Origin: a bacterium | Lineage (GTDB): Bacteria > SZUA-182 > DTGQ01 > JBLIRR01 | Assembly: GCA_049472395.1 (NCBI GenBank) | Contig: JBLIRR010000001.1 | Location: forward strand, 197,940 to 261,939 | Direction of reading: 5' to 3' | Length of the DNA: 64,000 nt | Shown: piece after piece, positions 1-64,000 of the stretch | How positions within the stretch are numbered: position 1 is the stretch's first letter | How the letters are laid out: every line of letters begins with the position of its first letter | Position numbers and translations under genes: made by a program | Notes under the pieces: generated by a model | What the model saw: only the letters and a program-made list of their open reading frames with translations | Told to the model about the DNA's origin: nothing | Databases searched by the model: none

Positions 1-2
1 CG

Positions 3-296
3 AAGGAAGCAGTGAATCGAGCCCTCGCCTATTCTTTCCGTGACAGAAAGGTGAGAAAAAGAAATTTCAGGCGATTATGGATTATCCGTATAAACGCTGC
101 TCTTACTACAATGGGATTGAGTTATAGTAAATTTATGGATGGATTAAACAAGGCAGGCATAAAAATCAATCGAAAGATCCTTGCGAATATGGCAATGACA
201 GATCCTTCTGCATTTTCCGAATTGGTGAAGCATGTAAAAGAGATGAGCAGTGCAGGAAAACGTGACACGATAAGAGAACTCGCCAGAATAAAATAG
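3..296 (+). CDS. rplT: 50S ribosomal protein L20, 5' end lies outside the window
   Basis: Translation has the [16 protein letters not shown] and GLSYSKF motifs of L20. There is no stop upstream of the first in-window Met back to position 3. Confidence 0.85.
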
Positions 297-312
297 GTAG
301 AATCTTTGCCTA

Positions 313-342
313 TTGACAGTCGCATTTTAAAGGATGTATTAT
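313..342 (+). promoter_or_regulatory. sigma-70-like promoter candidate (TTGACA-18-TATTAT) upstream of the zapB-like gene
   Basis: TTGACA at 313-318 and TATTAT at about 337-342, read directly from the sequence. Confidence 0.3.
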
Positions 343-472
343 TATCTAAATATAGTATATATCGAGTACCAAGGAAATTAAATAGCCGTCAGGGTTTAAG
401 GGGTATCTCCTGCGCGCCATATGCGCTGTGTGGTCACAATGAAAGTGCTGAAAAATAAGCGAGTCCTATGTA

Positions 473-742
473 ATGCACAACCACGAAAAATTTCATCAAA
501 CCAAGGAAGATCAAACAATTGCACGGCTCACCGTAATAGAGCAAAAAATAGGAAAAATCGTGGAAGAGCTAAGATTGTTGCGACAGGAAAACCACTTCAT
601 GAAAAAAAAATTAGCAGAGAATAGAAAAAATCAAGAAAACTTTTTAAAAATTGAACGAGATAATCATCGCTTAAAAAATGAACATCAACAAATAGCCGAA
701 TATGTAAAAGATATGGGAAATAACCTAAAAGATATATTATAA
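473..742 (+). CDS. small coiled-coil protein, ZapB-like cell-division factor candidate
   Basis: 89-aa highly charged product with heptad-like repeats (IGKIVEELRLLRQEN, LKIERDNHRLKNEHQQ). It sits directly upstream of zapA. The start codon is uncertain. Confidence 0.4.
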   Translation: MHNHEKFHQTKEDQTIARLTVIEQKIGKIVEELRLLRQENHFMKKKLAENRKNQENFLKIERDNHRLKNEHQQIAEYVKDMGNNLKDIL

Positions 743-821
743 AATAAAAAATACCGACGTGAGCATTGATTTTTTTTTAAAAAAATTTATACTATATAAT
801 ATGTTCAAATAGAAGAAAAAA

Positions 822-1109
822 TTGATGAATAGAGCGACTCAATTAACAGAAGTTATAATATTAGATGAAAAATATACTATTAGAAGTGAGGCAAATTCCG
901 AAGAAGTAAAAAGAGTAGCTCATTATTTGGACACCAAGCTTAAGGAGATAAGGCAGAAATTACCAAATATTTCTCTTGTAAAGGCGGTAATTTTAGCTGC
1001 TTTTTATAATATAGAAGAGCTTTTTGAAACTAAAGCTCAACTAAAAGAAACCAAAAAAATAATGGAGGACAAGACAAAAAATATTCTAAAAATGTTAGAA
1101 GATGTATAA
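822..1109 (+). CDS. zapA: cell division protein ZapA
   Basis: 95-aa product of ZapA length and pattern (N-terminal beta region followed by a coiled coil). A 6S-like RNA lies downstream, matching E. coli zapA-ssrS synteny. Confidence 0.65.
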   Translation: MMNRATQLTEVIILDEKYTIRSEANSEEVKRVAHYLDTKLKEIRQKLPNISLVKAVILAAFYNIEELFETKAQLKETKKIMEDKTKNILKMLEDV

Positions 1110-1239
1110 GGGACGTGGCTGATTATTTTTTTACTTCAGACTCTTTATATTTTATGGAGGCTGATTAATATAGATTTTAAAATTATATGTATATACACAC
1201 AAATTATTGTTTTTATTTATATAAAGATTAAAGAAAGAA

Positions 1240-1425
1240 TAAGAATCCCTGCCGTGTTCGTGATGGAGAGTTTAGTTTGATCCAACAGTATATTATGAGG
1301 GAGTCTGTGTTTGGGTATAACAAACAGGTCTAGAAAGGTAGAAAGTTTAGACTATCCAGCAGGACACCCACCTGGAAACAGGGTTCAAATATACGCTTCA
1401 CACGGCACAGCGCGGGGAACATTAT
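1240..1425 (+). ncRNA. ssrS: 6S RNA (SsrS) candidate
   Basis: About 185-nt non-coding gap between zapA and rny. The 5' segment CCCTGCCGTGTTCGTGA pairs with the 3' segment TCACACGGCACAGCGCGGGG to form a closing stem. The 3' part contains GGAAACAGGGTTCAAAT, resembling the E. coli 6S 3' region (AAGGGUUCAAGGGUU). Confidence 0.55.
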
Positions 1426-1526
1426 ATATATTAGTGTATTAGTTGTCTCATCACTATTTTCAATTCATTGCAATCAGCCATTTCCTATTAATAATTAAAG
1501 CTATTTAGTAATTAAAGGGGATGAGC

Positions 1527-3086
1527 ATGGATCAGCAATCAATTATTTTCATATTTATTTTTGGAATAATTGGCTTTATTGTAGGATATTTTTCGCGAAA
1601 AAAAATAGCTGAATCAAAGATAACGAGCGCCGAAGAAGTTTCCAAGAAGATTATATGCGATGCGGAGAAAGAAGTTGCGAATAAACGGCGCGAAATCGAT
1701 CTTGAGGTAAAAGATCAGTTATTTAAGGCACGGGCTGAGTTTGAAAAAGAAACAAAAGAACGTACACATGAACTCCAGAACAAAGAAAAAAGATTTGCTC
1801 AAAAGGAGGAAAATTTAGATCGTAAGCTGGACTTATTGGAAAGAAAAGAAGCAGAACTAAATAATCGCCTTACCCAGACTACGAACTTAAAAAACAAACT
1901 CAAACAACAAGATGCAGAATATCAACGGTTAATTGCTGATGAGTTAAAAAAATTAGAGCGTATTTCTGGTATGACCTCTCAAGAAGCAAAAAATATTCTC
2001 CTTGTGCATATGGAATCGGAAGCACGGCATGAAGCTGTCAGGATGGTAAAGGCGATTGAAGATGAAGCCAGAGAATCGGCGAAAAAGAAAGCTGCCGAAA
2101 TTTTAAGCCTGGCTATCCAGCGATATGCCGCTGATCATGTGCTCGAGACAACTGTGTCTGTTGTTGATCTTCCAAATAATGAGATAAAGGGAAGAATAAT
2201 CGGCCGTGAAGGCAGGAATATTCGCGCATTAGAGATGGCGACTGGAATTGACTTAATTATTGATGACACACCGGAAGCGGTTATTCTCTCAGGATTTGAT
2301 CCCATCCGACGACAGGTCGCCAAAAATGCCCTCGAGAAGTTGATTGTCGACGGCCGCATCCATCCAACCAGAATCGAAGAAGTCGTAGCTAAGTGCAATA
2401 AAGATTTAGAGAGTGCTATACGTGAGGAAGGGGAACAAGTAAGCTTTGAATTAGGTGTACATAATCTGCATCCGGACCTCATCAAATTAGTGGGCAGATT
2501 AAAATATCGCACAAGTTATGGTCAGAATGTATTGCAGCATTCAAAGGAAGTTGCGTTTTTAGCCGGAATTATGGCAGCGGAGCTGAGCATTGATGAGCAA
2601 ATGGCAAAACGCGCCGGGCTGCTGCATGATATCGGGAAGGCAGTTGATCACGAAGTAGAAGGCAGTCACCCCAAAATCGGTGCTGATTTAGCTAAAAGAT
2701 ATAACGAATCCAAAGAAATAATCAACGCTATTGTAGCCCATCATGAAGATGAAGAGCCCACAGGCATTATATCAATTCTGATACAGGCTGCTGATGCATT
2801 ATCAGCAGCCCGTCCAGGAGCACGGAAAGAAAGCCTTGAGGCCTATATTAAACGATTAGAGGGTCTTGAAAAAATTGCTCGGGAATTTAAGGGTGTCTCA
2901 AATACCTATGCAATCCAGGCCGGACGGGAAGTCCGTGTGATAATAGAGCCTTCTGATTTGCCTGAGGAAGAAATGCGGCATGTGGCAAAAGATATAACCA
3001 AAAAAATTGAAAAAGAAATGGAATATCCGGGTCAAATCAAAGTTACTTTAGTGCGTGAGAGCAGAGTAGTTGAATATGCCCGATAA
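1527..3086 (+). CDS. rny: ribonuclease Y (N-terminal TM helix, coiled coil, KH domain, HD domain)
   Basis: KH motif [23 protein letters not shown] and HD motif [12 protein letters not shown]. The ORF track starts at 1521, but the ATG at 1527 has better spacing to the AAAGGGG Shine-Dalgarno. Confidence 0.9.
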
Positions 3087-3864
3087 AATAAAAATCCTTG
3101 TCATTGGAGATATAATTGGTAATAGCGGACGGCAGGTAATTAAAGAACTACTTCCCAGATTAATCACCCAGTACGAGATTGATCTTTGTATTGCAAATGG
3201 AGAAAATGTTGCGGGTGGGTTCGGTATCACTGAAAAACTTATTTGCGACCTATTAGAGCGTGGTATTGATATCCTGACATCCGGTAATCATATATGGGAT
3301 AAAAAAGAGTTAATTCCAATAATTAATACAATACCTTCTTTACTTATCCCGGCCAATTATCCACCCTCTGTCCCCGGATACCGCTTTGCAATCAAAGAGT
3401 ATAATGGGACGTGCATAGGAGTGATCAATCTGTGTGGCCGTGTCTTTATGAATAATTTTGATTGTCCTTTCCGCATAGCAGATGATATAATTGCTCAATT
3501 AAAACCTAAATGTCGTATAATAATCATCGATTTCCATGCTGAGGCCACATCAGAGAAGGTTGCGCTGGGTTGGTATTTAGATGGACGAGTCAGCGCCGTA
3601 ATAGGCACGCATACACATATTCAGACCGCTGATGCAAGAATCCTTCCTCATGGAACAGCCTATTTAACGGATGTGGGAATGACCGGGGCGTTTGATTCAG
3701 TTATCGGTATAGAAAAAAATGTCGCGCTTAAAAGATTTTTAACTCAAATGCCCCAAAAATTTCCTATGGCTAAACATGATCTGAGACTTAATGGTGCACT
3801 CATACACGTGAGCGGTGTAACTGGCTGTGCTGAAAAGATTATACCTCTTCAAATACCATTATAA
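3070..3864 (+). CDS. ymdB: YmdB-family metallophosphoesterase (2',3'-cyclic-nucleotide phosphodiesterase-like)
   Basis: ILVIGDIIG...[13 protein letters not shown]...GNHIWD motifs. It overlaps the rny stop by 17 nt, as in the conserved rny-ymdB pair. Confidence 0.8.
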
Positions 3865-3869
3865 TCAAT

Positions 3870-4349
3870 TTATCGTGTAATCTCCAATATCTCATATTCC
3901 TTAGTGCCTGAGGGGACAGTGATTTTTATTTCATCTCCCACTTCATGACCTAAAAGGGCTCTTCCTATAGGTGAAGTAGTGGAGATTATATTAAGTGAAA
4001 TATCAGCCTCGTATTCTGATAAAAGTCGATACGAGATTTCTTCATCTGTGTTTAAATCTACGAGCCGAACCGTTGTGCCGATATAGATTTTATTATCATC
4101 AGGTATATTTTCATCCTCAATGATCCTGGTCCGTGATATTAAATCACTCAGTTCGGCTATTTTCCCCTCTGTTTGCGCCTGGGCTTCCTTAGCCGCATCA
4201 TATTCAGCATTTTCACTCAGATCGCCATGGGCCCTTGCTTCAGCTAAATCCTTGATGACTTCCCTTCTTTTTTTATGCTTTAAATAATCAAGCTCCTTTT
4301 TTATTTTATTAAAACCCTCTCTTGTCAAATAAACCGATCTAATAGTCAA
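3870..4349 (-). CDS. greA: transcription elongation factor GreA
   Basis: 159 aa with the GDLSENAEYDAAKE coiled-coil finger and a C-terminal FKBP-like domain. Confidence 0.85.
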   Translation of the reverse strand: MTIRSVYLTREGFNKIKKELDYLKHKKRREVIKDLAEARAHGDLSENAEYDAAKEAQAQTEGKIAELSDLISRTRIIEDENIPDDNKIYIGTTVRLVDLNTDEEISYRLLSEYEADISLNIISTTSPIGRALLGHEVGDEIKITVPSGTKEYEILEITR

Positions 4350-4630
4350 TATGTTTCCCTCCTTTCATTTACCTATTAAATTCTTTTTACACTGTAATAG
4401 AAAAATAAGGCCTACTGGCTTGTTTTGATTAGAATTTTCTTATTATAATATGCATTTTCTCTCTATGCAAGTGATTTTGGAATTGCCGAATAACAAAGTT
4501 TATGTTATAACGTAATCATAAGATAAAGAGAGATGATATTTTAAAAAATGATAATAATTTTAAAATCTAATTTTCGGACAACATGATAATGGGTTTCAAA
4601 ATGTTTGATTTATTAAAAAGAGCATGAGAT

Positions 4631-6568
4631 ATGGACAATACGAGTGACAAATTTATTGTCCTTGGTACTGCAGGTCATATTGATCATGGAAAAACGACTC
4701 TCATTAAGGCCCTTACCGGTGTTGATTGTGACCGACTAAAGGAAGAAAAAAGAAGGGGAATCACCATTGAACTCGGATTCACTTCCTTACGCCTTCAAAA
4801 TCACCTTCACATTGGCATAATTGATGTGCCTGGCCATGAAAAATTTATTCATCATATGGTTGCGGGTGTAGGAGGAATAGATTGTGTATTGCTTGTTATT
4901 GCGGCCGATGAAGGTGTAATGCCTCAAACAAAAGAACATTTGGATATCTGTGAATTACTCGGAATCAAAAAAGGAATCATTGCCCTGACAAAAATTGATC
5001 TTGTCTCCGACGAATGGCTTGAATTAGTTATAGATGATATCCGTTCTTCTACGCAAAAAAGCTTTCTTGCCAATGTCCCAATTATTCCGGTCAGTTCACA
5101 AACAAAACAGGGATTGGATACATTAATCCAAACCATTACTCAATTAGCCGAGCACATAATACCTAAAAGAGATGATGGTAATTTTCGTCTCCCTATCGAC
5201 AGGGTATTTACCATGAAGGGTTTTGGCACGGTAGTCACAGGGACGGTTTTAAATGGAAGAGCAGAAGTCGGGGAGGCATTAGAAATCTTGCCTCAAAAAA
5301 TACCTGTTAAAATAAGAGGATTACATGTTTTTAATAAAAAAACCGACCGTATAGTATCAGGACAGCGCGCAGCGATTAATTTACAAGGAATTGAGAAAAA
5401 TAAAATCGAACGGGGTAATGTAGTCGCCCTAGCCCATACGCTCAAAGCTTCTTATATTCTCAATACCCATATCTCATTAGTCCCTCACAGCCCCCCTCTA
5501 AAAAATCGAACAAGGATTAGATTTCATTCCGGAACGAATGAGATTTTAGGCAGAATCATTTTATTAGATAGAGAAAAGCTTAAGGGTGGGGAGGCTGCGT
5601 ATGTGCAAATTAGATTGGAAAAAAAAATAGCAGTCCTTCCTTTTGATAACTTCGTCATTCGCACCTATTCACCTATCATCCTTGCAGGCGGAGGGCATAT
5701 CGTAGAAAATATTGCAACAAAAAGCAAAGGGACGAAGCTAAAATCTCTGATAAACGATTTAATCCTTCTCGATGAGGGTTCAAATGAGGAAAAAATCGAA
5801 TACTATATCAAAAAAAGCGGGGAAGAATGCATTGATCTTAAGAATCTTATTATGAGGAGCAATAATACTCAACGGGAACTTATTGAAATCCTTAATCAAT
5901 TATTGCTTAAAAAACGAATTATCAGCATAGATCCTCTTGCCTATAAAGTTGTCCATACGAGCATATACGAAAAATTATGTAATAGCCTCACAGCCTTTCT
6001 TACTTATTATCACCAACAATTTCCTTTAAGTGCGGGAGTCTCCAGAAAAGAGTTAAAAGAGAAACTTTCCCCGAGCGTGGATTCAAAATTATACACTATG
6101 ATTATAGAGAATCTCCAAAAAAATAATCGAATCACTGTGGAAAAAGAACTGATTAAGTTACAAGGGTATAAAATTTCTCTGTCAGCCAAAGAGGAATCCC
6201 TCTATCAAGCTATCTTAAAGATATATAAAGATATGAGTATCCATCCCCCAAAACTTGAAGAGATCTGCTCTCAAATGAAGATTGCTCGACATGAAGCGGA
6301 AAAGCTTATTCAGCTATTAATAGACAGGGGAGAGGTAATCCGTATAAATGAAGATTTTTTATTTCATCATGCGGCTATAACTTCTATAAAGCATAAACTC
6401 TTCTCTTTTTTTAAGCACACAAAAGATATTAATATAAGCAAATTTAAAGACCTCATTGGAATATCCCGAAAATATGCCATCCCTCTTCTTGAGTTCTTTG
6501 ACACTGAAGGGATCACCTTACGAATCGGTGATAAACGGATCCCTAGGAATCTAAACGGGTGGGAATAA
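4631..6568 (+). CDS. selB: selenocysteine-specific translation elongation factor SelB
   Basis: GTPase motifs GTAGHIDHGKTTL, DVPGHEKF and TKID. The 645-aa length includes C-terminal winged-helix extensions typical of SelB. Confidence 0.85.
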   Translation: MDNTSDKFIVLGTAGHIDHGKTTLIKALTGVDCDRLKEEKRRGITIELGFTSLRLQNHLHIGIIDVPGHEKFIHHMVAGVGGIDCVLLVIAADEGVMPQTKEHLDICELLGIKKGIIALTKIDLVSDEWLELVIDDIRSSTQKSFLANVPIIPVSSQTKQGLDTLIQTITQLAEHIIPKRDDGNFRLPIDRVFTMKGFGTVVTGTVLNGRAEVGEALEILPQKIPVKIRGLHVFNKKTDRIVSGQRAAINLQGIEKNKIERGNVVALAHTLKASYILNTHISLVPHSPPLKNRTRIRFHSGTNEILGRIILLDREKLKGGEAAYVQIRLEKKIAVLPFDNFVIRTYSPIILAGGGHIVENIATKSKGTKLKSLINDLILLDEGSNEEKIEYYIKKSGEECIDLKNLIMRSNNTQRELIEILNQLLLKKRIISIDPLAYKVVHTSIYEKLCNSLTAFLTYYHQQFPLSAGVSRKELKEKLSPSVDSKLYTMIIENLQKNNRITVEKELIKLQGYKISLSAKEESLYQAILKIYKDMSIHPPKLEEICSQMKIARHEAEKLIQLLIDRGEVIRINEDFLFHHAAITSIKHKLFSFFKHTKDINISKFKDLIGISRKYAIPLLEFFDTEGITLRIGDKRIPRNLNGWE

Positions 6569-6600
6569 AGCATAGGAGATTTATTCCCACCATTTTTAAA
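6558..6600. terminator. hairpin plus T-run between convergent selB and the ferredoxin gene (bidirectional terminator candidate)
   Basis: GGTGGGAAT...ATTCCCACC forms a 9-bp stem overlapping the selB stop, followed by ATTTTTAAA. Confidence 0.4.
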
Positions 6601-6603
6601 TTA

Positions 6604-6774
6604 TTAATTTAACGTAATTGCATCATTAGGACACTCTTCAACACAAGAGCCGCAATCAACACAAGTATCGGCATCAACCGACGCTGTGTCATTGACTGTA
6701 ATAGCTTCAACCGGGCATGCATCAACGCATACTCCACATCCTGTACACTTATCCACATCTATTTCAGCTGGCAT
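6604..6774 (-). CDS. 2x[4Fe-4S] ferredoxin, 56 aa (absent from the ORF track because it is under 60 aa)
   Basis: Reverse-complement translation MPAEIDVDKCTGCGVCVDACPVEAITVNDTASVDADTCVDCGSCVEECPNDAITLN has two CxxCxxCxxxCP motifs. A strong Shine-Dalgarno GGAGGTGATATA precedes the ATG. Confidence 0.7.
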   Translation of the reverse strand: MPAEIDVDKCTGCGVCVDACPVEAITVNDTASVDADTCVDCGSCVEECPNDAITLN

Positions 6775-6983
6775 TATATCACCTCCTTAAATTGAATTAT
6801 CTGGCTTCTCAATTATAACTCCCTGCTCACGCGCCAATAAAGCGCTCATACCAATGATCCAAATCCTAAAAACTTACGTGTATATTATATGAACCGTAGG
6901 TAAAATTATCAATTAAAATAAATCTTACTATATAAAACATCTTTTTATTTTGTCAAGAGGTAGAGTAATTTAAATGTATTATT

Positions 6984-8615
6984 TTATCCCTGCCTCCATC
7001 CCAACCTTTTCAGTGCGCAATAGGCATTTAAACGAAGATACCAGTGAGAGCTCTCATGTAAAATTTCAAGCAAAGGATTAATAGCCTTCCTGGAGCCCAA
7101 TGAGCCTAGTGCCCGGGCAGCATTATATGCCACGTCAAAGTCTGAATCTTTAAGAGCTGCGATAAGGCTGTCACTAGCTTTTTTATACTCTATTTTCCGA
7201 AGAAAGATAATACCCCACTTTCGAATAAGCGGGTCCTTGTCCTTAAGCATGGAGACTATATCCGGAATATAGGGTGATAATATTTTTTCACTCTCTTCTC
7301 TTATCCCCTTCTCTACTATGGAAAAAATAGCTCCGGCACGGTCCCCTTCTCTCTTTCCCACGATTATTTCCATCTGTTCGGCTATAGTTAATTTTGAAGA
7401 GGGATGCGAGAACCCGATCCTTCCTGTAATCAGCAAAATTACCAGCAATATTACTGTCACTATAGTGACAAATAATGCATTCTGCGTGAGAAAAAACGAA
7501 TATATGGTCTGTACAAGTATCAAAAAAATAAGATAGATGAGTAAAATTAGAAAGAGTGGAAGAAGAAAAAAAAGTGATACTCGTATACAGAATCTTAAAA
7601 AATGTGTGCCATCGGTTTTTTTATCAAACTCATCTAAAAATGTCGTGACATCTGCCAAAAAGCTACCCGCATCAGTCTCTATCATCGCCTTCCCAAAAGT
7701 GGTCGATATCATTTGGATCGTGTCCCCCTCCTTTTTTAAAATGGAGTTTGAAGGGGCATCAGGGCCAGAAAAAATATCATGCCGTGCCAGTATCTTCTTA
7801 ATGGGCTCTGCTTCTTTACTCGTTCCAAAAGACTCATCTGTTTTAAGAGAAACCTGCAACTTTTTATTAAAAGATTTTATTACCTCTGCGGCATAGAGTG
7901 TATAGTGATAATAAAATTTATCTACTTTTTTCCCCCAGTGAGTTTTTAAAAGCATTTGATCTCGTATTCTGATAAAATCACGGGCAGATAAATATGAAGT
8001 AAATAAAAAATGAGTCAGGCTAAAAAAGATGACAAAACCTATGAAATAAATTAGAATATTCTTATAGTTATAATATGAATTAACCTCAAAAAAATAATAC
8101 CCTGTCAGAGAGCACACTATGGGTATAATGAAGAGAAAAATCCCGAATGGCCATAGCATTCTCCATCCGATACTCCTCACATAAAAAATTACTACACCAC
8201 ATAATAAAATAAAGAGGAAAGAGAATGCGTTTCTCACCCTCTGCGTATTCAATTCCCTCTCTTTACCATTAAGTTCCTCTGATACACGACCTTTTAACCG
8301 AAGGGATATACTACAGACCGCATCTGCCAGAAGTGTAAAGCTTACTATATACAAAATTCCCCACAATATACCATATGCTAATCCCACAGAGAGAGAGAAA
8401 AATAAACCAGCTTTAAAATAGGTAGCAGACGAGCTTTGTTCCTCCCTCAACCGCGTGCCAGGGACCCCGATATACCCATTCTTCTCAATCCATGCTTGCT
8501 CCTTCAACAACGACTTCGTGCTATTTCTTACGAGCACTGCTCCCATGAATTCGCCGGCAACACTACCGGCAATAGCGCACACAATCAGATACACAATGAG
8601 TCTTTTAAGGGTCAT
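6984..8615 (-). CDS. polytopic membrane protein with C-terminal HEAT/PBS-lyase-like repeats (hypothetical)
   Basis: Multiple hydrophobic helices. C-terminal repeats include LIAALKDSDFDVAYNAARALGSLGS and LEILHESSHWYLRLNAYCALKRLG. Confidence 0.5.
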   Translation of the reverse strand: MTLKRLIVYLIVCAIAGSVAGEFMGAVLVRNSTKSLLKEQAWIEKNGYIGVPGTRLREEQSSSATYFKAGLFFSLSVGLAYGILWGILYIVSFTLLADAVCSISLRLKGRVSEELNGKERELNTQRVRNAFSFLFILLCGVVIFYVRSIGWRMLWPFGIFLFIIPIVCSLTGYYFFEVNSYYNYKNILIYFIGFVIFFSLTHFLFTSYLSARDFIRIRDQMLLKTHWGKKVDKFYYHYTLYAAEVIKSFNKKLQVSLKTDESFGTSKEAEPIKKILARHDIFSGPDAPSNSILKKEGDTIQMISTTFGKAMIETDAGSFLADVTTFLDEFDKKTDGTHFLRFCIRVSLFFLLPLFLILLIYLIFLILVQTIYSFFLTQNALFVTIVTVILLVILLITGRIGFSHPSSKLTIAEQMEIIVGKREGDRAGAIFSIVEKGIREESEKILSPYIPDIVSMLKDKDPLIRKWGIIFLRKIEYKKASDSLIAALKDSDFDVAYNAARALGSLGSRKAINPLLEILHESSHWYLRLNAYCALKRLGWRQG

Positions 8616-9622
8616 AGCTGTCCTTTGAAACTCATTTGAGCTTCTCTATGCAATAATTCTTCTTTATTATGATAGCGCGGCGAAAAATGAAAGGGGATAA
8701 GTTCTTTGACCTTTGCGGATTGTGCTAATTTTCCCGCCTGATAAGCTGTGAGATGATAACGCTCCCGCGCTCTTTCCCGATCTTCTTCTAAAAAAGCAGC
8801 TTCGCAAAAAAAATACGTCGCACCCTCTATGAGTGAAAGAATCTTTTCAATATTTTCATGAGTATATGCTGCATCGACCACATAGGCAACCTTCTGTCCT
8901 TCAGTGATAATGACTAGTTCCTCTTTTATTTTTCCTAACGATAATATATCACTCGATGTATTCTTATCTCCTGCCTTCGTGGGGGTAATGAGATAACTAT
9001 CTGGCTTATTTTGTCGTATTGAGGTTTTAACCTCCTTTAACCAAGGCCCTATCGGCAGCCCCATCTTCATTAATTTATCTTTATTGATATTAATATGAAG
9101 ATTTTCCTCAAGGCAATACGCAAGTGAGGGGGTGAGGTGATCAAGTATGGCGCATGAGAGAGTAAAATCATCTTCTTTGAGCAATACCCCATTATAGTCC
9201 CTGTGAGCCTTTTCCATTCTCTTTTTAAATCCTTCGCTACAGAGAAAATTTGCCTTACGAAGATATGTTTCATTTACTTCATACACTTCTATACGAAAAG
9301 AATTCGTATAGTTTTTTACAAGGTTCCATGTATATGAAGATAATTTTCCCTCAACATTGCGAATAATGCCAGAGGGGCCGAAAATACGGAGTGTTTTTTC
9401 TCTTCCGAGAAAAATTCTAATGATATAATCAAGACCCATAAAATGGTCCATATGGGTATGAGATATGAATATATCGGTAATCCTATTAATATGCCGTATG
9501 GATAATGAGGAAACATCCCCTATATCAAATAAAAGGGCCCGTCGTTCAAAAAAAAAATCAACAAATAACGCAGGATCCTGAAATGGGCTGTTCACAAGTC
9601 GACATTGAAATATTTGAGTCAT
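8612..9622 (-). CDS. MBL-fold metallo-hydrolase, RNase Z-like
   Basis: FISHTHMDHFMGLD (HxHxDH) motif, with N-terminal LLFDIGDVS resembling RNase Z. It overlaps the downstream membrane-protein gene by 4 nt. Confidence 0.55.
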   Translation of the reverse strand: MTQIFQCRLVNSPFQDPALFVDFFFERRALLFDIGDVSSLSIRHINRITDIFISHTHMDHFMGLDYIIRIFLGREKTLRIFGPSGIIRNVEGKLSSYTWNLVKNYTNSFRIEVYEVNETYLRKANFLCSEGFKKRMEKAHRDYNGVLLKEDDFTLSCAILDHLTPSLAYCLEENLHININKDKLMKMGLPIGPWLKEVKTSIRQNKPDSYLITPTKAGDKNTSSDILSLGKIKEELVIITEGQKVAYVVDAAYTHENIEKILSLIEGATYFFCEAAFLEEDRERARERYHLTAYQAGKLAQSAKVKELIPFHFSPRYHNKEELLHREAQMSFKGQL

Positions 9623-9624
9623 GA

Positions 9625-10791
9625 TTAGTGAGAATCACAGCTTTCTTCATATGCCCATTCTAACCACGCAAGAGCAGCGAGCAAGTCTTCGCTGTCAACG
9701 GTCGGTCCGGCCCAAAACCGAAATCCCGGAGGAGCGTCCCTATAGGAATTTATATCATACGCAACCTGTTCCGCATCCAAAGTGCTGGCTATTTTTTTGC
9801 AAAAAGCGGTCTGGGCTCCGGTATCCATTGCGGTAAACCATGGTGCGACAATCTTAAGACATACAGAGGTATTGCTACGAATAGTTTTCTCCTCGGCTAA
9901 AAATTCGATCCAATCCCGGGATGCTACCCAGGATTCAATGGTAGCAAGATTTGTCATACTCTTTTTAATAAGTGCCTGCACACCTTGTGCACCATTAAAT
10001 TCAAAAGAAAGCCCCCACTCAAGCGCATCGATATATTCCTGGACACAAATCATTGAAGGTGTATTGATTGTCTCGCCTTCAAATATACCCTTATTAAGCG
10101 CGCCTTTTTTCTTTAATCGAAAAATTTTAGGCAACGGCCATGAAGGATCATAATTTTCTATTCTTTCAACTGCTCTGGGCGAAAGAATTAATATGCCAAA
10201 TCCTGCTTCACCTCCGAGAACCTTTTGCCATGAATAGGTTATGGCATCAAGTTTTTCCCACGCAATCTCCATCCCAAAAACCGCGCTCGTCGCATCACAC
10301 AGAACAAGACCTTGACGATTATCCGGAATGAATTCTCCACTCGGCACCTTAACCCCGCTTGTCGTCCCATTCCAGGTGAACACAATGTCATTACTCCAGT
10401 CAATAGAGGAAAAATCGGGTATGTGGCCATACTCAGACTTCAAAACAGTGGCATTAAGCTTTAATTCTTTATTTACATCCGTCGCCCATCCTGCTCCAAA
10501 ACTTTCCCATACAAGAACTATCACCGCCCTCTCACCGAGCAGACTCCACAGAGCACACTCAAAAGCACCGGTATCACTTGCCGGCATTATGCCTACCATA
10601 TAGTCATCAGGAATTTCAGCTAATTTTCTGCTTAAATCTATCGCCTTTTTTAAAGAGGCTTTCCCTTCTTTTGAGCGGTGCGATCTTCCAATTAAAGAAT
10701 CTGCCAGTATCGTACTATTCCAACCAGCCCTTTTAGCAGTCGGACCAGAGCTAAAAAAAGCTCTCACAGGTTTTATTGAAGGTTTCTTCAT
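9625..10791 (-). CDS. serC: phosphoserine aminotransferase, class-V aminotransferase of the actinobacterial SerC type
   Basis: Pattern FSSGPT, IPDDYMVGIMPASDTGAFE, FTWNGTTSGV, CDATSAVF and NTPSM matches the SerC-like fold. Confidence 0.6.
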   Translation of the reverse strand: MKKPSIKPVRAFFSSGPTAKRAGWNSTILADSLIGRSHRSKEGKASLKKAIDLSRKLAEIPDDYMVGIMPASDTGAFECALWSLLGERAVIVLVWESFGAGWATDVNKELKLNATVLKSEYGHIPDFSSIDWSNDIVFTWNGTTSGVKVPSGEFIPDNRQGLVLCDATSAVFGMEIAWEKLDAITYSWQKVLGGEAGFGILILSPRAVERIENYDPSWPLPKIFRLKKKGALNKGIFEGETINTPSMICVQEYIDALEWGLSFEFNGAQGVQALIKKSMTNLATIESWVASRDWIEFLAEEKTIRSNTSVCLKIVAPWFTAMDTGAQTAFCKKIASTLDAEQVAYDINSYRDAPPGFRFWAGPTVDSEDLLAALAWLEWAYEESCDSH

Positions 10792-10960
10792 TGTTTTTCT
10801 CCCTATAGCTCAAAGTGTCTAATTTTTAATAGATTTTATATAAATTTATTAGTAATGTCAATAAAAAAGAGACCTCTCAGCAATTCTAATTTTTTATACT
10901 ACTCATAGCCAATGTTATTATTTTCTGCTATAATGGAAAAAAATTAATCGAGGAAGTAAA

Positions 10961-12118
10961 ATGGGTAGAAAAAAGCCTGAATTTAAACAGATTCGCAAAC
11001 TAAAAGCAGAATATCGAAAAAATCCTGAATCAAAGCTGTTTTTTCCTTTAGCACGGTTGTATGAAAAGGTGGAGGAATTGGATACAGCAAAAAAAATATT
11101 GGAAGATGGTCTTAAAAAATACCCTCACTATTATGGTGCAAAGGCTTTTTTAGGTGAAATTCTTTATAAAAACAATGAATTTGAAGAAGCACAATCTCAT
11201 TTAGAGGCTGTTATAAAAAAAGTACCTGAAAATCTTTTGGCTCACAGAATACTGGCGAAGATTTACACACAGCAAGGAAGAAAAGATTTAGCTGATGAAC
11301 AATTGCGCGTTGCCACCCTCATAACTCCGGATCATCCGGAAACACCCTCCATTGATTACTTAGTGGAAAGGTTTACGCCTCTCACAAAAGAGGAGGCAGA
11401 AGAAAAAGAGTTAACACAAAAGAAAGAAAGAAAGAAGAAAAATAAAAAGAAATATATAGAAAAAAAAGAGAAAGAATCCAAGGAAGAGGAGACAAAGGCA
11501 GATTCAGGCACCGATGAAATACTTACCACAACGTTGGCTGAACTCTATTATTCTCAAGGATTGATAGATAAGGCTATTGATATTTATACAAAGCTTTCGG
11601 AAAAAGCGCCTCAAGATAAAGCTCTTAATCGAAGACTTAATGAATTAAAACATGAAGCAGGGACAGAAACGCCCCAAAGCCCCTCAGGCGAAGAAGAAGG
11701 CGTCACTGAAACATATGCTGAGCTTTATTATTCTCAAGGATTAATAGATAAGGCTATTGATGTGTATACAAAGCTTTTGAAAAAAGAGCCCGATAATGAG
11801 ACATGGCATACGAGACTGACTGAATTAAAACAAGTGCTCGAGCAAGAATCTTCTTTAGAGATAACAGAAAGCTCCTACATGGAAACGGAAGGTTCGCCGA
11901 ATGCACACGCAGATAACCAAAAAGAGAGTGAAAGCTCCCTAGTGGATGGAGAAATACCGATTGAACAAGAAGAGTTTTCCTTGGGGATTCCACATTGTGA
12001 AATACCACCGGATGAAGATGTAAAAAATACTATGAGTGATGAAAAAAAATTAATAGTTCTTCAATTCTGGATAGATACTATCCGTAGATTACGGGAGCGC
12101 AGGAGTGAACGCGGATGA
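10961..12118 (+). CDS. TPR-repeat protein with an internally duplicated about 25-aa segment
   Basis: TPR-like helices. AELYYSQGLIDKAIDIYTKL and its near-identical copy lie 60 aa apart (nt about 11537-11610 and 11717-11790). Confidence 0.65.
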   Translation: MGRKKPEFKQIRKLKAEYRKNPESKLFFPLARLYEKVEELDTAKKILEDGLKKYPHYYGAKAFLGEILYKNNEFEEAQSHLEAVIKKVPENLLAHRILAKIYTQQGRKDLADEQLRVATLITPDHPETPSIDYLVERFTPLTKEEAEEKELTQKKERKKKNKKKYIEKKEKESKEEETKADSGTDEILTTTLAELYYSQGLIDKAIDIYTKLSEKAPQDKALNRRLNELKHEAGTETPQSPSGEEEGVTETYAELYYSQGLIDKAIDVYTKLLKKEPDNETWHTRLTELKQVLEQESSLEITESSYMETEGSPNAHADNQKESESSLVDGEIPIEQEEFSLGIPHCEIPPDEDVKNTMSDEKKLIVLQFWIDTIRRLRERRSERG

Positions 12119-12564
12119 TTGAAATTCTTGTAATACATGGGCCAAATTTAAATTTGCTCGGAGAGAGAGAACCTGCAATATACGGCTCAACAACCTTAGA
12201 AGCGATCAATCAATCTCTTGAGAATGCAGGGCAGCAGATTGGTGCAAAGATTACTTTTTTTCAGTCAAACTCCGAATCTGCCATTATCGATAAAATTCAT
12301 GAGGCGAGACAATTAGATATTGAGGGAATTATTATTAACCCTGCGGCATTCACCCATACAAGCGTGGCTATTCGGGATGCTCTTTCAGCAGTAAATATAC
12401 CCACTATAGAAGTACACCTTTCAAATATCAGTGCACGGGAGGAATTTCGCCGCAAATCCTATATTACACCGGTCGCGTTGGGTCAAATCTGCGGATTCGG
12501 AGCGTATGGATATATCATGGCCTTAGATGCCATGATTAATTTTTTAAGGAAAAAAGATAATTAG
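12115..12564 (+). CDS. aroQ: type II 3-dehydroquinate dehydratase
   Basis: ILVIHGPNLNLLGEREPAIYG and INPAAFTHTSVAIRDAL motifs. Confidence 0.85.
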   Translation: MIEILVIHGPNLNLLGEREPAIYGSTTLEAINQSLENAGQQIGAKITFFQSNSESAIIDKIHEARQLDIEGIIINPAAFTHTSVAIRDALSAVNIPTIEVHLSNISAREEFRRKSYITPVALGQICGFGAYGYIMALDAMINFLRKKDN

Positions 12565-12566
12565 AC

Positions 12567-13661
12567 ATGTATGATAAAAATAGCCGCATAAAAGAACTTC
12601 AATGTATGTGTAGTAATAAAGGATTAGATGCCTTACTCATTACTGATTCTCTCCATAATAGATATCTTGCGAAAGAGAACGATTCTATAGAAGGTGTCTA
12701 TATAGTGTATCAGGATAAGGCTGTTTTCTTCACGGATTTTCGCTATTTTGCCGATATAAAAAATAAAAATCCGCAGATCGAGATAATTGAGTATACACAA
12801 AAATATATAGAAATCGCTCAATGGCTGAAAAACAGGGGAATAAAAAGAATTGGATTTGAATCATCGAGGACATCATACAGTGATTTTGAAAACTGGTCAC
12901 AACATTTTCCTCACGCGATGCTAGTTCCCTGTAAAAGATTGGTTGAGGAATTAAGAATGATAAAAGATGAAAATGAGATTGCATCTGTAAAAAGCAGTAT
13001 AAAACTCTTAGGGAATATCCTAGAGGATGTTCCCCGTCTTATTACACAAAATCCCCATATCACAGAGAAAGAGATAGCCTTAGAGATAGATCTTACAATG
13101 AGAAGGTTTGGCGCTGATAAAACCGCGTTTACGACGATCGTTGCGTCAGGAAAACGATCTGCCTATCCCCATGCCGCCCCTTCATCTTGCCCGATACAGG
13201 ATGGTGAGATTCTCCTTGTCGATGCAGGCGCGGTCATGAATGGATATAATTCAGATCAGACACGAACATTAGTAGTGGGTGAAAGGAGAAAGAATAGAGT
13301 ATTTGATGAAATATTTAACATCGTGAGAGAGGCTCAAGAGGCAGCTTTTTCGGCTATTGCACCGGGGGTAAGCTCCAAAGAAGTTGATTATAAAGCCCGT
13401 CAGGTTATTGAAAAGGCAGGATACGGAGACTACTTTGGTCATGGAACCGGTCATGGTGTAGGTCTGGAAGTGCATGAAGCTCCGAGCATATCTGGCCGGA
13501 CAGAACCTACGACGCTTGCCGCAGGCATGATTTTTACAGTGGAGCCAGCCATATATATCCCTGAAAAATTTGGCATAAGATGGGAGGATATGGTGTTGGT
13601 TACTGACACTGGGTATGAATTATTAACCGAAATTTCCTGGAATAATATATGGGTGGGGTAA
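12567..13661 (+). CDS. Xaa-Pro aminopeptidase / M24 family peptidase
   Basis: HGTGHGVGLEVHEAP and the DAGA...Y metal-ligand pattern of the M24B family. Confidence 0.8.
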   Translation: MYDKNSRIKELQCMCSNKGLDALLITDSLHNRYLAKENDSIEGVYIVYQDKAVFFTDFRYFADIKNKNPQIEIIEYTQKYIEIAQWLKNRGIKRIGFESSRTSYSDFENWSQHFPHAMLVPCKRLVEELRMIKDENEIASVKSSIKLLGNILEDVPRLITQNPHITEKEIALEIDLTMRRFGADKTAFTTIVASGKRSAYPHAAPSSCPIQDGEILLVDAGAVMNGYNSDQTRTLVVGERRKNRVFDEIFNIVREAQEAAFSAIAPGVSSKEVDYKARQVIEKAGYGDYFGHGTGHGVGLEVHEAPSISGRTEPTTLAAGMIFTVEPAIYIPEKFGIRWEDMVLVTDTGYELLTEISWNNIWVG

Positions 13662-13665
13662 ATTT

Positions 13666-14094
13666 ATGGAAATAGAAAGAATAAAAGAAATTTTTGACTT
13701 AGTAGAGAATAGCAATTTTGAAGAAGTTGAATTGGAAGAGGCGGAGTTTAAGATTAGAGTGAAAAAAAAGAGCGCTCAGCACGCACACTATACTGAACCT
13801 GTTATGAAAGCAATAGATCAAAGAGATAATGATGAGATCGCATATGATGAGAACAGTATTGTGGTAAAATCTCCTCTTGTGGGGACTTTCTATCGTGCCC
13901 CCTCGCCTGACAGTGAACCATTTGTCAAACCGGGTGATTATATAAAAAGCGGGCAAGTCCTTTGTATTGTCGAAGCAATGAAATTAATGAATGAAATTGA
14001 AAGTGAAACTGATGGCTTTATAAGGTCAATCCTTCTTGATAATGCTCAACCGGTTGAGTATGGAGAACCTCTTTTTGTAATAGAGAAAAATTAG
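13666..14094 (+). CDS. accB: acetyl-CoA carboxylase biotin carboxyl carrier protein
   Basis: Biotinyl motif CIVEAMKLMNEIE at the C-terminus. accC follows immediately. Confidence 0.8.
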   Translation: MEIERIKEIFDLVENSNFEEVELEEAEFKIRVKKKSAQHAHYTEPVMKAIDQRDNDEIAYDENSIVVKSPLVGTFYRAPSPDSEPFVKPGDYIKSGQVLCIVEAMKLMNEIESETDGFIRSILLDNAQPVEYGEPLFVIEKN

Positions 14095-14095
14095 C

Positions 14096-15433
14096 GTGTT
14101 TCATAAAATATTAATTGCGAACAGGGGAGAGATTGCCCTTCGTATTATAAGGGCATGTAAGGAGTTATCTATAAAGACAGTAGCTGTCTATTCAGAGGCT
14201 GATGCCAATACGCTTCCTGTTCGTATTGCTGATGAAGCAATTTGTATCGGACCCAAGGAAGCAACAAAAAGTTATTTAAACATCCCTGCAATAATAAGTG
14301 CTGCGGAAATAAGTGACGCCGAAGCTATCCACCCTGGATATGGTTTTCTCGCCGAAAATGCTCGTTTTGCTGAGATATGTGAAGACTGTCATATAAAATT
14401 TATTGGGCCTTCGCCGGAGATTATTCATAATATGGGCAATAAAGTAATGGCGAGGCAGTTAATGAAAAACGCGGGGGTTCCTCTGGTTCCTGGGATTGAA
14501 CACAGAGTGATAGATGAAAATGAAGCCCTTGATATTGCTCAGCAGATTGGATTTCCAGTAATAATCAAAGCAGCAGGAGGGGGCGGTGGCAAGGGGATGA
14601 GAATAGTGCATGATGGTGATAATTTTAAAAATTCTTATTTAAGTGCCCAAGCTGAGGCTATGAGTTCATTTGATAATCCTAATGTGTATATAGAAAAATA
14701 TATTGAAAACCCAAAACATATTGAATTTCAAATCTTGGGTGATAAATATGGCTCTATAATTCATTTAGGAGAAAGGGATTGTTCTATTCAGAGACGTTAT
14801 CAAAAATTAATTGAGGAGGCCCCATGTGAAACTCTTGACCCCACGCTTCGCGCTAAAATGGGGGAAACAGCCCTGCATGCGGCATCTCAAGTCAATTATT
14901 ATAGTGCAGGAACCATTGAATTTTTAGTAGATAAGAATAACAACTTTTACTTTCTGGAGATGAATACGAGAATTCAAGTTGAGCATCCTATTACAGAAAT
15001 GGTCACAGGCATAGATCTTGTGAAAGAGCAGATCCTGATAGCGAATGATGAAAAGCTCCGATATAAACAAGAAGAGATAACAGTGAAAGGTCATGCTATT
15101 GAATGCCGGATTAATGCTGAAAATCCGAATACATTTTTCCCATGCCCTGGAAAGATATCTTCTTTGCATATTCCGAATGGGCCAGGGATGAGGGTAGATA
15201 CGGGAATATATTCAAATAGCACAATTACACCTTACTATGACTCGTTAATTGCTAAATTCATCGCTTACGGAGCCAATAGGGAAGAGGCGATTTTAAAAAT
15301 GAAAACTATGCTTGAAGAATTTATTTGCGAAGGTATTGATACTACTATACCTTTTCATTTATCCGTATTAAACCACCATCTCTTTTGGGAAGGGAAAATT
15401 GATACAAACTTTTTAACTAATATTAGAGAATAA
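14096..15433 (+). CDS. accC: acetyl-CoA carboxylase biotin carboxylase subunit
   Basis: ATP-grasp motifs (GGGGKGMRIV, EMNTRIQVEHPITE) and the 445-aa length typical of AccC. Confidence 0.9.
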   Translation: MFHKILIANRGEIALRIIRACKELSIKTVAVYSEADANTLPVRIADEAICIGPKEATKSYLNIPAIISAAEISDAEAIHPGYGFLAENARFAEICEDCHIKFIGPSPEIIHNMGNKVMARQLMKNAGVPLVPGIEHRVIDENEALDIAQQIGFPVIIKAAGGGGGKGMRIVHDGDNFKNSYLSAQAEAMSSFDNPNVYIEKYIENPKHIEFQILGDKYGSIIHLGERDCSIQRRYQKLIEEAPCETLDPTLRAKMGETALHAASQVNYYSAGTIEFLVDKNNNFYFLEMNTRIQVEHPITEMVTGIDLVKEQILIANDEKLRYKQEEITVKGHAIECRINAENPNTFFPCPGKISSLHIPNGPGMRVDTGIYSNSTITPYYDSLIAKFIAYGANREEAILKMKTMLEEFICEGIDTTIPFHLSVLNHHLFWEGKIDTNFLTNIRE

Positions 15434-15456
15434 GTTATTCAGAAGGAGAATTGGAA

Positions 15457-15828
15457 ATGGCTATATCAAAAGAGGACTTGGAAGAAATCAAAAAGGAGCT
15501 CTTAGCTCAGAAATTGGAGATCTTAAGGGAAGGGGGAAAAACTATAGAAGATGGCGGATTAACTCAAGCAGTCGACGATCTTTCTGATTTTGCTGACCTT
15601 TCTTCCTCAGAGTCAGACCGCGACTTTTTACTGCGACTTCGAGACAGAGACCGCAAGCTCTTAAATAAGATCGACTTAGCTCTAGAAAATATTGAAAAAA
15701 ATACATTCGGAATTTGCGGACAATGTGGCAATGAGATTAATATTAAAAGACTTAAAGCACGGCCTGTGGTGACACTCTGTATTAACTGTAAAAATGAACA
15801 AGAAAAAGAAGAAAAAAAATTTAGCTAA
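15457..15828 (+). CDS. DksA/TraR-family C4 zinc-finger transcription factor
   Basis: CGQCGNEI...LCINC zinc finger at the C-terminus with a coiled-coil N-terminus. The ATG at 15457 is 8 nt from AGGAG; the track ORF begins at a TTG at 15451. Confidence 0.65.
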   Translation: MAISKEDLEEIKKELLAQKLEILREGGKTIEDGGLTQAVDDLSDFADLSSSESDRDFLLRLRDRDRKLLNKIDLALENIEKNTFGICGQCGNEINIKRLKARPVVTLCINCKNEQEKEEKKFS

Positions 15829-17144
15829 TGAAAGTAGGAATAATAAGCCTTGGATGTATAAAAAATCTGGTAGATACGGAGGTTATGGCCGGTGTTCTTC
15901 AAAGACAGGGAGATGAGCTGGTTCAAAACGTTGAGGATGCTGAAGCCATAATTATTAATACGTGTTCCTTTATAGAACCGGCCAAACGAGAATCAATAGA
16001 GACAATTTTAGACAGTGCACGCTTTAAACATAAAGGCAATTGCAAATGGCTTATTATTACCGGTTGCTTGGTTCAAAACTACGGAAAACAATTACTCGAT
16101 TTATTACCAGAATCAGATATTATAGTTGGGACGGGAGAATTTTATAAAATAGACACAATCCTCAATGAAATCAAGGATTCCTCTGGGCACAAAAGAGTGT
16201 ATTACATTGATGAGCCTCTCTTTCTTTATGATCATACTATACCCAGAAAAAGGTTATCCTTGCCCCATCTGGCTTATGTAAAAATATCCGAGGGATGCGA
16301 TCATAAATGTTCTTTTTGTCTTATCCCTCGTTTAAGGGGCCACTATAGAAACAGAGAGAGGGAATCAATACTCTGTGAATGCAGAAATCTCGCAGCAGAA
16401 GGGATTAAAGAGATATGTCTTATCGCCCAGGATACGACAGCCTATCCAAAGCTGCCCTCTTTAGTCGAGCAGATAGCTGAGCAGATATACCCTGTATGGC
16501 TCCGTATATTGTATACATATCCTGTCGGTATAACTGCAGAATTGCTTAATGTGATGAGTGCTCACGACAACATATGTAATTACATTGATATTCCTATTCA
16601 ACATATTAACGATAAAATTCTTAAGGCCATGAATCGTTCAGGCAGCAAAACGCAGATAAAAAATACTATTTCCTTAATACAGAGAACACTGCCAGGGGCA
16701 AGTCTTAGGACTACCCTGATGGTTGGTTTTCCTGGTGAGGGGGATGCTGAATTTGAGGAGCTTATTCATTTCGTTCGGGAAGGATACTTTGATCATCTCG
16801 GTACTTTCACCTATTCAAGGGAAGAGAATACGAGTGCATATTATTTAGAAAAACAGGTTCCTCTTTCAAAAAAAAAAGAACGGTACGATATTCTCATGCA
16901 AATCCAAGCTGAGATATCAAACCGGAAAACCTCTCAATTTGTCGGCACTATCCAAGAAGTAATCATTGATTGCCCGCACCCGGAGAGAGAGGGCTTCTTA
17001 TTAGGCAGGACAAAAACACAGGCCCCGGATATTGATGGCTGTGTGTTAATTAAAACAGGGCCATCCGATTTTCATTATGGAGATATTGCGCCAATGCAGA
17101 TATATGATTCAGATACGTATGATCTTTTTGCTCAACCTGTGTGA
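15828..17144 (+). CDS. rimO: ribosomal protein S12 methylthiotransferase RimO (radical SAM, MTTase family)
   Basis: N-terminal MTTase domain, CDHKCSFC radical-SAM motif and a C-terminal TRAM domain. Confidence 0.8.
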   Translation: MKVGIISLGCIKNLVDTEVMAGVLQRQGDELVQNVEDAEAIIINTCSFIEPAKRESIETILDSARFKHKGNCKWLIITGCLVQNYGKQLLDLLPESDIIVGTGEFYKIDTILNEIKDSSGHKRVYYIDEPLFLYDHTIPRKRLSLPHLAYVKISEGCDHKCSFCLIPRLRGHYRNRERESILCECRNLAAEGIKEICLIAQDTTAYPKLPSLVEQIAEQIYPVWLRILYTYPVGITAELLNVMSAHDNICNYIDIPIQHINDKILKAMNRSGSKTQIKNTISLIQRTLPGASLRTTLMVGFPGEGDAEFEELIHFVREGYFDHLGTFTYSREENTSAYYLEKQVPLSKKKERYDILMQIQAEISNRKTSQFVGTIQEVIIDCPHPEREGFLLGRTKTQAPDIDGCVLIKTGPSDFHYGDIAPMQIYDSDTYDLFAQPV

Positions 17145-17211
17145 TGGTTAATATAAAAAACCCATATATAATACAGCAAATTTTATAGTCGGTAACATAA
17201 AAAGGAGTTAA

Positions 17212-17493
17212 ATGACTATGCGCTTAAGTCGTGGAAAAGTTAATCATATCTCTCATCTTCTTATAAAAGGCATGGAAGAGGACTCCAATATAACATGTGT
17301 TCAGGAGCCAAATATAATTAGACTTAATATTGTCGGCATAATAAATGATGAAATGAAAATAGATGATGAAGTGGACACCATAGTGAGACAAAAATTGGAG
17401 AGTTATTCCAAAAAGCTTTTTGAGGGCAGTACTGAGTGGGACATCATGTATCAAAAATTATATGAAGAAGAAATGACGAAGAAAGGACGGTAA
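17212..17493 (+). CDS. small charged hypothetical protein
   Basis: 93-aa ORF with a Shine-Dalgarno AAAGGAG 8 nt upstream. No recognisable motifs. Confidence 0.4.
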   Translation: MTMRLSRGKVNHISHLLIKGMEEDSNITCVQEPNIIRLNIVGIINDEMKIDDEVDTIVRQKLESYSKKLFEGSTEWDIMYQKLYEEEMTKKGR

Positions 17494-17514
17494 AGCGTTA
17501 CACAAGGTTATTCT

Positions 17515-18372
17515 ATGCCTCCAAAAAAAAAAATAGCAACTCACAAGGTTCAACATATCAAGGGATTATTATCACAAAATCATATTTCCACTCTCTGTGA
17601 GATAATTAAATGCCCGAATATAGGGGAGTGTTTTACAAAACCAACACTCACCATTATACTATTAGGCGATAAATGTAGCCGAAATTGTCTATTTTGCAGT
17701 TTGAAGAAAGGCACTCCTGACAATCATTATTTCGGTGAACCCCGACGGATTGCGGAAACCCTCAAAAAAATTGGCATAGTTCATACAGTCTTGAATTCAG
17801 CATGCAGAGATGACCTGGCAGATAGCGGTGCATATCACTTTGCTTCCTGTATGCATGAGATAAAAAGTCTTGGCTTGCCCACATCCATAGAAGTGCTTAT
17901 CCCCGACCTTAAGGGAAATACAAAAGCCTTAAAAACAATCATAAGCATGAATCCTGATATTATAAATCATAATATTAAAACTATCCCACGGCTTTACCCC
18001 TCCATCCGCAGCAAAGCGGATTATCATCGATCATTGAAACTATTAAGAGCGATTAAGCGTATTAATCCCGACATTATCAGTAAATCAGGTCTTATGGTCG
18101 GATTAGGAGAAACCAAAGAGGAAGTAACCGAGACTATCCAACAGTTAAGAGAGGCAAAGTGTGATATTCTCAATATTGATCATTATATCCAAACAGGCCG
18201 TAACAGAATAGCGGTCAAGGAATTCGTGACGCCGGAAGTATTTATAGAATATAAAGAATTTGCACAGAAGTTAGGCTTTATGCACGTTGAGTCGGCACCA
18301 TTTGCTCGAAGTTGCTATCATAGCGGAGATCCTGATTGTCTACAAACACATAAAAGGAATATAAGACCATGA
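17515..18372 (+). CDS. lipA: lipoyl synthase
   Basis: CPNIGEC...CSRNCLFC motifs characteristic of LipA (auxiliary and radical-SAM clusters). Confidence 0.8.
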   Translation: MPPKKKIATHKVQHIKGLLSQNHISTLCEIIKCPNIGECFTKPTLTIILLGDKCSRNCLFCSLKKGTPDNHYFGEPRRIAETLKKIGIVHTVLNSACRDDLADSGAYHFASCMHEIKSLGLPTSIEVLIPDLKGNTKALKTIISMNPDIINHNIKTIPRLYPSIRSKADYHRSLKLLRAIKRINPDIISKSGLMVGLGETKEEVTETIQQLREAKCDILNIDHYIQTGRNRIAVKEFVTPEVFIEYKEFAQKLGFMHVESAPFARSCYHSGDPDCLQTHKRNIRP

Positions 18373-19685
18373 ATAGTACACATTCATCTCATCACATTAA
18401 ATTAGGGCTCATTGGTTTTGGGACTATTGGCACGGGTGTTGTTAAATTACTCTCTCAAACCAGTGATAAACTTAAAAGCCATGGCATAATATTAGAGCTT
18501 ATAAAAATAGCAGATCTCGATATTTCGACTCCGCGGGATTGTGATATTCCCCACGGCTTGTTAACCCAAAATGCACACGAAATTCTGGATGATCCTGAGA
18601 TCCAGATAGTAATAGAGCTTATTGGGGGAATTGAACCGGCGCAATCCTTTATTTTAAAGGCCATACATAACGGAAAGAATGTAGTGACTGCAAATAAAGC
18701 TCTTATTGCTCATGCCTTCAATGAAATTTTTTCCTCAGCTCAGAACAATAATGTTGATGTGGGATTTGAGGCGAGCGTTGGGGGTGGCATCCCAATTATA
18801 AGGGTTATTACAGAAGGATTAGTTGCCAATCAAATCCATTCTATCTATGCCATTATAAATGGCACTGCAAACTATATTCTGACCAAAATGCACGAAGAGA
18901 ACAAAACCTTCCCTGACACGCTTGCTGAAGCCCAGAAGCTCGGTTATGCTGAGGCGGACCCCTCCTATGATATTTCGGGCTTGGATTCAGCACATAAACT
19001 TTCAATACTCTCCTCACTCGCTTTCGGAATGAGGGTTAATCTTGATGATATTTATACTGAAGGAATTGATCAGATCACCCCCCTTGATCTTGTTTTTGCG
19101 GCTGAATTAGGATATAAAATAAAGTTGCTGGCAATAGCCACACAAGTTGGGAATGAGCTTGAGGTCAGGGTGCAACCAACCATGATTGATTGCACCAGCT
19201 TACTGGCCCAAGTGGATGGTGTGTATAATGCGATTTATTTATTGGGGAATGCAGGGCCTACTTTGTATTATGGCCAGGGAGCAGGACAGATTCCCACAGC
19301 GAGTGCTGTATTAAGCGATATAGTCGATATTGCGAGAAATATTTGCACACAAGGTGGAAAGCACCTTCGGCCATACCTCTATCCCCTCCCAAATTTACGG
19401 GGACTTGTATTGAAAGATATTTCCAATATCAGGTCTGCGTACTACCTCCGCTTTACCGCAATAGACAAACCAGGTGTATTGTCTTCAATAAGCGGAATCT
19501 TAGGGAAAAATAATATCAGTATTTCCTCTGTGATTCAAAAGGGGAGGGAAGAGAAAAAAGCAGTGCCAATTATTATGATGACGCACGAGGTCAGAGAAAT
19601 TGATCTTAAGAAAGCGCTGGATGAGATTGATAAACTTGCCTTTGTAATGGATAAAACCCTCTCTGTGAGGGTTGAAAATTTCTAA
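18369..19685 (+). CDS. hom: homoserine dehydrogenase
   Basis: N-terminal NAD-binding domain GLIGFGTIGTGV, catalytic domain and a C-terminal ACT domain. Confidence 0.85.
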   Translation: MNSTHSSHHIKLGLIGFGTIGTGVVKLLSQTSDKLKSHGIILELIKIADLDISTPRDCDIPHGLLTQNAHEILDDPEIQIVIELIGGIEPAQSFILKAIHNGKNVVTANKALIAHAFNEIFSSAQNNNVDVGFEASVGGGIPIIRVITEGLVANQIHSIYAIINGTANYILTKMHEENKTFPDTLAEAQKLGYAEADPSYDISGLDSAHKLSILSSLAFGMRVNLDDIYTEGIDQITPLDLVFAAELGYKIKLLAIATQVGNELEVRVQPTMIDCTSLLAQVDGVYNAIYLLGNAGPTLYYGQGAGQIPTASAVLSDIVDIARNICTQGGKHLRPYLYPLPNLRGLVLKDISNIRSAYYLRFTAIDKPGVLSSISGILGKNNISISSVIQKGREEKKAVPIIMMTHEVREIDLKKALDEIDKLAFVMDKTLSVRVENF

Positions 19686-20605
19686 TGGACGCACACTCTC
19701 TACATAAAGTAAAAGAACGTATCATAGAATTAAAAAAAGAGTGTAATATTGCTATCTTAGCCCATAACTACCAGCTCCCTGATATTCAGGATCTGGCTGA
19801 TTACAGAGGGGACTCACTGGGTCTTAGCAGAATAGCGGCAACCCTCACACACAAAATAATCTGTTTTTGCGGGGTAAGATTTATGGCTGAGAGCGCAGAT
19901 ATATTATGTGAAGATAAACGCGTAATTATTCCTGATCTGGCTGCCGGCTGTCCTTTAGCCGATGATTTTACCATAGAGGAGCTGCGAGAGCTGCGGAAGA
20001 ACAACCCTCGGGCAGCTGTTGTATGTTATGTCAATTCATCGGCTGAGGTAAAGGCTGAAAGTGATATATGTTGTACATCCGCAAATGCAGTTGACATAGT
20101 CAATAGCCTTACCCAGTATGATGAGATTATTTTTATTCCTGATCGCAATCTTGGTTCGTATGTAAGCCTTCATACGGATAAAAAAGTTATTCTTTCTTCA
20201 ATCACCTGTCCGGTGCATAATAATCTGACCAAAGAGGAGCTTCTGAATGAAATGGCGATGCATCCTGAGGCAGAGTTTATTGCGCACCCCGAGTGTAGTC
20301 CCGATGTCCTTGCATATGCTCATTTTATCTCATCCACGAGCGGCATGGCAGGATATATTAAAAAATCAAAGGCTCAAAGCTTTATTATCGGAACAGAGAG
20401 AGGAATGATCTATTCTTTACAAAAGGAATTTCCAGAGCGCTCTTTCTATTTTCCCGGAAAATTATTGTGCAATGATATGAAAGTTATCACTATAGAAAAA
20501 TTAGAAAAATGCCTTAAGACCTTGCAGCCAGTAATCAAAATTTCTGATCATCTCAAGATGGCTGCCAGGCGCGCTCTTTCGGCTATGATGGAGGTACATG
20601 ACTAG
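19685..20605 (+). CDS. nadA: quinolinate synthase
   Basis: Typical NadA three-fold repeat with conserved Cys ligands (ILAHNYQ, PDLAAGCP). Confidence 0.85.
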   Translation: MDAHSLHKVKERIIELKKECNIAILAHNYQLPDIQDLADYRGDSLGLSRIAATLTHKIICFCGVRFMAESADILCEDKRVIIPDLAAGCPLADDFTIEELRELRKNNPRAAVVCYVNSSAEVKAESDICCTSANAVDIVNSLTQYDEIIFIPDRNLGSYVSLHTDKKVILSSITCPVHNNLTKEELLNEMAMHPEAEFIAHPECSPDVLAYAHFISSTSGMAGYIKKSKAQSFIIGTERGMIYSLQKEFPERSFYFPGKLLCNDMKVITIEKLEKCLKTLQPVIKISDHLKMAARRALSAMMEVHD

Positions 20606-23293
20606 ATGAGGGGAGATGAAATAAGAAATAAATTTCTCACCTATTTTCACAATAAAAAGCATACTATTCTGCCAAGCTCTTCCTTACTGCCTGCCAATGA
20701 TCCTACACTCCTTTTTACAAATGCAGGGATGGTACAATTTAAGGATATATTTACAGGTCTGATAAAGCGAGAATATCCAAGAGTCACTACGTGCCAACGA
20801 TGTATTCGCGCGGGTGGGAAACACAATGATCTTGAAAATGTCGGCTATACGGCACGACATCATACATTTTTTGAAATGCTGGGCAACTTTTCCTTTGGAG
20901 ATTATTTTAAGAAGGAGGCTATTGCCTTTGCCTGGGAGTTTCTCACCGAGTGCATGAATCTTCCTAAAAAGGATCTATGGATCACCATCTATAAAGATGA
21001 TGATGAGGCAGCCACCTTATGGGCGGATGTTGCGCGTGTACAAAAAGAGAGAATTGTCCGCTTGGGAGAAAAAGATAACTTCTGGGCAATGGGTGATGTG
21101 GGGCCTTGTGGACCATGCTCCGAGATAATTATAGACCAAGGGCCGACGTTCAGTTGTGGAAAGCCTGACTGCCGTGTTGGCTGCAACTGTGACCGTTATC
21201 TTGAACTGTGGAATTTAGTATTTATGCAGTATGAACGGCATAGTGACGGTAAGATCACCCCTCTGCCACGGCCAAGTATTGACACAGGGATGGGATTGGA
21301 GCGAATTACCGCCACAGTTCAGGGTGTCCCGACAAACTATGATACGGACCTGTTTAGTGATATTATCCATTATCTTGAAAAGATAACGGGGAAATCCTAT
21401 AACAGCCAGAGGGATTTTGATGTGTTCTTTCGCGTTATTAGCGATCATATTCGAGCAATAACCTTTTTGATCTCTGATGGAGTAATGCCGTTAAATGAAG
21501 GGCCCGGATATGTGCTACGGCGCATAATCAGAAGGGCAGCACGATGCGGCAAGCAACTCGGCCTCGACAAACCCTTTCTCCATGAGATCGTCCCGACTAT
21601 GATAAAAAGCATGAAAGATGCCTATCCTGAAATTGCTGATCAATCTGCATATATATCGAGTATTACAAAATTAGAAGAAGAACGCTTTCATACCACATTA
21701 ACACGTGGATTGGATATATTGCACGAAGCTATTGAAAAATCACAAAAGGTCGGGAAAAATATAATTTCCGGCAAGGAAATTTTCCGACTCTATGATACCT
21801 TTGGTTTTCCTGTGGATCTTGCCCAAGATATACTCCGTGATTATGGAATGCATTTTGATGAGGGTGAATTTTCCGCAATAATGAATGAGCAAAAAAGGCG
21901 AGCCAGGGAGCATTGGAAAGGTTCAGGAGAAAAAAGTATTAAAGGAATATATAAAGAGATCCTCTCACACATTAAAAACACATCATTTATAGGATATCCG
22001 GATCAGTTGAGAAAAGAGGGGATTCCCTGCTCACGGGTAATGGCTATTATACAAGGCGAGGAGAAAAAAGACAAAGCCGAGGCAGGGGATACAGTGGAGA
22101 TAATTCTTGATCAAACCCCTTTTTATGGTGAAAAGGGAGGACAAGTGGGAGATAGAGGCACGCTCTCCGCCACAGGAGAAAATCCTTTCTACGGCATTAT
22201 TATGGACACTCAATCACCCTTGCCTGAATTGATTATCCATCATCTTCGGATCGAGAGGGGAAGCCTCCATGTTGGCATGCAGGTTAAAGGACATCTTGAT
22301 CAGACACGGCGTACCAATATCACATCCAATCATACTGCAACCCATCTTCTCCATGCTGCTTTAAGAGAAGTGCTTGGAGAACAAGTAAAGCAGTCCGGAT
22401 CTGTGGTAGCACCTGATAGGCTTCGTTTTGATTTTAGCCATTTCGCGCCCCTAAGCCTCAAGCAAAGAGATGAAGTGGAACGAATTGTCAATGAAAAAAT
22501 TCGGGAAAACCTATGCGTTGATACAAAAATTATGGGCTTTGAAGAAGCACTCTCAACAGGAGCAATGGCACTGTTTGAAGAAAAATATGGGGCAACGGTA
22601 AGACTCATATCTATAGGGGATTTTAGCAAAGAACTCTGCGGGGGAACCCATACTCACTCTACCGGCACCATCGGCATATTTTTAATCACAAGCGAAAGCG
22701 CTATTGCGGCAGGAGTAAGAAGAATCGAGGCATTAACAGGTGAAGGAGCACTACACTATATAAAAAGCTTACGGGAGGAGAGAAAAAAGATAAGTGCCTC
22801 TCTTAAATCATCTGAGGCGGAGATAGTGCAACGAATTGAAAAAATGTGCGGGGAGTTTAAAGAGTATGTCCGACAAAACGAGGAATTACACAGACAGGTT
22901 GCTCATCTTCAATCAACTGATATTATCAATAGACATAGAAAAGAAATTAAGGGAAAAGGGATTAGCTATATTACTTATCATCTAAAAAAATCAAGTATTG
23001 ATTTTAACGGATTCAGACAAATGGCTGATACTTTTCTCGATAAAATGGGAAATAAAAGTATCGTTATTTTGGGTACGGAAATCCAGAATAAAGCCGCTCT
23101 TCTTGTGAAGGTAAGCAGGGATATAAGCACACACATACCTGCTTCAGAAATTATTAAACAACTTGCGAGTATCCTCAAAGGAAAGGGCGGCGGCAGGACA
23201 GACATGGCACAAGCCGGGGGAAACTACCCCGAATTAATAGACAAGGCACTTGATGCAAGCCATAAAATATTAACTCAATTATTCATTACCTAA
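20606..23293 (+). CDS. alaS: alanine--tRNA ligase
   Basis: Class II aaRS motifs (FTNAGM, RCIRAGGKHNDLENVG), the editing-domain HxxxH...CGGTH motif and a C-terminal DHHA1 region. 895 aa. Confidence 0.9.
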   Translation: MRGDEIRNKFLTYFHNKKHTILPSSSLLPANDPTLLFTNAGMVQFKDIFTGLIKREYPRVTTCQRCIRAGGKHNDLENVGYTARHHTFFEMLGNFSFGDYFKKEAIAFAWEFLTECMNLPKKDLWITIYKDDDEAATLWADVARVQKERIVRLGEKDNFWAMGDVGPCGPCSEIIIDQGPTFSCGKPDCRVGCNCDRYLELWNLVFMQYERHSDGKITPLPRPSIDTGMGLERITATVQGVPTNYDTDLFSDIIHYLEKITGKSYNSQRDFDVFFRVISDHIRAITFLISDGVMPLNEGPGYVLRRIIRRAARCGKQLGLDKPFLHEIVPTMIKSMKDAYPEIADQSAYISSITKLEEERFHTTLTRGLDILHEAIEKSQKVGKNIISGKEIFRLYDTFGFPVDLAQDILRDYGMHFDEGEFSAIMNEQKRRAREHWKGSGEKSIKGIYKEILSHIKNTSFIGYPDQLRKEGIPCSRVMAIIQGEEKKDKAEAGDTVEIILDQTPFYGEKGGQVGDRGTLSATGENPFYGIIMDTQSPLPELIIHHLRIERGSLHVGMQVKGHLDQTRRTNITSNHTATHLLHAALREVLGEQVKQSGSVVAPDRLRFDFSHFAPLSLKQRDEVERIVNEKIRENLCVDTKIMGFEEALSTGAMALFEEKYGATVRLISIGDFSKELCGGTHTHSTGTIGIFLITSESAIAAGVRRIEALTGEGALHYIKSLREERKKISASLKSSEAEIVQRIEKMCGEFKEYVRQNEELHRQVAHLQSTDIINRHRKEIKGKGISYITYHLKKSSIDFNGFRQMADTFLDKMGNKSIVILGTEIQNKAALLVKVSRDISTHIPASEIIKQLASILKGKGGGRTDMAQAGGNYPELIDKALDASHKILTQLFIT

Positions 23294-23297
23294 GTAA

Positions 23298-24842
23298 ATG
23301 TCAATAATACGTAAAAATAATTTGTGCGTGTGTATCGTTTTTTTTACTCTGATGAGTGTGATTCTCTTTACCCCTTATAATATCACTCACGTACGTGCCT
23401 CAGAAGACCAGGAGCTCATTCAACTATTTTTTTTCTACTCAAGTGAATGTGAAGAATGCGACTATATAGAAGAAAATATTCTGGATGGATTGGAGAGTCA
23501 GTATCCCATTACCATAAAAGCGTATGATATTGTTGATCACTATGAATATCTTCTTAAAATGGAGAAGCTTTACGGGCACAGCGAAACTGAAATTCCTGCA
23601 ATATTTATCGGGAATAACGTCCTAAGCGGAAAACAGGAGATTATTGAAAACCTGTATACTCTTATCGAAGACATTGTGAGGTCCGGCTCACTGACAAACT
23701 TCCCGACTCCGCCATTTGATGAACCAAATAATAAAGATGCGGCCATCTCAGGCACCATCAATATTTATATGGCCTTTTTTACAAAACAGGGGTGTCAGAA
23801 ATGTTCCCGCGCCTATTATGATTTACAGTATCTCCAAAATAAATATCCAACCCTGGTAGTAAAAAAATTTAATATTGATACTACGAGCCAAGAAAACAAG
23901 CTTCTCAATGAAGCCATGGGAGAACTTTATTCTCTTCCTGAAAACAAAAGATTAGTCGCACCATCTGTGTTTATAGGCGATGATTATCTTGTGGGCAGTG
24001 ACGTAACGCTCAAAAACATGGAAACCCTTATCCATGCCTACGCTCAAAAATCCTCTCTTCCCCCATGGGAAAAGATAAAAGGGATGGAATCTGAGGCAAA
24101 AAAAAATATTATCACCCGGTTTAAAGGGCTCAATCTTCCCACTATTATTTTTGCAGGGCTCCTTGATGGGATTAATCCCTGTGCATTCGTGACGATCATC
24201 TTTTTTATCTCCTATCTGCAATATATCGGAAGACGGGGGGTTGAAATACTCCTTGTGGGAAGTGCATTTTCTCTTGCCGTATTTGTTACCTATTTATTAG
24301 TCGGTGTAGGGGTCTTATCCTTTGTCCGCTCGTTAAAATTTCTGCCGCTCCTATCTCGCATTATTTATATGCTTACCGCCATATTTGTCATTATTTTAGG
24401 GATCCTTAGTCTGAAGGACTATTTTATTTGCAGGCGCGGAGATATTGAAGATATGAAGCTTCAACTCCCTGATTTTTTAAAAAAAATGATACACAAAACA
24501 ATTCGTAAAAAAACGCGGATAAGAAGATATGTCATTGGTGCGTTGAGTGCAGGCTTTATTGTCTCTTTTTTAGAACTTGCCTGTACCGGCCAAGTGTATC
24601 TTCCTACCATTATCTTTGCATCACGCGTAGCGCATTTGCGCCTTCAAGGGCTCGCTTATCTTTTCCTTTATAACCTTATGTTTATACTTCCTCTAATTAT
24701 TGTCTTTATCACTGCATATATTGGTACTTCATCAGAGCAGCTTACTGAAATTCTGCAGCGTCATGTTGCGTCTGTAAAATTGGCAACCTCTCTTCTCTTT
24801 TTCTCTCTCGGCATCATTTTAATTCTTACCTTATTTCTTTGA
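23298..24842 (+). CDS. membrane protein with two N-terminal thioredoxin-like CxxC domains fused to a CcdA/DsbD-like transmembrane domain (thiol-disulfide transfer candidate)
   Basis: Signal/TM at the N-terminus. CEEC and CQKC motifs sit in Trx-like contexts. The C-terminal polytopic domain has Cys in TM helices (GINPCAF, LACTGQ) resembling CcdA. Confidence 0.4.
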   Translation: MSIIRKNNLCVCIVFFTLMSVILFTPYNITHVRASEDQELIQLFFFYSSECEECDYIEENILDGLESQYPITIKAYDIVDHYEYLLKMEKLYGHSETEIPAIFIGNNVLSGKQEIIENLYTLIEDIVRSGSLTNFPTPPFDEPNNKDAAISGTINIYMAFFTKQGCQKCSRAYYDLQYLQNKYPTLVVKKFNIDTTSQENKLLNEAMGELYSLPENKRLVAPSVFIGDDYLVGSDVTLKNMETLIHAYAQKSSLPPWEKIKGMESEAKKNIITRFKGLNLPTIIFAGLLDGINPCAFVTIIFFISYLQYIGRRGVEILLVGSAFSLAVFVTYLLVGVGVLSFVRSLKFLPLLSRIIYMLTAIFVIILGILSLKDYFICRRGDIEDMKLQLPDFLKKMIHKTIRKKTRIRRYVIGALSAGFIVSFLELACTGQVYLPTIIFASRVAHLRLQGLAYLFLYNLMFILPLIIVFITAYIGTSSEQLTEILQRHVASVKLATSLLFFSLGIILILTLFL

Positions 24843-24847
24843 TTTTT

Positions 24848-25246
24848 TTACGCAACTAATAAGCCTAATTTCTCGATTTCTCCAATAACTTTATCCTTGC
24901 TTATTGGCTTGGTTATATAGGCTTCACACCCTGATTGAAATGCCTGTTCCATATTCTTCTTGTCTTTTAGCACGGTGATCATAATAATCTTTACCAAAAG
25001 ATCCTCTTTTATACCTCTTTTTTTCTCGATTCTACGAATTTTCTGGAGTGCTCTTTGGCCATCTAGATTCGGCATCATTATATCAAGACAAATAAGATCA
25101 TAGGGATTGTCCCTCTCAAGGGACTTCTCAAACTCCAAGACTGCCTCTTGTCCATCAGAAGCGATGTAACATTCTCCATAAGGCTTTAGAATACTGCGAA
25201 GCAGTTTTTGACATAATAAATCATCATCCACTATTAATATATTCAT
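24848..25246 (-). CDS. single-domain response regulator (CheY-like receiver)
   Basis: ILIVDDD, LICLDIMMPNLDG and the KP motif of REC domains. No output domain. The ATG at 25244-25246 follows a GTG. Confidence 0.75.
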   Translation of the reverse strand: MNILIVDDDLLCQKLLRSILKPYGECYIASDGQEAVLEFEKSLERDNPYDLICLDIMMPNLDGQRALQKIRRIEKKRGIKEDLLVKIIMITVLKDKKNMEQAFQSGCEAYITKPISKDKVIGEIEKLGLLVA

Positions 25247-25280
25247 CACTTCCCTTTCTTCTTTTACTCTTATTTTAATC

Positions 25281-25688
25281 TTATTGGATGCCGGTAGCTA
25301 TAAGCCTTAATTTTTCAAGCTCTGTGAGTATCTTCTCTCTCGTTATCGGTTTAATGATATAGGTTTCACATCCGGCCTTAAATGCGCCGAGAATATTCTT
25401 TCCATCCTTAAGAGCCGTCACCATGATAATCTTAACTCCATCAAGCCCTCCTATACCTCTTTCAGACTCGATTTGCCTTATTCTCTTTAATGTTTCCTGC
25501 CCATCGAGATTTGGCATCATAATATCGAGACAGATAAGATTATAGGGACTTTCTTCATTAAGTGCTATTTCAAACGCAGAAAGGGCTTCCTCACCATTTA
25601 CTGCAATGTCACATTCTCCATAAGGGGACAAGATTTTCTGCAGAAGTTTTCTGCATAAAAAATCATCGTCAACCACTAATGTATTCAT
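25281..25688 (-). CDS. single-domain response regulator (CheY-like receiver), paralog of the upstream one
   Basis: Same REC motifs. The likely start is MNTLVVDDD at 25688 with a strong Shine-Dalgarno AAGGAGGGAG; the track ORF extends to a TTG at 25715. Confidence 0.75.
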   Translation of the reverse strand: MNTLVVDDDFLCRKLLQKILSPYGECDIAVNGEEALSAFEIALNEESPYNLICLDIMMPNLDGQETLKRIRQIESERGIGGLDGVKIIMVTALKDGKNILGAFKAGCETYIIKPITREKILTELEKLRLIATGIQ

Positions 25689-25840
25689 TAATATCTCCCT
25701 CCTTTCCCATGGCAATAGGTATATCTGTTGTTCACTTTATTTCGTCGTATATACTAAAATAAATATTACCTCGTATATCGGAATATAATTATAATTGCTT
25801 CAAATAACTCTATTCTTAAATTTTAGAATTGCCGGTATCC

Positions 25841-25870
25841 TTGACAAGAGACCAGTATATATGCTATTAT
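25841..25870 (+). promoter_or_regulatory. sigma-70-like promoter candidate for the FeS/HydS operon (TTGACA-18-TATTAT)
   Basis: TTGACA at 25841-25846 and TATTAT at 25865-25870, about 100 nt upstream of the 25971 start. Confidence 0.35.
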
Positions 25871-25970
25871 CAACTTTATTTATAAATTGGGTTATTATAA
25901 TCAAAAAATTAGGAACTACTATACTTTAAAGAAAAGAGCACTACCATTATTTGAGGTGAAGGAATTGATT

Positions 25971-26495
25971 ATGAAAAAAGCACTATATATTGATGTGAGC
26001 AAATGTCTGGGCTGCAGAAGCTGTGTTTTTGCGTGTGCGGTTGAGCATTCAAGCTCTAAAAACAGAATTGGAGCTTTATCAGAAATCCCTAGACCGCGAT
26101 CAAGAGTTCATATAGCTTTTGTGGAAAAAATGGCTATACCCTTGCAATGTCGCCATTGCGAAGATGCACCTTGTGTTGCTATTTGTCCGACAAGGGCAAT
26201 AAAAAAACTTGGCCCTCAAGAACCGGTTATTATTGATAACAAAATGTGTATTGGCTGTAAATTTTGCATAGTATCATGTCCTTTTGGCGTCATTTCCCTT
26301 ACTGACGACGGCAAAGCTGCCATTAAATGTGATAGGTGCATAAGCCGTCAAAAGGAGGGGAGGCTCCCTGCGTGTGTTGAAGCATGTCCTACTCATGCCA
26401 TTAAGTTTTTGAGCATTGATGAAATAAATGCGGAAAAACGCAGGCAGGCGGCACAGAAAGAAGTGGCGGCCATTACGTGTGTAGAGGTTTCTTAG
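25971..26495 (+). CDS. 4x[4Fe-4S] cluster protein (HycB/HybA/FdhB-like electron-transfer subunit)
   Basis: Four Cys motifs (CLGCRSCVFAC, CRHCEDAPCVAICP, CIGCKFCIVSCP, CDRC...CVEACP). The start at 25971 follows GAGGTGAAGG; the track ORF begins upstream at 25887. Confidence 0.7.
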   Translation: MKKALYIDVSKCLGCRSCVFACAVEHSSSKNRIGALSEIPRPRSRVHIAFVEKMAIPLQCRHCEDAPCVAICPTRAIKKLGPQEPVIIDNKMCIGCKFCIVSCPFGVISLTDDGKAAIKCDRCISRQKEGRLPACVEACPTHAIKFLSIDEINAEKRRQAAQKEVAAITCVEVS

Positions 26496-26583
26496 ATCAA
26501 TTATTTGAAAGTCATGAATTACGACCCTCGGCCACAAAATTAAGGCTAGGGAGTAGTAATGCCTTCAGAGCGAGGAAACCACC

Positions 26584-26844
26584 ATGATTGAAGTTACAGT
26601 GTGCGTTGGCAGTTCATGCCATGTAAAAGGTTCTCGTGATTTGATTAAGTTGTTTAATAATCTTATTAGCGAATATAAACTTGAAGAGAAAGTGGCACTG
26701 AGGGGGTCCTTCTGTCTTGAACATTGCGCAGAGGGTTTTAATTGGAAAATCGGTGAAGAAATCATAAGCTGCAAGAATATCAAGGAGGCGGAAAAAATCT
26801 TTCGGGAAAAAATCATAGAACCTCTCATGGGAAAAGAAGAATGA
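26584..26844 (+). CDS. thioredoxin-like [2Fe-2S] ferredoxin (small hydrogenase-associated type)
   Basis: 86 aa with CxxxxSxC...C...C spacing (CVGSSCHVKG...CLEHC) as in NuoE/HndA-type 2Fe-2S folds. Confidence 0.55.
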   Translation: MIEVTVCVGSSCHVKGSRDLIKLFNNLISEYKLEEKVALRGSFCLEHCAEGFNWKIGEEIISCKNIKEAEKIFREKIIEPLMGKEE

Positions 26845-28511
26845 CCTTGCTCACTATCTCCCATCCTGACTGCAAAGATAAAGATTATTATAAGTGTTTA
26901 CGTTCGTGCCCTCTAAAAGCCATAAAAATTAGCAAGGGCACAATGGAAATAGTGGAAGAGCGTTGTATTGCTGAAGGACTCTGTATTAATATCTGCCCTC
27001 AAGGCGCCATCCATGCCATTGGTGAACTGCATAAGGTAAAAAAATATCTGGATTCCGGTATCCGAGTTATCGCTAGTTTGTCACCGACCACTTTACTCAC
27101 TTTTAGTGATGCTCAAAGGTTCGAGGATGCCCTTAAAACCCTCGGTTTTTCGGAAGTAGTATATATGCAGGATGCCGCGGCTTCACTGGTTTTGGAATAT
27201 GGTCAATTATTATCCAAGGTAAGAAAGCCCCTCATTTCCTCCCATTGTCCGGCTATTTGTGAGCTTGTGGAAAGATTTGTCCCAAATGCCTTGAATTATC
27301 TTGCGCCCATTATTGACCCTGCAGTTGCTCATGCTCGTATTATCAAAGCACAACAAGGAGAGGACAGCCGCGTTGTTTACATAGGGCCCTGTCTTTCTCA
27401 GAGAACCAGAGAAGGAGATGCCCTGGATGCCGTATTAACATTGAATGAAATGGATAACTGGTTTAAGGAAACTGATATTCAGATCCCCATTATGACCTCT
27501 CAGGATATACTACCAGCAGAGTCCTTTGCAGGACTTCTTTCTGTTTCCGGAGGTCTGTTGTCACTCTTGGAGCTTAAAGAGGCAGCAGCTGGAGGAAACA
27601 GTATTTGTATTTCAGGAATGGAAGAGTGTTTGAAATTTCTGAAAAATTTGCCTCCTCCTGAAATGGGCTTTGAATTTGCAGAGCTTATGGCGTGCCATGG
27701 CGGGTGTATCGGCGGCCCTTTTCTTCGAACGAAATTTGATATAGTGAGTAGGAAATTTTTATTATCTCGTAATAAGCCTTCTCGTATCCCCGCACCAGTA
27801 TCACAGGTGAACCTTACGAGAAAACCTCAAGCCAGGCCCTTTGTAGCCCCAAAGACTAATCCGGAAGAAATAGATTATGTTCTGCGCCACTATACGAGCC
27901 ACCTTGATTGCGGAATGTGTGGTTATGAAACGTGCTTTCAGAAGGCAAAAGCAGTATGCGAAGGAATGGCTGACGTTGAGATATGTATGCCAATGATTCG
28001 AACGCAAGGACAAGAGACGCTCTCAATTTTGGAGTATACACCTAACGGAGTCATCCTCATTGACACGGATACTCGGATACGCTTTGCCAATCCATCATTT
28101 TTAAAAATGTTTAAATGTGAACGAAAAGATATACTCGGTGAGCCAATAGCCAACTTCATCCACTCCCATTGTTTTGAAGAGGCTATAAACAATAATATAA
28201 GCTCTCTTTTTAAAAGAACAATTCCTAAACTGGGCATTAGCTACCGCGCGTGTATTTTCCCAATAAAAGGAGCCTCTCTTTACTGCGGGATCATAAACGA
28301 TATATCGGAAGAAGAAAATGCGAGGCGAGAATTCGACAAAGTCAAGGATGAGACCTTAAACAGGGCTCAAGAGGTTATTGGACGTCAAATGAAAACAGCA
28401 CAGGAGATTGCCGGGCTACTAGGGGAGACAACTGCTGAAACGAAAGTTTTACTTGTAAAACTAATGAACCTCTTTAATGAGGAGGAATCTCCAGGTGAAG
28501 CTCTTTTATGA
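26841..28511 (+). CDS. [FeFe]-hydrogenase-like sensory protein with PAS domain (HydS/HfsB-like, group C)
   Basis: N-terminal ferredoxin-like Cys motifs. H-cluster-like motifs SSHCPAICE (L1), IGPCLSQRTRE (L2) and ELMACHGGCIGGPF (L3). An extra CGMCGYETC...C cluster and a C-terminal PAS-like region follow. The start overlaps the previous stop (ATGA). Confidence 0.7.
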   Translation: MTLLTISHPDCKDKDYYKCLRSCPLKAIKISKGTMEIVEERCIAEGLCINICPQGAIHAIGELHKVKKYLDSGIRVIASLSPTTLLTFSDAQRFEDALKTLGFSEVVYMQDAAASLVLEYGQLLSKVRKPLISSHCPAICELVERFVPNALNYLAPIIDPAVAHARIIKAQQGEDSRVVYIGPCLSQRTREGDALDAVLTLNEMDNWFKETDIQIPIMTSQDILPAESFAGLLSVSGGLLSLLELKEAAAGGNSICISGMEECLKFLKNLPPPEMGFEFAELMACHGGCIGGPFLRTKFDIVSRKFLLSRNKPSRIPAPVSQVNLTRKPQARPFVAPKTNPEEIDYVLRHYTSHLDCGMCGYETCFQKAKAVCEGMADVEICMPMIRTQGQETLSILEYTPNGVILIDTDTRIRFANPSFLKMFKCERKDILGEPIANFIHSHCFEEAINNNISSLFKRTIPKLGISYRACIFPIKGASLYCGIINDISEEENARREFDKVKDETLNRAQEVIGRQMKTAQEIAGLLGETTAETKVLLVKLMNLFNEEESPGEALL

Positions 28512-29640
28512 GTGCGCCCATGGCCAAATACCTAAGTTACATGAAGAATTGTGTGGCGACAGTATAGCATTTTCTTTTCAGCCCGATAAAGTGATTATGG
28601 TTCTTTCCGATGGTCTAGGAAGCGGCGTTAAGGCTAATATTCTCGCAACACTGACGACGCGCATGCTTACCCATATGTTAGATAATGAATTGCCTTTAAA
28701 CGAGGTTGTAAAAACAGTGACTGAAACCCTGCCTGTGTGCAAAATACGTGGGCTTGCATATAGCACCTTTTCAGTTGCCCAGCTTTTCTCCAACGGAGAA
28801 GGCCGGTTAGTAGAGTTTGATAATCCATCAGTTTTTTATTTTAAAAACAAAAATCTTGAAAAATTGAGTTGGAAATCCACTACCATATCAGAAAAAAATA
28901 TTAAGGCATGCTCCCTAAAATTACAAGCCGGTGATTGGCTCATTTTCGTGTCTGATGGAGTAATAAGTGCGGGCATAGGCGGTCTTTATTCCTTAGGATG
29001 GGGGTGGGAGAAGGTTGCCCAATACCTGCATAATCATCTCGTCGATACGACATCAGCTCAGAAAATTGTAGATACTGTATTAGAAGCGGTAAGCAACCTC
29101 TATGTAGGTCCTCCTGGGGATGATGTCACCGTGGCCGTGGTTAAGGTGCGCTCTAAACGATACTTGACAATATTATTCGGCCCTCCGCTTAATTCTAAAG
29201 CTGATCCCATTGTGGTAGAAGAGCTGATGAAATCCCCCGGCTGCCGGGTAGTCTGTGGAGGCACTACCGCAAATATTGTATCCCGATTTTTAGGTAAGCC
29301 GCTGCACGTGGACCTTCAGACAATCACAGATGAAGTGCCGCCTCTGGGGCATATGGAAGGCCTCGATCTTGTGACCGAGGGCGTTTTGACCATGACTCAT
29401 CTTGTCTCAATGCTCAAAAATGGGGTCTCTGCAGATTCAAAGGAATTTTCAATAGATAGCTCAAGTACCTTGCTGAGGATGTTGACAGAGGCGGACAGCA
29501 TCAGATTGCTTGTGGGACAAGCAAAAAATCCAGCGCATCAAGATCCGAAACTCCCGGTAGAAATTAAAACAGAGCTTGCCAGGGAACTTCAGGATGCTTT
29601 AAAAAAAATGAATAAGGAATGTTCCATAGATTTCTTTTAA
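28477..29640 (+). CDS. PP2C/SpoIIE-family serine/threonine phosphatase
   Basis: CGDSIAF...VLSDGLGSGVKA and downstream DG...D motifs of PPM phosphatases. A GTG at 28495 preceded by GAGGAGG may be the true start. It overlaps the HydS-like stop. Confidence 0.7.
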   Translation: MRRNLQVKLFYECAHGQIPKLHEELCGDSIAFSFQPDKVIMVLSDGLGSGVKANILATLTTRMLTHMLDNELPLNEVVKTVTETLPVCKIRGLAYSTFSVAQLFSNGEGRLVEFDNPSVFYFKNKNLEKLSWKSTTISEKNIKACSLKLQAGDWLIFVSDGVISAGIGGLYSLGWGWEKVAQYLHNHLVDTTSAQKIVDTVLEAVSNLYVGPPGDDVTVAVVKVRSKRYLTILFGPPLNSKADPIVVEELMKSPGCRVVCGGTTANIVSRFLGKPLHVDLQTITDEVPPLGHMEGLDLVTEGVLTMTHLVSMLKNGVSADSKEFSIDSSSTLLRMLTEADSIRLLVGQAKNPAHQDPKLPVEIKTELARELQDALKKMNKECSIDFF

Positions 29641-29658
29641 TAGTAGAAGGGGAAATGA

Positions 29659-30177
29659 ATGAAAAAAAAGCCAGAGAAAACCAATAAAAAAAATTCGTTT
29701 ATTCAAAAACTTTGCGAGCACTACAAGTGGAAAAAAGGTATGTTAATCCCGATGATGCAGGATATTCAAGAAGAATTTGGGTATCTTCCTGTCAAGGACC
29801 TCAAGGAATTATCATCAACATTGGACATTCCATTAAGTCAGATATATTCTGTGGCAACATTTTACGCAATGTTTCGCTTGGCACCACCCGGGGAACATCA
29901 GATTACCCTGTGCATGGGAACGGTTTGTTTTTTAAAAGGCGCAGGCAAAGTAGCCGAAGCCATACAAAAGGAATTTTCTTTAGAAGCTGGCGGCACAAGT
30001 CCGGACCGAAAATTCACCTTTAAACTTGTAAACTGTGTAGGAGCCTGTGCACTGGCTCCTGTTATGATAGTTGACGGGGCTTATTATGATGCAGTGACGC
30101 CAGATTCTGCTATTTCCATACTGCATGATATTGCAGAGGGCAAGACCGTTGCCAGCATGACGGCAAGTGGAGCATAA
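29659..30177 (+). CDS. NuoE-like [2Fe-2S] subunit of an NAD(P)-linked flavin oxidoreductase (HydC/HndA-like)
   Basis: Thioredoxin-like 2Fe-2S pattern CMGTVC...C...C with NuoE-like length. Confidence 0.8.
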   Translation: MKKKPEKTNKKNSFIQKLCEHYKWKKGMLIPMMQDIQEEFGYLPVKDLKELSSTLDIPLSQIYSVATFYAMFRLAPPGEHQITLCMGTVCFLKGAGKVAEAIQKEFSLEAGGTSPDRKFTFKLVNCVGACALAPVMIVDGAYYDAVTPDSAISILHDIAEGKTVASMTASGA

Positions 30178-30258
30178 ATGAACACAATAATTTTATACAT
30201 TTTACTATCATTTACGCTACTGCATAAGTAGCATTAAATCCAAGAAAAGGGGAACGCA

Positions 30259-32127
30259 TTGACTACAGCAACCACAATATTTCAAAGTGCAAAAGAGCTT
30301 AATGCCTACCGGAATGCCCTTAAAGAAAAAAGAAGTGGGAAAGAACGTAGTATAAGAGTGTGCATCGGGACAGGCTGTCAGGCTAAAGGCTCTTTAGATG
30401 TTTTAAAAATGTTTCAAAGGGCTGTGCGGGAATCCGACAAATCCGATATTCGAATTGAGACCAAATTTACAGGCTGCCATGGCCTTTGTGAGCTCGGGCC
30501 TATTGTGATTATAGATCCAGGAGAGATCATCTATCTCAGGGTACAACCGCACGATGTGGCTGAAATTTTTCGAGAAACTGTTCTCTTGGGACATATGGTG
30601 GAACGGTTTCTTTATCAAAAGGAAGCTGAAGGGGCCAGATATAAAACCCCTCACGAGATACCCTTCTATAATCTTCAAAAAAGGATTGTATTGGCGCTCA
30701 ACGGAGTAATCGATCCTACCAGTATAGATGACTATATAGCGCATGATGGGTATGAGGCCCTTGCCCAGGTACTCACTACTTACAAATCGGAAGAGATCAT
30801 TGAGATGATAGAACGCTCTCAATTACGAGGCAGAGGTGGGGGAGGATTCCTTACGGGCCGTAAATGGCGTACCTGTGTTCAGACAGGCCGCAGTCCCCGT
30901 TATGTGATCTGTAATGGTGATGAGGGTGATCCAGGCGCATTCATGGACCGTTCAATCATGGAGGGGAATCCTCATGCTGTCTTAGAAGGTATGATTATTG
31001 GAGCATATGCTATTGGGGCTCAAGAGGGCTTTATATATGTCCGTCACGAGTATCCTCTTGCGGTAAAACATCTTCAAATGGCTATTGATCAAGCCAGAGA
31101 AATAGGACTTTTGGGTGAATCCATTTTAGGCACGGATTTTAACTTTGATGTCACAATAAACCGTGGTGGTGGTGCATTTATCTGCGGAGAATCCACGGCG
31201 TTAATGGCCTCTCTCGAAGGCCGAGTCGGAGAACCCCGTGCAAAATATGTCCATACGGTAGAATATGGGCTCTATGATTGTCCGACAACCCTTAACAATG
31301 TTGAAACATGGGCAACTATACCGGCGATTGTGCGCAATGGACCTGAGTGGTTTACCTCTATTGGCACAGAACGCAGTAAAGGCACAAAGGTATTCAGCCT
31401 AGTTGGAAAAGTCAATAATACAGGACTTGTCGAAGTACCTATGGGAATGACACTCAAAGAGATTATCTATGGAATAGGCGATGGTGTAAAAGGCGGACGC
31501 CCCTTTAAAGCCGTTCAAACAGGAGGTCCTTCCGGAGGGTGTCTTCCGGAATCATTAATAAATCTGCCGGTTGATTTTGACCGCCTTACCGAAGCAGGCT
31601 CCATGATGGGTTCAGGCGGCATGATTGTGATGGATGATTCGACCTGTATGGTTAATGTGGCAAAATATTTTTTAGATTTTCTTAAACAAGAATCCTGCGG
31701 GAAATGTACTCCTTGCCGTGAAGGCATCGCACAGATGCTTCATATCCTCACGCGTTTGACAAAAGGCAAAGGAGAGGAGGGTGATATTGAAAGGCTTGAG
31801 GCCCTGGGAGAACTTTTAGCGGATGCTTCTTTATGTGCATTGGGGAAAAGTGCGGCCAACCCGGTTCTTTCCACACTTCGCTACTTCCGTGAAGAATATG
31901 AAGAGCATATCCGCAAAAAGCACTGTCCTGCACTTGAGTGTCCGGGACTATTCCGTTATGAGATTGTTGCGGAACTGTGCAAAGGATGCGGGATATGCCT
32001 TAAAAAATGTCCGATGGATGCCATTACGGGGGAGAAGAAAAAAGCACATACAATAGATCAGGAAAAATGTACTCAATGCGGGGCCTGCTTCTCAAAATGC
32101 CCCTTTACAGCAATAAAAAAAATATAA
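30259..32127 (+). CDS. NuoF-like NAD(P)H-binding FMN/[4Fe-4S] subunit with an N-terminal 2Fe-2S domain and C-terminal 2x[4Fe-4S] (HydB/HndC-like)
   Basis: GRGGGGF, GDEGDPGAF and ESCGKCTPCREG motifs plus C-terminal ferredoxin motifs. TTG start after AAAGGGGA. Confidence 0.85.
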   Translation: MTTATTIFQSAKELNAYRNALKEKRSGKERSIRVCIGTGCQAKGSLDVLKMFQRAVRESDKSDIRIETKFTGCHGLCELGPIVIIDPGEIIYLRVQPHDVAEIFRETVLLGHMVERFLYQKEAEGARYKTPHEIPFYNLQKRIVLALNGVIDPTSIDDYIAHDGYEALAQVLTTYKSEEIIEMIERSQLRGRGGGGFLTGRKWRTCVQTGRSPRYVICNGDEGDPGAFMDRSIMEGNPHAVLEGMIIGAYAIGAQEGFIYVRHEYPLAVKHLQMAIDQAREIGLLGESILGTDFNFDVTINRGGGAFICGESTALMASLEGRVGEPRAKYVHTVEYGLYDCPTTLNNVETWATIPAIVRNGPEWFTSIGTERSKGTKVFSLVGKVNNTGLVEVPMGMTLKEIIYGIGDGVKGGRPFKAVQTGGPSGGCLPESLINLPVDFDRLTEAGSMMGSGGMIVMDDSTCMVNVAKYFLDFLKQESCGKCTPCREGIAQMLHILTRLTKGKGEEGDIERLEALGELLADASLCALGKSAANPVLSTLRYFREEYEEHIRKKHCPALECPGLFRYEIVAELCKGCGICLKKCPMDAITGEKKKAHTIDQEKCTQCGACFSKCPFTAIKKI

Positions 32128-32142
32128 TGAGATGGAGAGATT

Positions 32143-32943
32143 ATGCCGACGATTATTATTGATAACAAACCTTATGAGGCAAAAACAGGCGAAACAATAT
32201 TAGAGGTCGCCATACGGGAAGGGATTTGGATACCGACATTATGTTATCATCCATCCTTGAGGGGATATGCTGCCTGCCGCCTATGCCTGGTAGAAATTGA
32301 CCGGGGGAGCTGGCGGCAAATCGTCACATCCTGCAATTACCCTATACGCAAAGATATAAAAGCCTGGGTAAATTCTGAGCGCGCCCTTAAGGCTCGCAAG
32401 GGAGTCATGGAGTTGCTCCTGGCCCGCAGTCCTGACAGCCAAGAACTCAAGACACTCGCTGAGCGAATGGGAATATATAGCACCTCATATCCGAAGGTGA
32501 CCGAATCACAAAGGAATTGTATACTATGCGGTTTATGCACACGGGTCTGCGCTGAGGTCATAGGGCAGTCAGCTATCAGCCTCTCAGGCCGCGGAGTGGA
32601 AAGAGTTGTGTCGACCCCTTTTCAATTGGCATCTGATCAATGTATTGCCTGTGGAGCATGTGCGTCCATATGCCCCGTTGGTACCATACAAATCAGAATG
32701 CATGATGAAGAGATAGAGATTTCACCTTTTAAGTCAAAGGTGCCCATGCCCCGGTGTCGTGAATGCGGCAAACATCTTGCCAGTTCCAAGGTCGGTGAAA
32801 AAGTAATGGAATTGTTATCAGATAATTACCCTGATGAGACCCTGAAATCACTTAAAGAAATAATAATGTTATGTCCTGACTGCAGACGAAAAAGATCGGC
32901 CGAGGCTCTTCCTAAAAGCTATAGCGACCTTTTATGTTGTTAA
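32143..32943 (+). CDS. NuoG/HydA N-terminal-like FeS protein (2Fe-2S plus two 4Fe-4S) lacking any catalytic domain
   Basis: N-terminal [17 protein letters not shown]...CYHP..C..C 2Fe-2S ferredoxin, followed by [11 protein letters not shown] and [12 protein letters not shown]. It is only 266 aa and ends in a Cys-rich tail (CRECG...CPDC). Confidence 0.6.
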
Positions 32944-34151
32944 ATAAAGAATGTATGAGCGTTGTCTTTAAAACGATTCATGGCTGTTTCAATATCTGAG
33001 CGAATTCCAAAGGCTGATAGCCTGATAAATCCTTCTCCGCACGCGCCAAAGCCAACACCGGGGGTTGATACAATATTGAGCCTGGTTAAAAGGAAATCAA
33101 AAAACTCCCATGACTTCTGGCCGTGCGGTGTTTTTAGCCAGATATAAGGAGCATTTTTTCCGCCATAACAGGTAAAGCCGAGACTCGTCAGCGTGGAGAT
33201 AATTATCCGTGCATTATCCATATAATAATCGGTTAAGGCTTTGATTTGCTTTTGCCCCTCTTCTGTATAGAGGGATAACGCGGCTTTTTGTACGGGATAA
33301 GAAACGCCATTAAATTTTGTCGCCTGTCTCCTCCGCCACAAGTGATTGATCAAATGGCGACCTCCCTTTTCATCATATCCGAACAATTCCTTGGGCACAA
33401 CAGTATAGGCGCACCGCAGGCCGGTAAATCCCGCGGATTTCGAAAAGCTACGAAACTCTATGGCCACACTTTGAGCTTCTTCAATTTCAAAAATACTGTG
33501 CGGGATCTCTTCATTCCTTATATATGCTTCATACGCAGCATCAAAGAGAATTATGGCCTGATGTTCTTGTGCATACTTCACCCATTCTCTTAATACCTCT
33601 TTTGATATGGTGATACCTGTCGGATTATTAGGATAACACAAATAAATCAGATCAACTGATTGAGAAGGAAGAGAGGGAATAAAATTATTATCCTCCGTAC
33701 TTGCTAAATAATGGATATTCCGCCCTGCTATTATATTCGTATCGACATATACAGGATACACAGGATCGGAGACAGCCACTTTCGCATCAGCACTAAATAG
33801 CTCCTGAATATTGCCTGTATCGCATTTTGCCCCGTCACTTACAAATATTTCATCACGCTCAAGATTAATATTGTAAGGAGAATAATCATATTGGATAATC
33901 TTCTCTCGCAGAAAATCATATCCCTGCTCAGGACCATACCCCCTAAAGGTCTTATCATCTGCCATCTCATCGACAGCCTCATGCAGGCCCTTTATCGAAC
34001 ATTCTGGCAAGGCCTTTACTACATCCCCAATTCCCAGTTTTATTATATCTGCGGAGGGATTGGATTTTTTATATTCCATAACACGCGTTGCAATTTCCGA
34101 AAACAGATAATTATCTTTGAGCTTTAGATAATTATTATTTATAATCACCAT
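32940..34151 (-). CDS. dapL: LL-diaminopimelate aminotransferase (class I/II aminotransferase)
   Basis: N-terminal NYLF.EI...IKLGIGDV pattern typical of DapL and a PLP-lysine region [12 protein letters not shown]. Its stop codon overlaps the stop of the convergent upstream gene (TTAA). Confidence 0.65.
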
Positions 34152-34240
34152 AGTTTACAATTCCTTTTATCAAATAGTCGCTTTTAATATCATTACCCTT
34201 GATTATCCAAAGAATCTTAGCTCACTTATACAATAAAACT

Positions 34241-34264
34241 GCCCCGGGGAAAACGCCCCGGGGC
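34241..34264 (-). terminator. intrinsic terminator candidate downstream of fhs
   Basis: GCCCCGGGG-aaaac-GCCCCGGGGC perfect hairpin. On the minus strand it is followed by AGTTTTATTG. Confidence 0.45.
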
Positions 34265-34299
34265 ATATAGTACTCACACAGGTTAAGCCTTAAACGCTA

Positions 34300-36063
34300 T
34301 TAAAACAGCCCCTTCACTTTACCAGTATTTACATCCACATCAATTCGTCGAAAGGCGGGGTCAGACGCCGTACCAGGCATTAATTTAATAGAGCCTGCCA
34401 AAGGTACTAAAAATCCAGCTCCCTTATACGTCAGGATATCACGAATCGGCAATGTCCATCCTTTCGGCCTTCCTTTGATATCAGGGTCATGACTTAAACT
34501 GAGGTGCGTTTTCACCATACAGATACCAAGCTTTGATCCCTCAGGGTCTTTGCTGATATTATCCAGTTTCTCAAGTGCTGCCGGTGCAAAGTGCACTCCA
34601 TCTGCCCCATACACCTCTTTTGCAATAAGCTCTATTCTCTCTTTCATCGGGGTAGTGTCTTCATAGAGGAATTTAAATTCATTTCCCGCATCACAGGCAT
34701 CAATTACCGCATCAGCAAATTCCAAAGCCCCATCTCCGCCTTTTAGCCAATGAGAAGACACTGCTGCTTTGGCACCTGCTCCCTCCGCAGCTTTTCTTAC
34801 AATACCTATCTCTGCGTCCGTATCAGTGTAAAAACTATTAATACATACAACCGGATTAATCCCTGCTTTCTTAACCGTCTCTATATGAGCAATGAGATTT
34901 TCGCACCCTTTCTCTACCAATGCGCAATTCTCACTCGTATATGCCGCGGCAAGAGGCGCTCCCGGCCTCACTGCAGGCCCGCCTCCGTGCATCTTTAACG
35001 CGCGAACCGTCGCGACAATTACTGCGCAATGAGGTTTAAGAGCGCTAAAACGACATTTAAGATTCCAAAATTTCTCAAAACCTATATCAGCCCCAAATCC
35101 GCTTTCTGTTACATGATAATCCGAAAGCTTCAATCCTACCTGATCCGCAATAATAGATGATTGTCCTATAGCAATATTTGCAAATGGCCCTGCATGTACC
35201 ATCACAGGCTGGCCCTCAATAGACTGAAGCAGATTCGGATTTAGGGCTTGCACCATCCATGCCGTCATTGCCCCGTCAACCTCAAGATCTTTGGTGGTTA
35301 TGGGATCACCCGATTTGCTGTAAGCCACAATAATTTTGCCCATTCTTTCTCTCATATCCTTAAGGCTTGTTGAGACAGAAAGGATAGCCATAATCTCAGA
35401 GCTCACCGTAATGGCAAATCCTGAATTCATCATAAATCCATCCATTTTCCCGCCTTGTCCAATGGTAATATCTCTCAGGGATTGCGCGCAAAAATCCATT
35501 ACCCATCTCATCTCGACATTTCTCGGGTCAATATTGAGCCGCTTCAGATTCCTCTTGGCAAGGGCGGCATCGTTATAATTAAATTCATGCTGAAGACGTG
35601 AGGTGAGAGCCACCATTGCAAGATTATGAGCATTTGTTATCTTATCTATATCTCCGGTAAGCCCCAAAGAAAATGGTGTAAGAGGGATACACTGGGCAAG
35701 GCCTCCCCCTGCAGCACTTCCTTTAATATTAAATGTCGGGCCCCCGGAAGGCTGGCGAATCGCTCCTGTGACATTTTTCCCCCTTTTTCCAAGCCCCTGC
35801 ACCAAGCCCATGGAGCTTGTGCTTTTCCCCTCCCCCAATGGGGTAGGAGTAATGGCCGTCACATCAATATATTTACCTTGTGGCCTGTCTTTCAGCCGAT
35901 CTAATACTTTGATAAAATCAATCTTTCCAAGATAATGACCCATCGGAATAAGCTCATCAGAAGTAAGCCCCAGTTCCTCTGCCAATTGGTTCACTGTCTT
36001 CATACTCTTTTCTGCATCTTCTGCAATTTCCCAATCTGCGTGTTTGGTTGGATCTAATGCCAT
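34300..36063 (-). CDS. fhs: formate--tetrahydrofolate ligase
   Basis: 587 aa with P-loop-like [13 protein letters not shown] and the overall FTHFS pattern. Confidence 0.9.
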
Positions 36064-36189
36064 TACTTTTTCCCTCCTTCTTTATTTATGTGTATCCACC
36101 TTAAGTTATTATCGAACCACAATTCCTTTTGATATCTTTGAAATGAGTGGTCCCACTATATCGATCACTCTTTTAAGAACAGGTATGTA

Positions 36190-36669
36190 TTATTTCCAGA
36201 TATAATTTAAAAGCTCTGCAAACTTATCATTCATATCGCGGAGCAAAGAACTCATGGTAAGGGCCACCTTTTTCATGATTTTATACCCGCAAAGGGGATT
36301 GTCCTCAACCAGTTTGTCAAACTTCTCCCGCTCTATCACTATTAATTTCGTTGGATTAATAACCTCAGCTGTTGCAGAATGGCTCCTTCTGTCAAAAAAA
36401 GAAAGCTCCCCAAAAAAATCTTCCTTTTCCAATAAGGCGAGGGTTTGTCGCTCTCCGTTTGAGAGAATCCGGCTGATTCTTACTTTGCCATTATAGATGA
36501 TAAAGAACTTATCCCCCTGCTCATGTTCTTTAAAGATTATTGTCCCCGCTTCATACTCTTTTAATTCTGAAATTGAGGCAATCTGAGATAATTCTTCATC
36601 AAAGAAATTATAAAAAAATGTTAATTGCCGCAATATATCTTTTTCCATTTTTTTGTTATTCTCCTTCAT
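36190..36669 (-). CDS. standalone cyclic-nucleotide-binding (cNMP/CAP-family) domain protein with no DNA-binding domain
   Basis: IIFKEHEQGDKFFIIYNGKVRI...FFGELSFF matches the CAP-type cNMP-binding fold. At 159 aa it has no HTH. It overlaps the fdhA stop by 14 nt. Confidence 0.65.
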   Translation of the reverse strand: MKENNKKMEKDILRQLTFFYNFFDEELSQIASISELKEYEAGTIIFKEHEQGDKFFIIYNGKVRISRILSNGERQTLALLEKEDFFGELSFFDRRSHSATAEVINPTKLIVIEREKFDKLVEDNPLCGYKIMKKVALTMSSLLRDMNDKFAELLNYIWK

Positions 36670-39322
36670 TAATTTTTTCTATATTTATAGCGCACACTTT
36701 ATATTCAGGGATCTTGGATACAGGATCTCGTGCGGAATTGGTTAAAAGATTTGCCGCTGCTTCATGGAAATGGAAGGGAATAAAAACCACCCCACGCGCA
36801 ACCCGAGGAGAAACTTTCGCTTTGAGCGTTATCTGTCCCCTGCGGGAGACTGCCTTCACCATCTGCCCATTTTGTATATCCAAAGAGGACGCATCATAAT
36901 CAGAAATCTCCATATAGGGCTCGCCACAGATTTCATCCAGTCCGGATTTACGCGTCATAGTTCCTGTATGGAAATGAAACAACATTCTCCCTGTGGTTAA
37001 AATAAAAGGATAGGATGCATCTCTTTCTTCTGCCGACGGTATATACTCAACAGGTATAATATTCTTTTTGCCCGCTGTATGGAGAATCGGCACTCCCGGA
37101 TCATTTTCACTTGTGCAGGGCCATTGCAGTCCGCCCTTCTCCAAGCGGTCATAACTTATGCCGGCATAAATCGGTGTCACTGAAGCGATTTCTTTCATAA
37201 TCTGGGAGGGGTGGGAATAGTCCATAGGATAGCCCATTTCAGTTGAAATATCACAGATTATCTGCCAATCCGGTTTTGCCTGGCCGGGGGAGGGAAGAGC
37301 CTTACGGACTAATTGGACGCGTCTTTCGGTATTGGTAAATGTACCATCCTTCTCAGCATAACTGGCAGCAGGCAATACAATATCTGCACGCTGGGCTGTT
37401 TCGGTTAAAAATATATCCTGCACCACAAAAAATTCCAATTTCTTGAGTATTTTCTCAAGATGCCCAATATCAGGATCTGAAAGCATGGGATTCTCTCCCA
37501 TAATAAAAAGGGCCTTGATCTCACCCCGGTCTATTGCCTCCATCATCTCCATAACCGTGAGCCCTGGTTTTGTTGAAAGAGTGCTTTTCCACGCATTTTG
37601 GAATTTTTGTGCCACTTCTATATCGCTCACCGCCTGATAACCCGGATATACATTCGGGAGGCAGCCCATATCGCAGGCTCCCTGAACATTATTTTGGCCA
37701 CGAAGCGGATTAACACCACTTCCCGGTTTTCCGAGATTCCCTGTTATTAAAGCAAGATCCGCCACGGCTTTCACATTATCCGTCCCTGTTATATGCTGTG
37801 TAATGCCCATTGTATAAAATATGGCAGCAGATTCTGCCTGAGCATACATTCGTGCTGCCTCACGTATCTGATTAGCCGGAACCCCTGTAGTGGATTCAAC
37901 ATAGTCTGGCGTATATTTTTTTAATGTTTCCTTAAGCTCCTTAAAACCCGTGGTGCGTTCCTTAATAAATTTTTTATCTTCCAAGCCTTCCTCGACAATC
38001 ACATGCATTATACCATTAAGCATCGCCACGTCTGTTCCGGGAATCTGACGAAGATAAATAGTTGCCCATCTGGCCAGATCTATTCTTCGAGGGTCGACTA
38101 TTATAAGCTTCGCGCCCTTTTTCCTTACGGCCTCCTTTATCTTAAGCCCGATTATCGGATGTGCCTCTGTCGTATTAGAACCAATAACAAGGATTACGTT
38201 CGCATCGACAATATCGGCAATGGAATTTGTCATTGCTCCGCTCCCCAATGTTGCGACCAGACCGGCCACTGTCGGAGCGTGTCAGAGCCGTGCACAATGA
38301 TCGACATTATTTGTGCCGATAACCGCCCTCATCCATTTCTGAAAAAGATAGTTTTCTTCATTGGTACATTTTGCCGAACTTAATCCTGCTATGGCATCTG
38401 CTCCATATTTATCCTTTATCTCGACGAGCCTTTCAGCGATCCTCATATACGCTTCATTCCACTCCATCGGGTCAAATCCCTTATAGGATTTACCAAGAGG
38501 AGTGGTTAGCCGCCTCTTGGAGGAAATAAACTCATACCCGAATCTCCCCTTACTGCAGAGATACCCTTCATTGACTGACTCCTCAGGGGAGGTAATCCGA
38601 ACAATCTCATCATCTTTTAACTGAAGTGCTAATTGGCACCCGCACCCACAATAGGGACACGTCGTTACAACTTCTTTTAATTGCCATGTTCTTCCCTTAT
38701 ATTTGGCAAGCTTCGAAGATAACGCACCCGTTGGGCACACGGCAACACATTGACCGCAAAATTCACAATCAAGAGGCTGATTAAACGCGGTTCCTATCCT
38801 TGTCGTAAAGCCTCTTTCTATAAAATCAATACCGCCTACTCCCTGGACCTCATCACATATACGAACGCATCGTCCGCATAAAATACATTTACCATGATCT
38901 CTCAGTATAAAAGGGTTAGTATCATCTACCGGATACTTATTCCTCTCTCCCTGAAATTTGTAGATATCAACCCTATATTCATAAGCGAGATCCTGAAGCT
39001 CGCATGATCCGCTCTGGTCACAGACAATAGACTCAAAAGAATGATCTGAGAGAATAAGTTCCAAGTTGGTCTTTCGAGCTGCCATTATTCGTTCGGATGT
39101 CGTATGGATTACCATATTTTCAGCTATCGGAGTAGCGCACGCCGGGACCAGCTTTGGAATTCTCTCCACTTCAACAAGACAAATTCTGCATGCTCCAAAA
39201 GGAGCAAGATGGCGATAATGACAGAGCGTTGGAATTCTAATGTTATTTTCCTGACATACCTCAAGAATCGTGGCGCCAAGTTCAGCATATACACGTTTCC
39301 CATCAATGTTTAATGTAATCAT
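36656..39322 (-). CDS. fdhA: formate dehydrogenase catalytic subunit (NuoG-like N-terminal FeS domains plus molybdopterin domain), a selenoprotein with an in-frame UGA at 38282-38284
   Basis: Track ORFs 38282..39322 and 36656..38269 are in the same frame and are separated only by TGA. The local sequence [30 protein letters not shown] is the canonical FDH selenocysteine motif. selB is present in the window. Confidence 0.85.
38230..38281 (-). other. SECIS-like stem-loop immediately 3' of the fdhA UGA codon
   Basis: mRNA CAC-GCUCCG-ACAGUGGCCGGUCUGGUCGCAACAUUGGGGA-CGGAGC. The 6-bp stem GCUCCG/CGGAGC starts 3 nt after UGA, and the apical region contains GGUCUG as in the E. coli fdhF SECIS. Confidence 0.45.
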
Positions 39323-41013
39323 TGCCTCTTTCTCTCGACTTTATTCTGTTCTGCCTGTTCGTTAATAGAATCCTCATATTCTTTTCTAAAATACCTTATG
39401 GTGGAAAGTACCGGATTGGGGGCTGTTTGACCAAGCCCACAGAGGGCTGTGTCCTTAATATGGGTTGAAAGCTGAAGAAGAGTATCAATATCAGATAATT
39501 TTCCCTCTCCGGCAATAATACGATTTAAAATCTCGAGCATTCTTTTTGTTCCTATTCTGCACGGAACACATTTTCCACATGATTCACTCTGTATAAAATC
39601 CAAAAAATAGCGTGCAATATCCACCATGCTCGTCTTATCATCCATGACAATCATCCCGCCAGATCCCATAATAGCTCCGATACTTACCAGAGAATCATAA
39701 TCAATTGGCACGTCAAGATGCTCGGCAGGCACACATCCTCCGGAGGGGCCACCAAGCTGAACGGCCTTAAAGGTTCGGCCTCGCGGAACGCCTCCTCCAA
39801 TATCATACACAACTTTTCGGATAGGAGTTCCTAATGCAACCTCCACCAAACCTGTATTCTTAATCTTTCCCGCAAGGGCAAATACTTTGGTCCCCCTATT
39901 GTTCTCTGTTCCTATACTCGCGTATCGCTTTGCCCCTTCCCTTATAATTATAGGCACATTGGCAAATGTCTCTACATTGTTGATATTCGTTGGCTTTCCC
40001 CATACTCCCTTGTGAGCGGGAAAGGGTGGACGAGGCCTTGGCATCCCTCGTTTACCCTCAATTGAGGCTATGAGTGCTGTTTCCTCTCCACACACAAATG
40101 CCCCGGCGCCTTCCTTGATAATTAAATCAAAATTAAAATCAGCCCCCAATATACGCTCCCCGAGTAATCCCCATTCCTTGAGTGTTGAGAGAGCACTCTT
40201 TAAATGTTTTATCGCGATCGGATACTCAGCTCTCACATATACATATCCATGCTCAGCACCAATGGCATAGGCTGCAATTAACATCCCCTCAATAACTGCA
40301 TAAGGATCACCCTCTAAAATGGCACGATCCATAAAGGCGCCGGGGTCTCCCTCATCTGCATTACAAATGATGTATTTAGGCCAATTATTTGATTGACGGC
40401 AAAATTGCCATTTAAAGCCGGTGGGGAATCCTCCCCCTCCCCTGCCCCTTAGCTCTGATGCTTTTATGATTTCAATGACTTGTTCCGGAGTATATTCACG
40501 AATTACCTTGGCAAGAGCGGAAAATCCATCTTCACGCAAATAATGTGTAATATCAGTGGGATTAATCCGGCCACAATTTTTAAGGACTAATTTTGTTTGA
40601 TGCTTATAAAACGGGATGTCCTGTAAATATGGATATTCTTTCTTTTCTTTACTGTCCTGATAGACTAAGCGGGATATAATTTTCCTGTTCAACACGGTCT
40701 CATCAATAATCGTGGGCACATTATCAGGTTGAACCTTCTGATAAAATATTTCCTTATCAAGCTCAATAGCTATTACCGGCGCCTGAGAACAGAAGCCAAA
40801 ACATCCTGTCTCTATAAGAGATACTTTTTCCGTAAGATTTCGGGATTGAAGCTCTTCTACAAACCTGTCACGTACTTCCTGCGCACCATATGCAAGGCAT
40901 CCTGTCATACAAATTCTGATAGTAATTTTATTGGGGTCGATCGCCTTCTTGAGCTCTGCAACCTTTTCATCAAACCCCTCTAATGAGTTTATTTTATTTT
41001 TCATACAGATCAC
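39319..41013 (-). CDS. NuoF-like NAD(P)H-binding FMN/[4Fe-4S] subunit of the NAD-dependent formate dehydrogenase
   Basis: GRGGGGFPTG, GDEGDPGAF and SESCGKCVPCRIG motifs with an N-terminal thioredoxin-like 2Fe-2S domain. It overlaps the fdhA start. Confidence 0.85.
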   Translation of the reverse strand: MICMKNKINSLEGFDEKVAELKKAIDPNKITIRICMTGCLAYGAQEVRDRFVEELQSRNLTEKVSLIETGCFGFCSQAPVIAIELDKEIFYQKVQPDNVPTIIDETVLNRKIISRLVYQDSKEKKEYPYLQDIPFYKHQTKLVLKNCGRINPTDITHYLREDGFSALAKVIREYTPEQVIEIIKASELRGRGGGGFPTGFKWQFCRQSNNWPKYIICNADEGDPGAFMDRAILEGDPYAVIEGMLIAAYAIGAEHGYVYVRAEYPIAIKHLKSALSTLKEWGLLGERILGADFNFDLIIKEGAGAFVCGEETALIASIEGKRGMPRPRPPFPAHKGVWGKPTNINNVETFANVPIIIREGAKRYASIGTENNRGTKVFALAGKIKNTGLVEVALGTPIRKVVYDIGGGVPRGRTFKAVQLGGPSGGCVPAEHLDVPIDYDSLVSIGAIMGSGGMIVMDDKTSMVDIARYFLDFIQSESCGKCVPCRIGTKRMLEILNRIIAGEGKLSDIDTLLQLSTHIKDTALCGLGQTAPNPVLSTIRYFRKEYEDSINEQAEQNKVERKRQ

Positions 41014-41025
41014 TTTTTATGTGGA

Positions 41026-41535
41026 TTAGGTTTTATATCTATCAATTATATTTCCCACCTTCTCAGGAGTAAGTTTTCCATAGTAGGTATCATTTATAAG
41101 GGCGACCGGAGCAAGGGCGCAGGTTCCGAGGCACGCTACCGTCTCAAATGCAAATTTCATGTCAGCCGTTGTTTCCCCATCTTTTATTCCTAGCAGCTCC
41201 TCAAAAGCATCGACAACTTCCTTCCCTCCTCTTACATGACATGCTGTCCCGCGACACATTCTTATTATATATTTACCCCTGGGCTCAGTATGAAATTGTG
41301 CATAAAAACTTATCACGCCGTATATTCTGCTTGAAGAAATATCCAGCTTCTCAGAAAGAAAAAACACAACCTCAGGCGGAAGGTATCCGAATATACCCTG
41401 GGCTTTTTGCAAAACCGGTATCAAATTCCCCTCTTTCCCCTTATACTCAGCAACCACGCTTTCCAATGCACTCCGCTTTCCAGATTCTTTTATGGGACTG
41501 TCCGCTCTCTTCACGCCCTTTTTCTCATCCCCCAT
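41026..41535 (-). CDS. NuoE-like [2Fe-2S] subunit
   Basis: CRGTAC...C...CLGTC thioredoxin-like ferredoxin pattern, 169 aa. Confidence 0.8.
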   Translation of the reverse strand: MGDEKKGVKRADSPIKESGKRSALESVVAEYKGKEGNLIPVLQKAQGIFGYLPPEVVFFLSEKLDISSSRIYGVISFYAQFHTEPRGKYIIRMCRGTACHVRGGKEVVDAFEELLGIKDGETTADMKFAFETVACLGTCALAPVALINDTYYGKLTPEKVGNIIDRYKT

Positions 41536-41550
41536 ACTTTGTTCTCCTTA

Positions 41551-43758
41551 TTACATAAGAGGGGGTAAATTAAGTGCAGGATGATTCACTTTTTGCATAA
41601 ACTCCATGACCTCTTCCTCTGTAGAGCCCACATCCTCATCAGCAATCTTTGAGAGAAAATCATCCGCACCAAGTTCTTTACCACGTGCATCTATCATGGC
41701 GCCTATTTCCTCTTTGAGGCATTTGGGCACCCATGCTAAGCGGAGTATACCGCCTTCTGCTGATATAAATTTTTTACTGCCGATATAGTGCTTACTATGA
41801 CCCACAAAACCTGGAGTCTGTAATCCTCCACCAACAGAGCCAGCCAATGTAGAAAATTTCATCCCGACTGGTGTCATGCCTGCATACTCCCTGTTTACTG
41901 TCATTACTGCATTGGCCATTGGCAAAAGGCCGGAAATACATTCAAAACAGCCACAAGAGGTCATGGGGTCTTCCATCATGCTATATGCATTAAAGCGTTC
42001 CAGGGTATGTCTCGACGCAGTGTAGAGAAACTCATTCACTCCCTGCCATTGCCCTTTTTTCTCATCAACCGTCGAGCCCTTCTTTATCGGTTGATTAGGT
42101 CCTGTGGGATCAATTTGATGAGCAGCCTTTCCATCGAGCCAGTTATAGGCACCACATAGTCCGCTTCGTTCAGGGGTAATAACGCACACATGATTCGGGG
42201 CGAAAGATTGACACAAGGTGCAAGAATAATATGTATCAACACCCTCATCGGTCAGGTTACTGATTCTGTCATCACGATGATGGTACGCAGCCCTGGCCTC
42301 TTTCCGGGCCTTGAGTACATCCTCCTCCTTGGTATATATAGTCACCGCCACCTTATCAAGGATAGCAGCATAATCCCCATGAAGTTTTGCATGAAGAATA
42401 TCACCCAGATGATGAAGTTTAAATCCTTTTTTAACCGCCTCTTTCCCTATCCTGATCCAGCTTATGTCCCTTTGCCCCATGTGGAATACTCCCTGGGCCT
42501 CATTAAAAAATCGGTGAACCTGGCGCTCAAGAATCGGCTCAAAATCCTCTTGCATCTTCCTGCCGGCCACCTCGACCACAACCCCTAACGGCAGGCGGGA
42601 ACCTTCGGATATATCATCAATCTCAGGACCTATGATTTTAATATACCCATCCTCAACCTCTTTCATATCTTTCATGCGCACATATTCAAATGCAGGGGTT
42701 TTCTGACCTCCCATCTCAACATAGGTATCCTCTTTTCGTATACGCTCACCTTCAAATGCCGGGCCATAAGCCACGGGTACCGGGACCTCGGTTATTGTAA
42801 TTTTTAAACCACGAACCTCAATCGCCTTGGCAACCATCTCATCGTGAGGAATGTTTGATACTACATGTTCATACGTGCACACACCAGTAGGGAGAATCTG
42901 AGGTATATCAGTATCGGCAATGGTTGGAAAACCATAATTAATAGCACCGGCAGCCTGGGCATATTTCTCATCATCGACCTCTCCAAGCGCCAATACAAAA
43001 GCAAATATCCTATCTTTATTATAATGCAGGATCTTTTTAAAATCGCCACCCTTGGCCCCGCCAAAGGACATGGCTGCTCTTGTGGCAAAACCTATGGCAA
43101 ACACAGCAGCAGTAATATCTTTGCCAAAGGGTACAAGCCGGGTCTCCCAGCCCATCTGCACTCCCTCTTCCGCTAATTGTTCTGCCATGGTTTTCCCATG
43201 GGTCTCTCCGGCCATAAATACATAGAGATTTTTCTGTTGGAGCTCCCGTGCTATCATAACGGCGATCTCATTGGTGGGAGCTGCCCCTACACATGCAGCA
43301 AACCCAGGGGCAGAGCCATCGACAAACTCAATTCCTCTTTTTCTCATAATAATATCATCTGCCGCCCCAAGCCAGATAGGCCCTCCTTCCGGACAATTTT
43401 CCGTAATACTGTAAGGAACCGGGTCGTCAAGATACTTTATACACTCTATTACCTCATCAGCAAATAACGTTCCCATGCCTGCGTCAAGGCCTTTGCCCAA
43501 ATAAGGAAGCCACACGTGCTCACTCGGCACCTCGGGCAGCAGTCCTCTAATGATTGTCATGACGGGTTTCAAATCCCCTAGCGTCTCCACCTTAAGACCC
43601 AATATTCCATATATAATAGGCAGATAATAACCGGTATTGGGCAGCTCAACTTTCTGGTCCGGCCCGAATTTATCAATCGCCTCATTTAAGGCTTTCTCTG
43701 CTCTATTTGCAATTTTATGGGCACCTCGTATAACTCCTGAAAGAATAATCTTAGACAT
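41551..43758 (-). CDS. acsB: acetyl-CoA synthase (CODH/ACS complex ACS subunit; A-cluster protein)
   Basis: CTLCQSFAPNHVC and A-cluster CGCFECI (Cys-Gly-Cys) motifs. 735 aa. Confidence 0.9.
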   Translation of the reverse strand: MSKIILSGVIRGAHKIANRAEKALNEAIDKFGPDQKVELPNTGYYLPIIYGILGLKVETLGDLKPVMTIIRGLLPEVPSEHVWLPYLGKGLDAGMGTLFADEVIECIKYLDDPVPYSITENCPEGGPIWLGAADDIIMRKRGIEFVDGSAPGFAACVGAAPTNEIAVMIARELQQKNLYVFMAGETHGKTMAEQLAEEGVQMGWETRLVPFGKDITAAVFAIGFATRAAMSFGGAKGGDFKKILHYNKDRIFAFVLALGEVDDEKYAQAAGAINYGFPTIADTDIPQILPTGVCTYEHVVSNIPHDEMVAKAIEVRGLKITITEVPVPVAYGPAFEGERIRKEDTYVEMGGQKTPAFEYVRMKDMKEVEDGYIKIIGPEIDDISEGSRLPLGVVVEVAGRKMQEDFEPILERQVHRFFNEAQGVFHMGQRDISWIRIGKEAVKKGFKLHHLGDILHAKLHGDYAAILDKVAVTIYTKEEDVLKARKEARAAYHHRDDRISNLTDEGVDTYYSCTLCQSFAPNHVCVITPERSGLCGAYNWLDGKAAHQIDPTGPNQPIKKGSTVDEKKGQWQGVNEFLYTASRHTLERFNAYSMMEDPMTSCGCFECISGLLPMANAVMTVNREYAGMTPVGMKFSTLAGSVGGGLQTPGFVGHSKHYIGSKKFISAEGGILRLAWVPKCLKEEIGAMIDARGKELGADDFLSKIADEDVGSTEEEVMEFMQKVNHPALNLPPLM

Positions 43759-45694
43759 TTTCTAATTCCCTCCTTTTTGCCATATCAAATAGAACACGTT
43801 CTCTCTTCTCCTTAATTCCGAGAGCCTCTCTCTTTTGGTTTATATGGTCGATCATTAATTGTGCCATTTTATAAGGATCTGCTTCTACTGCCCAGGAGCC
43901 CCCCAATTCTTCACTCAATTCCTTGAATAGGTGCTCTTTAAAAAGCTTACTCCCTTCTACCGGAAGCCCAATACCAAAGACGGTGAATACTCCGCTTGCC
44001 ACAAAATACTGGCCAATTGCTATGGCTTTCTCGCTCATCCATTCAGGAGCCGCACCAGCTACAGGAAGCTCGCTTATATCATTGCCAAGCCCACCCTCAG
44101 CTACCATATTACACGCGGCAATTAAGATTCTGCTATTATCTACGCAGGAGCCGGCATGAAGCACCGGTGGCATACCTACTGCTTCACACACCTCACGAAG
44201 GCCCGTGCCTGCATATTTTATAGCCTCCGGAATCATCAAGCCATCTTTTGCGCAGGCAATAGCTGAGCATCCTGTCTGAACAACAAGGACGTCGTTTTTG
44301 ATTAACTCGCGCACTAATATCGTATGAATTGTATCGTAGCTTACTTTTGGATTATTACATCCGACAACACCGGCTACTCCCCGTATTCTTCCATCAATAA
44401 TGGCGTCATTGAGCGGTCGGTAGGATGAACGAAAACGCCCGCCTAACATGTAATTGATTGTCTCATGACTAAAACCGGCGACGAGGTCCATACTATCTTT
44501 CGGGATAATAACTTTACCCCGTTTGGGATAATTTTCAATTGCCCTTTTGATGATTTCTTTAGCAGTCGTCACAGGATCATGTTCCTCAAATTGAATATGC
44601 ACAGCGCCCTCCATATGGGCCCTTTCATTGGTGGTTATAATCTCGGTATGAAAACATCCTGCAACAGTGGGAAGTGATTGCATAATACATTGAACATCAA
44701 CAATCATGGCTTCTACTGCTCCGGTCATGATAGCAAGCTCTTGCTGCAGGAAGTTCCCTGCAATCGGTATACCATGGCGCATAAGTATCTCGTTGGCGGT
44801 ACAGCAAATCCCCGAAATATTTATGCCTTTTGCACCCTTTGATTTGGCAAGATCAAGCATCCCCTTATCCTGTGCTACCATGACAATCATTTCTGATAAA
44901 AGAGGCTCATGCCCATGAACAATAATATTTACCTCGTCTTTCTTGAGTACTCCAAGATTCACCTTGGCCCGTAAGGGTTCAGGGGTCTTAAACAGGATAT
45001 CCTGAAGCTCTGTGGCAATCATTGAACCTCCCCACCCATCAGCAAGGGCTGCTCGTGAACCCTGCCGCATAATACTCTTATAATCCTGATCAACACCCAT
45101 ATGCGTCCGGTGAAGACATTCGACAATTTCCCTATCAACACCGCGGGGAGATACCCCAAGATTTTCCCAAATCTCCTGTCTCGCCTTGGGCGCTCTTTTC
45201 AAGAACCTAAGCATGCCCTCTTGACGCCCAAATTCAGCAAGGGCTATTGTGCCAACCTCTTGCGCTATCTGATTTTTGTCCTTTCCCTCGGTTTTTATCC
45301 CCCATTCCTCTGCTATGGCCATTAATTTGGCTTCATCCTTAATCTCATACCCCGGGACTTTCCCTTGCGCCGTTGCCAAAAAGGTCTGCGCCACCCCTCG
45401 GCCATGATCCGAATGAGATGCGGCACCAGCTGCTATCATTCTAAGAAAATTTCGAGCTGCTATCGTTTCCGCTGTTGCTCCGCATACGCCTTTTGATGCA
45501 CCCTCTCCAAAAGGATCTATACGGCATGGGCCCATAAAACAGATCCTGCAACAAATCCCAAGTTCTCCAAAACCACACGAGGGGGATTGATCATTATGCC
45601 TGTCCCATAGCGTAAATATCGACTTTTCTTTAGCTTGTTTTATCATCTCTAAAGAAGTCTTACACTTAGTAATTTTGTTCTCACTATCTCTCAT
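43751..45694 (-). CDS. acsA: anaerobic carbon-monoxide dehydrogenase catalytic subunit
   Basis: N-terminal CGFGELGICCRICFMGPCRI B/D-cluster motifs and C-cluster ligands. 647 aa. It overlaps acsB by 8 nt. Confidence 0.9.
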   Translation of the reverse strand: MRDSENKITKCKTSLEMIKQAKEKSIFTLWDRHNDQSPSCGFGELGICCRICFMGPCRIDPFGEGASKGVCGATAETIAARNFLRMIAAGAASHSDHGRGVAQTFLATAQGKVPGYEIKDEAKLMAIAEEWGIKTEGKDKNQIAQEVGTIALAEFGRQEGMLRFLKRAPKARQEIWENLGVSPRGVDREIVECLHRTHMGVDQDYKSIMRQGSRAALADGWGGSMIATELQDILFKTPEPLRAKVNLGVLKKDEVNIIVHGHEPLLSEMIVMVAQDKGMLDLAKSKGAKGINISGICCTANEILMRHGIPIAGNFLQQELAIMTGAVEAMIVDVQCIMQSLPTVAGCFHTEIITTNERAHMEGAVHIQFEEHDPVTTAKEIIKRAIENYPKRGKVIIPKDSMDLVAGFSHETINYMLGGRFRSSYRPLNDAIIDGRIRGVAGVVGCNNPKVSYDTIHTILVRELIKNDVLVVQTGCSAIACAKDGLMIPEAIKYAGTGLREVCEAVGMPPVLHAGSCVDNSRILIAACNMVAEGGLGNDISELPVAGAAPEWMSEKAIAIGQYFVASGVFTVFGIGLPVEGSKLFKEHLFKELSEELGGSWAVEADPYKMAQLMIDHINQKREALGIKEKRERVLFDMAKRRELENV

Positions 45695-45837
45695 TCACCA
45701 TTCTCCTTTGGCTTATCGTTCCCTTTACTCATTCGTTTCTTAAAAATCCGCTCCCATAATCATCTTGATTGTATAATAATTCAACTTTATAACCGGGGTT
45801 CTCATGTAAACGGATTTTTTAAGGCTCCTATCGTACT

Positions 45838-47190
45838 CTAAGAGGCGACATTATAAGACCGCAAAAACTTAGGAATATTGACCGCCTCTCTCGGCCCTAC
45901 CTGTATTTTCCAGCCAGGCAACTCTTCTTCGATCTCCCCTGACAATATGGCTACATAGCCCGGAATCACAAGTTCGCGATGTTTCAAATGCCCTTCCATA
46001 TTATTATTTTTTACTAACTTAGCTATCTTCGGCGCATTAAACTTATCCGCTGCCCAGGCAGTGAGCACTGACATGCCTTCACAATCAGCAACAAGCATCC
46101 ATGACGGCACTTTGCTCTCCTCTACTTCCCCCAACACAATAAAATAGGTAAGTGAAAAATTTGTCGTAATAAGAAGGGGTGAGTTTTCATCCGCATCGCC
46201 TATCTTATAAAGCTTTTCCTCAACTTGCATCGGCTGTTGCGGATCGGTAAAAATATTTTGCCTCACTGTAAATAAGGGAAGAAGTACTTCCTTTGACACA
46301 TCATCGATCACTACTATTGAGGCATACTTAAGAATTCCTATGCATGCACGCGCAGTGGCAAGGTCCGCATCATCAGTGTCTTCTGACGCCCACGCGATAG
46401 TGGGATACCCTAAGGCTTTAAATTTCTGTTTAATAGCGGCCCGTCGTATCTGAGTCATATCAGAAAGCTGGCTACCAGCCTTTCTGCCGCCGGAATCCAA
46501 AACTAAATCCTCTACACCAAGGGAAGCTGCCTTTTCTGCTAACGCGGCTAAAGCCTCGAGCCCTTCCGCTTTTATAACAAGAGGGCACCCCTTTGATTTC
46601 GCAAGACTCGCCATAGCATCAATAGATTGCTCTGTTGCCGCATAGAGCAGTGGCTTTCTCTCAGCGACAATTTCCAACCCAGCTTCTATTACTTTGTTAT
46701 CAGGTGCCGACAGGATCAGCGGCTTCTTGGTCTTTTCTGCGACCTGTTTCACCATTTGTTGATACTTTTGGGGATCTTGTGAGCATGATGTTAAGCAGAG
46801 CATTTCTACCCGCAACTTTTGGCCTACACGCTCAATTTCCGAATCCTCAACAGCCTGCACTTTTCTCTCAATCTCCTCGCGTGAGGACGTATCCTCAATA
46901 TTTGCCGCAAGGATTGTCGGGTGGTTGAATTTTTTTTCATGCCGAAAAAGAACCGTCTCATCACCAATCTCAACTGCTTCTTCGCCCTGACCAAGCTTAA
47001 TTAAACGAATGGGCGGCGCTGATGCTGCGCCCAAAAACTGCGTGGCTTCATCCGATACATAGGGACAATCACTCAGCTTTGCCTGGGCTGATGCGAGTCT
47101 CATGGCAAACGCAAGGCATGTAGGAAAATGACACTCCCCGCAATTTTTTTTCGGTAAATATTTAAAAATCTGGATACCAGTCAATGCCAT
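45838..47190 (-). CDS. acsC: corrinoid iron-sulfur protein large subunit
   Basis: N-terminal CGECHFPTC...C [4Fe-4S] motif followed by a TIM-barrel and a B12-binding-like region. Confidence 0.85.
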   Translation of the reverse strand: MALTGIQIFKYLPKKNCGECHFPTCLAFAMRLASAQAKLSDCPYVSDEATQFLGAASAPPIRLIKLGQGEEAVEIGDETVLFRHEKKFNHPTILAANIEDTSSREEIERKVQAVEDSEIERVGQKLRVEMLCLTSCSQDPQKYQQMVKQVAEKTKKPLILSAPDNKVIEAGLEIVAERKPLLYAATEQSIDAMASLAKSKGCPLVIKAEGLEALAALAEKAASLGVEDLVLDSGGRKAGSQLSDMTQIRRAAIKQKFKALGYPTIAWASEDTDDADLATARACIGILKYASIVVIDDVSKEVLLPLFTVRQNIFTDPQQPMQVEEKLYKIGDADENSPLLITTNFSLTYFIVLGEVEESKVPSWMLVADCEGMSVLTAWAADKFNAPKIAKLVKNNNMEGHLKHRELVIPGYVAILSGEIEEELPGWKIQVGPREAVNIPKFLRSYNVAS

Positions 47191-47240
47191 CTGTTTTTCT
47201 CCTCTACGTTCTTTATTTTATATTAATATCATACGTGTAT

Positions 47241-48182
47241 TTATAAATCAGCGAGGAGCTTTTTTACCACTCCCATTGCCTTGGGATGCCGCATAATGAG
47301 AAGATCCGATCCCGCCATCAAAAAGGCATTTGCCGTCATTGCTTCCCACATATACCCCCTGCGGCCAAGGTCTCCCCATTTCGGCTGCTCCTCTTGCGTT
47401 GCTCTTGTCTCTTTTATCTTCCAGGTCGTTATACAAATATCTGAAATAATAGGTGTTTGCATCATGGTATCACTTTGCAGCAAGGCAGCCATACGAATAC
47501 GTTCCATTACAGAGTATGTATACTCCAATCCGTAGCCAACCGTACTTGACATCGGATCAACAAGAATATTACTCACGTCAAATCCCGCTTGCGTTAACAA
47601 GATATTAAGCTGCTTGCACAGATTTATATCAAGATCCGAGACAGCCACTAATTTAAGGTTATACGCATTGGCCATGGCTGCAAATGTTTTATAATTCTTC
47701 TCTTGTGCTTTTCCAATAATCGAGTTGGTATTTACAAGAGCCTCCGATACTACCTTAAATACTTCAGCATCTTTTTCCACACTATTGGTCCCAAAAACCA
47801 TTAAAGGAATATTAATGGCTGCTTTTACCGCTTCAACCGTCTTTCTCGCCTCTTCCGGCGAACGATTCCCCTCATCGGGATGTGTTCCCAGCAAACGAAG
47901 GCATATCATATCCGCCTTTAATTCATCCTGACAATATGTGGCCCATCTGACAGGATCATTTATCACTCCTTCAGGATATTGAGATGAAACTTCAGTGGAA
48001 AAACCTTCAGGCAAAGTATCTGCTATCTCCATTGCAATAGGGATCTTCGGATTGGGTTTCCCCTCAAAAGAGAGAAAGGGCAATACTTCCGAGCCACCTA
48101 TAGTGCATGCATGATCACCCTGCCCAACCTCAATTTGATTAATTTTTCCATTATACATTTCTTTTGGTATACTAAAGGGCAT
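47241..48182 (-). CDS. acsD: corrinoid iron-sulfur protein small subunit
   Basis: 313-aa TIM-barrel protein adjacent to acsC, with conserved context. Confidence 0.75.
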   Translation of the reverse strand: MPFSIPKEMYNGKINQIEVGQGDHACTIGGSEVLPFLSFEGKPNPKIPIAMEIADTLPEGFSTEVSSQYPEGVINDPVRWATYCQDELKADMICLRLLGTHPDEGNRSPEEARKTVEAVKAAINIPLMVFGTNSVEKDAEVFKVVSEALVNTNSIIGKAQEKNYKTFAAMANAYNLKLVAVSDLDINLCKQLNILLTQAGFDVSNILVDPMSSTVGYGLEYTYSVMERIRMAALLQSDTMMQTPIISDICITTWKIKETRATQEEQPKWGDLGRRGYMWEAMTANAFLMAGSDLLIMRHPKAMGVVKKLLADL

Positions 48183-48212
48183 AATAGACTCCTTTTCTCC
48201 GGTTTACATTTT

Positions 48213-48992
48213 TTATTCTAAATACGAATGACAATATAATGTTTTATTTTGAATACAATCAACTGTTCTGATTGTCTTCATCATCATTTCATCCAAGGGA
48301 TCGATAATTGCAGCATCCAAGCCCACAGTCATCGCCATAGCAGCAAAAACACTATTAATAAGAGGGCGAAGATGCTCGGGACATCCGTTAGAGATATTAC
48401 TCAATCCGATTACGCTTTTCATGGGAGGATCATTCAATTCTTTAAACATCTGAATTGACTCAAATATTGCCGGAACCTGCTCCTGCTGACCATTAATGGG
48501 AATCATTATGGGATCAAGATAAATATTCTCTAACGGCACATTATATTCTGCGGCTGCCGCCATAATATCAGCAGCCAGGGCGCATCTCTCAGCACCATCG
48601 CGCGGCAGACCTCCCTTCGCTAAAGTAAGGGCAATGATATCACAATTATATTTCTGCGCAAGCGGCATAAATGCCGCAAGCCGTTCAGGCTCTGCAGATG
48701 TAGAGTTAATCATGGCCTTTTTATTACACACACGCAGACCTGCTTCCATCGCATCAACATTAGTTGTATCAAGACATAATGGCACATCAACCGCTTCCTG
48801 GAGATTTTTGACCATCCAGGTCATTAAATCCGGCCCATCCTTCCTCGCAGGTCCGATATTCACATCCAAAATATTCGCTCCTGCCTTTACTTGCTTCTCT
48901 GCAAAATCTTTTATTGGACCAAAGTCCCTTTGTTGCATCGCATCACGGATAATATTTGTTCTCACATTTATTCTCTCACCTATAACCAGCAT
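48213..48992 (-). CDS. acsE: methyltetrahydrofolate:corrinoid/iron-sulfur protein methyltransferase
   Basis: Pterin-binding domain (GERINV...GANILDVN) and the 259-aa length typical of AcsE. Confidence 0.85.
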   Translation of the reverse strand: MLVIGERINVRTNIIRDAMQQRDFGPIKDFAEKQVKAGANILDVNIGPARKDGPDLMTWMVKNLQEAVDVPLCLDTTNVDAMEAGLRVCNKKAMINSTSAEPERLAAFMPLAQKYNCDIIALTLAKGGLPRDGAERCALAADIMAAAAEYNVPLENIYLDPIMIPINGQQEQVPAIFESIQMFKELNDPPMKSVIGLSNISNGCPEHLRPLINSVFAAMAMTVGLDAAIIDPLDEMMMKTIRTVDCIQNKTLYCHSYLE

Positions 48993-49026
48993 ATCTTCTC
49001 CTTTCTATCACATTTATAAAAATATA

Positions 49027-49785
49027 TTAAAGCGTTAAAGTCTCGAATATCTTTGAAGAAGCGGTCACAGCGGGGCATTCTTCCGGAAGATCAATGAGAG
49101 GTTTCCCCTCTATGTCATACTTTTCCACTATTCGATCGTGCGGAATACTTCCGATAAACTCTACCCTCAACTGAGCAATAGCCGCATTGACCGCGCTTAC
49201 GTCAGCCGGCCCGTTAACCCGGGAAAGCACTAATGTTTTTCTTTTCACCTCAAGATTAAGCTCATCACATAACTCTTTAATACGCCCAACCGTTCTCAAG
49301 CCCCGCATATTCGCATCTGAGGTAATTATCATAAGATCTATATTTTGTGTTGTTCTTCTGCTTAAATGTTCTAATCCCGCTTCATTATCCATCACTTCAT
49401 AGGGATAATTTATGCCTATCTTGTCCGCATATTTTCTAATCAAATGATTGGCATAACAATAGCAGCCAGGACCCTCCGGCCTTCCCATACTCATGAGATC
49501 AAAGCCCTCTGCTTCAACAACACATTGATGAATCCTCATTTCAATATATTGCTCTTTTGGCATGCCCGCAGGAAGTTTATTGACTTCATCCATTGACTTT
49601 TCCCGCAAATGCCCCACTGTCATAGGTATTTCGACTCCCAATACCTCATGTAAATTTGCATTGGCGTCAGCATCTATAGCGAGGATCGGCGTTTTTCCTT
49701 TTTTTATTAAATATCGTATTATCAAAGCAGCCAAGGTGGTCTTCCCTGTACCCCCTTTGCCCGCTAATGCTATTGTATATGCCAT
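49027..49785 (-). CDS. cooC: CODH nickel-insertion accessory ATPase CooC/AcsF
   Basis: Deviant Walker A GKGGTGKTT at the N-terminus, MinD/ParA-like. 252 aa. Confidence 0.85.
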   Translation of the reverse strand: MAYTIALAGKGGTGKTTLAALIIRYLIKKGKTPILAIDADANANLHEVLGVEIPMTVGHLREKSMDEVNKLPAGMPKEQYIEMRIHQCVVEAEGFDLMSMGRPEGPGCYCYANHLIRKYADKIGINYPYEVMDNEAGLEHLSRRTTQNIDLMIITSDANMRGLRTVGRIKELCDELNLEVKRKTLVLSRVNGPADVSAVNAAIAQLRVEFIGSIPHDRIVEKYDIEGKPLIDLPEECPAVTASSKIFETLTL

Positions 49786-49804
49786 AATAATGTGAAGTAA
49801 AAAA

Positions 49805-49900
49805 ACAGCGTTATATTGCTAGTGTTAATTGCTCATTTATATAGGGATAAGACTGTATGCTTACTGAATTATTTATTTTAGCACAGCGTTATATTGCTGT
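49805..49900. promoter_or_regulatory. two copies of a 16-nt motif ACAGCGTTATATTGCT upstream of cooC-acs; the distal copy is a perfect ACAGC-N8-GCTGT palindrome
   Basis: Perfect 16-nt direct repeat at 49805-49820 and 49883-49898. The second copy reads ACAGCgttatattGCTGT. Confidence 0.35.
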
Positions 49901-49942
49901 CAAATTACAGGAAATTAAGCCATAAATAGGACTGCTGATTCT

Positions 49943-51019
49943 TTATGGCTTCTCCTTCTTTATATTGGAATCTTTATCCTGTGCAACCGACACTGTCCCA
50001 TATAATTGGAGCAGCTCATTGATATCAGTGGTCTTTAAATCTATGCCCCCTTTGTCCCCCTGGGGAAGAAAAATAATTTTTTTATCCCTAAGCGTCTCCC
50101 ATAAGTTGATCTGCAATTTAACAAGACCTCCCTTGCTCGCCAAAGCCTTATTCATCTCGATTACGGCTTTTGATTCATTCTCTCCTTCTTTTTTTATTGC
50201 CTCGGCTATATTGAGCTTTGCTCTATAATAGGCATCCGCATCCAATTTTGCTTCCTTGAGCTTTCCTTCCCATTCTTCTTGAATTTGATTTACTTCCGCC
50301 TGGGCGTCCTGAAGCCATTCCTTGTTTTTTTCTTCCTGAGCTGCTCTGGCTTTAATCCACCGTTCCCTTTCCACCTCAGCGATCTTCTTATCCTCTATGG
50401 CTTGACGATAATTTGCATCTAAAAACTGAAAGGTTCCTGTGGAGACCCGTTCTACAATAATGCCATACTCTTTCAGTTCCTCATTCAAGATATCTTTTAC
50501 CTCCTCTGCCTTGCCCTCTTTTATCTTCGCAACATAAAACTCCTCGGTAGTCAGTTCTCCAAACATATCCCTCGGTCTTGAGCGGCCTATAGTCCTTAAG
50601 ATCATATCCCTTAATGCTTCATTGGAAGTGGCGACATTTTGCAGAATATAAACTACCTTCTGAGGATCTATTTTGTATTGGATAATCAAATCAAGGCTCA
50701 GCTCATTGCCGCCTTTTGTACGAAAAATCAAATCATCTTTGGCCCTGCGGTCCCCTTTTGATACATCGGCAACCATGACTATCTTTTGCAGGCTCTTATC
50801 AAAGGTAAACCAATCATTAATCAATGGCAGGAAAAAATAGGTCGCACCAGGAGCATATATTCTCTCTTCAATCCCTTTTTTAGCAAAAAAACCTATCTTC
50901 CTCACCCTTATGCCAACCTCAGTCGGCCCGGTAGAGTGGGGAATACACCCTGTACATAAAAAACTTAAAAACATCAGGCCTATGAGCCATACTCGACAGT
51001 TTTTCCTTTTCCCATTCAT
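49943..51019 (-). CDS. SPFH/band-7 domain membrane protein (HflC/prohibitin-like)
   Basis: N-terminal hydrophobic signal or anchor with Cys residues, an SPFH core and a C-terminal coiled coil (EEKNKEWLQDAQAEVNQIQEEWE). Confidence 0.7.
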   Translation of the reverse strand: MNGKRKNCRVWLIGLMFLSFLCTGCIPHSTGPTEVGIRVRKIGFFAKKGIEERIYAPGATYFFLPLINDWFTFDKSLQKIVMVADVSKGDRRAKDDLIFRTKGGNELSLDLIIQYKIDPQKVVYILQNVATSNEALRDMILRTIGRSRPRDMFGELTTEEFYVAKIKEGKAEEVKDILNEELKEYGIIVERVSTGTFQFLDANYRQAIEDKKIAEVERERWIKARAAQEEKNKEWLQDAQAEVNQIQEEWEGKLKEAKLDADAYYRAKLNIAEAIKKEGENESKAVIEMNKALASKGGLVKLQINLWETLRDKKIIFLPQGDKGGIDLKTTDINELLQLYGTVSVAQDKDSNIKKEKP

Positions 51020-51052
51020 TTTTATTCTCTCCTTACGACGCTCGTTGTCCTA

Positions 51053-52165
51053 TCAATATTTTTTTAAATTAAAAAGGCCCATTAAATAATTATAATCCAA
51101 TATATTCTCCTGCTTATTGGTAATAATTAAATCAATGCTTTCAAAGGCCTTTGCCTGTTCGAGGGCTACGCGAATTTCAGAGCCGACAGTCATATAGGCA
51201 TCATTCACAAGCTTTTCTTTATAAGCCTGAGCCAACGCTACTTCTCTGTCCCCATCAGAATATTTTATCCTCTTATAACGCTCAATATCTGCCTCTTTTT
51301 CGAGCTTATAGGCTGCTCCTTCTTTTAATTTTACTTCCTTGTCCGCCTCCCCCTTTTTTTTCATCTTTTCATATTCTGCTTTTTCTTTCTGTGCCGCGGT
51401 TTTAGCTATGTTCGTCAATTTTAATTGATCCTCCAATTTCATGCCTTTCAATTGACGATCATATTCAGGTGAATATTTAATATACCTGACGAGCGTATCC
51501 TTAATCTCAATCCCCTTCGGCTTAAGCTCCTCATGCAAAAGATCCTTTAACCGTCTTGATTGGGCATAGCGCAGTTTGGAATCATAAAACTGCTCAGAGG
51601 AAAATTCTCCCAGCACTTTTTTGATAAAGGGCTCTGCCTTTGGAATAATACCATTGTCCCAGATTTCCTTTCCAGGGCCTAAGGTTGTGATTGCAAGATA
51701 TGGATTATCAATTCTGAATAAAATTGATACATCCGCGTACACATAAAATCCATCGCTCGTTTCAATCCTCACCGCCGATTCCTTGCGGGTTGCCACTCTT
51801 CCCAATGCAGTATAATCACGCCTCTCATTTGTAATATCAAGCAATAGCAGATGTCTCGGGAGCTTATGCATTATTTCAAGACCAAAAGGTGCGAGAAGAT
51901 GAAGCCCTGCTTCGTATGCTTTTTCATTCATCCCCCGTTTCCCAAAAATCGGGACCTTTACCTCCTTAACACCCCATTCATATGGTTTGATATATACTGT
52001 AAAACTATTATAAAGAACCCATAAAAAAAGAATGACAATTATCACTATGATGAAAATATGTCTGCCTGCCCCGGGAAGGAGCTTATCAACTATCTCTTGG
52101 AAATCTTTCCCACCACCGGAATTATTTCTTTGTCCAAAAGGTACATTAGGCATTTTTTTAGGCAT
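51053..52165 (-). CDS. SPFH/band-7 domain membrane protein (HflK-like)
   Basis: N-terminal TM helix, an SPFH core and a C-terminal coiled coil. It is paired with the upstream SPFH gene. Confidence 0.7.
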   Translation of the reverse strand: MPKKMPNVPFGQRNNSGGGKDFQEIVDKLLPGAGRHIFIIVIIVILFLWVLYNSFTVYIKPYEWGVKEVKVPIFGKRGMNEKAYEAGLHLLAPFGLEIMHKLPRHLLLLDITNERRDYTALGRVATRKESAVRIETSDGFYVYADVSILFRIDNPYLAITTLGPGKEIWDNGIIPKAEPFIKKVLGEFSSEQFYDSKLRYAQSRRLKDLLHEELKPKGIEIKDTLVRYIKYSPEYDRQLKGMKLEDQLKLTNIAKTAAQKEKAEYEKMKKKGEADKEVKLKEGAAYKLEKEADIERYKRIKYSDGDREVALAQAYKEKLVNDAYMTVGSEIRVALEQAKAFESIDLIITNKQENILDYNYLMGLFNLKKY

Positions 52166-52258
52166 TTTTCCTCCTCCTTATAAAATTAAATTCCCGTATA
52201 GTAGTAGTTACGCATACAATATCATAAATAAGATCATATATAAACACACAATATTTCC

Positions 52259-52378
52259 CAGGGCAATCGCATGAAAAATTTTAAGTATTCGTTCACAGGT
52301 CCGAAGTTCAAAGTGTATACGCGCTAAGTTGTTTTTATCCAGAAGGGACTTTAAAAAATATTTTCATGCGATTGCCCT
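52259..52378. repeat. 19-bp perfect inverted repeat separated by 82 nt (CAGGGCAATCGCATGAAAA ... TTTTCATGCGATTGCCCTG)
   Basis: Read directly from the sequence. Arms at 52259-52277 and 52360-52378. It lies between the Gly/Tyr-rich protein gene and the SPFH operon start. Confidence 0.5.
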
Positions 52379-52500
52379 GTTTCGTAAGGTCAATTAATGC
52401 GCTAATTGATTATAATTTGGAGAATAAAAGAATTGGATAGGATGGGATGTTATGGGACAATAAAAGGGCAAGAAATTATTCAATTTTTTTGGCATGGACT

Positions 52501-52556
52501 ATAAAAAATGACAAAGGGGAACAAGAAAAGCACATTCTTATTCTTATTCCCCTTTC
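52501..52556 (-). terminator. intrinsic terminator candidate downstream of the Gly/Tyr-rich protein gene
   Basis: Minus-strand GAAAGGGGAA-loop-TTCCCCTTTG followed by TCATTTTTTAT. Confidence 0.45.
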
Positions 52557-52616
52557 TTTACTGCGATAAAGAACTCTTTTTATATGCTATAAATATCCAT
52601 CTAAACCGTCGTGGTA

Positions 52617-53516
52617 TTAAAGAACGCCTGTTGCGGTCGTAATTGGTGCGGTCGTAACTGGTGCGACAGGGGTAGTATCAACAACAGGTGCTGTTACTGG
52701 ACTTGTTGTTCCCAATCCAAGGAGGGAATACCATGGACTCATCATTCCCATTCCATACATTCCACCCATACCATAAAGGCCACCATAGCCATACATATTA
52801 CCGTAGCCACCAAATGGTGAGGTGAGCGTTGAGGTATCCAGCGTACCCCACCACGGATAGTGGCTACCAAACATGCCGCCCATACCATAGGGAGAGGTAA
52901 GAGACGTAGTATCTAGGCCGCTCGGAGTATACCAGCGTCCAAACATGCCACCCATCCCGTAGGGATTGGTGAGAGTTGTCGTGTCTACTGTACCCGTGCT
53001 GGTAGGCGAATACCATCTTCCGAACATACCGCCCATACCGTAGGGAGAGGTAAGAGTTGTCGTGTCTACTGTACCCGTGCCGGTAGGCGAATACCATCTT
53101 CCGAACATACCGCCCATCCCATAGAGGGAGCTAAGAGTCGTGGTGTCTATTGTGCTTGTATCAGTAGGCGCATACAACCGGCCAAACATACCACCCATGC
53201 CATAGGGGTAACTGAGGCTTGTTGTATCTAAACTACCTGGATAATATCCGCCAAACATCCCTCCCATACCGAAAAGGCCTGCACCATAACCGCCATAGCC
53301 ACCATAGCCACCGTAACCACCGTAACCGCCAAGGCCACCCGTAAATGGTCTATAACCATACATTCCAGTATTTTGCACTCCATACCCCCCCATTAGTCCT
53401 AGTCCATACATATTGCCTGAAAAGAATTGGGCTTGGCTCTTAGGAGCAGATACAATTACAAATGAAATGATAAGCAGCACTGAAAATAAAATTTTAAAAT
53501 ACTCTCTCTTTAACAT
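52617..53516 (-). CDS. secreted Gly/Tyr/Met-rich repetitive protein (signal peptide, GYGGYGGYGG block, about six 27-aa repeats DTTTLTSPYGMGGMFGRWYSPT.TGTV, and a Thr/Pro/Val-rich tail)
   Basis: Signal peptide ending SQA. Shine-Dalgarno GAAGGAAGG. Strong periodicity at both the protein and nucleotide level. The alternative-frame ORF 52864..53097 is a shadow of the repeats. Confidence 0.6.
   Translation of the reverse strand: MLKREYFKILFSVLLIISFVIVSAPKSQAQFFSGNMYGLGLMGGYGVQNTGMYGYRPFTGGLGGYGGYGGYGGYGGYGAGLFGMGGMFGGYYPGSLDTTSLSYPYGMGGMFGRLYAPTDTSTIDTTTLSSLYGMGGMFGRWYSPTGTGTVDTTTLTSPYGMGGMFGRWYSPTSTGTVDTTTLTNPYGMGGMFGRWYTPSGLDTTSLTSPYGMGGMFGSHYPWWGTLDTSTLTSPFGGYGNMYGYGGLYGMGGMYGMGMMSPWYSLLGLGTTSPVTAPVVDTTPVAPVTTAPITTATGVL
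52975..53136. repeat. two near-identical 81-bp tandem copies inside the Gly/Tyr-rich gene, flanked by more degenerate copies (about 52800-53235)
   Basis: Copy 1 at 52975-53055 and copy 2 at 53056-53136 differ at only a few positions. Confidence 0.8.
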
Positions 53517-53796
53517 AACTCACTATCCTTCCTTCTAAACTTCTTACTTATTTTCTTAAAATTACATAAAACTATGCTGAAAATAAATTCAGACTGTGAA
53601 AAACCTTTCTTAATCCATCACCTCTCTTTGCTTGTTTTCTATGGTTAATATTTTCTTAATTTAGTATATCATTTTAATAGACACTCTCTTTATTATATTT
53701 CTTTCATTCTATATTTCAACTCGCACACTTAAGTTCCGGTAATTCTGATTTTGGAGGGATATCACGCAGTTCGTGGGCTCTGATTATATAACCATC

Positions 53797-53842
53797 AAAA
53801 CTAAAATTGCTGCATCATGAAAAATATTTTTGACGCAGCATT
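53797..53842 (-). terminator. intrinsic terminator candidate downstream of the 993-aa protein gene
   Basis: Minus-strand AATGCTGCGTCA-AAAATATTTTT-CATGATGCAGCAATT extended palindrome followed by TTTAGTTTTGATGG. Confidence 0.45.
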
Positions 53843-53851
53843 GGGTATTAT

Positions 53852-56833
53852 TTACAATGTGAGCCCAAAGTAAATACTATAGGATGGATAATCCTCACTA
53901 TTCTCTATTTTTCCTAGCGGGATAGCACCTTTTAAATATACATGACTTAACCGATTCGGCCAATAATAGAAGGAATATCGTAGTGATCCTTCAGCAGATA
54001 TAAGCGTATCTTGGATATCATCATAATGTTTTAAATCACCAACCTCTATCTTAACTCCCGCGCTCATCCTTTCAAACCAGGAAACTTTATTACATACTGA
54101 AATAAAGGGATTAAACCGTAATTCCGCATACGCTCGAAATAATTGCCGCGCATATATGCTCCCATATGAATACCCGCTGAACATCTCTTCATGGCCTAAA
54201 ATTTCATACATAAATAGAGGTCCTTTGTGTGAGCGTATCTTTGTGAAATAAGAGAATCCATCCGTACCAAATCGCAGTGACATCCTCCTGTCAAAGAACA
54301 CTGCATTTTTCCCTAGGCCAAAATGTATTTTGGGCACACTACATGGCTTATAAAGAAACATGCTTTCTTTATATGACGAAAAACCAGGATATCTATTATT
54401 ATAAAGATCGATACCTGCATTGGCTTTAAAACTTGGTTGACCAAGTGTTCCAGGATCGAATGTGCTTCGCCCTGTATAGTGGAGCCAATCAAAACTCCAA
54501 TGATCACATTTATAGATAATACCATCATTCCTGCTCAGAATGCCGGTACCCGATTCACTATAGACCAGGGTGGGATCTGTGAGGGTATATTTGCTTTTTC
54601 GTGTGCGCCATTCATAACTATATGCAGCAGTAAGAATATCATCTTGGCAAAGATTGTATTGTGCACTTGTCTTCAGCTCCGTACTGTCATACATTTCAGC
54701 AATATACATCTCTATACTATCATTATACATATACACAATTTCATTAAAAAATTTTTGTAAAGAAACCTCTTCTTTTACAGAAAATTTCCAGATATCACAT
54801 TCACCCCACACTGTAGCAGACGGATAGATTTCCGGCACTGTTTTATACCCGAATAATCTGTTTATATTCAGGTTAAGCCCAGATTTAAAATTCCCGGGTG
54901 CATTATCCAAAAAAAATGTTCCGCCGAGAATCAGCTGGTTTTTGCTGTCAACGATTTCATCAGTAAAAGGTCGATATCTTATTTTATTAAAGCCTATAAA
55001 ATATTGGGGCATTGACACCATATTCGATTCGACCTCTCTGCTTTGAGGAGTATCAGCCAAAGCAGCTGTAACTTTCGATCTGGCCTCAACGGGCTTTATC
55101 CTGTCGGAAATAATAATGGGGCGCTCTTTTGAAAAAGGATTATTAAGTTTATATATGGTAAAACAGCCATCCTCATATACTGAACATGTCACAGTGCTCA
55201 TATTATTCTTATTGTCAATGCATGGATATCGCACCCCACCTCCCACATCAGTTATTTTATACCAGGTATTCTCATCTTCCTTCATATTGCACCAGTAAAG
55301 CTGTGGAGTTCCATCGAGAGTACTGACAAATAGAAGTCGGTCTGATCCAGCATATATACAATCAATAATATACGCATCTAAATTCTCCCAGAGGATATCG
55401 AATGAATCCTCTTTTAAAATGCCTGCTTTTACTTTACCCTCAGTTCCAATTGATATTACTGCTGATTGTGGTGTAATTTGTGAGATTTTATACACTCCCT
55501 GGCCATAATCAAATATCTTTAAGGTTTGAGGCGAAGATTTATTGGGATCCTGTAACACAATTTTGGTTTTCCCATTATTATATGACGCATACATAAGGTG
55601 ATTGTCATACACATCAAAGGCTATGCATCGTTTATCAGTTGTTGCCCGCTCAGGCTCGCCATCTTTATTTAATTTGAAAATATCATATCTTACACCACTT
55701 GAGAGTCTGCTGTTAACCCGTTTATTAAACCAAATTGTATTGGTAACAGAATCTTGCGTAAGGACCATGCCAACATCCTCTATTACCTTCTTAATATTCT
55801 TTTTATCCTCAGACATAATCATAAGATCATACCTGTTGTAATCATGCCTCCAATTGGCAATGGTATACATGCCTTCATCAACCGTGGCGACTTCAAAATT
55901 CATGAGCCGCTTTTTTCTCTCAAACAGAGGACTCCCATCTATCAGGTGATCCTTTTGGGGGTATTTGATCTTTAAGGTTTCTCTCCAATCTTCATATATC
56001 TGCTCAATAGTCTTGCCATAATGGGAAATAATCGCCTTCTCAAATCGCTCTTTTCGAATGAGACGACAAAGATCCTTAATGGATTTTTGAGGATAGTTAT
56101 GTACAAGGTAGAGCAGCAAATCAAAACCTTGATTATAGGCAAGCTCGGATTCTCTGGAACTTCCTTCAAAGCGTGCCATTTCATCAATGGTGAGAAGCCT
56201 GTTATGATAAAATGAATCCCTTAACAGCATTTCTCTAAAAGGATCCCGATACTCCGCCTTAAATTCATATGAACCCAATTGTGCGATACCTTCCACAAAC
56301 CATATAGGTAGCGCATTATGCTGATACTCGACAATCGACATCACGTTTTCTCCCTTAGGTTCAGAATAGTTTAACAGGCTGAGAGCAACAAGCATTGAGG
56401 ATTGTAATACTCGAAGAGAATAAATATGGGATAATTCATGAGACACAATTGTCCTGAGCCATTCATTTTCCCCGCGCATAAACATATCCGCTTTCCGGCA
56501 CTCTATGACCACGAGAGAATTATATCTATTTGCGCTTCCATTTATATAATCATTATTATTTTTTATAACGATCGCTATTTTTTTTTCATTAATATCATAT
56601 CCAAAATAATCCGCGAGCGTGTGGGCTGTCTCTTCAGCAATATCTAGGGTCATAAGGGCCAAATCTTTGTTTTTCTCCTTATATGAAATTTTAAAATGGT
56701 CGCTCTCAAGATGCTCCCATGTATTGAAAAGTTTACTACTTGCGACATTCGGTATAAGTGAGCATAGTATCATCCACCACACTATTCTCATTTTGAATGA
56801 TCTTTTTAAGGTAGCAGGCATATTTTTACTCAT
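53852..56833 (-). CDS. large secreted or outer-membrane protein with an N-terminal HExxH region, a beta-propeller-like (TolB/WD40-like) middle and a beta-barrel-like C-terminus (hypothetical)
   Basis: Signal-like N-terminus (RIVWWMILCSLIPNVASS), HELSHIY motif, repeated beta-strand-rich segments and a C-terminus rich in alternating aromatic residues (YSIYFGLTL). Confidence 0.55.
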   Translation of the reverse strand: MSKNMPATLKRSFKMRIVWWMILCSLIPNVASSKLFNTWEHLESDHFKISYKEKNKDLALMTLDIAEETAHTLADYFGYDINEKKIAIVIKNNNDYINGSANRYNSLVVIECRKADMFMRGENEWLRTIVSHELSHIYSLRVLQSSMLVALSLLNYSEPKGENVMSIVEYQHNALPIWFVEGIAQLGSYEFKAEYRDPFREMLLRDSFYHNRLLTIDEMARFEGSSRESELAYNQGFDLLLYLVHNYPQKSIKDLCRLIRKERFEKAIISHYGKTIEQIYEDWRETLKIKYPQKDHLIDGSPLFERKKRLMNFEVATVDEGMYTIANWRHDYNRYDLMIMSEDKKNIKKVIEDVGMVLTQDSVTNTIWFNKRVNSRLSSGVRYDIFKLNKDGEPERATTDKRCIAFDVYDNHLMYASYNNGKTKIVLQDPNKSSPQTLKIFDYGQGVYKISQITPQSAVISIGTEGKVKAGILKEDSFDILWENLDAYIIDCIYAGSDRLLFVSTLDGTPQLYWCNMKEDENTWYKITDVGGGVRYPCIDNKNNMSTVTCSVYEDGCFTIYKLNNPFSKERPIIISDRIKPVEARSKVTAALADTPQSREVESNMVSMPQYFIGFNKIRYRPFTDEIVDSKNQLILGGTFFLDNAPGNFKSGLNLNINRLFGYKTVPEIYPSATVWGECDIWKFSVKEEVSLQKFFNEIVYMYNDSIEMYIAEMYDSTELKTSAQYNLCQDDILTAAYSYEWRTRKSKYTLTDPTLVYSESGTGILSRNDGIIYKCDHWSFDWLHYTGRSTFDPGTLGQPSFKANAGIDLYNNRYPGFSSYKESMFLYKPCSVPKIHFGLGKNAVFFDRRMSLRFGTDGFSYFTKIRSHKGPLFMYEILGHEEMFSGYSYGSIYARQLFRAYAELRFNPFISVCNKVSWFERMSAGVKIEVGDLKHYDDIQDTLISAEGSLRYSFYYWPNRLSHVYLKGAIPLGKIENSEDYPSYSIYFGLTL

Positions 56834-56895
56834 TTTCCTTTTAGATGTTACTATTGGGCTAGATAATAATTATGTGCCATCAGATAATTTAGAAT

Positions 56896-56911
56896 TGCAA
56901 CAACTATACCA
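56896..56911 (-). promoter_or_regulatory. sigma-54 (-24/-12) promoter candidate upstream of the 993-aa protein gene
   Basis: Minus-strand TGGTATAGTTGTTGCA matches TGG-N8-TTGCA (consensus TGGCAC-N5-TTGCA) about 63 nt upstream of the start codon. Confidence 0.45.
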
Positions 56912-57032
56912 TTAATAATATTCTTAGATGCTTTATTTCATTGAGATCAGGGGGCTTCACTCACACCTCATCAGAAATAAGCACTCAGATTGAACATCCT
57001 GCGCTCTTTAGTGATCAAAAGATGAGCTTCTA

Positions 57033-57093
57033 TAAAATAAAAAAAGGTATCAGCCTTACTTAGGGAATGAGAACCCTAAGTAAGCATGATACC
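57033..57093 (-). terminator. strong intrinsic terminator candidate downstream of EF-hand paralog A
   Basis: Minus-strand GGTATCATGCTTACTTAGGG-TTCTCATT-CCCTAAGTAAGGCTGATACC (about 18/20 bp stem) followed by TTTTTTTTATTTTAT. Confidence 0.55.
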
Positions 57094-57119
57094 CTTAATT
57101 TATCAGAGATTTTAACTCT

Positions 57120-58445
57120 CTATAGACTATTAATAAAACACGTATTGTTCTCTGGACCAGATTGTGTCTGAACAGGTTCTATCTGCATTGTATCGGCTGC
57201 ATTGCCTGCTGATGCAGCTTCATTACTACTGTTGCTCTCAAATACAAACTGGTATACGAGGGAATGAGCTCCATCACCCACTGCATCAACCTCAGCGACA
57301 TACACTACTCCATTTGTCCAATCATCAGCATCAGGATCTGCTTTTTGCATATTAATCTTTTCACCCGGATCATCAAAATCAGCTTCGTTCCATGTAATTA
57401 TCCCATCATTATTAAGATCTACAGAGTCATAATTTAAGTCTACCCATAGCTGTGATACTGCCGGTGGTGCATTCGCCTGATCATCAACCGGATACACATA
57501 TCGAACCCTGAAGATGAAATGATTATCTCCCTCATTTATCAACGTAGGATACACAGCTTCCAATTTAAAATCTGCAAATTCACCAGCAGAATTCTCTGCA
57601 CCGTTTAACGCTGACAAATCCAGGGTTTCTCCAGTAAAACTGAGGCTCCCGGTAATCTCAGGATCAGCACCAATATATTGAATATCTAATTGTGGCCTTA
57701 AATTTTTATCATCAACATCTGAGGTATAGTATTCTATATACTCGTCTCCGTCAAAGCTCACTTCCTCTGCTGTTCTTGAACTTATCAGGGTTATTTTGGT
57801 GAATTCCCCAGGTTTAATGATATCATAAGGTCTTACTATTTCAATCACATTTGCCTGACCAACCTCAAACTCACCGGAGCTTATTGCACCATGTTCGGAT
57901 CCGGTAATCGCACCCCATTCAATATTCCAGAGGGGCTCCTCCCAATCCGATTCATAGATCCCGATATTGAATTGACCATCATTATCAATATTCTTTTCTT
58001 TTCCATAAAGAGTCAAGCTGGCAGATGTGACGATCGCATCATAAGGAAGAGATGTGGTATCAAAACTCATATATCCCTTAAAGATGGAAAATGAACCATC
58101 ATAGATCTGCCCTACTTTGGCTGTTTCTGCTGCAACTGTGGTGGTAAAGGTATTACCCTTACTTGAACCACTAACATCAGGCACGCCATCTATTGCTCCA
58201 CGTGCACCTTTTTTACTGCCGCCACTTCCAGCAAACGCCCTGTTCCCACCACCATAAGCACCTGAGCCCTTTATATTTTTATCTCCTGTAGAAAAAGTTC
58301 CAAGTGCAGTACTTTTTGATTTCATTTCCCCTGAGGAAGTGGTTGGACCAAGTGTTATAGATGCTGCATCAGTTATATTTGGCATAATAAAGAACATGCC
58401 TACCATTAAACTTATAATAGCAAAAATACATAAATATCTCTTCAT
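57120..58445 (-). CDS. secreted hypothetical protein with a canonical EF-hand Ca-binding loop (paralog A)
   Basis: Signal peptide MKRYLCIFAIISLMVGMFFIMPNITDA. Gly/Ser-rich N-terminal region. DLNNDGIITWNE fits the 12-residue EF-hand loop. About 60 percent identical to the next gene. Confidence 0.6.
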   Translation of the reverse strand: MKRYLCIFAIISLMVGMFFIMPNITDAASITLGPTTSSGEMKSKSTALGTFSTGDKNIKGSGAYGGGNRAFAGSGGSKKGARGAIDGVPDVSGSSKGNTFTTTVAAETAKVGQIYDGSFSIFKGYMSFDTTSLPYDAIVTSASLTLYGKEKNIDNDGQFNIGIYESDWEEPLWNIEWGAITGSEHGAISSGEFEVGQANVIEIVRPYDIIKPGEFTKITLISSRTAEEVSFDGDEYIEYYTSDVDDKNLRPQLDIQYIGADPEITGSLSFTGETLDLSALNGAENSAGEFADFKLEAVYPTLINEGDNHFIFRVRYVYPVDDQANAPPAVSQLWVDLNYDSVDLNNDGIITWNEADFDDPGEKINMQKADPDADDWTNGVVYVAEVDAVGDGAHSLVYQFVFESNSSNEAASAGNAADTMQIEPVQTQSGPENNTCFINSL

Positions 58446-58725
58446 GAGCCTATTTATACCTCCCTTTGCATCATGGCTTACATCAATAATAAACCTTTAA
58501 TTAAATTAACTTCTTCTCTCAAACATCCGTACTGATATATTGTGAGCATCTTCTTACATAGTGTCTAAATGCTATTCTTTAACCTCTTCCCCATCGCTCT
58601 TCTTGAATAGTGCTTGTTATATATTCTTGATTATCATACCCCCTTCTCTTTAATTTATTGTTTATGATGCGAGACAATCCTGTCTCTTAATTCCCCCCGT
58701 GTGTACTTTGCTTATTTATATATCA

Positions 58726-58741
58726 TGCAAATATCATTCCT
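58726..58741 (-). promoter_or_regulatory. sigma-54 (-24/-12) promoter candidate upstream of paralog A
   Basis: Minus-strand AGGAATGATATTTGCA (AGG-N8-TTGCA), about 282 nt upstream of the start, implying a roughly 270-nt leader. Confidence 0.4.
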
Positions 58742-58800
58742 CTATCCATTTAATGTTTATCTGTTAAGAATAAAGAGTCTGTGACTGAACATATTCTCCT

Positions 58801-60180
58801 CTATTGATTTAAAGTATAATTTTTAGACATCTGTTCATATACACTATTAATAAAACATGTACTACCCTTAGAACCGGCATTTGCTTGAACCGGCGCTATC
58901 TGCATAATTTCAGCAGCATTTCCTACTAACGCGCGCGCTTTAGTGGCGCTGCTATCTTCAAATACAAATTGAAACACCAAAGGATGCACTCCGTCACCCA
59001 CCACTTCAACCTCGGCTTGATAAATTACTCCGTTTGTCCAATCATCAGAATCAGGGTCGGTTTTATACATGTCAATTTTCTCACCACTATCATCGAAATC
59101 AGCTTCATTCGAGTCTATATTGCCATCAGAATTCTCATCCATAGAATCATAATTTAAATCTACCCATACCTGGGAAAGACTTGGGGGCGCATCAGAAAAA
59201 TTATCGAATGGATAAATATATCGCACCCGAAATATTACATGATTATCTCCTTTATTTATGAGAGTAGGATACGCTGCCTCCAATTTAAAATCCGCCATCT
59301 CATCATCTCCAAATTCTTCCGTCTTAGTGAGATCTGCCAATTCTATTGTCTCTCCCGTAAAACTAAGGCTTGGCGCAATAGAAGGATCATCGCCAATCCA
59401 CACAACATCTAACTGCGGACGTAGAGTGGGATTTGCTGCATCTGAGGTATAATACACGATATATTCATCTCCGTTGATGTTCTGGGACTCTTCAACTGTT
59501 CTTGAGCTCACCAAGGTTATTTTGGTAATTTCTCGAGGTTTGATAATATCAAAGGGTCTTGTGATAGTAATCTCATTGGGTTGACCATCAACCTTAAATT
59601 CACTGACACTTATTTGCCCGTGTTCAGATCCGCTTATGGCTCCCCATTCAATATTCCAGAGGGGTTCCTCCCAATTCGATTCATAGACACCGATTCCAAA
59701 TTCAATTTCATTATCATTATGCTTTTCTTTTCCATATATAATCAAGGTCGCTGAGGTAATAATGGCATTGTAAGGAATAGAGGTAGTGTCAAAACTCATA
59801 TAACCCTTGAAGATCGAATACGATCCGTCATACGTTTGACCTACTTTTGCCGTATCTGCTGACACTGTGGTGGTAAAAACATTACCCTTACTGGTACCAT
59901 TTGCACTAATGTCGGGCACACCATCAAGTGCGCCACGCGCTCCGTATTTACTCCCCCCAAAACCTGAATAGGCCCTGCTTCCCCCTCCATAGGCATAACT
60001 GCCTTTTATTTCCTTATTCCCCGTGGAAAAACTCCCTAATAATGAACTTCGTGATTCCATGTACCCAGAGCTTGCGGATGACCTGATTCCCTTAAGAGAC
60101 GCTGCATATATTGTTTGTGGAGTATAAAGGAGTAGTCCTCCTATAACACCTATGAGAGTAAAAATACATAGATATTTCAT
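58801..60180 (-). CDS. secreted hypothetical protein with a canonical EF-hand Ca-binding loop (paralog B)
   Basis: The likely start is ATG at 60178-60180 (MKYLCIFTLIGVIGG...) preceded by GAAGGGGAG; the track ORF begins at a TTG at 60201. DENSDGNIDSNE fits the EF-hand loop. It shares high nucleotide identity with paralog A over long stretches. Confidence 0.6.
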   Translation of the reverse strand: MKYLCIFTLIGVIGGLLLYTPQTIYAASLKGIRSSASSGYMESRSSLLGSFSTGNKEIKGSYAYGGGSRAYSGFGGSKYGARGALDGVPDISANGTSKGNVFTTTVSADTAKVGQTYDGSYSIFKGYMSFDTTSIPYNAIITSATLIIYGKEKHNDNEIEFGIGVYESNWEEPLWNIEWGAISGSEHGQISVSEFKVDGQPNEITITRPFDIIKPREITKITLVSSRTVEESQNINGDEYIVYYTSDAANPTLRPQLDVVWIGDDPSIAPSLSFTGETIELADLTKTEEFGDDEMADFKLEAAYPTLINKGDNHVIFRVRYIYPFDNFSDAPPSLSQVWVDLNYDSMDENSDGNIDSNEADFDDSGEKIDMYKTDPDSDDWTNGVIYQAEVEVVGDGVHPLVFQFVFEDSSATKARALVGNAAEIMQIAPVQANAGSKGSTCFINSVYEQMSKNYTLNQ

Positions 60181-60319
60181 ATAATTTTGTCTCCCCTTCA
60201 AGATATTTATGTGATTAAATACATAGTAGGCTTACTGTATACTCTTATAAATGAATAAAACTCCTCCTTTTTTTATGGATTATTTCCAATTTTCCATGGC
60301 CCGTTTTGATATTAATTAC

Positions 60320-60335
60320 TGCAAATATCATTCCA
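60320..60335 (-). promoter_or_regulatory. sigma-54 (-24/-12) promoter candidate upstream of paralog B
   Basis: Minus-strand TGGAATGATATTTGCA (TGG-N8-TTGCA), about 140 nt upstream of the ATG. The 14 nt GGAATGATATTTGC are identical to the paralog A site. Confidence 0.5.
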
Positions 60336-60481
60336 TATTCTTATCCCCCTCATTTTCTTAGGTTTCTCTGGGAGAATGCTGATGGAGTGATTAATAATTT
60401 TTATAAACTTATAGTGAGCAGTTTAATTTTTACACAAATAGTATTATAATAATTCACGCGAGAATATGACTGAAACCCTGA

Positions 60482-61279
60482 ATGGATATATTTGAAATGC
60501 AGGTACGTTCAATAAAATATAGAATTTTTATTTTTCTCTTCCTCTGTCTTTTTCCGGGCAGAGGCTTTAGTGCGGCACAAACCGCCCAACAATCACTCAC
60601 GGACTACAACCTATGGAATTTATATGGAGGAGCCAGCGATGTATACCTTACGCTCAAAGATGGATCACATAAAAAAACAAAGGTACCCTTAAAGGAATAT
60701 GGCTTTTTATTGGAATTTGAGGATAAATATGACAAATGGAAGGTTGATTTTTCATTTTTCCAATGGAACGATAGTCAACTGCAAGGGGAAGATTTCTCAG
60801 TAAAGCTGAACTATCTTCCATTTAAAACCAAAAAAGGGGGGATCTTTACCCGGCTTAATCCCTATATAGGAGGCTCCCTTAATTACCATTACAACAAAAT
60901 AAATCTTCCTGACGCTAATCCGGAGCCCACTGGTTGGGTTAATCCTTATCAGCAGGCTATAAAAGGATATGGCGCAGGATTGCAGACGGGGATGAAGATT
61001 AAGGATATCCCTTTTAAAGGCACTATATGGCACACAGAACTTGGCGGCATAGTCTATACGTATAAATCCTCCTTACTGGAAGAAGAATTTCTGTCTGGCA
61101 TCTCTTTTACCCTAGATACGCATTTTAAAAAAAGATTTTATTATATTTTCCTTGGATTAGGGTATCAATTGAGACAATCAGATTTTGATGGTACTTATTT
61201 AAGCGATCAAGATAAATATTATCCGAGCTCTCAATTTACCCATCATCTTTTTTATATTAATCTTTCTTATCCGTTTTAG
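60482..61279 (+). CDS. putative outer-membrane beta-barrel protein (hypothetical)
   Basis: N-terminal signal (FIFLFLCLFPGRGFSAAQT), alternating hydrophobic beta-strand patterning and a C-terminal ...YINLSYPF ending in Phe. An alternative start lies at 60497. Confidence 0.45.
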   Translation: MDIFEMQVRSIKYRIFIFLFLCLFPGRGFSAAQTAQQSLTDYNLWNLYGGASDVYLTLKDGSHKKTKVPLKEYGFLLEFEDKYDKWKVDFSFFQWNDSQLQGEDFSVKLNYLPFKTKKGGIFTRLNPYIGGSLNYHYNKINLPDANPEPTGWVNPYQQAIKGYGAGLQTGMKIKDIPFKGTIWHTELGGIVYTYKSSLLEEEFLSGISFTLDTHFKKRFYYIFLGLGYQLRQSDFDGTYLSDQDKYYPSSQFTHHLFYINLSYPF

Positions 61280-62231
61280 AAGAAGAATTCTGATTAAAAA
61301 TGCGGCCGGGCAGAGGCTGCCTCCATCCTGATGCAAAATTCCAACTATTCATCCTTTTTTTATTCTCAGGTTGGACCTCTAGAATTTGAAGAACACCATT
61401 GCCTGTGTGCACACACAATCCTTTGCGCGGCTCTATCGCAATGATTTGACCAGGTACCCCTGCTTCATTATTAGAAGAGCTTGAAATAGTGGCATTCAAA
61501 ATTTTAATCCTTACACCATCAAGATATGTATAGCATCCAGGCCAGGGGAACAGGCCTTTTATTAATCTGTTGATAGTAACGGCATCCTTCTCCCACGATA
61601 TCAATCCCATCTCTTTAGTGAGTTTTGGTGTATACGTGGCCAAATGATTTTGTTGAGGCAGAGGCGTTATTGTACCCTCAATGAGCCCTTTTATTGTCAT
61701 AGGGAGCATATGTGCGCCAAGATGTGAAAGCTTATTCGAAAGACTTTCCGCAGTATCATCCGGATCTATCCGCAATTTCTCTTGAGAGAGAATAGCCCCT
61801 GTATCCATACCCTCATCCATTAAAATTAATGTAATACCGGTTGTTTTCTCTCCATTTATTATGGCCCAGTTGATAGGCGCAGCTCCTCGGTAGTTCGGAA
61901 GACATGAGGCATGAATATTAATGCACCCATATAAAGGAGCATTAATGATCCATGCAGGGAGGATTTGTCCATAGGCGACAACAATCACAAGGTCTGGTGA
62001 TAAACGCTGCCATAGTGAAAAAAATTGATCTTTTTTTAAAGAAGATGGCTGATACACGGGTAGACCGTGTTCTAACGCAAGTTTTTTAACCGGGCTGTAT
62101 TGGTTCACCCGTCCTCTGCCCCGGGGCCGGTCCGGTTGTGTAACAACTCCTGCTATCCTATAGCGGTTTTTAATAAGAGCTTCTAAATAGGGGCAGGAAA
62201 ACTGAGGGGTTCCCATAAAGATGGTTCGCAT
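61257..62231 (-). CDS. fmt: methionyl-tRNA formyltransferase
   Basis: IFMGTPQFS...VVTQPDRPRGRG...HASLLPNYRGAAPI pattern of Fmt. It lies downstream of def. Confidence 0.85.
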   Translation of the reverse strand: MRTIFMGTPQFSCPYLEALIKNRYRIAGVVTQPDRPRGRGRVNQYSPVKKLALEHGLPVYQPSSLKKDQFFSLWQRLSPDLVIVVAYGQILPAWIINAPLYGCINIHASCLPNYRGAAPINWAIINGEKTTGITLILMDEGMDTGAILSQEKLRIDPDDTAESLSNKLSHLGAHMLPMTIKGLIEGTITPLPQQNHLATYTPKLTKEMGLISWEKDAVTINRLIKGLFPWPGCYTYLDGVRIKILNATISSSSNNEAGVPGQIIAIEPRKGLCVHTGNGVLQILEVQPENKKRMNSWNFASGWRQPLPGRIFNQNSSSKTDKKD

Positions 62232-62232
62232 A

Positions 62233-62730
62233 TTATCTCTTTTTTAGAAATTTTCTTTTAATTATATCCCGGCGTATTTTGCTCAGCCGGTCAATAAAAC
62301 ATACTCCCTCAAGATGATCAATTTCATGCTGAAGGACCCGGGCCAAAAAGTCGCGTGCTTCAAAACGAACCTCTTTCCCTTTTTTGTCAATGTACTCAAT
62401 GAGCACGCGCTCATGCCTGGCTACAGGAGCATACATATTGGGAAAACTAAGACATCCCTCTTCTCCTTTTACATATCCCTCCTGTTCTATGATCCGTGGA
62501 TTAATCAACACCAGAGGATGCGAGATGTCTTTTCCAAAAGAGGTATCAATAACCGCAACACGGGAGAGAATACCAACTTGCGGGCCTGCTAACCCTATAC
62601 CCTTTGACGCATACATCGTATTCGTCATATCCTTTATGGTCTTAATAATGTTATGATCAAGATTGTGTACCTCTTCAGCTTTTCTTTTTAACATGGGGTC
62701 AGGATATATTACTATTTTATATAAGGCCAT
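62233..62730 (-). CDS. def: peptide deformylase
   Basis: GLAGPQVG, EGCLSFP and HEIDHLEG motifs. Confidence 0.9.
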   Translation of the reverse strand: MALYKIVIYPDPMLKRKAEEVHNLDHNIIKTIKDMTNTMYASKGIGLAGPQVGILSRVAVIDTSFGKDISHPLVLINPRIIEQEGYVKGEEGCLSFPNMYAPVARHERVLIEYIDKKGKEVRFEARDFLARVLQHEIDHLEGVCFIDRLSKIRRDIIKRKFLKKR

Positions 62731-62735
62731 GGTTC

Positions 62736-64000
62736 TTAATGGAGTGCTCTAAGCTGTGAGGCTTGATACATAAATGCCTCCAGCCGTGTTCTCATATTGG
62801 TTTGCTCTAAACCATCATAGGATATATTTAAACAGGGAAACGCTTCATGCTGGTCACAGAATTTCTTTAATAAAGCAGTAGTGATATTACCCGGCATGCA
62901 CGTAAAGGGCATAATATTAATAATTCCATCTACCCCCTTTTCCCGAAAATCAACCGCTTTGCCGACACTCAGTATTGCCTCACCTTCAAAGGATTCATGC
63001 AGGTACGGTTGACTCTTATTTAAAATTTTCTCTACCGAAAGCTCATGCGGCTGTTTTAAATATTGTGCAAAGGTCGCGGTTAATTTATTTTCCTTATATT
63101 TCTGCAATAAATCTATCATAGAGAGAATAAGATATTTGATATATTCCCTATCTGAAAAATTTCGTCGTTTATTAGTATAATTAGTATAAAAAAACCATTC
63201 TGTTACAGAGGGCACCCACACTTCCCCGCCTAATTTTTCAATCTGATGGACTAAATAATCATTACTAAACGGATTAGATCTTACATATATCTCACCCACA
63301 ATCCCTATAATTGGCCGTCGTTGTTTTCCATCTACTTTTATTGTTTCAAACTTTCTGCCGATTTCCCCCATAACAGGCTCAAGAGGTCTTCTTTCCTTGA
63401 TAGCCTGACACACCATGGAGAGAGATTCTTTATAAATCTTGTCGGTCTCGCCAGAGGTATATTCATACGGTCTTGTCTCCCGAAGCTTTTTATCTAAAAG
63501 ATCGATCGCAACAATACCTCCCCAGGTACGCCGAATAGATCCCTTGCCAACAATATCAAAAAGCTCCATAAAAAATTTTTTCCCTTGATTAGGGGAAAAT
63601 ATAGGCACCTCAGCATATCCGAGCTCATCCAATATGACTCTTTGGAATATGGAATATTGCCCAAATCTACACGGACCATCTCCGCCGGGCATAAGAAAAG
63701 CAGCGGATTTTGGATCAAAACCCGGTTGCTTTATGGTCTTAATAATATTCCCTGTAGTAAGAATACAAGGATAACATTGTCTTCCAGATGTATATTTTCT
63801 CCCCCACATTTTACTCTCTTCATCCGATTCCTCCATCACACGTGCCTTGATACCCGCACTTTGAAAACCAGCCTCTATGGCAAAGGCATGATCAGACATA
63901 TAGGGAATATAGACAGTTCTCTCAATAAACTCTTCCCTCTTTTGCCTCGTTGGCTGCATAAATATTGATTCTTTGTTTTTTCTATAAGGCTCCTCAAATA
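62736..64000 (-). CDS. acyl-CoA dehydratase activase-related (DUF2229-like) protein, probably N-terminally incomplete in the window
   Basis: Cys motifs CYPC, GPCRFGQY and IMPFTCMPG resemble the C-terminal domain of CoA-substrate-specific enzyme activase-related proteins. There is no in-frame stop between the first Met (63959) and the window end. Confidence 0.4.
   Translation of the reverse strand, partial: FEEPYRKNKESIFMQPTRQKREEFIERTVYIPYMSDHAFAIEAGFQSAGIKARVMEESDEESKMWGRKYTSGRQCYPCILTTGNIIKTIKQPGFDPKSAAFLMPGGDGPCRFGQYSIFQRVILDELGYAEVPIFSPNQGKKFFMELFDIVGKGSIRRTWGGIVAIDLLDKKLRETRPYEYTSGETDKIYKESLSMVCQAIKERRPLEPVMGEIGRKFETIKVDGKQRRPIIGIVGEIYVRSNPFSNDYLVHQIEKLGGEVWVPSVTEWFFYTNYTNKRRNFSDREYIKYLILSMIDLLQKYKENKLTATFAQYLKQPHELSVEKILNKSQPYLHESFEGEAILSVGKAVDFREKGVDGIINIMPFTCMPGNITTALLKKFCDQHEAFPCLNISYDGLEQTNMRTRLEAFMYQASQLRALH

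Follow-up and report, generated by a model that had tools for sequence, protein, structure and literature searches.

A HydS-type hydrogenase homologue and PP2C phosphatase within a Bfu-type operon of a SZUA-182 bacterium

Organisation of the operon

The analysed DNA stretch of 64,000 nucleotides (hereafter the window) is part of a 357-kb contig. ORF calling revealed three overlapping genes on its + strand, at positions 26584-26844 (86 aa), 26841-28511 (556 aa) and 28477-29640 (387 aa). The stop codon of the first and the start codon of the second overlap in an ATGA, while the 556-aa gene overlaps the third, coding for a phosphatase, by 35 nt if the latter starts at ATG 28477 and by 17 nt if it starts at GTG 28495, in line with the translational coupling of the three genes suggested by the original prediction. 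The GTG start is more likely, because it is preceded by a GAGGAGG ribosome-binding site and agrees with both the NCBI call of 381 aa and the starts of homologues.

This triad is embedded in a seven-gene operon at about 25971-32943, between a gene for a four-cluster ferredoxin, the S subunit, and the genes for BfuC, BfuB and BfuA. The 174-aa S subunit (25971-26495, +; Fer4_11, E 2e-22) is a ferredoxin with four [4Fe-4S] clusters of the CooF/HycB/WorS type; the mechanical ORF begins at TTG 25887, while ATG 25971 is preceded by the ribosome-binding site GAGGTGA and yields a protein as long as its homologues. Downstream of the triad are located BfuC, a NuoE/HydC-like [2Fe-2S] subunit of 172 aa (29659-30177, +; 2Fe-2S_thioredx, E 2e-46), the NuoF/HydB-like BfuB of 622 aa (30259-32127, +) and a short type-2 BfuA of 266 aa resembling WorA (32143-32943, +). 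A promoter-like site, TTGACA and TATTAT spaced by 18 nt and accompanied by TG, lies 5' of the operon at 25841-25870 (+); it was the top site of the scan with 11 of 12 matches, the assignment being by consensus match only. Terminator-like sites within the operon were no more numerous than expected from shuffled sequences. Two REC-only genes present upstream are not conserved in other loci of the clade described below.

Across the window, no gene for a catalytic [FeFe]-hydrogenase or for HydEFG was found among the annotated ORFs of at least 120 aa, consistent with the earlier remark that no catalytic enzyme is adjacent to the triad. Outside the operon, on the - strand at 43751-45694, the window encodes a CooS/AcsA-type catalytic subunit of Ni-CO dehydrogenase (CODH) (TIGR01702, E 9e-199).

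The HydS-like protein and its two partners

The 556-aa protein (26841-28511, +), 100% identical to NCBI entry MGA1867082.1, was assigned as a HydS/HfsB-like homologue of group C [FeFe]-hydrogenases on the basis of Pfam searches, alignment with CpI, alignments of homologues and a residue census. Group C enzymes are proposed sensors (PMC8163306, PMC10055695), sensing being still treated as a hypothesis in the literature. On the + strand, the gene encodes a degenerate F domain (26841-27050), an H domain (27066-27719; Fe_hyd_lg_C, PF02906, E 3.5e-33, aa 76-293), a four-Cys cluster (27903-27992; PF04060, aa 355-384), a PAS domain (28023-28310; PAS_8/PAS_9/PAS, E 4e-8 to 5e-7, aa 395-490) and a very conserved C-terminal helix region (28311-28508). 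The same order of F domain, H domain, Cx2Cx4Cx16C cluster and PAS domain is described for TmHydS of Thermotoga maritima and group C (M2f), to the sampled members of which the protein is only about 30-37% identical. Residues C357, C360, C365 and C382, situated between H domain and PAS and invariant in the homologue census, have exactly the Cx2Cx4Cx16C spacing defined for group C (PMC8163306), so the additional C-terminal cluster and the PAS domain anticipated earlier are both present. Across homologues of 32-100% identity, the most conserved part of the protein is the helix following PAS (V512...L541 invariant in the alignment).

On the alignment with CpI, C136, C184, C285 and C289 fall on the H-cluster ligands C300, C355, C499 and C503, as expected from the L1, L2 and L3 motifs first recognised in the sequence, and all four are invariant in 119 homologues; judged from these alignments, the ligand match is not due to chance. 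TmHydS and group C (the former compared by description) likewise keep the four H-cluster Cys, have Gly at the M353 position and are without the canonical Cys299, the position of which has been reported as Ala, Cys, Pro or Ser in sensory enzymes. The original prediction of sensory-type substitutions was only partly upheld: Gly at the M353 position is typical for group C, but the Cys299 position is occupied by His135, a clade-specific residue found in none of 112 other homologues and not seen in other sensory enzymes, and M497, replaced by Ser in TmHydS, is retained. The protein also differs from group C in having Asp159 at the Ser319 position, again specific to the window clade, and Gln followed by an invariant Arg (Arg188) at the K358 position, while Glu119 is found at the CpI Glu279 position. 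Titratable residues at these proton-relay positions (His135, Asp159, Glu119), together with Met497, are absent from most sensory homologues; the outer proton-path positions Glu282 and Arg286 are variable even inside the clade.

A further difference from group C concerns the F domain, which retains six of the eight Cys of two CxxCxxCxxxCP motifs. The second Cys of motif 1 is missing through an insertion common to the homologue P0002, while in motif 2 (CxxE45xxCxxxCP) the second Cys is replaced by Glu45; this position is Asp in P0003-P0006, and Cys in P0007 and in 108 of 112 others. By these motifs, one or both F-domain clusters may have a non-Cys ligand or be lost. The degenerate F domain and the replacement of K358 by Gln count against an H2-sensing function of the protein.

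The same two features would fit a vestigial H domain holding a [4Fe-4S] subcluster at most, in which case H2 would not be the signal and the triad would use its FeS clusters and the small [2Fe-2S] protein to sense cellular redox conditions (ferredoxin/NADH, or else the state of the Bfu complex), as PAS-only versions have to. Related full-length proteins have indeed lost ligands or motifs, with Glu at the Cys355 position in P0372 and an altered L3 in P0369 and P0370, and no HydEFG was found in the window. However, the absence of maturases from 64 kb of a 357-kb contig says little, and every H-cluster motif (L1 SSHCP, L2 GPCL..R, L3 LMACxGGCIxGPF) is invariant in the window clade at 58-75% overall identity, as are the pocket segments (SPT and VSGGL) and all four ligands, which is unexpected for a decaying site. 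Moreover, the basic Arg188 following the K358 position resembles the Lys that follows it in 18 other homologues with Glu there. A vestigial H domain is thus regarded as improbable.

The 86-aa protein (26584-26844, +) is an HfsA-like, thioredoxin-like [2Fe-2S] protein. Its match to 2Fe-2S_thioredx (PF01257) is weak, with an E value of 7e-4 and under the gathering score, but residues C7, C12, C44 and C48 are kept in homologues that do score for this family, and the initial assignment can be maintained. Identity is 47-55% to the proteins of 85-96 aa that take this position in CooS-type operons, and 48% to the counterpart in a HydABC-type locus.

The third gene (28495-29640, +; 381 aa, or 387 aa from ATG 28477) encodes an HfsC-like phosphatase of the SpoIIE/PP2C family, matching SpoIIE with an E value of 4e-18 (Pfam, aa 36-224 of the 387-aa ORF). 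Comparison with Bacillus subtilis SpoIIE structures places D28, D45, D160 and D215/D216 at the acidic positions of their GDS, SDG(M/L)G, SDG and DD motifs, and by this alignment all acidic metal-binding motifs of the PPM fold are present, confirming the PP2C assignment. At least 7937 homologues were detected at E<=1e-20, and identity is about 50% across phyla. The catalytic domain is homologous to that of partner-switching phosphatases of the SpoIIE/RsbU type, but unlike in those systems neither a STAS substrate nor an RsbW-like kinase is encoded nearby. Distinctive with respect to the SpoIIE/RsbU types is also a conserved alpha/beta domain at the C-terminus (29149-29637, +), for which the AF2 model has a pLDDT of 88.6; a fold search with this domain gave at most weak flavodoxin-like and methylglyoxal-synthase-like matches, none of them informative.

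Domains, motifs and gene order match published descriptions of Hfs/HydS-type systems (PMC5037454, PMC11837493), as the original prediction had proposed. Consecutive genes for a small Fe-S protein, a PAS-hydrogenase and a Ser phosphatase, as found here, also characterise HfsABCD of Thermoanaerobacterium and HydS-HydA2 of Ruminococcus albus, where the trio is thought to regulate a hydrogen-metabolism enzyme (PMC11837493). The hfs operon has been described, and deletion of hfsB alters fermentation (PMC11837493). The HydDB group C3, termed 'phosphatase-linked', is defined by the link to a Ser/Thr phosphatase (PMC5037454), and by its sequence features the triad is of this HfsABC/HydS-phosphatase kind and group. 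The partner HfsD/HydA2 is a monomeric ferredoxin hydrogenase, while in the window the partner is a Bfu complex without a hydrogenase domain, the Hfs systems being compared here by description.

The Bfu/S module and the relatives of the locus

The original prediction had called the regulated target unknown. A concrete candidate exists in the same operon, in which the NuoE/F/G-like proteins and the 4Fe-4S protein constitute a Bfu module of the WorABC-S/Codh type. According to Pfam, BfuB combines an N-terminal [2Fe-2S] domain, an FMN/NADH site, NADH_4Fe-4S and a C-terminal 2x[4Fe-4S] domain, features which, along with the NuoE-like partner BfuC, are those of the Bfu family. Its top PDB match is WorB (9mqx_B, 802 bits) versus 735-752 bits for HydB/NiFe-HydB subunits of bifurcating hydrogenases (HydB of A. 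woodii and T. kivui, and the NiFe enzyme of A. mobile), the HydB subunits scoring 741-752 bits. The top PDB match of BfuA is WorA (9mqx_A, E 1e-37, aa 4-220). BfuA carries motifs for one [2Fe-2S] and two [4Fe-4S] clusters, a zinc-finger-like Cys4 motif and, at the C-terminus, a conserved tail; in Pfam searches it matches neither PF10588 nor PF02906, and it is without a His-ligated cluster and without an H domain, the latter as already stated for this NuoG-like protein. WorA shares the lack of a His-ligated cluster, the Cys4 motif and the tail (PMC12318220). All 16 Cys of BfuA, including C205, C208, C244 and C247, are invariant in 120 homologues, which also conserve R249, A253 and L256 of the tail, and by analogy with WorA (PMC12318220) the short BfuA may bind zinc and act as an adaptor. 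For the S subunit, the closest PDB sequences are HycB3 and HycB4 of HDCR (7qv7, 107 and 100 bits), followed by WorS (9mqx_E, 90 bits).

WorABCSL of Acetomicrobium mobile (PDB 9MQX) thus provides the best matches to BfuA and BfuB and a near-best match to S, and a homologous CodhABCSF complex has been predicted (PMC12318220). From these similarities BfuABC and S are predicted to form a type-2 Bfu electron-bifurcating complex. Unlike WorABCSL and Codh-Bfu, the window operon has no tungsten or CODH L subunit, and the published Codh-Bfu class is reported from Firmicutes only and differs in gene order. No mention of a small-protein/PAS/PP2C trio inside Wor/Codh-type Bfu operons was found in the Bfu literature examined. 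Clusters in which a C3 gene, 'bfuT', stands beside bfuC/B/A as here are described from Hydrogenedentota (PMC11406978), and the survey found this arrangement in many phyla; however, in the Hydrogenedentota clusters BfuA is a group A3 hydrogenase, unlike that of the window.

The order S, small protein, HydS, PP2C, BfuC, BfuB and short BfuA is found in eight of eight loci of the window clade, as far as the contigs reach, with the S gene immediately preceding those for the small protein and HydS wherever the contig extends that far, while the flanks of these loci are unrelated to each other. This clade is rare. In a survey of about 80 loci, most HydS and PP2C pairs adjoin BfuCBA with a full-length HydA or a monomeric hydrogenase, the BfuA homologue having 562-778 aa in all surveyed loci outside the clade; a BfuA of 264-266 aa together with an S subunit occurs only in the window clade. 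The nearest outgroup loci carry a trio of an 85-aa protein, HydS and SpoIIE beside a true HydABC and Rex.

The nearest relatives of the Bfu and S genes belong to CODH/ACS operons of the order CooC-CooS-CooF-small protein-PAS-PP2C-BfuC-BfuB-BfuA-ACS-CFeSP, one of them from a Thermoguttaceae MAG, and the Bfu and S genes of the window are orthologous to theirs. BfuB is 63-66% identical to its counterparts in such CooS-type operons versus 51% for BfuB beside Firmicute-type HydS, and BfuC is 61-65% identical to that of CooS-type operons. The sensor of the CODH/ACS operons is a 167-aa PAS-only protein, the slot of which is filled by HydS in the window clade, and the PAS region of HydS scores 162-171 bits against PAS-only proteins versus 66-111 bits against Firmicute-type HydS. 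That its closest PAS-domain relatives work without an H domain is a further point in favour of the vestigial H domain discussed above. In one locus (L061) a PAS-only sensor is paired with a true HydABC, so that the form of the sensor and the type of Bfu complex vary independently.

No gene for a third-substrate (L) subunit was found in the operon of the window or in that of the clade loci extending beyond the operon ends (L001, L086, L087, L002). The CooS encoded 11 kb from the operon is 58-59% identical (746-773 bits) to the CooS directly upstream of the S homologue in three related loci (L089, L091, L093), which makes it a candidate third-substrate partner of the S-Bfu module.

The lack of an L subunit in the clade operons and the position of CooS beside S in the sister operons leave room for the H-domain protein itself as L module. 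All seven gene products would then belong to a single complex for H2:NAD+/ferredoxin bifurcation, a new kind of type-2 Bfu hydrogenase. In it, S would act as a wire from the H-cluster of the 556-aa protein to the short BfuA at its zinc-finger/adaptor end, and PAS and PP2C would be a built-in regulator. The pattern is complementary, since operons with CooS beside S have a sensor without an H domain and the clade operons without CooS have one with it. The best structural relatives of S, HycB3 and HycB4, carry an [FeFe]-hydrogenase in HDCR (PMC12318220), and the clade keeps Met497 and has titratable residues at the proton-relay positions, unlike most sensory homologues. However, HydS takes the place of the PAS gene rather than that of L, which would lie upstream of S; its PAS domain and the PAS-only proteins are orthologous; and since L061 combines a PAS-only sensor with a genuine HydABC, the form of the sensor is not tied to whether a catalytic site is needed. 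In addition, the outer proton-path positions are not conserved within the clade, the distal F-cluster ligands are probably lost in the window protein, the decay of H domains in sister lineages is expected of a dispensable sensor input, and turnover is low in those group C and D enzymes that have been characterised (PMC8163306). A catalytic role of this kind is therefore considered unlikely. It is equally doubtful that such an L module might share the S wire with CODH, allowing CO2 reduction directly from H2 under its own PAS and phosphatase control. If true, a group C protein as L module would represent a previously unseen architecture for H2:NAD+/ferredoxin bifurcation.

A possible link between H2 sensing and the Wood-Ljungdahl pathway

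The explanation preferred here, with reasonable though not high confidence, is that the triad senses H2 and regulates a CODH-type Bfu complex belonging to the Wood-Ljungdahl pathway. H2 would react at the putative H-cluster of the 556-aa protein, and the resulting redox change would pass through the C-terminal [4Fe-4S] cluster to the PAS domain and the conserved C-terminal helix, which would control the translationally coupled PP2C phosphatase; the 86-aa [2Fe-2S] protein may serve as the electron partner of the sensor. The phosphatase would in turn set the phosphorylation state of some protein and thereby the amount or activity of the co-transcribed Bfu complex. This complex probably serves the nearby CO2-fixing CO dehydrogenase, most likely with electron exchange among NADH, ferredoxin and CooS, the CODH encoded in the neighbouring Wood-Ljungdahl cluster.

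The independent variation of sensor form and Bfu type, as exemplified by L061, fits a regulator and not a catalytic subunit. Conservation of the C-terminal helix and the about 50% identity of PP2C across phyla fit a conserved sensor-effector interface. A candidate substrate for the phosphatase (a kinase, STAS protein or transcription factor) was found neither in the operon nor in the window, which counts against the sensor reading, and the group C literature examined names neither a substrate nor an output of PP2C.

The triad itself is already known; its context, a Bfu operon without its own hydrogenase, is new. The trio of small protein, sensor and PP2C, which outgroup and sister loci also have, accompanies bifurcating complexes of the Bfu type irrespective of the third substrate: true HydABC in some loci, Bfu embedded in CODH/ACS operons in others, and in the present locus a Bfu complex without a catalytic subunit in the operon. 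Across loci, the H domain of the sensor is complete, decaying or absent. The likely target of such systems thus shifts from hydrogenase genes to the bifurcating NADH/ferredoxin module. The series of HydS, degenerate HydS and PAS-only proteins is a natural set for studying how a signal enters the PAS-phosphatase pair, and the clade-specific His135/Asp159 pair at proton-relay positions offers a ready variant for H-cluster spectroscopy. Under the preferred interpretation, the locus would link H2 sensing to the Wood-Ljungdahl pathway.

Seven-gene operon with the putative sensory triad and a Bfu core

Three overlapping open reading frames had been predicted within 26584-29640, and they were found at 26584-26844, 26841-28511 and 28477-29640, all on the forward strand. 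They encode a small [2Fe-2S] protein of 86 aa, a HydS-like sensor of 556 aa (NCBI MGA1867082.1) and a SpoIIE/PP2C phosphatase, corresponding to the HfsA-, HfsB- and HfsC-like members of the triad. The first two genes are joined by an ATGA overlap. The phosphatase frame spans 387 codons, but the real start is most likely GTG 28495, since this codon is preceded by a GAGGAGG ribosome-binding site and agrees with the 381-aa NCBI model and with the starts of homologues; from there the gene overlaps that of the sensor by 17 nt. The thioredoxin-like [2Fe-2S] match of the 86-aa protein was below the Pfam threshold; its four cysteines are kept in homologues, which score properly.

The triad is not free-standing: it belongs to seven genes that lie close together behind a promoter-like site at 25841-25870. 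The first gene encodes S, a 174-aa four-cluster ferredoxin with its real start at ATG 25971, whose nearest PDB sequences are the HDCR nanowire subunits HycB3/HycB4, followed by WorS. The triad is followed by genes for NuoE-like BfuC, NuoF-like BfuB, carrying the full bifurcating-type domain set, and a short 266-aa BfuA similar to NuoG and to the N-terminal part of HydA. The best PDB match of BfuB is WorB (802 bits), with bifurcating HydB subunits scoring lower, while that of BfuA is WorA of the A. mobile WorABCSL complex (9mqx_A, E 1e-37). These matches identify BfuC, BfuB and the 266-aa protein as a predicted Wor-type Bfu core. WorA is a type-2 BfuA that contains neither the His-ligated cluster nor the H/A5 domain; its last elements are a zinc finger and the adaptor helix by which the S subunit is recruited (PMC12318220). 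The lack of an H-domain in the NuoG-like protein, part of the original prediction, was borne out, with no match to PF10588 or PF02906 on the 266-aa BfuA; in 120 homologues, conservation extends to all 16 of its cysteines, among them C205/C208/C244/C247 of the Cys4 motif, and to its tail. The triad was also said to have no catalytic [FeFe]-hydrogenase beside it, and neither such an enzyme nor HydEFG was found among the annotated frames of at least 120 aa in the 64-kb window.

Two tandem genes for single-domain CheY-like receivers (24848-25249 and 25281-25715, reverse strand) diverge from the operon promoter region. They were rejected as members of the system, being absent from the other clade loci, and probably lie outside it. 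Between alaS and the receiver genes, 23298-24842 (forward strand) encodes a 514-aa protein whose transmembrane region is DsbD-like and whose N-terminal repeats resemble glutaredoxin/thioredoxin.

Sensor and phosphatase proteins

The domains proposed for the sensor were all recovered: an H domain at residues 76-293 (Fe_hyd_lg_C, E 3.5e-33), a C-terminal four-cysteine cluster at 355-384 (PF04060, an FeS motif family) and a PAS domain at 395-490, matched by several PAS models of Pfam. The Hfs/HydS-type architecture named for the triad is likewise known in kind, from HydDB group C3, the Hfs operon, 'BfuT' and TmHydS of Thermotoga maritima. In the alignment to the Clostridium pasteurianum hydrogenase CpI, cysteines C136, C184, C285 and C289 fall on the H-cluster ligands C300, C355, C499 and C503, and eight cluster cysteines of the sensor are invariant in 119 homologues. 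The N-terminal ferredoxin-like domain retains six of the eight expected cysteines, Glu45 replacing the second cysteine of motif 2.

The claim of sensory-type substitutions holds in part. The change of Met353 to Gly is typical of group C, but that of Cys299 to His is specific to the clade, and Met497, which is Ser or Asn in most relatives, is kept in the window clade. The proton-relay Cys299 position is occupied by His135 in 7/7 clade members and never by His in the 112 non-clade homologues (Cys in 70, Ala in 32, Ser in 10); Ala, Cys, Pro and Ser are those listed for sensory enzymes in the literature, where a search for a Cys299/Cys169-to-His variant returned nothing relevant. The Ser319 position is Asp159 in all seven members, and this His/Asp second-sphere pair was not found in the searchable literature. 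At the Lys358 position there is Gln or Glu, and the next residue is always Arg. Searching PDB sequences brought up no group C structure. Conservation across the family peaks in the helix that follows the PAS domain (V512 to L541), which may be read as the output interface.

The phosphatase, predicted as a PPM/SpoIIE protein overlapping the sensor gene, matches SpoIIE with an E-value of 4e-18 (Pfam, 387-aa protein), and alignment of its catalytic domain to B. subtilis SpoIIE revealed the full set of acidic motifs (D28, D45, D160, D215/D216). Its second, C-terminal domain (residues 225-387) is conserved across the family and has no match in Pfam or among PDB sequences; the AF2 model of this domain is confident (pLDDT 88.6), and its fold matches are weak and flavodoxin-like. 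The PP2C family is very large, with 383-aa members from other phyla being about 50% identical.

Related operons and the sensor series

The clade of the window sensor is small, with identities of 58-75%. Its next relatives are about 36% identical in a word-based homologue search, and intermediates of 38-40% were added when the PAS region was searched, without a profile, against 1.8 billion representatives. The order S, small protein, HydS, PP2C, BfuC, BfuB and short BfuA is found in 8/8 clade loci, the window included, as far as the contigs reach, while the flanks of these loci are unrelated to each other. A metagenome scan with the clade-specific SSHCP... pattern returned only two short contigs, which account for two of these eight loci, show the identical gene order and bring no new context.

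Synteny was also surveyed in about 80 diverse loci obtained by scanning genome contigs with generic back-translated patterns (identity 25-36% among the matches listed). Among the matches listed, BfuA homologues in non-clade loci with a HydS and PP2C pair beside BfuCBA are always 562-778 aa long, leaving room for an H domain, and short BfuA and S occur together in none of the non-clade loci; some pairs adjoin a monomeric hydrogenase instead. The nearest outgroup locus has the order NuoE-NuoF-HydA (653 aa)-85-aa protein-HydS-SpoIIE-Rex. The short BfuA family itself is very large (5447 matches).

Operons of the CooS type (L089-L093), one of which comes from a Thermoguttaceae MAG (GCA_052744515.1; L093, 5846-21152), have the order CooC-CooS-CooF-like S-85/96-aa protein-PAS-only protein (167 aa)-PP2C (383 aa)-BfuC-BfuB-BfuA (256-273 aa)-ACS-CFeSP-RACo-CooC-AcsD-MeTr. 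The BfuCBA core, the CooF-like subunit and the trio sit between cooS and acsB in these operons. Every gene of the window operon is nearer to them than to Firmicute-type HydABC loci, with identities of 63-66% versus 51% for BfuB, 57-61% versus 31% for BfuA and 50-52% versus 42% for PP2C; for the PAS region of the window's sensor, PAS-only proteins give 162-171 bits and Firmicute-type HydS 66-111 bits.

Since CooS and the H domain are complementary in their presence across operons, S is HycB-like and titratable His, Asp and Glu residues occupy proton-relay positions, the H-domain protein itself might serve as the third-substrate module that the operon lacks, with S as its wire. This is rather unlikely: HydS sits in the slot of the PAS gene, residues of the outer proton path vary, and the form of the sensor does not follow the type of enzyme. 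The last point is drawn from L061 (9681-15981, a Candidatus Moduliflexus MAG), where a PAS-only sensor of 177 aa, the small protein and PP2C lie directly upstream of a canonical HydABC with a 583-aa HydA (motifs TSCCP, MPC and MACPGGC), followed by a sigma-54-type response regulator. A complete, decaying or absent H domain is therefore independent of whether the enzyme is HydABC, CODH-Bfu or a monomeric hydrogenase.

The PAS-region search also yielded full-length relatives with decaying H domains: Cys355 ligand replaced by Glu (P0372), an altered L3 (P0369 and P0370), and L1 changed to SSRCP (P0368); P0366 has ASHCP and keeps every ligand. Such relatives, including loci L094 and L095, occur alongside many 167-aa PAS-only ones. 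As a set, they resemble successive steps in a natural decay of the sensor's input domain, and the H domain of the window's sensor could be vestigial too, as in these sister lineages; this is quite improbable, as every H-cluster motif is invariant within the clade.

Wood-Ljungdahl context and proposed role

A Wood-Ljungdahl cluster occupies 34300-49785 on the reverse strand. It includes FdhA with its NuoF and NuoE, ACS (41551-43758), CooS (43751-45694), Fhs (formate-THF ligase), CFeSP gamma and delta, MeTr, a CooC-like ATPase and a cNMP-binding protein of 159 aa. FdhA (36656-39322) is a selenocysteine enzyme, because an in-frame TGA splits its gene in the motif HCARL-U-HAPTVAGL, and its N-terminus is a fused NuoG-like region. 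The gene at 4631-6568 on the forward strand encodes the selenocysteine-specific elongation factor SelB (TIGR00475, E 4e-108), which fits a Sec-containing FdhA. Elsewhere in the window, a full-length 6S RNA (1243-1422, forward strand; RF00013, 74 bits) lies just upstream of RNase Y. The formate dehydrogenase is probably non-bifurcating, NAD-linked and separate from the Bfu operon, since it has its own 564-aa NuoF-like subunit without the C-terminal 2x[4Fe-4S] domain (39319-41013) and its own NuoE-like subunit (41026-41535). For this reason BfuC, BfuB and the 266-aa protein were rejected as its HylABC partner, the 266-aa protein also being far closer to WorA and to BfuA of CODH operons.

The CooS of the window is 58-59% identical to the CooS adjoining S in the sister operons, and Wood-Ljungdahl genes are also found next to one further clade locus. 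We consider it fairly probable that the triad senses H2 and acts as a regulator of the HfsABC/group C3 kind, being an integral accessory of the Bfu operon, and that the Bfu complex is a Wor/Codh-type 'plug' with S most likely docking the Wood-Ljungdahl CODH. The H2-sensing role is putative, as it is for the homologues from which it is deduced. The H-cluster, presumably binding H2, would be the entry point of the signal, which would pass through the C-terminal [4Fe-4S] cluster to the PAS domain and its helix, and from these to PP2C acting on a phosphoprotein.

Bfu complexes of type 2 have been described before, and a CodhABCSF has been predicted. The searchable literature contained neither the trio inside CODH/ACS-Bfu operons, nor a Bfu that lacks a hydrogenase domain and comes with a full HydS, nor the gradation from HydS to PAS-only sensors, and a search for PAS or phosphatase genes inside CODH/ACS-NuoF clusters gave nothing relevant. 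The arrangement in L089-L093 suggests that the electron supply to CODH/ACS is regulated, and possibly bifurcating, in Planctomycetota and other uncultured phyla. The locus offers a concrete, testable candidate for the target of a sensory hydrogenase, and the relatives ranging from HydS to PAS-only proteins provide a natural series for dissecting its mechanism.

Follow-up and report, generated by a model that had tools for sequence, protein, structure and literature searches.

An in-frame UGA within a predicted selenocysteine-containing formate dehydrogenase gene of a Wood-Ljungdahl operon

In the 64-kb stretch of DNA analysed here (the window), two open reading frames on the minus strand, 38282-39322 and 36656-38269, lie in the same frame and are separated solely by a TGA at 38282-38284. 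Are they two genes, the remains of one, or a single gene in which UGA is read as selenocysteine (Sec)? We favour the last reading, with a probability of about 0.92: 36656-39322 on the minus strand would be a single fdhA, encoding an 888-aa Sec-containing formate dehydrogenase (FDH) whose UGA is decoded by way of a hairpin and whose partner subunits provide a plain NAD(P)H link.

One frame across UGA codon 347

Translation bears out the arrangement described in the first-pass annotation, two ORFs in one frame split only by a TGA: 36656-39322 is a frame of 889 codons with TGA 38282-38284 as its single internal stop. The 537-aa ORF starting at GTG is an artefact of ORF listing, because the frame is already open directly 3' of the TGA. 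The joined fdhA (36656..39322, minus strand; 888 codons), assigned as the alpha subunit of a Sec formate dehydrogenase/CO2 reductase, has a NuoG-like N-terminus with 2Fe-2S, His-ligated 4Fe-4S and 2x 4Fe-4S domains, followed by Molybdop_Fe4S4, Molybdopterin and Molydop_binding (Pfam). The Molybdopterin domain covers residues 271-694 in one uninterrupted stretch, and the UGA, codon 347, falls inside it. The joined protein scores 891 bits against NCBIfam TIGR01591 (Fdh-alpha; curated equivalog cutoff 666.25) over model positions 1-672 of 672, in agreement with the selenoprotein of roughly 888 aa that had been predicted. The junction is unique in the window, with one stop between long coding-strand frames and one protein domain running across it; among the long ORFs of the window no second UGA-bridged pair was found.

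The first-pass annotation had also proposed that the junction carries the canonical FDH Sec motif and that aligning the joined translation to FdsA would tell. Residues 3-883 align with Rhodobacter capsulatus FdsA (6tg9_A, E = 1.9e-225), that is, end to end. UGA347 (38282..38284, minus strand), the predicted Sec and catalytic Mo/W ligand, and the catalytic His348 that follows it align with Cys-His in 'CARVCHSPT' of FdsA and with X-H (Sec) of the F420-FDH 9t1s_L, and Cys occupies the UGA column in 119/119 top full-length homologues. The alignment thus places UGA347 on the catalytic Cys/Sec column; neither a residue other than Cys or Sec nor the end of a homologue occurs there. The segment PLRGQNNVQG, with the active-site Arg, is kept as well. 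At the codon-347 column, 15 related genome loci have TGA (motif HCARL*H) and 8 have TGC or TGT. Distinct motif-bearing sequences, a set of 135 consisting of the window itself, 14 of the 15 TGA genome loci and metagenome matches, have TGA in 104 cases. One position deviates elsewhere in the protein: residue 98 is Ser (codon TCT), whereas all homologues carry Cys there as a ligand of the His-ligated 4Fe-4S cluster; electrons may therefore take a different path than in the model enzymes.

Partner subunits and the proposed route of the electrons

Directly upstream of fdhA lie genes for a NuoF/HydB-like flavoprotein subunit (39319..41004, minus strand; 561 aa) and a NuoE/HydC-like 2Fe-2S subunit (41026..41535, minus strand; 169 aa; PF01257, 3.1e-52). 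The NuoF-like protein, identical in sequence to MGA1867091.1, has a thioredoxin-like 2Fe-2S N-terminus, an FMN/NAD(P)H site and an N3-type 4Fe-4S site, and PF01257 matches both this B subunit and the NuoE-like C subunit. Its stop codon and the start codon of fdhA share the sequence ATGA, an overlap suggestive of translational coupling. Pfam and NCBIfam domains agree with the earlier description of a NuoG-like FeS N-terminus with NuoF and NuoE adjacent. That description had gone on to call the arrangement NAD-linked and Fds-like, which holds for the subunit set and, as the best reading in view of the missing bifurcation-specific cluster ligands, for a plain NAD link, but not for the affinities of the B and C subunits, which are closer to HydBC/Bfu than to FdsBG. 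The best PDB matches of the NuoE-like subunit are HydC (8a6t_C, 7t2r_C), with FdsG ranking far lower, and those of the NuoF-like subunit are Bfu-type B subunits (2e-217 for HydB types), with FdsB only the 10th to 12th best (1e-115 to 1e-125).

These affinities suit a different reading, in which the Sec-FDH is a Type 1 Fdh-Bfu, an enzyme that bifurcates electrons and uses NAD(P)H together with reduced ferredoxin to reduce CO2. NADH alone is, on thermodynamic grounds, a poor reductant for CO2, which counts in favour of such coupling, as do B and C subunits far closer to HydBC/NfnBC/StnBC than to FdsBG, the FDH-linked NuoF of the UGA-type relatives L004, L034, L040 and L041, in which all Bfu hallmarks are kept, and a BfuB/BfuC pair with a BfuA-like protein devoid of a catalytic domain encoded 7 kb away (29659-32943). 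The cluster ligands of the window's own B subunit argue against it. Where A. mobile HydB has the B2 ligands C438, C476 and H525, this subunit has S459, I497 and S546; it also lacks C531 and C536, and it ends 15 residues past the H525-aligned position, without the C-terminal 2x[4Fe-4S] domain (B3, B4); the corresponding 81-residue C-terminal tail is present in the relatives and in the window's second NuoF. The cysteines of the N-terminal 2Fe-2S cluster (B5), CMTGC...CFGFC, are present. All Bfu enzymes retain five B clusters, and the BfuB His is missing in only 8/1558 sequences and absent in non-bifurcating homologues (Schut et al., PMC9304861). Since the B2 ligands and the B3/B4 sites are missing, we infer that there is no ferredoxin coupling and that a plain NAD(P)H link is still the best reading; a bifurcating enzyme at this locus seems unlikely, though not far-fetched. 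The filing of the FDH under Bfu from its top PDB matches was rejected after this check of the cluster ligands.

It would be something of a long shot to regard the FDH module as a recently 'de-bifurcated' Fdh-Bfu, possibly cooperating with the free Bfu core at 29659-32943. On that view the lineage would have deleted the B3/B4 domain, swapped three B2 ligands and acquired C98S in the alpha subunit, while its UGA-type relatives kept the ferredoxin branch. If true, the free Bfu core might, for example, dock onto the FDH or be exchanged with it to give a CO2 reductase switchable between NAD(H)-only and ferredoxin-coupled operation, in a deep-branching, uncultured Wood-Ljungdahl organism.

With the plain NAD(P)H-linked enzyme that we prefer, electrons would run through the alpha subunit's FeS chain to the FMN of the NuoF-like subunit and from there to NAD(P)+/NAD(P)H, the NuoE-like 2Fe-2S subunit being attached as well. 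The operon offers a setting for it. Upstream, all on the minus strand, are the carbonyl-branch genes of the Wood-Ljungdahl pathway, acsB (41551-43758), CODH (43751-45694), acsC (45838-47190), acsD (47241-48182) and acsE (48213-48992), listed together with a MinD/CooC-like ATPase (49027-49785); downstream is fhs, encoding formate-tetrahydrofolate ligase (34300..36063, minus strand; PF01268 6.8e-227; NF010032 1111 bits). With acsB/CODH on one side of fdhA and fhs on the other, the enzyme is taken to supply, or in reverse to remove, the formate of the methyl branch, and Fhs would consume the formate that FDH makes.

The hairpin 3' of the UGA and the predicted decoding of codon 347

The first-pass annotation had pointed to a SECIS-like hairpin just 3' of the UGA and had stressed its GCUCCG/CGGAGC stem. 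The GGUCU loop at canonical distance stands. The stem is real, with 6 perfect pairs (GCUCCG, 38278-38273; CGGAGC, 38240-38235) beginning 3 nt after the UGA, but it is not conserved, being paired in 52% of cells in UGA-type homologues as against 73% in Cys-type ones. This outer stem and the lower stems of the minimum free energy (MFE) fold were accordingly rejected as functional parts. What is conserved is the apical mini-helix (38253..38269, minus strand), the presumed SelB-binding element, in which the arms GUGGCC (38269-38264) and GGUCGC (38258-38253) enclose the loop GGUCU (38263-38259). The helix has 6 bp and starts 12 nt after the UGA; its loop starts 18 nt after the UGA.

As the helix is encoded by the codons of V-A-G-L-V-A, we compared UGA-type and Cys-type sequences that share one peptide, HCARL[U/C]HxxTVAGL. 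Apical pairing is found in 96.2% of cells in the 104 UGA-type sequences compared to 62.9% in the 31 Cys-type sequences with the same peptide, and the mean number of consecutive apical pairs is 6.3 in the UGA class and 1.9 in the Cys class. The UGA-type helix shows 47 two-sided compensatory cells, with changes at wobble positions, and its covariation score was reached by 0/500 shuffles. Gly is encoded by GGT in 90/104 UGA-type but only 9/31 Cys-type sequences (p = 2e-9). As read from these alignments, selection acts on the inner 6-bp helix with its GGUCU loop, beyond the constraint exerted by the peptide, and the hairpin would be written into the conserved V-A-G-L-V-A through synonymous codon choice. 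Such a control, in which UGA- and Cys-type genes share an identical peptide, may be reusable, as a clean means of telling constraint on the RNA from constraint on the protein in SECIS elements located in coding regions.

Fit to general models is mixed, as was to be seen when the fold was compared with the bacterial SECIS model in the way the first-pass annotation had proposed. bSECIS elements have an apical loop of 3-9 nt, a stem of 4-16 bp, a G at loop position 1 or 2 and a distance of 16-37 nt from the UGA (PMC13188914; PMC4605307). The hairpin at 38253-38269 satisfies this model, with a 5-nt loop beginning GG, a 6-bp stem and 18 nt to the UGA. The Rfam family SECIS_3 (RF01989) matches 38229..38287 of the minus strand, a stretch that takes in the UGA as well as the lower stems specific to the window, over the full model (positions 1-59), yet at 52.6 bits (local E = 1.3e-11) it falls below the gathering score of 63; at the gathering threshold, 6S RNA is the sole Rfam match in the window. 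Ten UGA-type loci score 36.8-52.6 bits, all below the gathering score, and ten Cys-type controls 22-38.8 bits, all below the window's 52.6. Because Cys-type genes score as much as 22-39 bits, a large part of the SECIS_3 score reflects coding conservation, and the match lends the hairpin weak support. The folding energy of the whole hairpin was set aside as uninformative: z is -1.69, 13/200 shuffles fold equally well, and the mean MFE is alike in the two classes (-19.2 for UGA-type, about -19 for Cys-type).

The factor expected to read such an element is encoded nearby. A complete selB (4631..6568, plus strand), already recognized in the first-pass annotation, scores 362.6 bits against TIGR00475 (cutoff 242), and its product carries the C-terminal winged-helix SECIS-binding domains SelB-wing_2 and SelB-wing_3; selA, selD and tRNA-Sec are not among the genes of the 64-kb window, in which ARAGORN finds no tRNA. 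When the ribosome reaches UGA347, SelB carrying Sec-tRNASec would bind the mini-hairpin just 3' in the mRNA through these winged-helix domains and, competing with release factor 2, deliver Sec. Sec347, His348 and the conserved Arg of PLRGQNNVQG would then form the active site on the metal-pterin. Actual Sec insertion at UGA347 is deduced here from sequence, and so are the metal of FdhA (molybdenum or tungsten), the direction in which it catalyses the reaction and its nucleotide partner.

Were the UGA instead a true stop, the locus would be a pseudogene, or would encode a 346-aa FeS protein and a separate C-terminal protein starting from the ATG at 38233-38231. Gene callers run on Logan contigs give exactly these two pieces, and a Shine-Dalgarno-like GGGGAG lies 7 nt upstream of that ATG, the first one downstream of the TGA. 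The split, however, would cut through the Molybdopterin domain and strip the catalytic Sec/His from the C-terminal piece; the apparent start region, GGxAGCGGxGCxATG, encodes a conserved G-S-G-A-M and is found in Cys-type genes too. Unlike the stop of a pseudogene, the TGA persists over 40-60% protein divergence, in 15 related genomes and in 104 motif sequences; the UGA class bears a selected hairpin, and selB is present. Termination at this codon is thus very improbable.

A sequencing or assembly error for TGC or TGT, which would make the enzyme a Cys-type FDH, would take a single base change, and the closest full-length database homologues are all Cys-type. It is nevertheless scarcely credible: the window's nucleotides at fdhA are identical to Logan contigs of two independent read sets, SRR29850981 (0 mismatches over 2603 nt) and DRR851379 (0 over 1618 nt), and the flanking synonymous sites bear the UGA-class signature (GGT-CTG and the 6-bp helix) that is mostly missing in Cys-type genes. 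Genome-wide reassignment of UGA to Gly or Trp (codes 25 and 4), with the gene simply read through, might be entertained for a deep-branching lineage but is effectively refuted, because TGA is the ordinary stop of 8/49 long ORFs of the window, at ends expected from family models, besides which only the one long ORF pair is TGA-bridged and its UGA stands on a Cys/Sec column rather than a Gly or Trp column. For the lineage itself, a scan of GTDB genomes gave no close relative, with 57% as the highest FDH identity, and the nearest AlaS relatives, which bear mixed phylum names, are 66% and then 55% identical.

Annotation and relation to known systems

Biologically, the locus is a textbook Sec-FDH arrangement without novelty, and no selenoprotein is more widespread among bacteria than FdhA (PMC13188914). 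The value of the joined gene lies in annotation. Naive ORF calling yields fragments of 346 aa and ~540 aa, as in the Logan gene calls, and such fragments hide the first enzyme of the Wood-Ljungdahl methyl branch, whereas with fdhA joined the CODH/ACS-FDH-Fhs operon is contiguous and complete, and the organism can be recognized as a user of selenium. In the GenBank record fdhA is very probably one protein already, to judge from accession numbering: just two numbers, MGA1867089 and MGA1867090, are left over for fdhA and the cNMP-binding gene.

Escherichia coli FdhF shares with the predicted enzyme the CAR-x-U-H motif, S/T-V-A-G-L two residues after U-H and the SelB-dependent mechanism, and in its SECIS, too, GGUCU is encoded by Gly-Leu codons at the identical offset of 18 nt from the UGA. 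FdhF differs in being part of the formate-hydrogen lyase complex and in having no NuoG-like N-terminus. In drawings of the E. coli fdhF hairpin the loop is a GGUC tetraloop and one U is bulged, whereas the helix in the window is an unbulged 6-bp stem with the 5-nt loop GGUCU. The NADP-dependent W/Se FDH of Moorella thermoacetica has a Sec-containing, NuoG-fused FdhA that serves in the Wood-Ljungdahl pathway of an acetogen; in its SECIS hairpin a C-G pair closes the GGUCU loop, and its partner subunit differs from that of the window.

In FdsGBA(D) of R. capsulatus and Cupriavidus necator (PDB 6tg9, 6vw7) the subunit set is the same, NuoE-like, NuoF-like and NuoG-fused FDH subunits, and FdsB, like the window's B subunit, is without the ferredoxin-branch clusters. 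The Fds enzymes, however, have Cys where the window's FDH has UGA/Sec, the window's context is the anaerobic Wood-Ljungdahl pathway, and its B and C subunits, being nearer to HydBC/Bfu, are not orthologous to FdsB and FdsG; none of the window ORFs scanned gave an FdsD-like match. With Type 1 Fdh-Bfu (e.g. of Carboxydothermus hydrogenoformans; PMC9304861) the locus shares the order BfuC-BfuB-BfuA, the fusion of the pterin domain to BfuA and B and C subunits closest to the Bfu family, and relatives L004, L034, L040 and L041 fit that type fully; in the window's B subunit, by contrast, neither the B2 ligands nor the B3/B4 domain is retained, which leaves the defining bifurcation core incomplete. 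As for the separate Bfu genes at 29659-32943, 7 kb from the FDH genes, their BfuB/BfuC pair is complete, and they adjoin a homologue of sensory-type [FeFe]-hydrogenases.

The interrupted formate dehydrogenase gene

The two same-frame minus-strand ORFs at 38282-39322 and 36656-38269, which the first-pass annotation had read as a selenocysteine (Sec) formate dehydrogenase (FDH) gene, fdhA, interrupted by an in-frame UGA, are indeed parted by the TGA at 38282-38284: translation of 36656-39322 gave 889 codons with this as the sole internal stop (26-residue junction peptide across the UGA, letters not shown). The '537-aa GTG ORF' is merely a restart of the ORF lister past a stop. A six-frame scan of the window yielded 10 sites with a single stop between at least 80 open codons on each side, of which the fdhA junction alone combined the coding strand with a domain crossing the stop, the Pfam Molybdopterin match forming one unbroken stretch (residues 271-694) that spans the UGA at codon 347.

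For database searches, Cys was substituted at the UGA. The 888-aa product contains Fer2_4, NADH-G_4Fe-4S_3, Fer4_Nqo3, Molybdop_Fe4S4, Molybdopterin and Molydop_binding domains, retains the PLRGQNNVQG active-site Arg motif and scores 891 bits (cutoff 666) with the equivalog model TIGR01591 (Fdh-alpha). Its closest solved structure, Rhodobacter capsulatus FdsA (6tg9_A, E = 1.9e-225), aligns end to end (residues 3-883) and places the UGA at the catalytic Cys of 'CARVCHSPT'; the same column holds Sec (X) in the F420-dependent FDH 9t1s_L and Cys in 119/119 top full-length database homologues (55-61% identity), which bears out the assignment of the joined product as an FDH with UGA at the Cys/Sec position. 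The window also encodes, as had been noted, SelB (4631-6568; TIGR00475, 362.6 bits, cutoff 242), with both winged-helix SECIS-binding domains found.

Among bacterial selenoproteins, FdhA is the most widespread (PMC13188914); the Sec-FDH finding, although correct and well reasoned in the first-pass annotation, is ordinary. The GenBank protein numbers of the MGA1867 series (087 DapL, 088 Fhs, 091 NuoF, 092 NuoE, 093 AcsB) leave exactly two for fdhA and the adjacent cNMP-binding gene, so that fdhA is very probably already a single Sec protein in the PGAP annotation. No close FDH relative was found among GTDB representatives. The organism is poorly sampled: by AlaS, the nearest relatives share 66% and then about 55% identity, under names as spread as '[bacterium]', Nitrospirota, KSB3 and Proteobacteria.

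Codon 98 of fdhA (39029-39031, minus strand) is TCT (Ser), a single base away from TGT. In 119/119 top full-length homologues, and likewise in each of the 51 further motif-bearing loci, this residue is Cys, ligand two of the His-ligated [4Fe-4S] site (H-x3-C-x2-C-x5-C) in the NuoG-like domain. Ser98 is probably real and not an artefact, since both matching Logan read-set assemblies carry the identical sequence. A database protein from Logan (P0002, 1405 aa) consists of two NuoG-fused FDH-like units in tandem, of which the first is without the Cys/Sec-His motif (DSHLRIEH) and the second is seemingly truncated or rearranged.

The SECIS element and the status of the UGA

The UGA recurs in related genes. 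Of 39 related GTDB genome loci, 15 have TGA at the stop position of HCARL*H and 8 have TGC or TGT there. Metagenomes were scanned for DNA that encodes HCARL[U/C]HxxTVAGL; pooled with matching known loci and the window, the hits gave at least 135 distinct sequences among the matches listed, 104 with TGA (UGA-type) and 31 with TGC/TGT (Cys-type), counts which are not abundances. Two different UGA-type FDH genes, each with its own GGUCU hairpin, lie ~8.5 kb apart on a single metagenomic contig (Ga0272441_10004182), at 629-669 (+) and 9183-9223 (-).

In the window, the RNA after the UGA folds into a three-tier hairpin (-23.2 kcal/mol; z-score only -1.69), and Rfam SECIS_3 matches 38229-38287 with 52.6 bits, under the gathering score of 63; neither line is strong, as the region also codes for a conserved peptide. 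We separated RNA from protein constraint by comparing UGA-type with Cys-type genes that encode the same peptide. Whole-hairpin energy is about -19 in either class, whereas the inner helix (columns 19-24 with 30-35) is paired in 96.2% of UGA-type and 62.9% of Cys-type cells, with on average 6.3 and 1.9 consecutive pairs from the loop. The Gly codon is GGT in 90/104 UGA-type but 9/31 Cys-type genes (p = 2e-9), and the Leu codon is never TTR in the former and TTR in 6/31 of the latter. SECIS_3 scores, for 10 loci tested per class, were 36.8-52.6 and 22-38.8 bits, respectively, the window's being the highest of all. Within the UGA class, both helix pairs that include wobble positions covary (C-G 70, U-A 14, A-U 14 at the first; G-C 77, A-U 8, C-G 7, G-U 7, U-A 3 at the second), with 47 two-sided compensatory cells at the two together.

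The window's helix is GUGGCC/GGUCGC (38269-38264 with 38258-38253), enclosing the loop GGUCU (38263-38259), which lies at the same offset as in E. coli fdhF (MG1655), 18 nt past the UGA. The element lies within the published limits for bacterial SECIS elements, namely a loop of 3-9 nt, a stem of 4-16 bp, a G among the first two positions of the loop and a distance of 16-37 nt from the UGA (PMC13188914). A second description, which gives the stem 6-8 bp and puts a conserved G some 20 nt downstream, fits it too (PMC4605307). The SECIS is of the classical fdhF type. What did not hold up was the earlier emphasis on the GCUCCG/CGGAGC stem: although perfect in the window, it is, like the window fold's other lower helices, not conserved, pairing in just 52% of UGA-type cells.

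These data contradict the view that the UGA is a true stop or marks a split gene, given the continuity of the domain across it, its conservation across deep divergence and the specificity of the hairpin to the UGA class. An SD-like GGGGAG does precede the first downstream ATG, but it simply represents codons of the conserved G-S-G-A-M and is present in Cys-type genes too. A sequencing error is contradicted by the class-specific GGT and inner-helix signature, and by two contigs from separate read sets (SRR29850981 and DRR851379) identical to the window over 2603 and 1618 nt, UGA included. Reassignment of UGA is contradicted as well: the window uses the standard genetic code, with TGA as the terminator of 8 of its 49 long ORFs.

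Electron partner and operon context

The FDH had been described as an NAD-linked, Fds-like arrangement. Its NuoF-like B subunit (39319-41004, minus strand) and NuoE-like C subunit (41026-41535, minus strand) are, however, most similar to HydB and HydC of electron-bifurcating Bfu enzymes (B subunit: 7t2r_B, E = 2e-217, versus 1e-115 for FdsB), which speaks against close Fds kinship. In alignment with A. mobile HydB, the B2-cluster ligands C438, C476 and H525 are replaced in the B subunit by Ser459, Ile497 and Ser546; this subunit also lacks C531 and C536, as well as the 2x[4Fe-4S] domain at the C-terminus. According to Schut et al. (PMC9304861), the five B clusters are kept in all Bfu enzymes, the B2-cluster His (H525) being missing in only 8/1558 BfuB sequences and absent from non-bifurcating homologues. 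All these features are retained in the second NuoF of the window (30259-32127) and in the FDH-linked NuoF genes of four UGA-type relatives (L004, L034, L040 and L041). Given the missing B2 ligands and C-terminal domain, we lean, at roughly 0.6, towards a Bfu-derived, non-bifurcating, NAD(P)H-linked Sec-FDH, which would agree with the NAD linkage of the earlier description.

The second NuoF belongs to a plus-strand module (26841-32943) of a [FeFe]-hydrogenase-like protein with a PAS domain (26841-28511), a PP2C/SpoIIE-like phosphatase (28477-29640), a NuoE-like gene (29659-30177), the full BfuB-type NuoF itself, which has C/T/H as ligands and a ferredoxin domain at its C-terminus, and a 266-aa FeS protein consisting of a NuoG N-terminus only, with no catalytic domain (32143-32943). 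The module looks like a sensory-hydrogenase regulatory unit next to a Bfu core without an obvious third-substrate domain.

fdhA is gene 9 of a minus-strand run encoding, in order, CooC-like, acsE, acsD, acsC, CODH, acsB, NuoE-like, NuoF-like, fdhA, a cNMP-binding protein and fhs, with its start overlapping the NuoF-like stop (ATGA). This placement with fhs suggests that the FDH would supply formate for Fhs or, in reverse, use it up.

The gene between fdhA and fhs (36190-36669, minus strand) encodes a 159-aa protein with a cyclic-nucleotide-binding domain only, and the longest ORF of this gene shares 14 nt with the end of fdhA. That exact ORF sequence is absent from the protein collection, which makes it probable that the annotated start is a different one. 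The closest Cys-type relative of the FDH (P0001, 61% identity), with fdhD and a MobA-like gene downstream, has a partner unlike the window's, a 1077-aa protein that joins NuoF to a GltD/Pyr_redox_2 domain and is encoded upstream (L043:1375-4608). The sole window Rfam match over a gathering score is a 6S (SsrS) RNA at 1243-1422 (+), with 74.3 bits.

Follow-up and report, generated by a model that had tools for sequence, protein, structure and literature searches.

A gene for a repeat protein was identified in the window, the whole 64,000-nucleotide stretch of contig JBLIRR010000001.1 that was analysed. The coding sequence occupies positions 52617..53516 on the reverse strand, as do all features of the gene and its flanking regions described below, and it starts with ATG and encodes 299 amino acids followed by a stop codon, according to the open reading frame list and to orthologues. 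Two orthologues, at 11238-12116 of L006 and 13451-14440 of L007, both of which are related and syntenic metagenome contigs, have kept the reading frame intact and have 65-68% amino acid identity. The dN/dS ratio of the repeat-protein gene against these orthologues was 0.20-0.23, while that of a neighbouring gene was 0.13, and synonymous sites were near saturation among the three orthologues (pS 0.62). We conclude that the open reading frame is a genuine bacterial gene and that it is conserved.

The product is rich in Gly, Tyr, Met and Thr, as the preliminary description of this DNA had indicated for the first three residues: the whole protein contains 22% Gly, 14% Thr, 10% Tyr, 8% Ser, 8% Leu and 7% Met, with a single His and no Cys. 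The mature chain is devoid of Lys, Glu and Cys, has 4.8% charged residues, and consists of 24.8% Gly, 23% Ser plus Thr, 16.7% aromatic residues and 7.8% Met, with two Gln and four Asn residues. No catalytic-looking motif and no match in Pfam, NCBIfam or the PDB was found, in agreement with the earlier opinion that the protein is not an enzyme.

A Sec-type signal peptide was read by eye from the sequence at amino acids 1-29 (53430..53516). It consists of a positively charged n-region (MLKREYFK), a hydrophobic core of 15 residues (ILFSVLLIISFVIVS) and the segment APKSQA, with cleavage predicted between SQA and Q, small residues at positions -3 and -1, and no lipobox. The n/h/c layout and the (S/G)-x-A site followed by Q are conserved in both orthologues, and amino acids 3-22 form a helix in the AF2 model. 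The protein is predicted to be exported, in line with the secretion proposed earlier. The signal peptide is followed by an N-terminal Gly/Tyr-rich low-complexity region (amino acids 30-96; 53229..53429), whose length differs among the orthologues and which includes the block GYGGYGGYGGYGGYG and a first, truncated motif, GLFGMGGMFGGYYPGSL. The previously noted GYGGYG block corresponds to GGLGGYGGYGGYGGYGGYGAG at amino acids 60-80, where Tandem Repeats Finder (TRF) detected periods of 9, 18 and 27 bp (53282-53344).

Five canonical repeat units of 27, 27, 27, 24 and 25 amino acids, with the pattern DTTxLTSPYGMGGMFGRWYSPTxTGTV, follow at 52839..53228, of which the three 27-amino-acid units span amino acids 97-177 and the units of 24 and 25 amino acids precede a degenerate sixth. 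The degenerate terminal unit and a Met cluster are located at amino acids 227-268 (52713..52838; DTSTLTSPFGGYGNMYGYGGLYGMGGMYGMGMMSPWYSLLGLG), and this part is kept in both orthologues as YGMGMM(N/S)P(M/W)(Y/F)SL(F/L). The protein ends in a tail rich in Thr, Pro, Val and Ala (amino acids 269-299; 52620..52712) with a hydrophobic terminus (TGVL). The tail is conserved beyond its composition, because PVAPVTT..AP(I/V)TT is present in all three proteins, and inspection of its sequence revealed no known sorting signal.

The protein thus has five canonical and two degenerate units, and GMGGM[FY]G occurs seven times in it, so that the earlier count of about six copies was fair. TRF found an 81-bp array at 52929-53207 with 3.4 copies and 83% matches. 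In the best register, 52955-53035 and 53036-53116 are identical at 76 of 81 positions (93.8%), in accordance with the approximately 93% reported previously, and in the register anchored on Asp the two copies are identical at 73 of 81 positions (90%). The remaining copies are 68-83% identical, the first unit being 68-70% identical to the best pair. The preliminary description of a real, exported-looking and non-enzyme-like repeat protein was therefore upheld, except that the repeats are near-perfect in one adjacent pair and not in the other copies.

The repeat array has changed in the three lineages in both unit length and copy number. The unit is 81 bp in the window, approximately 90 bp in L006 and 72 bp in L007, GMGGM is present 7, 7 and 10 times, respectively, and L007 contains a fresh duplication of 123 bp whose copies are 97% identical. 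The expansion or contraction of repeats that had been suggested from the window is accordingly seen as an ongoing process. A degenerate DNA pattern composed of two motifs matched the window five times, compared with 0.00 matches expected from 100 shuffles. No paralogues were found within the window or the fetched loci.

The peptide motif itself is far more constant. GMGGM is identical in all 24 motifs of the three orthologous proteins and is preceded by Tyr in 21 of them, and an 18-residue motif, including the 'spacer' DTTxLTSP, is nearly invariant. Up to four synonymous codons are used for Gly at the same position while the core residues are invariant. Because the residues are invariant and synonymous variation is free, the motif is maintained through selection at the peptide level and not through recent copying of the DNA, with the exception of one pair of units. 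Both Met residues are invariant, whereas the aromatic position after GMGGM tolerates Phe, Tyr, Trp or Leu. Each 27-residue unit contains eight hydrophobic or aromatic positions. Units differ in length, within a protein and among orthologues, only in the stretch that follows GR.Y.P, which is the behaviour expected of a loop.

Upstream of the gene, a Shine-Dalgarno-like sequence, GAAGGAAGGA, was read at 53526..53535, 9 nt 5' of the ATG. A consensus scan gave a candidate sigma-70-like promoter (TTGAAA-16-TATAAT, 11/12) at 53692..53719, approximately 175 nt 5' of the start codon, which is a consensus match in a region where the number of sigma-70-like sites is close to that expected from shuffles. 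An alignment of the three upstream regions identified a conserved 5' leader element at 53599..53652, in which the invariant columns comprise AATAATAACCA, AGAGGTGAT, AAGAA and a T-run, in this order. A search of Rfam around the gene, including the 5' leader, gave no match at E<=1. Downstream, a hairpin resembling an intrinsic terminator is located at 52501..52555, approximately 60 nt past the stop codon, with an 18-pair stem formed by AAAGGGGAAUAAGAA and UUCUUGUUCCCCUUU and followed by a U-run. The RNA of 52480-52616 folded at -33.7 kcal/mol (z = -3.6), and none of 200 shuffles was as stable, while the consensus terminator scan did not report the hairpin.

The neighbourhood includes genes for two SPFH proteins, a protein that combines a peptidase, a propeller and a barrel, and two proteins with DNRLRE domains. 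The product of the adjoining upstream gene, 993 amino acids long, contains a peptidase-MA domain, a beta-propeller and an Omp85-like outer-membrane barrel, without POTRA domains. Its C-terminal domain was modelled as a 16-strand Omp85-like barrel, for which the best PDB matches were BamA, TamA, FhaC and CdiB (Foldseek E of about 1e-5 and TM of 0.57-0.62 on the target for BamA, TamA and FhaC). The two DNRLRE-domain proteins, which are secreted, are encoded beyond this gene. Envelope or secreted proteins with no assigned function thus adjoin the repeat-protein gene, as had been stated. Linkage to the Omp85-like gene was found in the close clade only; homologues of the barrel gene with about 40% identity have no repeat-protein neighbour, and in the relatives L004 and L005, which are at a similar distance, no repeat-protein gene is located beside the SPFH pair. 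Secretion or nucleation partners of the curli or Fap type (csgBEFG, fapABDEF) were absent from the locus. No cop/cus/pco/sil, P-type ATPase or multicopper-oxidase genes were found among the window genes scanned with Pfam and NCBIfam, and no glycosyltransferase or O-oligosaccharyltransferase was seen near the repeat-protein gene.

The repeat protein matched nothing in Pfam, NCBIfam, PHROGs or the PDB, in keeping with the earlier remark that it resembles no well-known family, and no characterised structural protein family was homologous to it. True relatives were not recovered by word-index phmmer, by exhaustive phmmer against 1.84 billion representatives, or by a profile search with the three orthologues. 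HMMER found the orthologues locally with E of 1e-65 to 1e-72, and the misses are attributable to the absence of the orthologues and of the query itself from the collections rather than to low-complexity filtering, so that missing matches are no proof of rarity. A search of genome contigs with the repeat protein gave 52 pattern matches, none of which was confirmed. The two-motif pattern, which matches L006, L007 and the window, had no match among metagenome contigs, and two matches there to back-translated YGMGGMFGR were both located in the antisense frame of an unrelated gene and were discarded. The family is so far known from three related uncultured genomes only, and these sequences indicate a new, apparently lineage-restricted family.

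Six marginal matches were obtained in the exhaustive search. Five were BspA/DUF285 repeat proteins (E 2e-5 to 5e-4, over several units), the sole group with E<1e-3. The sixth match, P0003, has a 27-amino-acid period and comes from a 2.3-kb TARA scaffold that carries an 81-bp minisatellite with 98% identity. Its table-11 translation differs from the P0003 protein, and P0003 was taken as a chance match. Membership in the BspA/DUF285 families was rejected, because hmmscan with a maximum E of 10 assigned no family to the repeat protein while recognising LRR_5 in P0005 and DUF285 in P0007. Furthermore, an HMM built from 19 DUF285 units gave the three family members scores of -5.4, -13.5 and -8.3 bits, compared with maxima of +3.2 to +4.4 for 200 shuffles of each member. 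In hhalign, the family alignment reached a probability of 84% against the BspA/DUF285 matches, and reversed or column-shuffled controls gave 0.1%, but this control is biased because the proteins compared had been picked for their resemblance to the query. Both partners of the comparison are repetitive, and matching repeats to repeats inflates E-values.

P0001 was not accepted as a homologue, since BLASTP with composition adjustment was weak (pairwise E 4e-4). This otherwise unrelated protein has GGLYGMGGMYGMG(L/M)M(N/S)P and an overall layout in common with the repeat protein and carries a stretch, GGLYGMGGMYGMGLMNP, that is similar to the Met cluster, and it may possibly be a distant analogue. 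The profile search yielded nothing but secreted eukaryotic Gly/Tyr/Met-rich proteins; of these, P0047-P0050 were marginal, compositional matches (E 3e-3 to 5e-2) with no alignable motif. Several other identities were considered from the sequence and rejected: an outer-membrane barrel, a lipoprotein, a protein with a PEP-CTERM or LPXTG anchor, an S-layer protein and a Gly-rich bacteriocin. The protein has neither a C-terminal aromatic beta-signal nor Cys nor a sorting motif, it has no immunity or export partner, and the AF2 model shows no barrel.

We tentatively favour, at slightly below even probability, the interpretation that the gene encodes a beta-arch repeat protein that is exported to the envelope or matrix and associates with itself. 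After export by the Sec route, the product would have a structural and not an enzymatic role in the cell envelope or the extracellular matrix, and its almost uncharged mature chain of about 270 amino acids would comprise a Gly/Tyr head, five to eight short units and a Thr/Pro tail. Each unit of 24-30 amino acids would form a beta-arch from the strand (T)VDTTxLT, the turn SPY-GMGG, the strand MFGR(W/Y)Y and the turn (S/N)P(T/S)G, both turns being of the Gly/Pro kind. The units would stack into a beta-solenoid or a cross-beta core, stabilised by ladders of Tyr, Phe, Trp and Met side chains together with a single Asp/Arg pair in each unit, and through this stacking the molecules would associate into fibres or a cohesive gel, as do functional amyloids and aromatic/Gly-rich structural proteins. 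Unequal recombination between units would shift the copy number by lineage while selection keeps the peptide motif. We infer the self-assembling or matrix-type character, which the preliminary description had also suggested, from composition; the beta-arch fold, the self-association and the final location, periplasm or cell surface, are proposed in the same conditional sense.

Single-sequence AF2 placed strands on MFGRWY and TVDT and coils on SP..G, periodically in every unit, but because the model is unreliable (mean pLDDT 45, pTM 0.29, with pLDDT <50 over most of the chain) this pattern is a hint only. The low pLDDT would fit a disordered chain, whereas the near-invariant 18-residue motif and the position of the mature chain on the 'folded' side of the charge-hydropathy analysis would rather fit a folded one. 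The selection on the gene, the conserved export signal, the composition, the loop-like length variation, the repeat turnover, the promoter-like site and terminator-like hairpin of its own and the context of envelope genes count for the self-association model. The absence of curli- or Fap-type partners, the restriction of the linkage with the Omp85-like gene to the close clade and the lack of the gene beside the SPFH pair in L004 and L005 count against it. The strict invariance of Met points to a chemistry specific to Met, which a generic packing model would not call for. The 18-residue motif is more conserved than disordered, gel-forming domains usually are, so that a discrete folded domain is equally possible.

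A related but improbable possibility is that the YGMGGMFG motifs act as stickers which, together with the Thr-rich segments, form a reversible cross-beta network, either a gel or fibres, that lies in the periplasm or between cells, with Met-aromatic contacts as the key interaction. The cohesive domains of GLFG nucleoporins, LARKS and suckerins are characterised by Gly/aromatic motifs separated by Thr/Ser spacers and by a low content of charged residues, and the protein would, with the same low probability, be an exported counterpart of such eukaryotic domains, which the neighbouring peptidase/Omp85-like protein may export or trim. Alternatively, the repeat protein may be a folded, monomeric beta-solenoid or LRR-like binding protein, serving as an adhesin or receptor module and descended from BspA/DUF285 repeats as distant ancestors, in which DTTxLTS....MF would correspond to the DTSxVTxMxxMF core and which would bind a partner rather than polymerise. 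The predominance of BspA/DUF285 proteins in the exhaustive search (five of six matches), the hhalign result, the eight hydrophobic or aromatic positions of each unit together with the conserved motif, and the charge-hydropathy analysis agree with such a protein, but the Pfam DUF285 and LRR_5 models miss the repeat protein even at E<=10, the DUF285 unit HMM performs no better than on shuffles, and the hhalign comparison carries the selection and repeat biases described above. Moreover, the Cys/Leu core positions are absent, a three-residue insertion would be required, AF2 gave no confident solenoid, and the minisatellite P0003 indicates that chance periodic matches reach such a score; we regard this reading as unlikely.

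Cu(I) is coordinated through MxxM and MxM motifs in Ctr1, CopA/PcoA and CueO, and CusF uses Met together with Trp. The repeat protein might bind or buffer a soft metal of the Cu(I)/Ag(I) type in the periplasm or at the surface, each unit offering MGGM, an MxxM 'Mets' motif with aromatic residues on either side, and the C-terminal cluster YGMGGMYGMGMM offering five thioethers in ten residues, while Gly would let the chain wrap around the ion and Trp, Tyr and Phe would add cation-pi contacts as in CusF. The mature chain has nine MxxM, one MxM and one MM, and both Met residues are retained in 24 of 24 motifs although a single mutation would turn Met into Leu, Ile or Val and synonymous sites are saturated. 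The neighbouring aromatic position is the more tolerant one, and it is the Met cluster that recurs in P0001, a protein that differs in other respects. Known bacterial Met-rich copper proteins, on the other hand, usually pair Met with His or Asp, while this protein has one His and no Cys, and copper or silver homeostasis genes are lacking among the scanned window genes. The host appears to be an anaerobe, with a Wood-Ljungdahl gene cluster, and probably lives in a setting where sulfide would hold the level of free Cu(I) very low. The Thr-rich DTTxLTSP, which is as conserved as the Met motif, would be left unexplained by metal binding, to which we assign a low probability. The protein might also be a heavily O-glycosylated surface or sheath glycoprotein, in which D-T-T and the Thr/Pro/Ala tail would be glycan sites, the Gly/aromatic segments would be anchors or spacers, and the Omp85-like barrel-protease may export or trim the product. 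D-(S/T)-(A/I/L/M/T/V) is the O-glycosylation sequon of Bacteroidota, D-T-T starts every unit, giving 6, 7 and 8 sequon sites in the three orthologues, the tail is rich in Thr, Pro, Ala and Val, and the DNRLRE-domain proteins and barrel-protease are envelope proteins. We nevertheless consider such a glycoprotein very unlikely, since the sequon is established for Bacteroidota and not for the host lineage, which is probably Desulfobacterota-like, neither a glycosyltransferase nor an O-oligosaccharyltransferase gene was seen nearby, the invariant YGMGGMFG would have no explanation, and the barrel-protease is present without the repeat-protein gene in more distant genomes.

If the favoured reading of a self-associating envelope or matrix protein is correct, the three orthologues would represent a new sequence family of bacterial self-assembling proteins with a chemistry unusual in bacteria, based on Gly/Tyr/Met motifs without Lys, Glu or Cys. 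The few bacterial proteins known to form functional amyloids or gels would be joined by one with a compact, strictly conserved motif, YGMGGMFG, whose dependence on Met would be directly testable. If instead the reversible gel network is correct, the protein would represent a kind of bacterial matrix material not described before, which has a motif of its own and is unrelated to curli, Fap or TasA. The array is also a clean case of a coding repeat in which the peptide is kept constant by selection while unit length and copy number drift between close lineages. The interest of the family is limited by its known range of three related uncultured genomes, and secreted repeat proteins confined to one lineage are widespread among bacteria.

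Comparison with known systems places these readings in context. The location of the repeat gene directly downstream of a gene for an Omp85-like barrel recalls two-partner secretion (TpsA with an Omp85-type TpsB), but the repeat protein has Gly/Tyr low complexity after its signal peptide in place of a TPS (haemagglutination-activity) domain, and the adjacent barrel protein differs from TpsB in having a peptidase and a beta-propeller, in having no POTRA domain, and in being paired with the repeat protein only in the close clade. The BspA-type LRR/DUF285 proteins (PF13306, PF03382) have a similar period of 24-27 amino acids and D-T-[ST]-x-[LV]-T ... M-F in common with the repeat protein, which lacks their conserved Cys/Leu core and can be aligned to them only with a Gly-rich insertion. 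The Met-rich segments of Ctr1, CopA/PcoA, CueO, SilE/PcoE and CusF likewise combine repeated MxxM with aromatic neighbours in an exported protein, but the repeat protein has neither His/Asp partners, nor nearby copper-resistance genes, nor sequence similarity to them.

The GMGGM string itself is found in the GGM tails of GroEL and the G/M region of Sis1, which differ in being short cytosolic tails or linkers of chaperones with no homology to the repeat protein. In the literature, these G/M-rich segments are described as flexible and weakly hydrophobic and as contacting other polypeptides. GLFG nucleoporins, the LARKS of FUS/hnRNPA1, squid suckerins, plant and tick glycine-rich proteins and Gly/Tyr/Met-rich shell-matrix proteins resemble the repeat protein in composition and block design, and the eukaryotic low-complexity domains share with it the xGxFG/GYG motifs, Thr/Ser-rich spacers and near absence of charge; one copy of the motif even reads GLFG. 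This likeness is an analogy of composition and not homology (E 3e-3 to 5e-2), and the bacterial protein differs in being exported and in having a motif that, at 18 residues, is far stricter than the spacers of disordered eukaryotic domains. Among bacterial proteins, curli CsgA and Pseudomonas FapC are distinguished from the repeat protein by sequence, as no similarity and no Curlin_rpt or Fap match was found, the curlin repeat S-X5-Q-X-G-X-G-N-X-A-X3-Q was absent in the Pfam scan and in the sequence, and Met, Tyr and Thr dominate where CsgA-type proteins have a Gln/Asn ladder. In design they are alike: CsgA and FapC are also Sec-exported, non-enzymatic proteins with a handful of imperfect repeats of 20-30 amino acids, each thought to form a rung-like strand-turn-strand, and they are likewise Gly-rich, with conserved aromatic residues and a copy number that varies by lineage.

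The repeat protein is encoded by a 299-codon open reading frame on the minus strand (window positions 52617..53516), with a Shine-Dalgarno-like GAAGGAAGGA 9 nt upstream of its ATG, a promoter-like site (TTGAAA-16-TATAAT) and, 3' of the stop codon, a strong hairpin followed by a U-run (z = -3.6). The product consists of a signal-peptide-like N-terminus (MLKREYFK-ILFSVLLIISFVIVS-APKSQA, then Q), a Gly/Tyr-rich stretch including GGYGGYGGYGGYGGYG, an initial truncated copy of the motif (GLFGMGGMFGGYYPGSL), five canonical units (DTTxLTSPYGMGGMFGRWYSPTxTGTV; 27, 27, 27, 24 and 25 aa long), a degenerate unit with the Met cluster YGMGGMYGMGMMSPWYSLL at its end, and a Thr/Pro/Val/Ala tail. Overall it contains 22% Gly, 14% Thr, 10% Tyr, 8% Ser, 7% Met and no Cys. 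The mature form is devoid of Lys, Glu and Cys and carries only 5 Arg and 8 Asp (4.8% charged), with one Asp per unit and one Arg in four of the five canonical units; its residues are 16.7% aromatic, 25% Gly, 23% Ser plus Thr and 7.8% Met.

The 5' leader of the gene (53599-53652, minus strand) contains a conserved element, AATAATAACCA ... AGAGGTGAT ... AAGAA ... T-run, common to the upstream regions of all three loci (the window and the related metagenome contigs L006 and L007). Although AGAGGTGAT looks like an extended Shine-Dalgarno sequence, there is no conserved upstream ORF after it, and no Rfam match was obtained around the gene.

Because neither the repeat protein nor its genome is in the searched collections, relatives were found via the adjoining gene, which encodes a 993-aa protein. 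Two contigs carry a homologue of that gene (70-73% identical) followed by an orthologue of the repeat-protein gene in unchanged position and orientation: L006 (11238-12116, 292 aa, NCBI MAG GCA_049472375.1) and L007 (13451-14440, 329 aa, JGI 3300021183), the latter with synteny from def/fmt to the CODH/ACS genes. The three repeat proteins are 65-68% identical, and dN/dS (Nei-Gojobori) among them is 0.20-0.23 at a pS of about 0.62, while that of the adjoining gene is 0.13; the gene is thus real and conserved as coding sequence. In the three proteins GMGGM is invariant in 24 of 24 motifs and is preceded by Tyr in 21, and up to four synonymous Gly codons occur per motif position inside one gene, indicating that the motif is kept by selection at the peptide level and not by recent copying.

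Tandem Repeats Finder reported a period of 81 bp, 3.4 copies and 83% matches at 52929-53207, and a degenerate two-motif DNA pattern matched five times in the window, against none expected from shuffles. The array had been described as near-perfect, which holds for the best neighbouring pair of copies (76/81 identical) but not for the others, the first unit being only 68-70% identical to the next two. The proposal that repeats are still being gained and lost fared better. Unit length is 81 bp in the window (seven GMGGM motifs, one pair 94% identical), about 90 bp in L006 (seven motifs, no recent duplication noted) and 72 bp in L007 (ten motifs), and the length differences between units are confined to the segment after GR.Y.P. 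A 123-bp tandem duplication, 97% identical, lies inside the L007 orthologue (L007:14048-14304) and shows a very recent gain of repeats in that lineage.

Pfam, NCBIfam, PHROGs and PDB sequences yielded no match to the repeat protein, in agreement with its having been said to resemble no well-known family. The indexed protein search returned only P0001, a 291-aa metagenomic protein (loci L001-L003) in which a signal peptide, a Gly/Tyr region, GGLYGMGGMYGMGLMNP and a Pro/Thr linker precede an unrelated domain (about 130 aa) at the C-terminus; pairwise statistics were weak, and the Gly/Tyr/Met module may be reused there. An exhaustive search gave six matches (E 2e-5 to 5e-4), five of them BspA/DUF285 leucine-rich-repeat proteins, which aligned to the repeat family with an hhalign probability of 84%, versus 0.1% for reversed and shuffled controls. 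Membership in that family was rejected: its Pfam models did not match, and an HMM of the DUF285-repeat unit scored the repeat family no better than shuffles. The sixth, P0003, was dismissed as a chance likeness: an ORF had been called across a minisatellite on a TARA scaffold (L014:1334-1581; 81 bp, 98% identical), and its translation happens to share the 27-aa period and a DTT.LTS...YSPT pattern with the window repeat. The only matches of a profile search were eukaryotic Gly/Tyr/Met-rich secreted proteins, which were set aside as compositional look-alikes, and scanning genome and metagenome collections with sequence patterns brought up no additional member. Since HMMER recovered the orthologues easily in a local test, the empty searches reflect database content and not filtering, and rarity is claimed only within the collections searched.

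The repeat-protein gene adjoins the 993-aa gene in the close clade only. Homologues of the latter at about 40% identity, including that of Candidatus Magnetomorum HK-1, have no repeat-protein neighbour, and the gene is missing upstream of the SPFH pair in two MAGs whose SPFH genes are 77-79% identical to those of the window, as near as those of L007. On this evidence the repeat family seems to be lineage-restricted, with a patchy distribution.

The window is an unremarkable stretch of chromosome from a probable anaerobe (about 40% GC); it encodes FTHFS, SelB, RNase Y and AlaRS as well as a Wood-Ljungdahl cluster and 6S RNA. Two SPFH proteins are encoded downstream of the repeat-protein gene and the 993-aa protein upstream, beyond which come two DNRLRE-domain paralogues, each with a signal peptide, and a small outer-membrane-like protein, so that the secreted neighbours noted earlier are indeed present. 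The DNRLRE paralogues (NCBIfam NF033679; 57120-58445 and 58801-60201, minus strand), one above the family cut-off and the other just below, share a C-terminal TCFINS motif and are 68-73% identical in L006 and L007. A 265-aa protein (60482-61279, plus strand) with a signal peptide, a C-terminal ...LSYPF and no family match looks like a small outer-membrane beta-barrel; its counterparts in L006 and L007 are only 45-48% identical. Elsewhere, 6S RNA (Rfam RF00013, 74 bits; 1243-1422, plus strand) lies directly upstream of the RNase Y gene, and a protein combining an [FeFe]-hydrogenase large-subunit domain with PAS domains, followed by a SpoIIE-type phosphatase (26841-29640, plus strand), looks like a sensory-hydrogenase signalling pair.

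The 993-aa protein (53852-56833, minus strand) was modelled confidently by AF2 from a 33-sequence alignment (pLDDT 87, pTM 0.85). The predicted architecture is unusual: a signal/TM helix precedes a zincin peptidase-MA domain, in which HExxH is invariant, and a beta-propeller, and the C-terminal part forms a 16-strand barrel. The best PDB fold matches of this barrel are of the Omp85 type (BamA, TamA, FhaC, Sam50, CdiB), and the model has no POTRA domains. Homologues (26-74% identical) bear the annotation hypothetical or 'biopolymer transporter Tol' and come from Desulfobacterota-like, Fibrobacterota, Spirochaetes and Delongbacteria MAGs. A role for it in exporting or processing the repeat protein is conceivable, but outside the close clade the two genes are not found paired.

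Each repeat unit contains two beta-prone segments, TVDTTTLT and MFGRWY, separated by the Pro/Gly-rich SPYGMGG and SPTGTG, and a single-sequence AF2 model, unreliable as a whole (pLDDT 45), placed strands on both segments in every unit. The most economical model, tentatively favoured at close to an even chance, is that the units would stack as beta-arches in a beta-solenoid or cross-beta arrangement held together by aromatic and Met ladders, and that the stack might continue between molecules, so that fibres or a cohesive gel would form in the envelope or matrix. A monomeric folded solenoid serving for binding is an unlikely alternative to such assembly, and a heavily O-glycosylated surface protein, with the DTT sites as attachment points, appears quite improbable. 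Both Met residues of the motif are invariant, while the aromatic position after them tolerates F, Y, W and L, a pattern for which simple packing does not account and which may point to Met-specific chemistry. This could be methionine-aromatic contacts inside the beta-arch stack or, as an unlikely alternative to that model, soft-metal binding.

In conclusion, the repeat protein is real, conserved and exported, and founds a small new family, adding to a known kind, the secreted repeat or low-complexity structural proteins. The original observation is confirmed, near-perfect copies being limited to one pair, and the self-assembling or matrix-type role first suggested for the protein is plausible. 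Functionally, the nearest systems would be the curli and Fap subunits, although the repeat protein has no sequence motifs in common with them and lacks their partner genes; by composition, the nearest are eukaryotic aromatic/Gly cohesive domains and GGM-type flexible segments. The repeat protein belongs to none of these groups.

Follow-up and report, generated by a model that had tools for sequence, protein, structure and literature searches.

Five adjoining genes for putative envelope proteins, three of them preceded by sigma-54-type promoter elements, in an uncultivated anaerobe

The gene block and its transcription units

We have analysed a block of five genes at positions 52617-61279 of a 64-kb stretch of DNA (the window, meaning the whole stretch at its full length), which belongs to the core chromosome of an uncultivated anaerobe with acetyl-CoA-pathway genes. 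An ORF check of the window found each of the five (Table 1), and we refer to them by the length of their products as GY299, MA993, the paralogs par441 and par466, and OMP265. In all five products 2-5 K/R residues precede a hydrophobic core of 12 residues (mean Kyte-Doolittle 2.1-3.1) at the N-terminus, an arrangement that by inspection resembles a signal peptide, and the proteins are plausibly exported. The mechanical ORF of par466 has a TTG start, while the annotated product (P0040, 459 aa, 100% identical) implies that the true start is the ATG at 60180. The block lies between two Band_7/SPFH genes and fmt/def (Pfam labels taken from the syntenic genes of a related genome, L001), and the genes around it are housekeeping genes. 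These results bear out much of what an earlier note on this DNA had proposed, namely that five secreted or outer-membrane ORFs, among them a repeat-rich Gly/Tyr protein, lie together between housekeeping genes (SPFH, fmt/def) and that none has an assigned function; in the source they are named 'hypothetical', and one orthologue (P0041) bears the NCBI name 'DNRLRE domain-containing protein'.

Table 1. Features of the block and their positions in the window
Feature	Position	Strand	Description
Terminator-like hairpin	52505-52556	-	Hairpin then U-run downstream of GY299; -22.7 kcal/mol, z = -5.4, 0/200 shuffles as stable
GY299	52617-53516	-	ORF, 299 aa; predicted secreted Gly/Thr/Tyr/Met-rich repeat protein
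Sigma-70-like promoter candidate	53692-53719	-	TTGAAA-16-TATAAT upstream of GY299; 11/12 consensus matches
Weaker hairpin	53808-53840	-	Followed by U-rich tract, downstream of MA993; -14.8 kcal/mol, z = -2.2
MA993	53852-56833	-	ORF, 993 aa
Sigma-54-type -24/-12 element	56896-56910	-	GGTATAGTTGTTGCA; ~60 nt upstream of the MA993 start codon
Strong intrinsic-terminator hairpin	57037-57103	-	With U7, after par441; -33.8 kcal/mol, z = -7.2
par441	57120-58445	-	ORF, 441 aa; predicted secreted DNRLRE/CBM96-type protein
Sigma-54-type element	58726-58740	-	GGAATGATATTTGCA; upstream of par441, 5' leader ~270 nt
par466	58801-60201	-	Mechanical ORF, 466 aa, TTG start; tandem paralog of par441
Sigma-54-type element	60320-60334	-	GGAATGATATTTGCA; upstream of par466
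OMP265	60482-61279	+	ORF, 265 aa; divergent from par466

The terminator hairpins, together with intergenic gaps of 280-360 bp, suggest that the genes of the block are separate transcription units, and each appears to have its own promoter and hairpin terminator. The strong hairpin after par441, which has a similar counterpart in L001 and in a second related genome, L002, separates this gene from the MA993 transcription unit. The sigma-70-like site upstream of GY299 is a match to the consensus, and such sites are no more numerous in the region than in shuffled sequence. A search of the long 5' leaders with Rfam found no real RNA element; a sub-threshold match to 'mir-1252' was discarded, as it is the par441 terminator hairpin itself.

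The predicted proteins

MA993 is predicted to consist of a signal peptide, a Peptidase_MA_2-type zinc peptidase (residues ~40-290), a TolB-like beta-propeller (~300-575), a linker of ~25 aa and a 16-strand Omp85-like barrel (~600-993). The earlier reading of this protein as an HExxH/propeller/barrel giant was thus well founded: the HExxH motif is invariant among 35 homologues, and both propeller and barrel are seen in a confident AF2 model (pLDDT 87.6, pTM 0.85), in which the linker between them is of low confidence. In this model DSSP assigns 16 strands, all long and lying between residues 605 and 992, and the 15 best Foldseek matches of the barrel in the PDB are almost all BamA, FhaC, Sam50, Toc75, CdiB and TamA (probability 1.0, E 5e-7 to 1e-5), as would be expected of a C-terminal 16-stranded transmembrane beta-barrel of Omp85 type. 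The catalytic features predicted for an MA-clan (gluzincin) zinc peptidase, HExxH and a downstream third-ligand Glu (H132, E133, H136 and E181, the last in WFVEGIAQ), are present in 35 of 35 family members. Pfam PF13485 matches MA993 with 32.7 bits (cut-off 32.4), and DUF5050 also matches; among the 35 members, Peptidase_MA_2 was detected in 30, PD40 in six and DUF5050 in three. When the family profile was searched against all PDB sequences it retrieved TolB chains only (E = 0.007).

The earlier note had seen in this block the most likely site in the window for a previously undescribed system; MA993, at least, is not of a wholly undescribed kind, since its three-part layout was already listed in 2014. 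Heinz and Lithgow recorded several Omp85 subfamilies that have no POTRA (noNterm, WD40-like and Metallo), among them a WD40-like subfamily of uncharacterised function for which TolB and an aminopeptidase gave the best template matches (PMC4104836 and its Table S3). The MA993 family, with a TolB-like propeller and an aminopeptidase-like region N-terminal to the barrel, agrees with that subfamily in layout: both have the MA-clan aminopeptidase-like region, the propeller and the 16-strand barrel, and both lack POTRA (PF07244 matched none of the 35 members, and none is seen in the model). The architecture thus matches the WD40-like Omp85 subfamily, for which we found no experimental follow-up in the literature searched. 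Nevertheless, whereas the published members are detectable with PF01103, neither this Pfam Omp85 profile nor ShlB matched any of the 35 MA993-family members at E <= 1, and the sequences differ at the lid-lock. In Omp85 proteins extracellular loop 6 contributes (L/M/V)RG(Y/W/F) to this lock and strand 13 contributes FxDxG (PMC11358297). In the MA993 family, a loop of 30 residues between strands 11 and 12 carries G-x-E-x-x-F-S-G-Y (F in 30 of 35, S in 28, R in two, G in 33 and Y in 30), and strand 13 carries K-x-E-x-G (E in 31 of 35, G in 32), so that extracellular loop 6 has F-S-G-Y instead of (L/M/V)-R-G-(Y/W/F) and strand 13 has K-x-E-x-G instead of F-x-D-x-G. The positions and the Gly and aromatic residues fit a lid-lock site, with the Arg-Asp pair replaced by Ser and Glu.

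Two further systems invite comparison. PlpD (type Vd, a patatin-Omp85 fusion), as far as the source describes it (PMC11116518), also joins an N-terminal enzyme to a 16-strand Omp85-type barrel in one polypeptide, although it bears POTRA and a patatin lipase where MA993 has a zinc peptidase and a propeller and no POTRA. Similarly, BepA, in the account of it that we draw on (PMC13655028), is a periplasm-facing HExxH metalloprotease of the M48 family that works at an Omp85 barrel in the BAM complex, and would be a functional analogy to MA993 for envelope quality control; it is, however, a separate soluble protein with M48 and TPR parts, while MA993 is a covalent fusion of the Peptidase_MA_2 family. 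A weak M48 match was found in one of the 35 MA993-family members.

The paralogs par441 and par466 are 65% identical. A match to NCBIfam NF033679 (DNRLRE, cut-off 34 bits) spans ~155 residues in both, with 36.7 bits for par466 and 33.6 bits, 0.4 below the cut-off, for par441. DNRLRE is CBM96, and alginate binding has been shown for one member, a module of an alginate lyase (PMC9971899). Compared with other DNRLRE/CBM96 proteins, an N-terminal Gly-rich segment, a C-terminal module, a Ca-loop insertion and a Cys-Phe motif are particular to the small family of these paralogs. Most of the 466 profile hits obtained with them fall in the DNRLRE part or in the C-terminal module, which also recurs in tandem in giant proteins as long as 6,784 aa; these giants carry Pfam GEVED, but at other positions, and we did not adopt a GEVED assignment. 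In par441 a beta-rich C-terminal domain is followed by the Cys-Phe motif (C436, F437), which is invariant at the C-terminus of every member of the family, in a tail CF[IM][SN][ST] after a Ser/Asp-rich linker. A single-sequence AF2 model of par441 was of low confidence (pLDDT 31.8).

The paralogs had been labelled EF-hand proteins; that they are paralogous and that each has one canonical loop holds, but the label itself is a misnomer. The pattern D-x-[DNS]-x-[DNS]-G-x-[ILV]-x3-[DE] occurs once per protein, as a 12-residue loop at residues 343-354 of par441 and 355-366 of par466, and no second loop or Pfam EF-hand match was found in either; PDB matches to EF-hand proteins and lanmodulin were non-significant (E ~0.8-1). 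The loop is a 14-residue insertion of this clade only, which six more distant members of the family lack. We rejected an EF-hand identity, as there is no paired helix-loop-helix and the defining domain is DNRLRE/CBM96.

Mature GY299 is rich in Gly (24.8%), Thr (15.6%), Tyr (10.4%) and Met (7.8%) and contains no Lys, Glu or Cys. In its gene a unit of 81 nt is repeated in tandem 3.4 times, and the protein has five strict copies of DTTxLxxxYGMGGMFG ~27 aa apart, seven GMGGM cores, a stretch reading GYGGYGGYG and a tail rich in Thr, Pro and Val; its orthologues in L001 and L002 retain the repeat core. Neither Pfam nor NCBIfam matched it, and a literature search on the GY repeat strings returned eukaryotic structural Gly/Tyr proteins only. 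When metagenomes were scanned with the GY299 alignment, 131 YGMGGMF stretches were matched and none was confirmed by tblastn, probably as a result of low-complexity masking, since the known L001 orthologue should have appeared and was missed too. The fifth product, OMP265, has a signal-peptide-like N-terminus and ends in FYINLSYPF, which resembles the beta-signal of outer-membrane proteins, and we consider it a putative small outer-membrane protein. Searches of Pfam and the PDB, also with a profile, gave no match for it, and its family has only four members among 5.8 billion clusters; its orthologues adjoin the block in L001 and L002.

Sigma-54-type elements and distribution of the genes

Elements of the type GG-N10-GC were sought in the orientation of the genes, and our results show that par466, par441 and MA993 are each preceded by their own predicted sigma-54-type -24/-12 promoter, as the earlier note had claimed for three genes of the block; GY299 and OMP265 have no such element upstream. 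The window as a whole contains six matches to the motif GGNAY-N5-TTGCW, where 2.6 would be expected (128 kb, both strands), and three of the six matches lie in the intergenic DNA of the block (~1.3 kb), on the coding strand and upstream of these three genes. The elements are conserved in the two related genomes, where six orthologous ones precede the same three genes: that of MA993 reads GGTATATATGTTGCA in L002 and GGAATATTTTATGCA in L001, that of par466 reads GGAATGATATTTGCA and GGAACAATATTTGCA, respectively, and that of par441 is the best-conserved block in the intergenic alignment. The MA993 element is kept in all three genomes amid an AT-rich spacer that has otherwise diverged. Outside these genomes, distant homologues of the paralogs have a near-consensus TGGCAG-N5-TTGCA upstream at four loci (L071, L075, L077 and L078) and weaker elements at two (L069 and L070), and a predicted sigma-54-type promoter is carried by this family in almost every lineage examined. 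Most distant MA993 homologues have no GG-N10-GC within 450 nt upstream, and a good element was found only in L006.

We searched all frames of the 64-kb window for an rpoN or enhancer-binding protein gene and found no GAFTGA, RpoN-box or bEBP Walker motif, and no k-mer or inverted repeat that could be a shared activator site is common to the three regions upstream of the elements; the case for sigma-54 control is therefore made by the motifs and their conservation. We consider that the three genes carrying them are probably co-regulated.

All five genes occur together in only two relatives, L001 and L002, where the MA993 orthologues are 70-73% identical; the order of the block is kept in L002, though on its left a two-component system stands in place of fmt/def. 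When the four partner proteins were compared by tblastn with 68 loci bearing MA993 relatives (about 15 of the 68 being full-length and inspected or screened directly), partners were found only in L001 and L002 and were absent from the other 66. Elsewhere, in Ca. Magnetomorum, Desulfobacterales, Fibrobacterota, Spirochaetia and other MAGs, MA993 homologues are solitary among unrelated neighbours, and neighbour clustering revealed no recurrent partner except generic two-component proteins. Conversely, nine loci with members of the paralog family (29-41% identity) have no MA993, GY299 or OMP265 genes, and the solitary family members there adjoin accA, hypA and similar genes; a conserved small ORF downstream of distant paralog homologues proved to be a hypA-like housekeeping gene. 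Conservation of the five genes as a unit is thus confined to the immediate clade, and outside it the proposal of the earlier note fails a check that the note itself had named, since a lack of co-conservation in relatives was to refute it. Its broader proposal of a sigma-54-controlled envelope island survives in part: the exported set, the three promoters and the block in two relatives stand, while two of the five genes have no element and a single functional system beyond adjacency is not supported.

Five envelope genes or one system

We somewhat favour the view that these are five cell-envelope genes, each transcribed independently, which form a lineage-specific cluster and not a conserved multi-component machine. 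We propose that one or more enhancer-binding proteins encoded elsewhere would switch on par466, par441 and MA993 together. MA993 may be a divergent, POTRA-less protein of the WD40-like Omp85 type, anchored in the outer membrane by its barrel, with peptidase and propeller most likely facing the periplasm, an analogy drawn from other Omp85 proteins, whose N-terminal domains are periplasmic, and there processing or degrading envelope proteins; it would act alone, since its homologues elsewhere are solitary genes. The paralogs would be exported by Sec, and their DNRLRE/CBM96-type beta-sandwich probably binds polysaccharide, while their C-terminal module, repeated in giant extracellular proteins, may have gained here a calcium-binding loop. 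GY299 could be a repetitive structural or matrix-like protein, probably expressed from a sigma-70-type promoter, and OMP265 may be a small outer-membrane protein. Adjacency would then reflect shared ancestry in one clade, and perhaps shared regulation, without an obligatory physical partnership. Three considerations weigh against such independence. The five genes travel together in L002 despite the changed flank, which is mild evidence; a promoter type common to three of the five would fit a dedicated system as well; and in a diderm the exported soluble proteins need a route through the outer membrane, for which MA993 is the only nearby candidate.

Could the neighbourhood be due to chance? It may be that unrelated envelope genes came to lie side by side in a young clade and that the sigma-54-like motif of MA993 is fortuitous, only the paralogs being RpoN-dependent. 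Common descent by itself would lead one to expect synteny at 45-73% protein identity, all five genes are apparently monocistronic, and the scarcity of GG-N10-GC upstream of distant MA993 homologues points the same way. We nevertheless hold this reading to be rather unlikely, because the MA993 element keeps its position in three genomes within a diverged AT-rich spacer, because ~1.3 kb of intergenic DNA holds three correctly oriented matches, as against an expectation of 2.6 for 128 kb of both strands, and because the order of the block is intact in L002 despite its altered flank.

A dedicated secretion and assembly system seems to us less probable still. Here MA993 would be an Omp85-type translocator and processing protease that exports the paralogs and GY299, trims them, or does both, so that they build a surface matrix linked by calcium and polysaccharide; OMP265 would be an accessory component of the outer membrane. 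The resemblance is to two-partner secretion (TpsB/TpsA, type Vb), in which an Omp85-fold barrel likewise adjoins genes for exported proteins, and the best structural matches of the MA993 barrel include the translocators FhaC and CdiB. The joint presence of the five genes in three genomes, one with an altered flank, and the promoter type common to MA993 and both paralogs would also fit, and the invariant Cys-Phe motif of the paralog family could serve as a recognition or attachment signal. However, two-partner secretion has two POTRA in TpsB and a TPS domain in TpsA, and no match to POTRA or to a haemagglutination-activity/TPS domain was found in any of the five proteins, whether in MA993 or in its candidate cargo. 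Moreover, the partners are not co-conserved, the MA993 and paralog families each occurring without the other at every locus outside the immediate clade; GY299 and OMP265 have no sigma-54 element; and the lid-lock arginine is a serine in 28 of 35 MA993-family members.

The most ambitious reading, a new pathway for export and processing that is built on an Omp85-type barrel with no POTRA, and in which the barrel-tethered peptidase and propeller recognise the Cys-Phe motif of the sigma-54-controlled DNRLRE family, whose proteins, with GY299, build a surface layer linked by calcium and polysaccharide, we regard as highly speculative, and in a narrower form the Ser/Asp-rich linker and CF[IM][SN][ST] tail would be an undescribed sorting or covalent-attachment signal.

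What, then, does this block of genes contribute? MA993 adds a divergent, well-modelled branch to the peptidase-propeller-barrel type, one whose zinc site is intact and whose lid-lock is altered, and the small DNRLRE family is a clean case of predicted secreted proteins with near-consensus sigma-54 promoters in several lineages. Neither observation overturns anything, and as the organism is uncultivated they are a lead for structural and heterologous work. The promoter type common to MA993 and to the neighbouring secreted proteins in one clade, in turn, gives a concrete hypothesis on when these genes may be expressed.

Gene content and surroundings of the island

All five ORFs that an earlier note had described in the block 52617-61279 were found at exactly those positions. 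They encode a 993-aa peptidase-propeller-barrel protein (MA993), a 299-aa Gly/Tyr-rich repeat protein (GY299), two secreted DNRLRE-type paralogs (par441 and par466) and a 265-aa putative small outer-membrane protein (OMP265). The ATG at 60180 is the likely true start of par466, because its 100%-identical NCBI product is 459 aa long. Protein database entries of the source MAG are 100% identical to par441, par466 and OMP265 (ACMUJM_01010, _01015 and _01020); no 100%-identical entry from this MAG was found for MA993, whose best match is 73% identical. By inspection, each of the five N-termini has a hydrophobic core preceded by 2-5 basic residues, so that the export proposed for all of them is plausible.

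The housekeeping flanks are borne out by gene content on both sides, with two Band_7/SPFH genes and a CooC/CdhD acetyl-CoA-pathway block at one end and fmt/def at the other. The remaining window also holds housekeeping genes (RNase Y, SelB, AlaRS, FTHFS, ACS/CODH and 6S RNA), the GC content shows only a slight dip across the island, and no signs of a mobile element were found there. The 6S/SsrS RNA (74.3 bits vs a gathering score of 46.4) is the sole Rfam family above threshold within the window. The presence of SelB means that the organism uses selenoproteins. A gene upstream of those for NuoF-like and Fe-S proteins encodes PAS domains fused with an [FeFe]-hydrogenase large-subunit domain, apparently a hydrogenase-like protein with a sensory role.

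Positions of the island genes, sigma-54-type elements and other features in the window
Feature	Positions	Strand	Remarks
GY299	52617-53516	-	ORF
MA993	53852-56833	-	ORF
par441	57120-58445	-	ORF
par466	58801-60201	-	ORF
OMP265	60482-61279	+	ORF
Element upstream of MA993	56896-56910	-	GGNAY-N5-TTGCW match
Element upstream of par441	58726-58740	-	GGNAY-N5-TTGCW match
Element upstream of par466	60320-60334	-	GGNAY-N5-TTGCW match
par441 5' leader	58446-58725	-
6S/SsrS RNA gene	1243-1422	+
SelB gene	4631-6568	+	Selenocysteine-specific elongation factor
Hydrogenase-PAS gene	26841-28511	+

MA993 and the WD40-like Omp85 proteins

The MA993 family has 39 detectable members, three of them close (64-73% identity) and the remainder at most 40% identical; named sources of the latter include Ca. 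Magnetomorum, Delongbacteria, Fibrobacterota and Spirochaetes MAGs, and a GTDB genome scan added relatives in Desulfobacterales, Treponemataceae and Spirochaetia. The HExxH, propeller and barrel parts claimed for this protein are supported by the family and by the model. The zinc-site residues H132, E133, H136 and E181 are invariant among 35 sequences, Peptidase_MA_2 matches 30 of the 35 members and PD40 six, and searching the PDB with a family profile picks up TolB chains (E = 0.007). The confident AF2 model (pLDDT 87.6, pTM 0.85) predicts a peptidase (~40-290), a propeller (~300-575) and, after a flexible linker, a barrel of 16 strands. With few exceptions, the PDB folds that match it best are Omp85-family barrels (BamA, FhaC, Sam50, Toc75, CdiB, TamA).

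None of the 35 members has a Pfam Omp85 or POTRA match. The Omp85 lid-lock is formed by (L/M)RG(W/Y) and FxDxG (PMC11358297); at the corresponding positions the MA993 family conserves G-x-E-x-x-F-S-G-Y, in the long strand 11-12 loop, and K-x-E-x-G in strand 13, with Ser in place of Arg and Glu in place of Asp. Heinz & Lithgow defined an uncharacterised 'WD40-like Omp85' subfamily, with members that have TolB and aminopeptidase template matches (PMC4104836, Table S3). Since the three-part architecture is identical, we interpret MA993 as a divergent form of this known type. It would most likely act as an outer-membrane-tethered protease, with an orientation and substrates that we infer.

The paralogs, GY299 and OMP265

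The paralogy of par441 and par466 is confirmed (65% identity). The EF-hand-like loop attributed to them is present, but as an insertion of 14 residues that only this clade has. Both proteins match the DNRLRE domain (NF033679; 33.6 bits for par441 and 36.7 for par466, cut-off 34), which corresponds to CBM96, in which one enzyme has demonstrated alginate binding (PMC9971899). A word-indexed search returned only 8 family members, and an exhaustive profile search gave ~7 full-length representative clusters together with several hundred proteins carrying the DNRLRE part alone or the C-terminal module alone, the module reaching 26 copies in giant extracellular proteins. In all family members, down to 29% identity, the single mature cysteine lies in a C-terminal CF[IM][SN][ST] motif, preceded by a Ser/Asp-rich linker (par441 431-441, par466 444-454; family alignment A4) and followed by no transmembrane segment. 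To our knowledge, this tail differs from known C-terminal sorting signals.

Mature GY299 fits its description as repeat-rich, with 25% Gly, 16% Thr, 10% Tyr, 8% Met, no Lys, Glu or Cys, and a repeat unit of ~27 residues (DTTxLTSPYGMGGMFGRWY). The repeat core is near-unchanged in two orthologues, a sign that the repeat itself is under selection. For OMP265, four relatives are known, and neither a family nor a PDB entry matches it; its signal peptide and beta-signal-like C-terminus are the only hints that it may be a beta-barrel.

Transcription, synteny and nature of the island

The RpoN-type promoters claimed for three genes have motifs to match. The window holds six matches to GGNAY-N5-TTGCW vs 2.6 expected, and three of them lie in island intergenic DNA, on the coding strand, 5' of MA993, par441 and par466. 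All three are kept at orthologous positions in two related contigs with the five-gene block (L001 and L002), and in the par441 spacer the element is the most conserved block. Among nine distant loci with paralog homologues, six have such an element: TGGCAGTAATTTTGCA in L071 and L078, TGGCAGCGATTTTGCA in L075 and L077, and weaker ones in L069 and L070. Most distant MA993 homologues are without it; a good one (TGGCCGATCGATTGCA, L006 9899-9914) lies ~100 nt upstream of a solitary, 40%-identical homologue. GY299 and OMP265 have sigma-70-like candidates only. Downstream of par441 and GY299 lie strong terminators of the hairpin-plus-U type (z = -7.2 and -5.4, respectively), and the MA993 3' hairpin is weaker. 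Terminators and per-gene promoter candidates together argue for separate transcription units, three of them probably RpoN-dependent. Within the window, no rpoN or bEBP signature and no upstream site common to the three genes were found.

The par441 leader spans ~270 nt from the element to the start codon, shares purine-rich blocks (GGGGGGAATT..GAGACA..TGTCTC) with L002 and has no Rfam match at E <= 1. At 57037-57103, the animal microRNA family mir-1252 scores below threshold (38.4 bits vs a gathering score of 70), a false positive on the par441 terminator hairpin.

When the four partner proteins were searched by tblastn against 68 loci with MA993 relatives, they were detected only in L001 and L002, so the conservation as a unit by which the earlier note would have judged its proposal is limited to these two. 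L001 keeps the entire neighbourhood; L002 keeps the five genes, with a two-component system in place of fmt/def, and its contig stops just past the GY299 orthologue, the right flank lying beyond it. Every distant MA993 homologue inspected stands alone among unrelated neighbours, neighbour clustering found no recurrent partner, and MA993, GY299 and OMP265 are absent from the nine loci with paralog homologues (29-41% identity). The proposal of a single surface-assembly system thus has weak support, from gene adjacency in one clade and a common promoter type, and the absence of the partners from the other loci searched speaks against it. The best-supported view is that of a lineage-specific cluster of independent envelope genes, probably co-regulated by sigma-54 and anchored by the divergent peptidase-propeller-Omp85 protein MA993.
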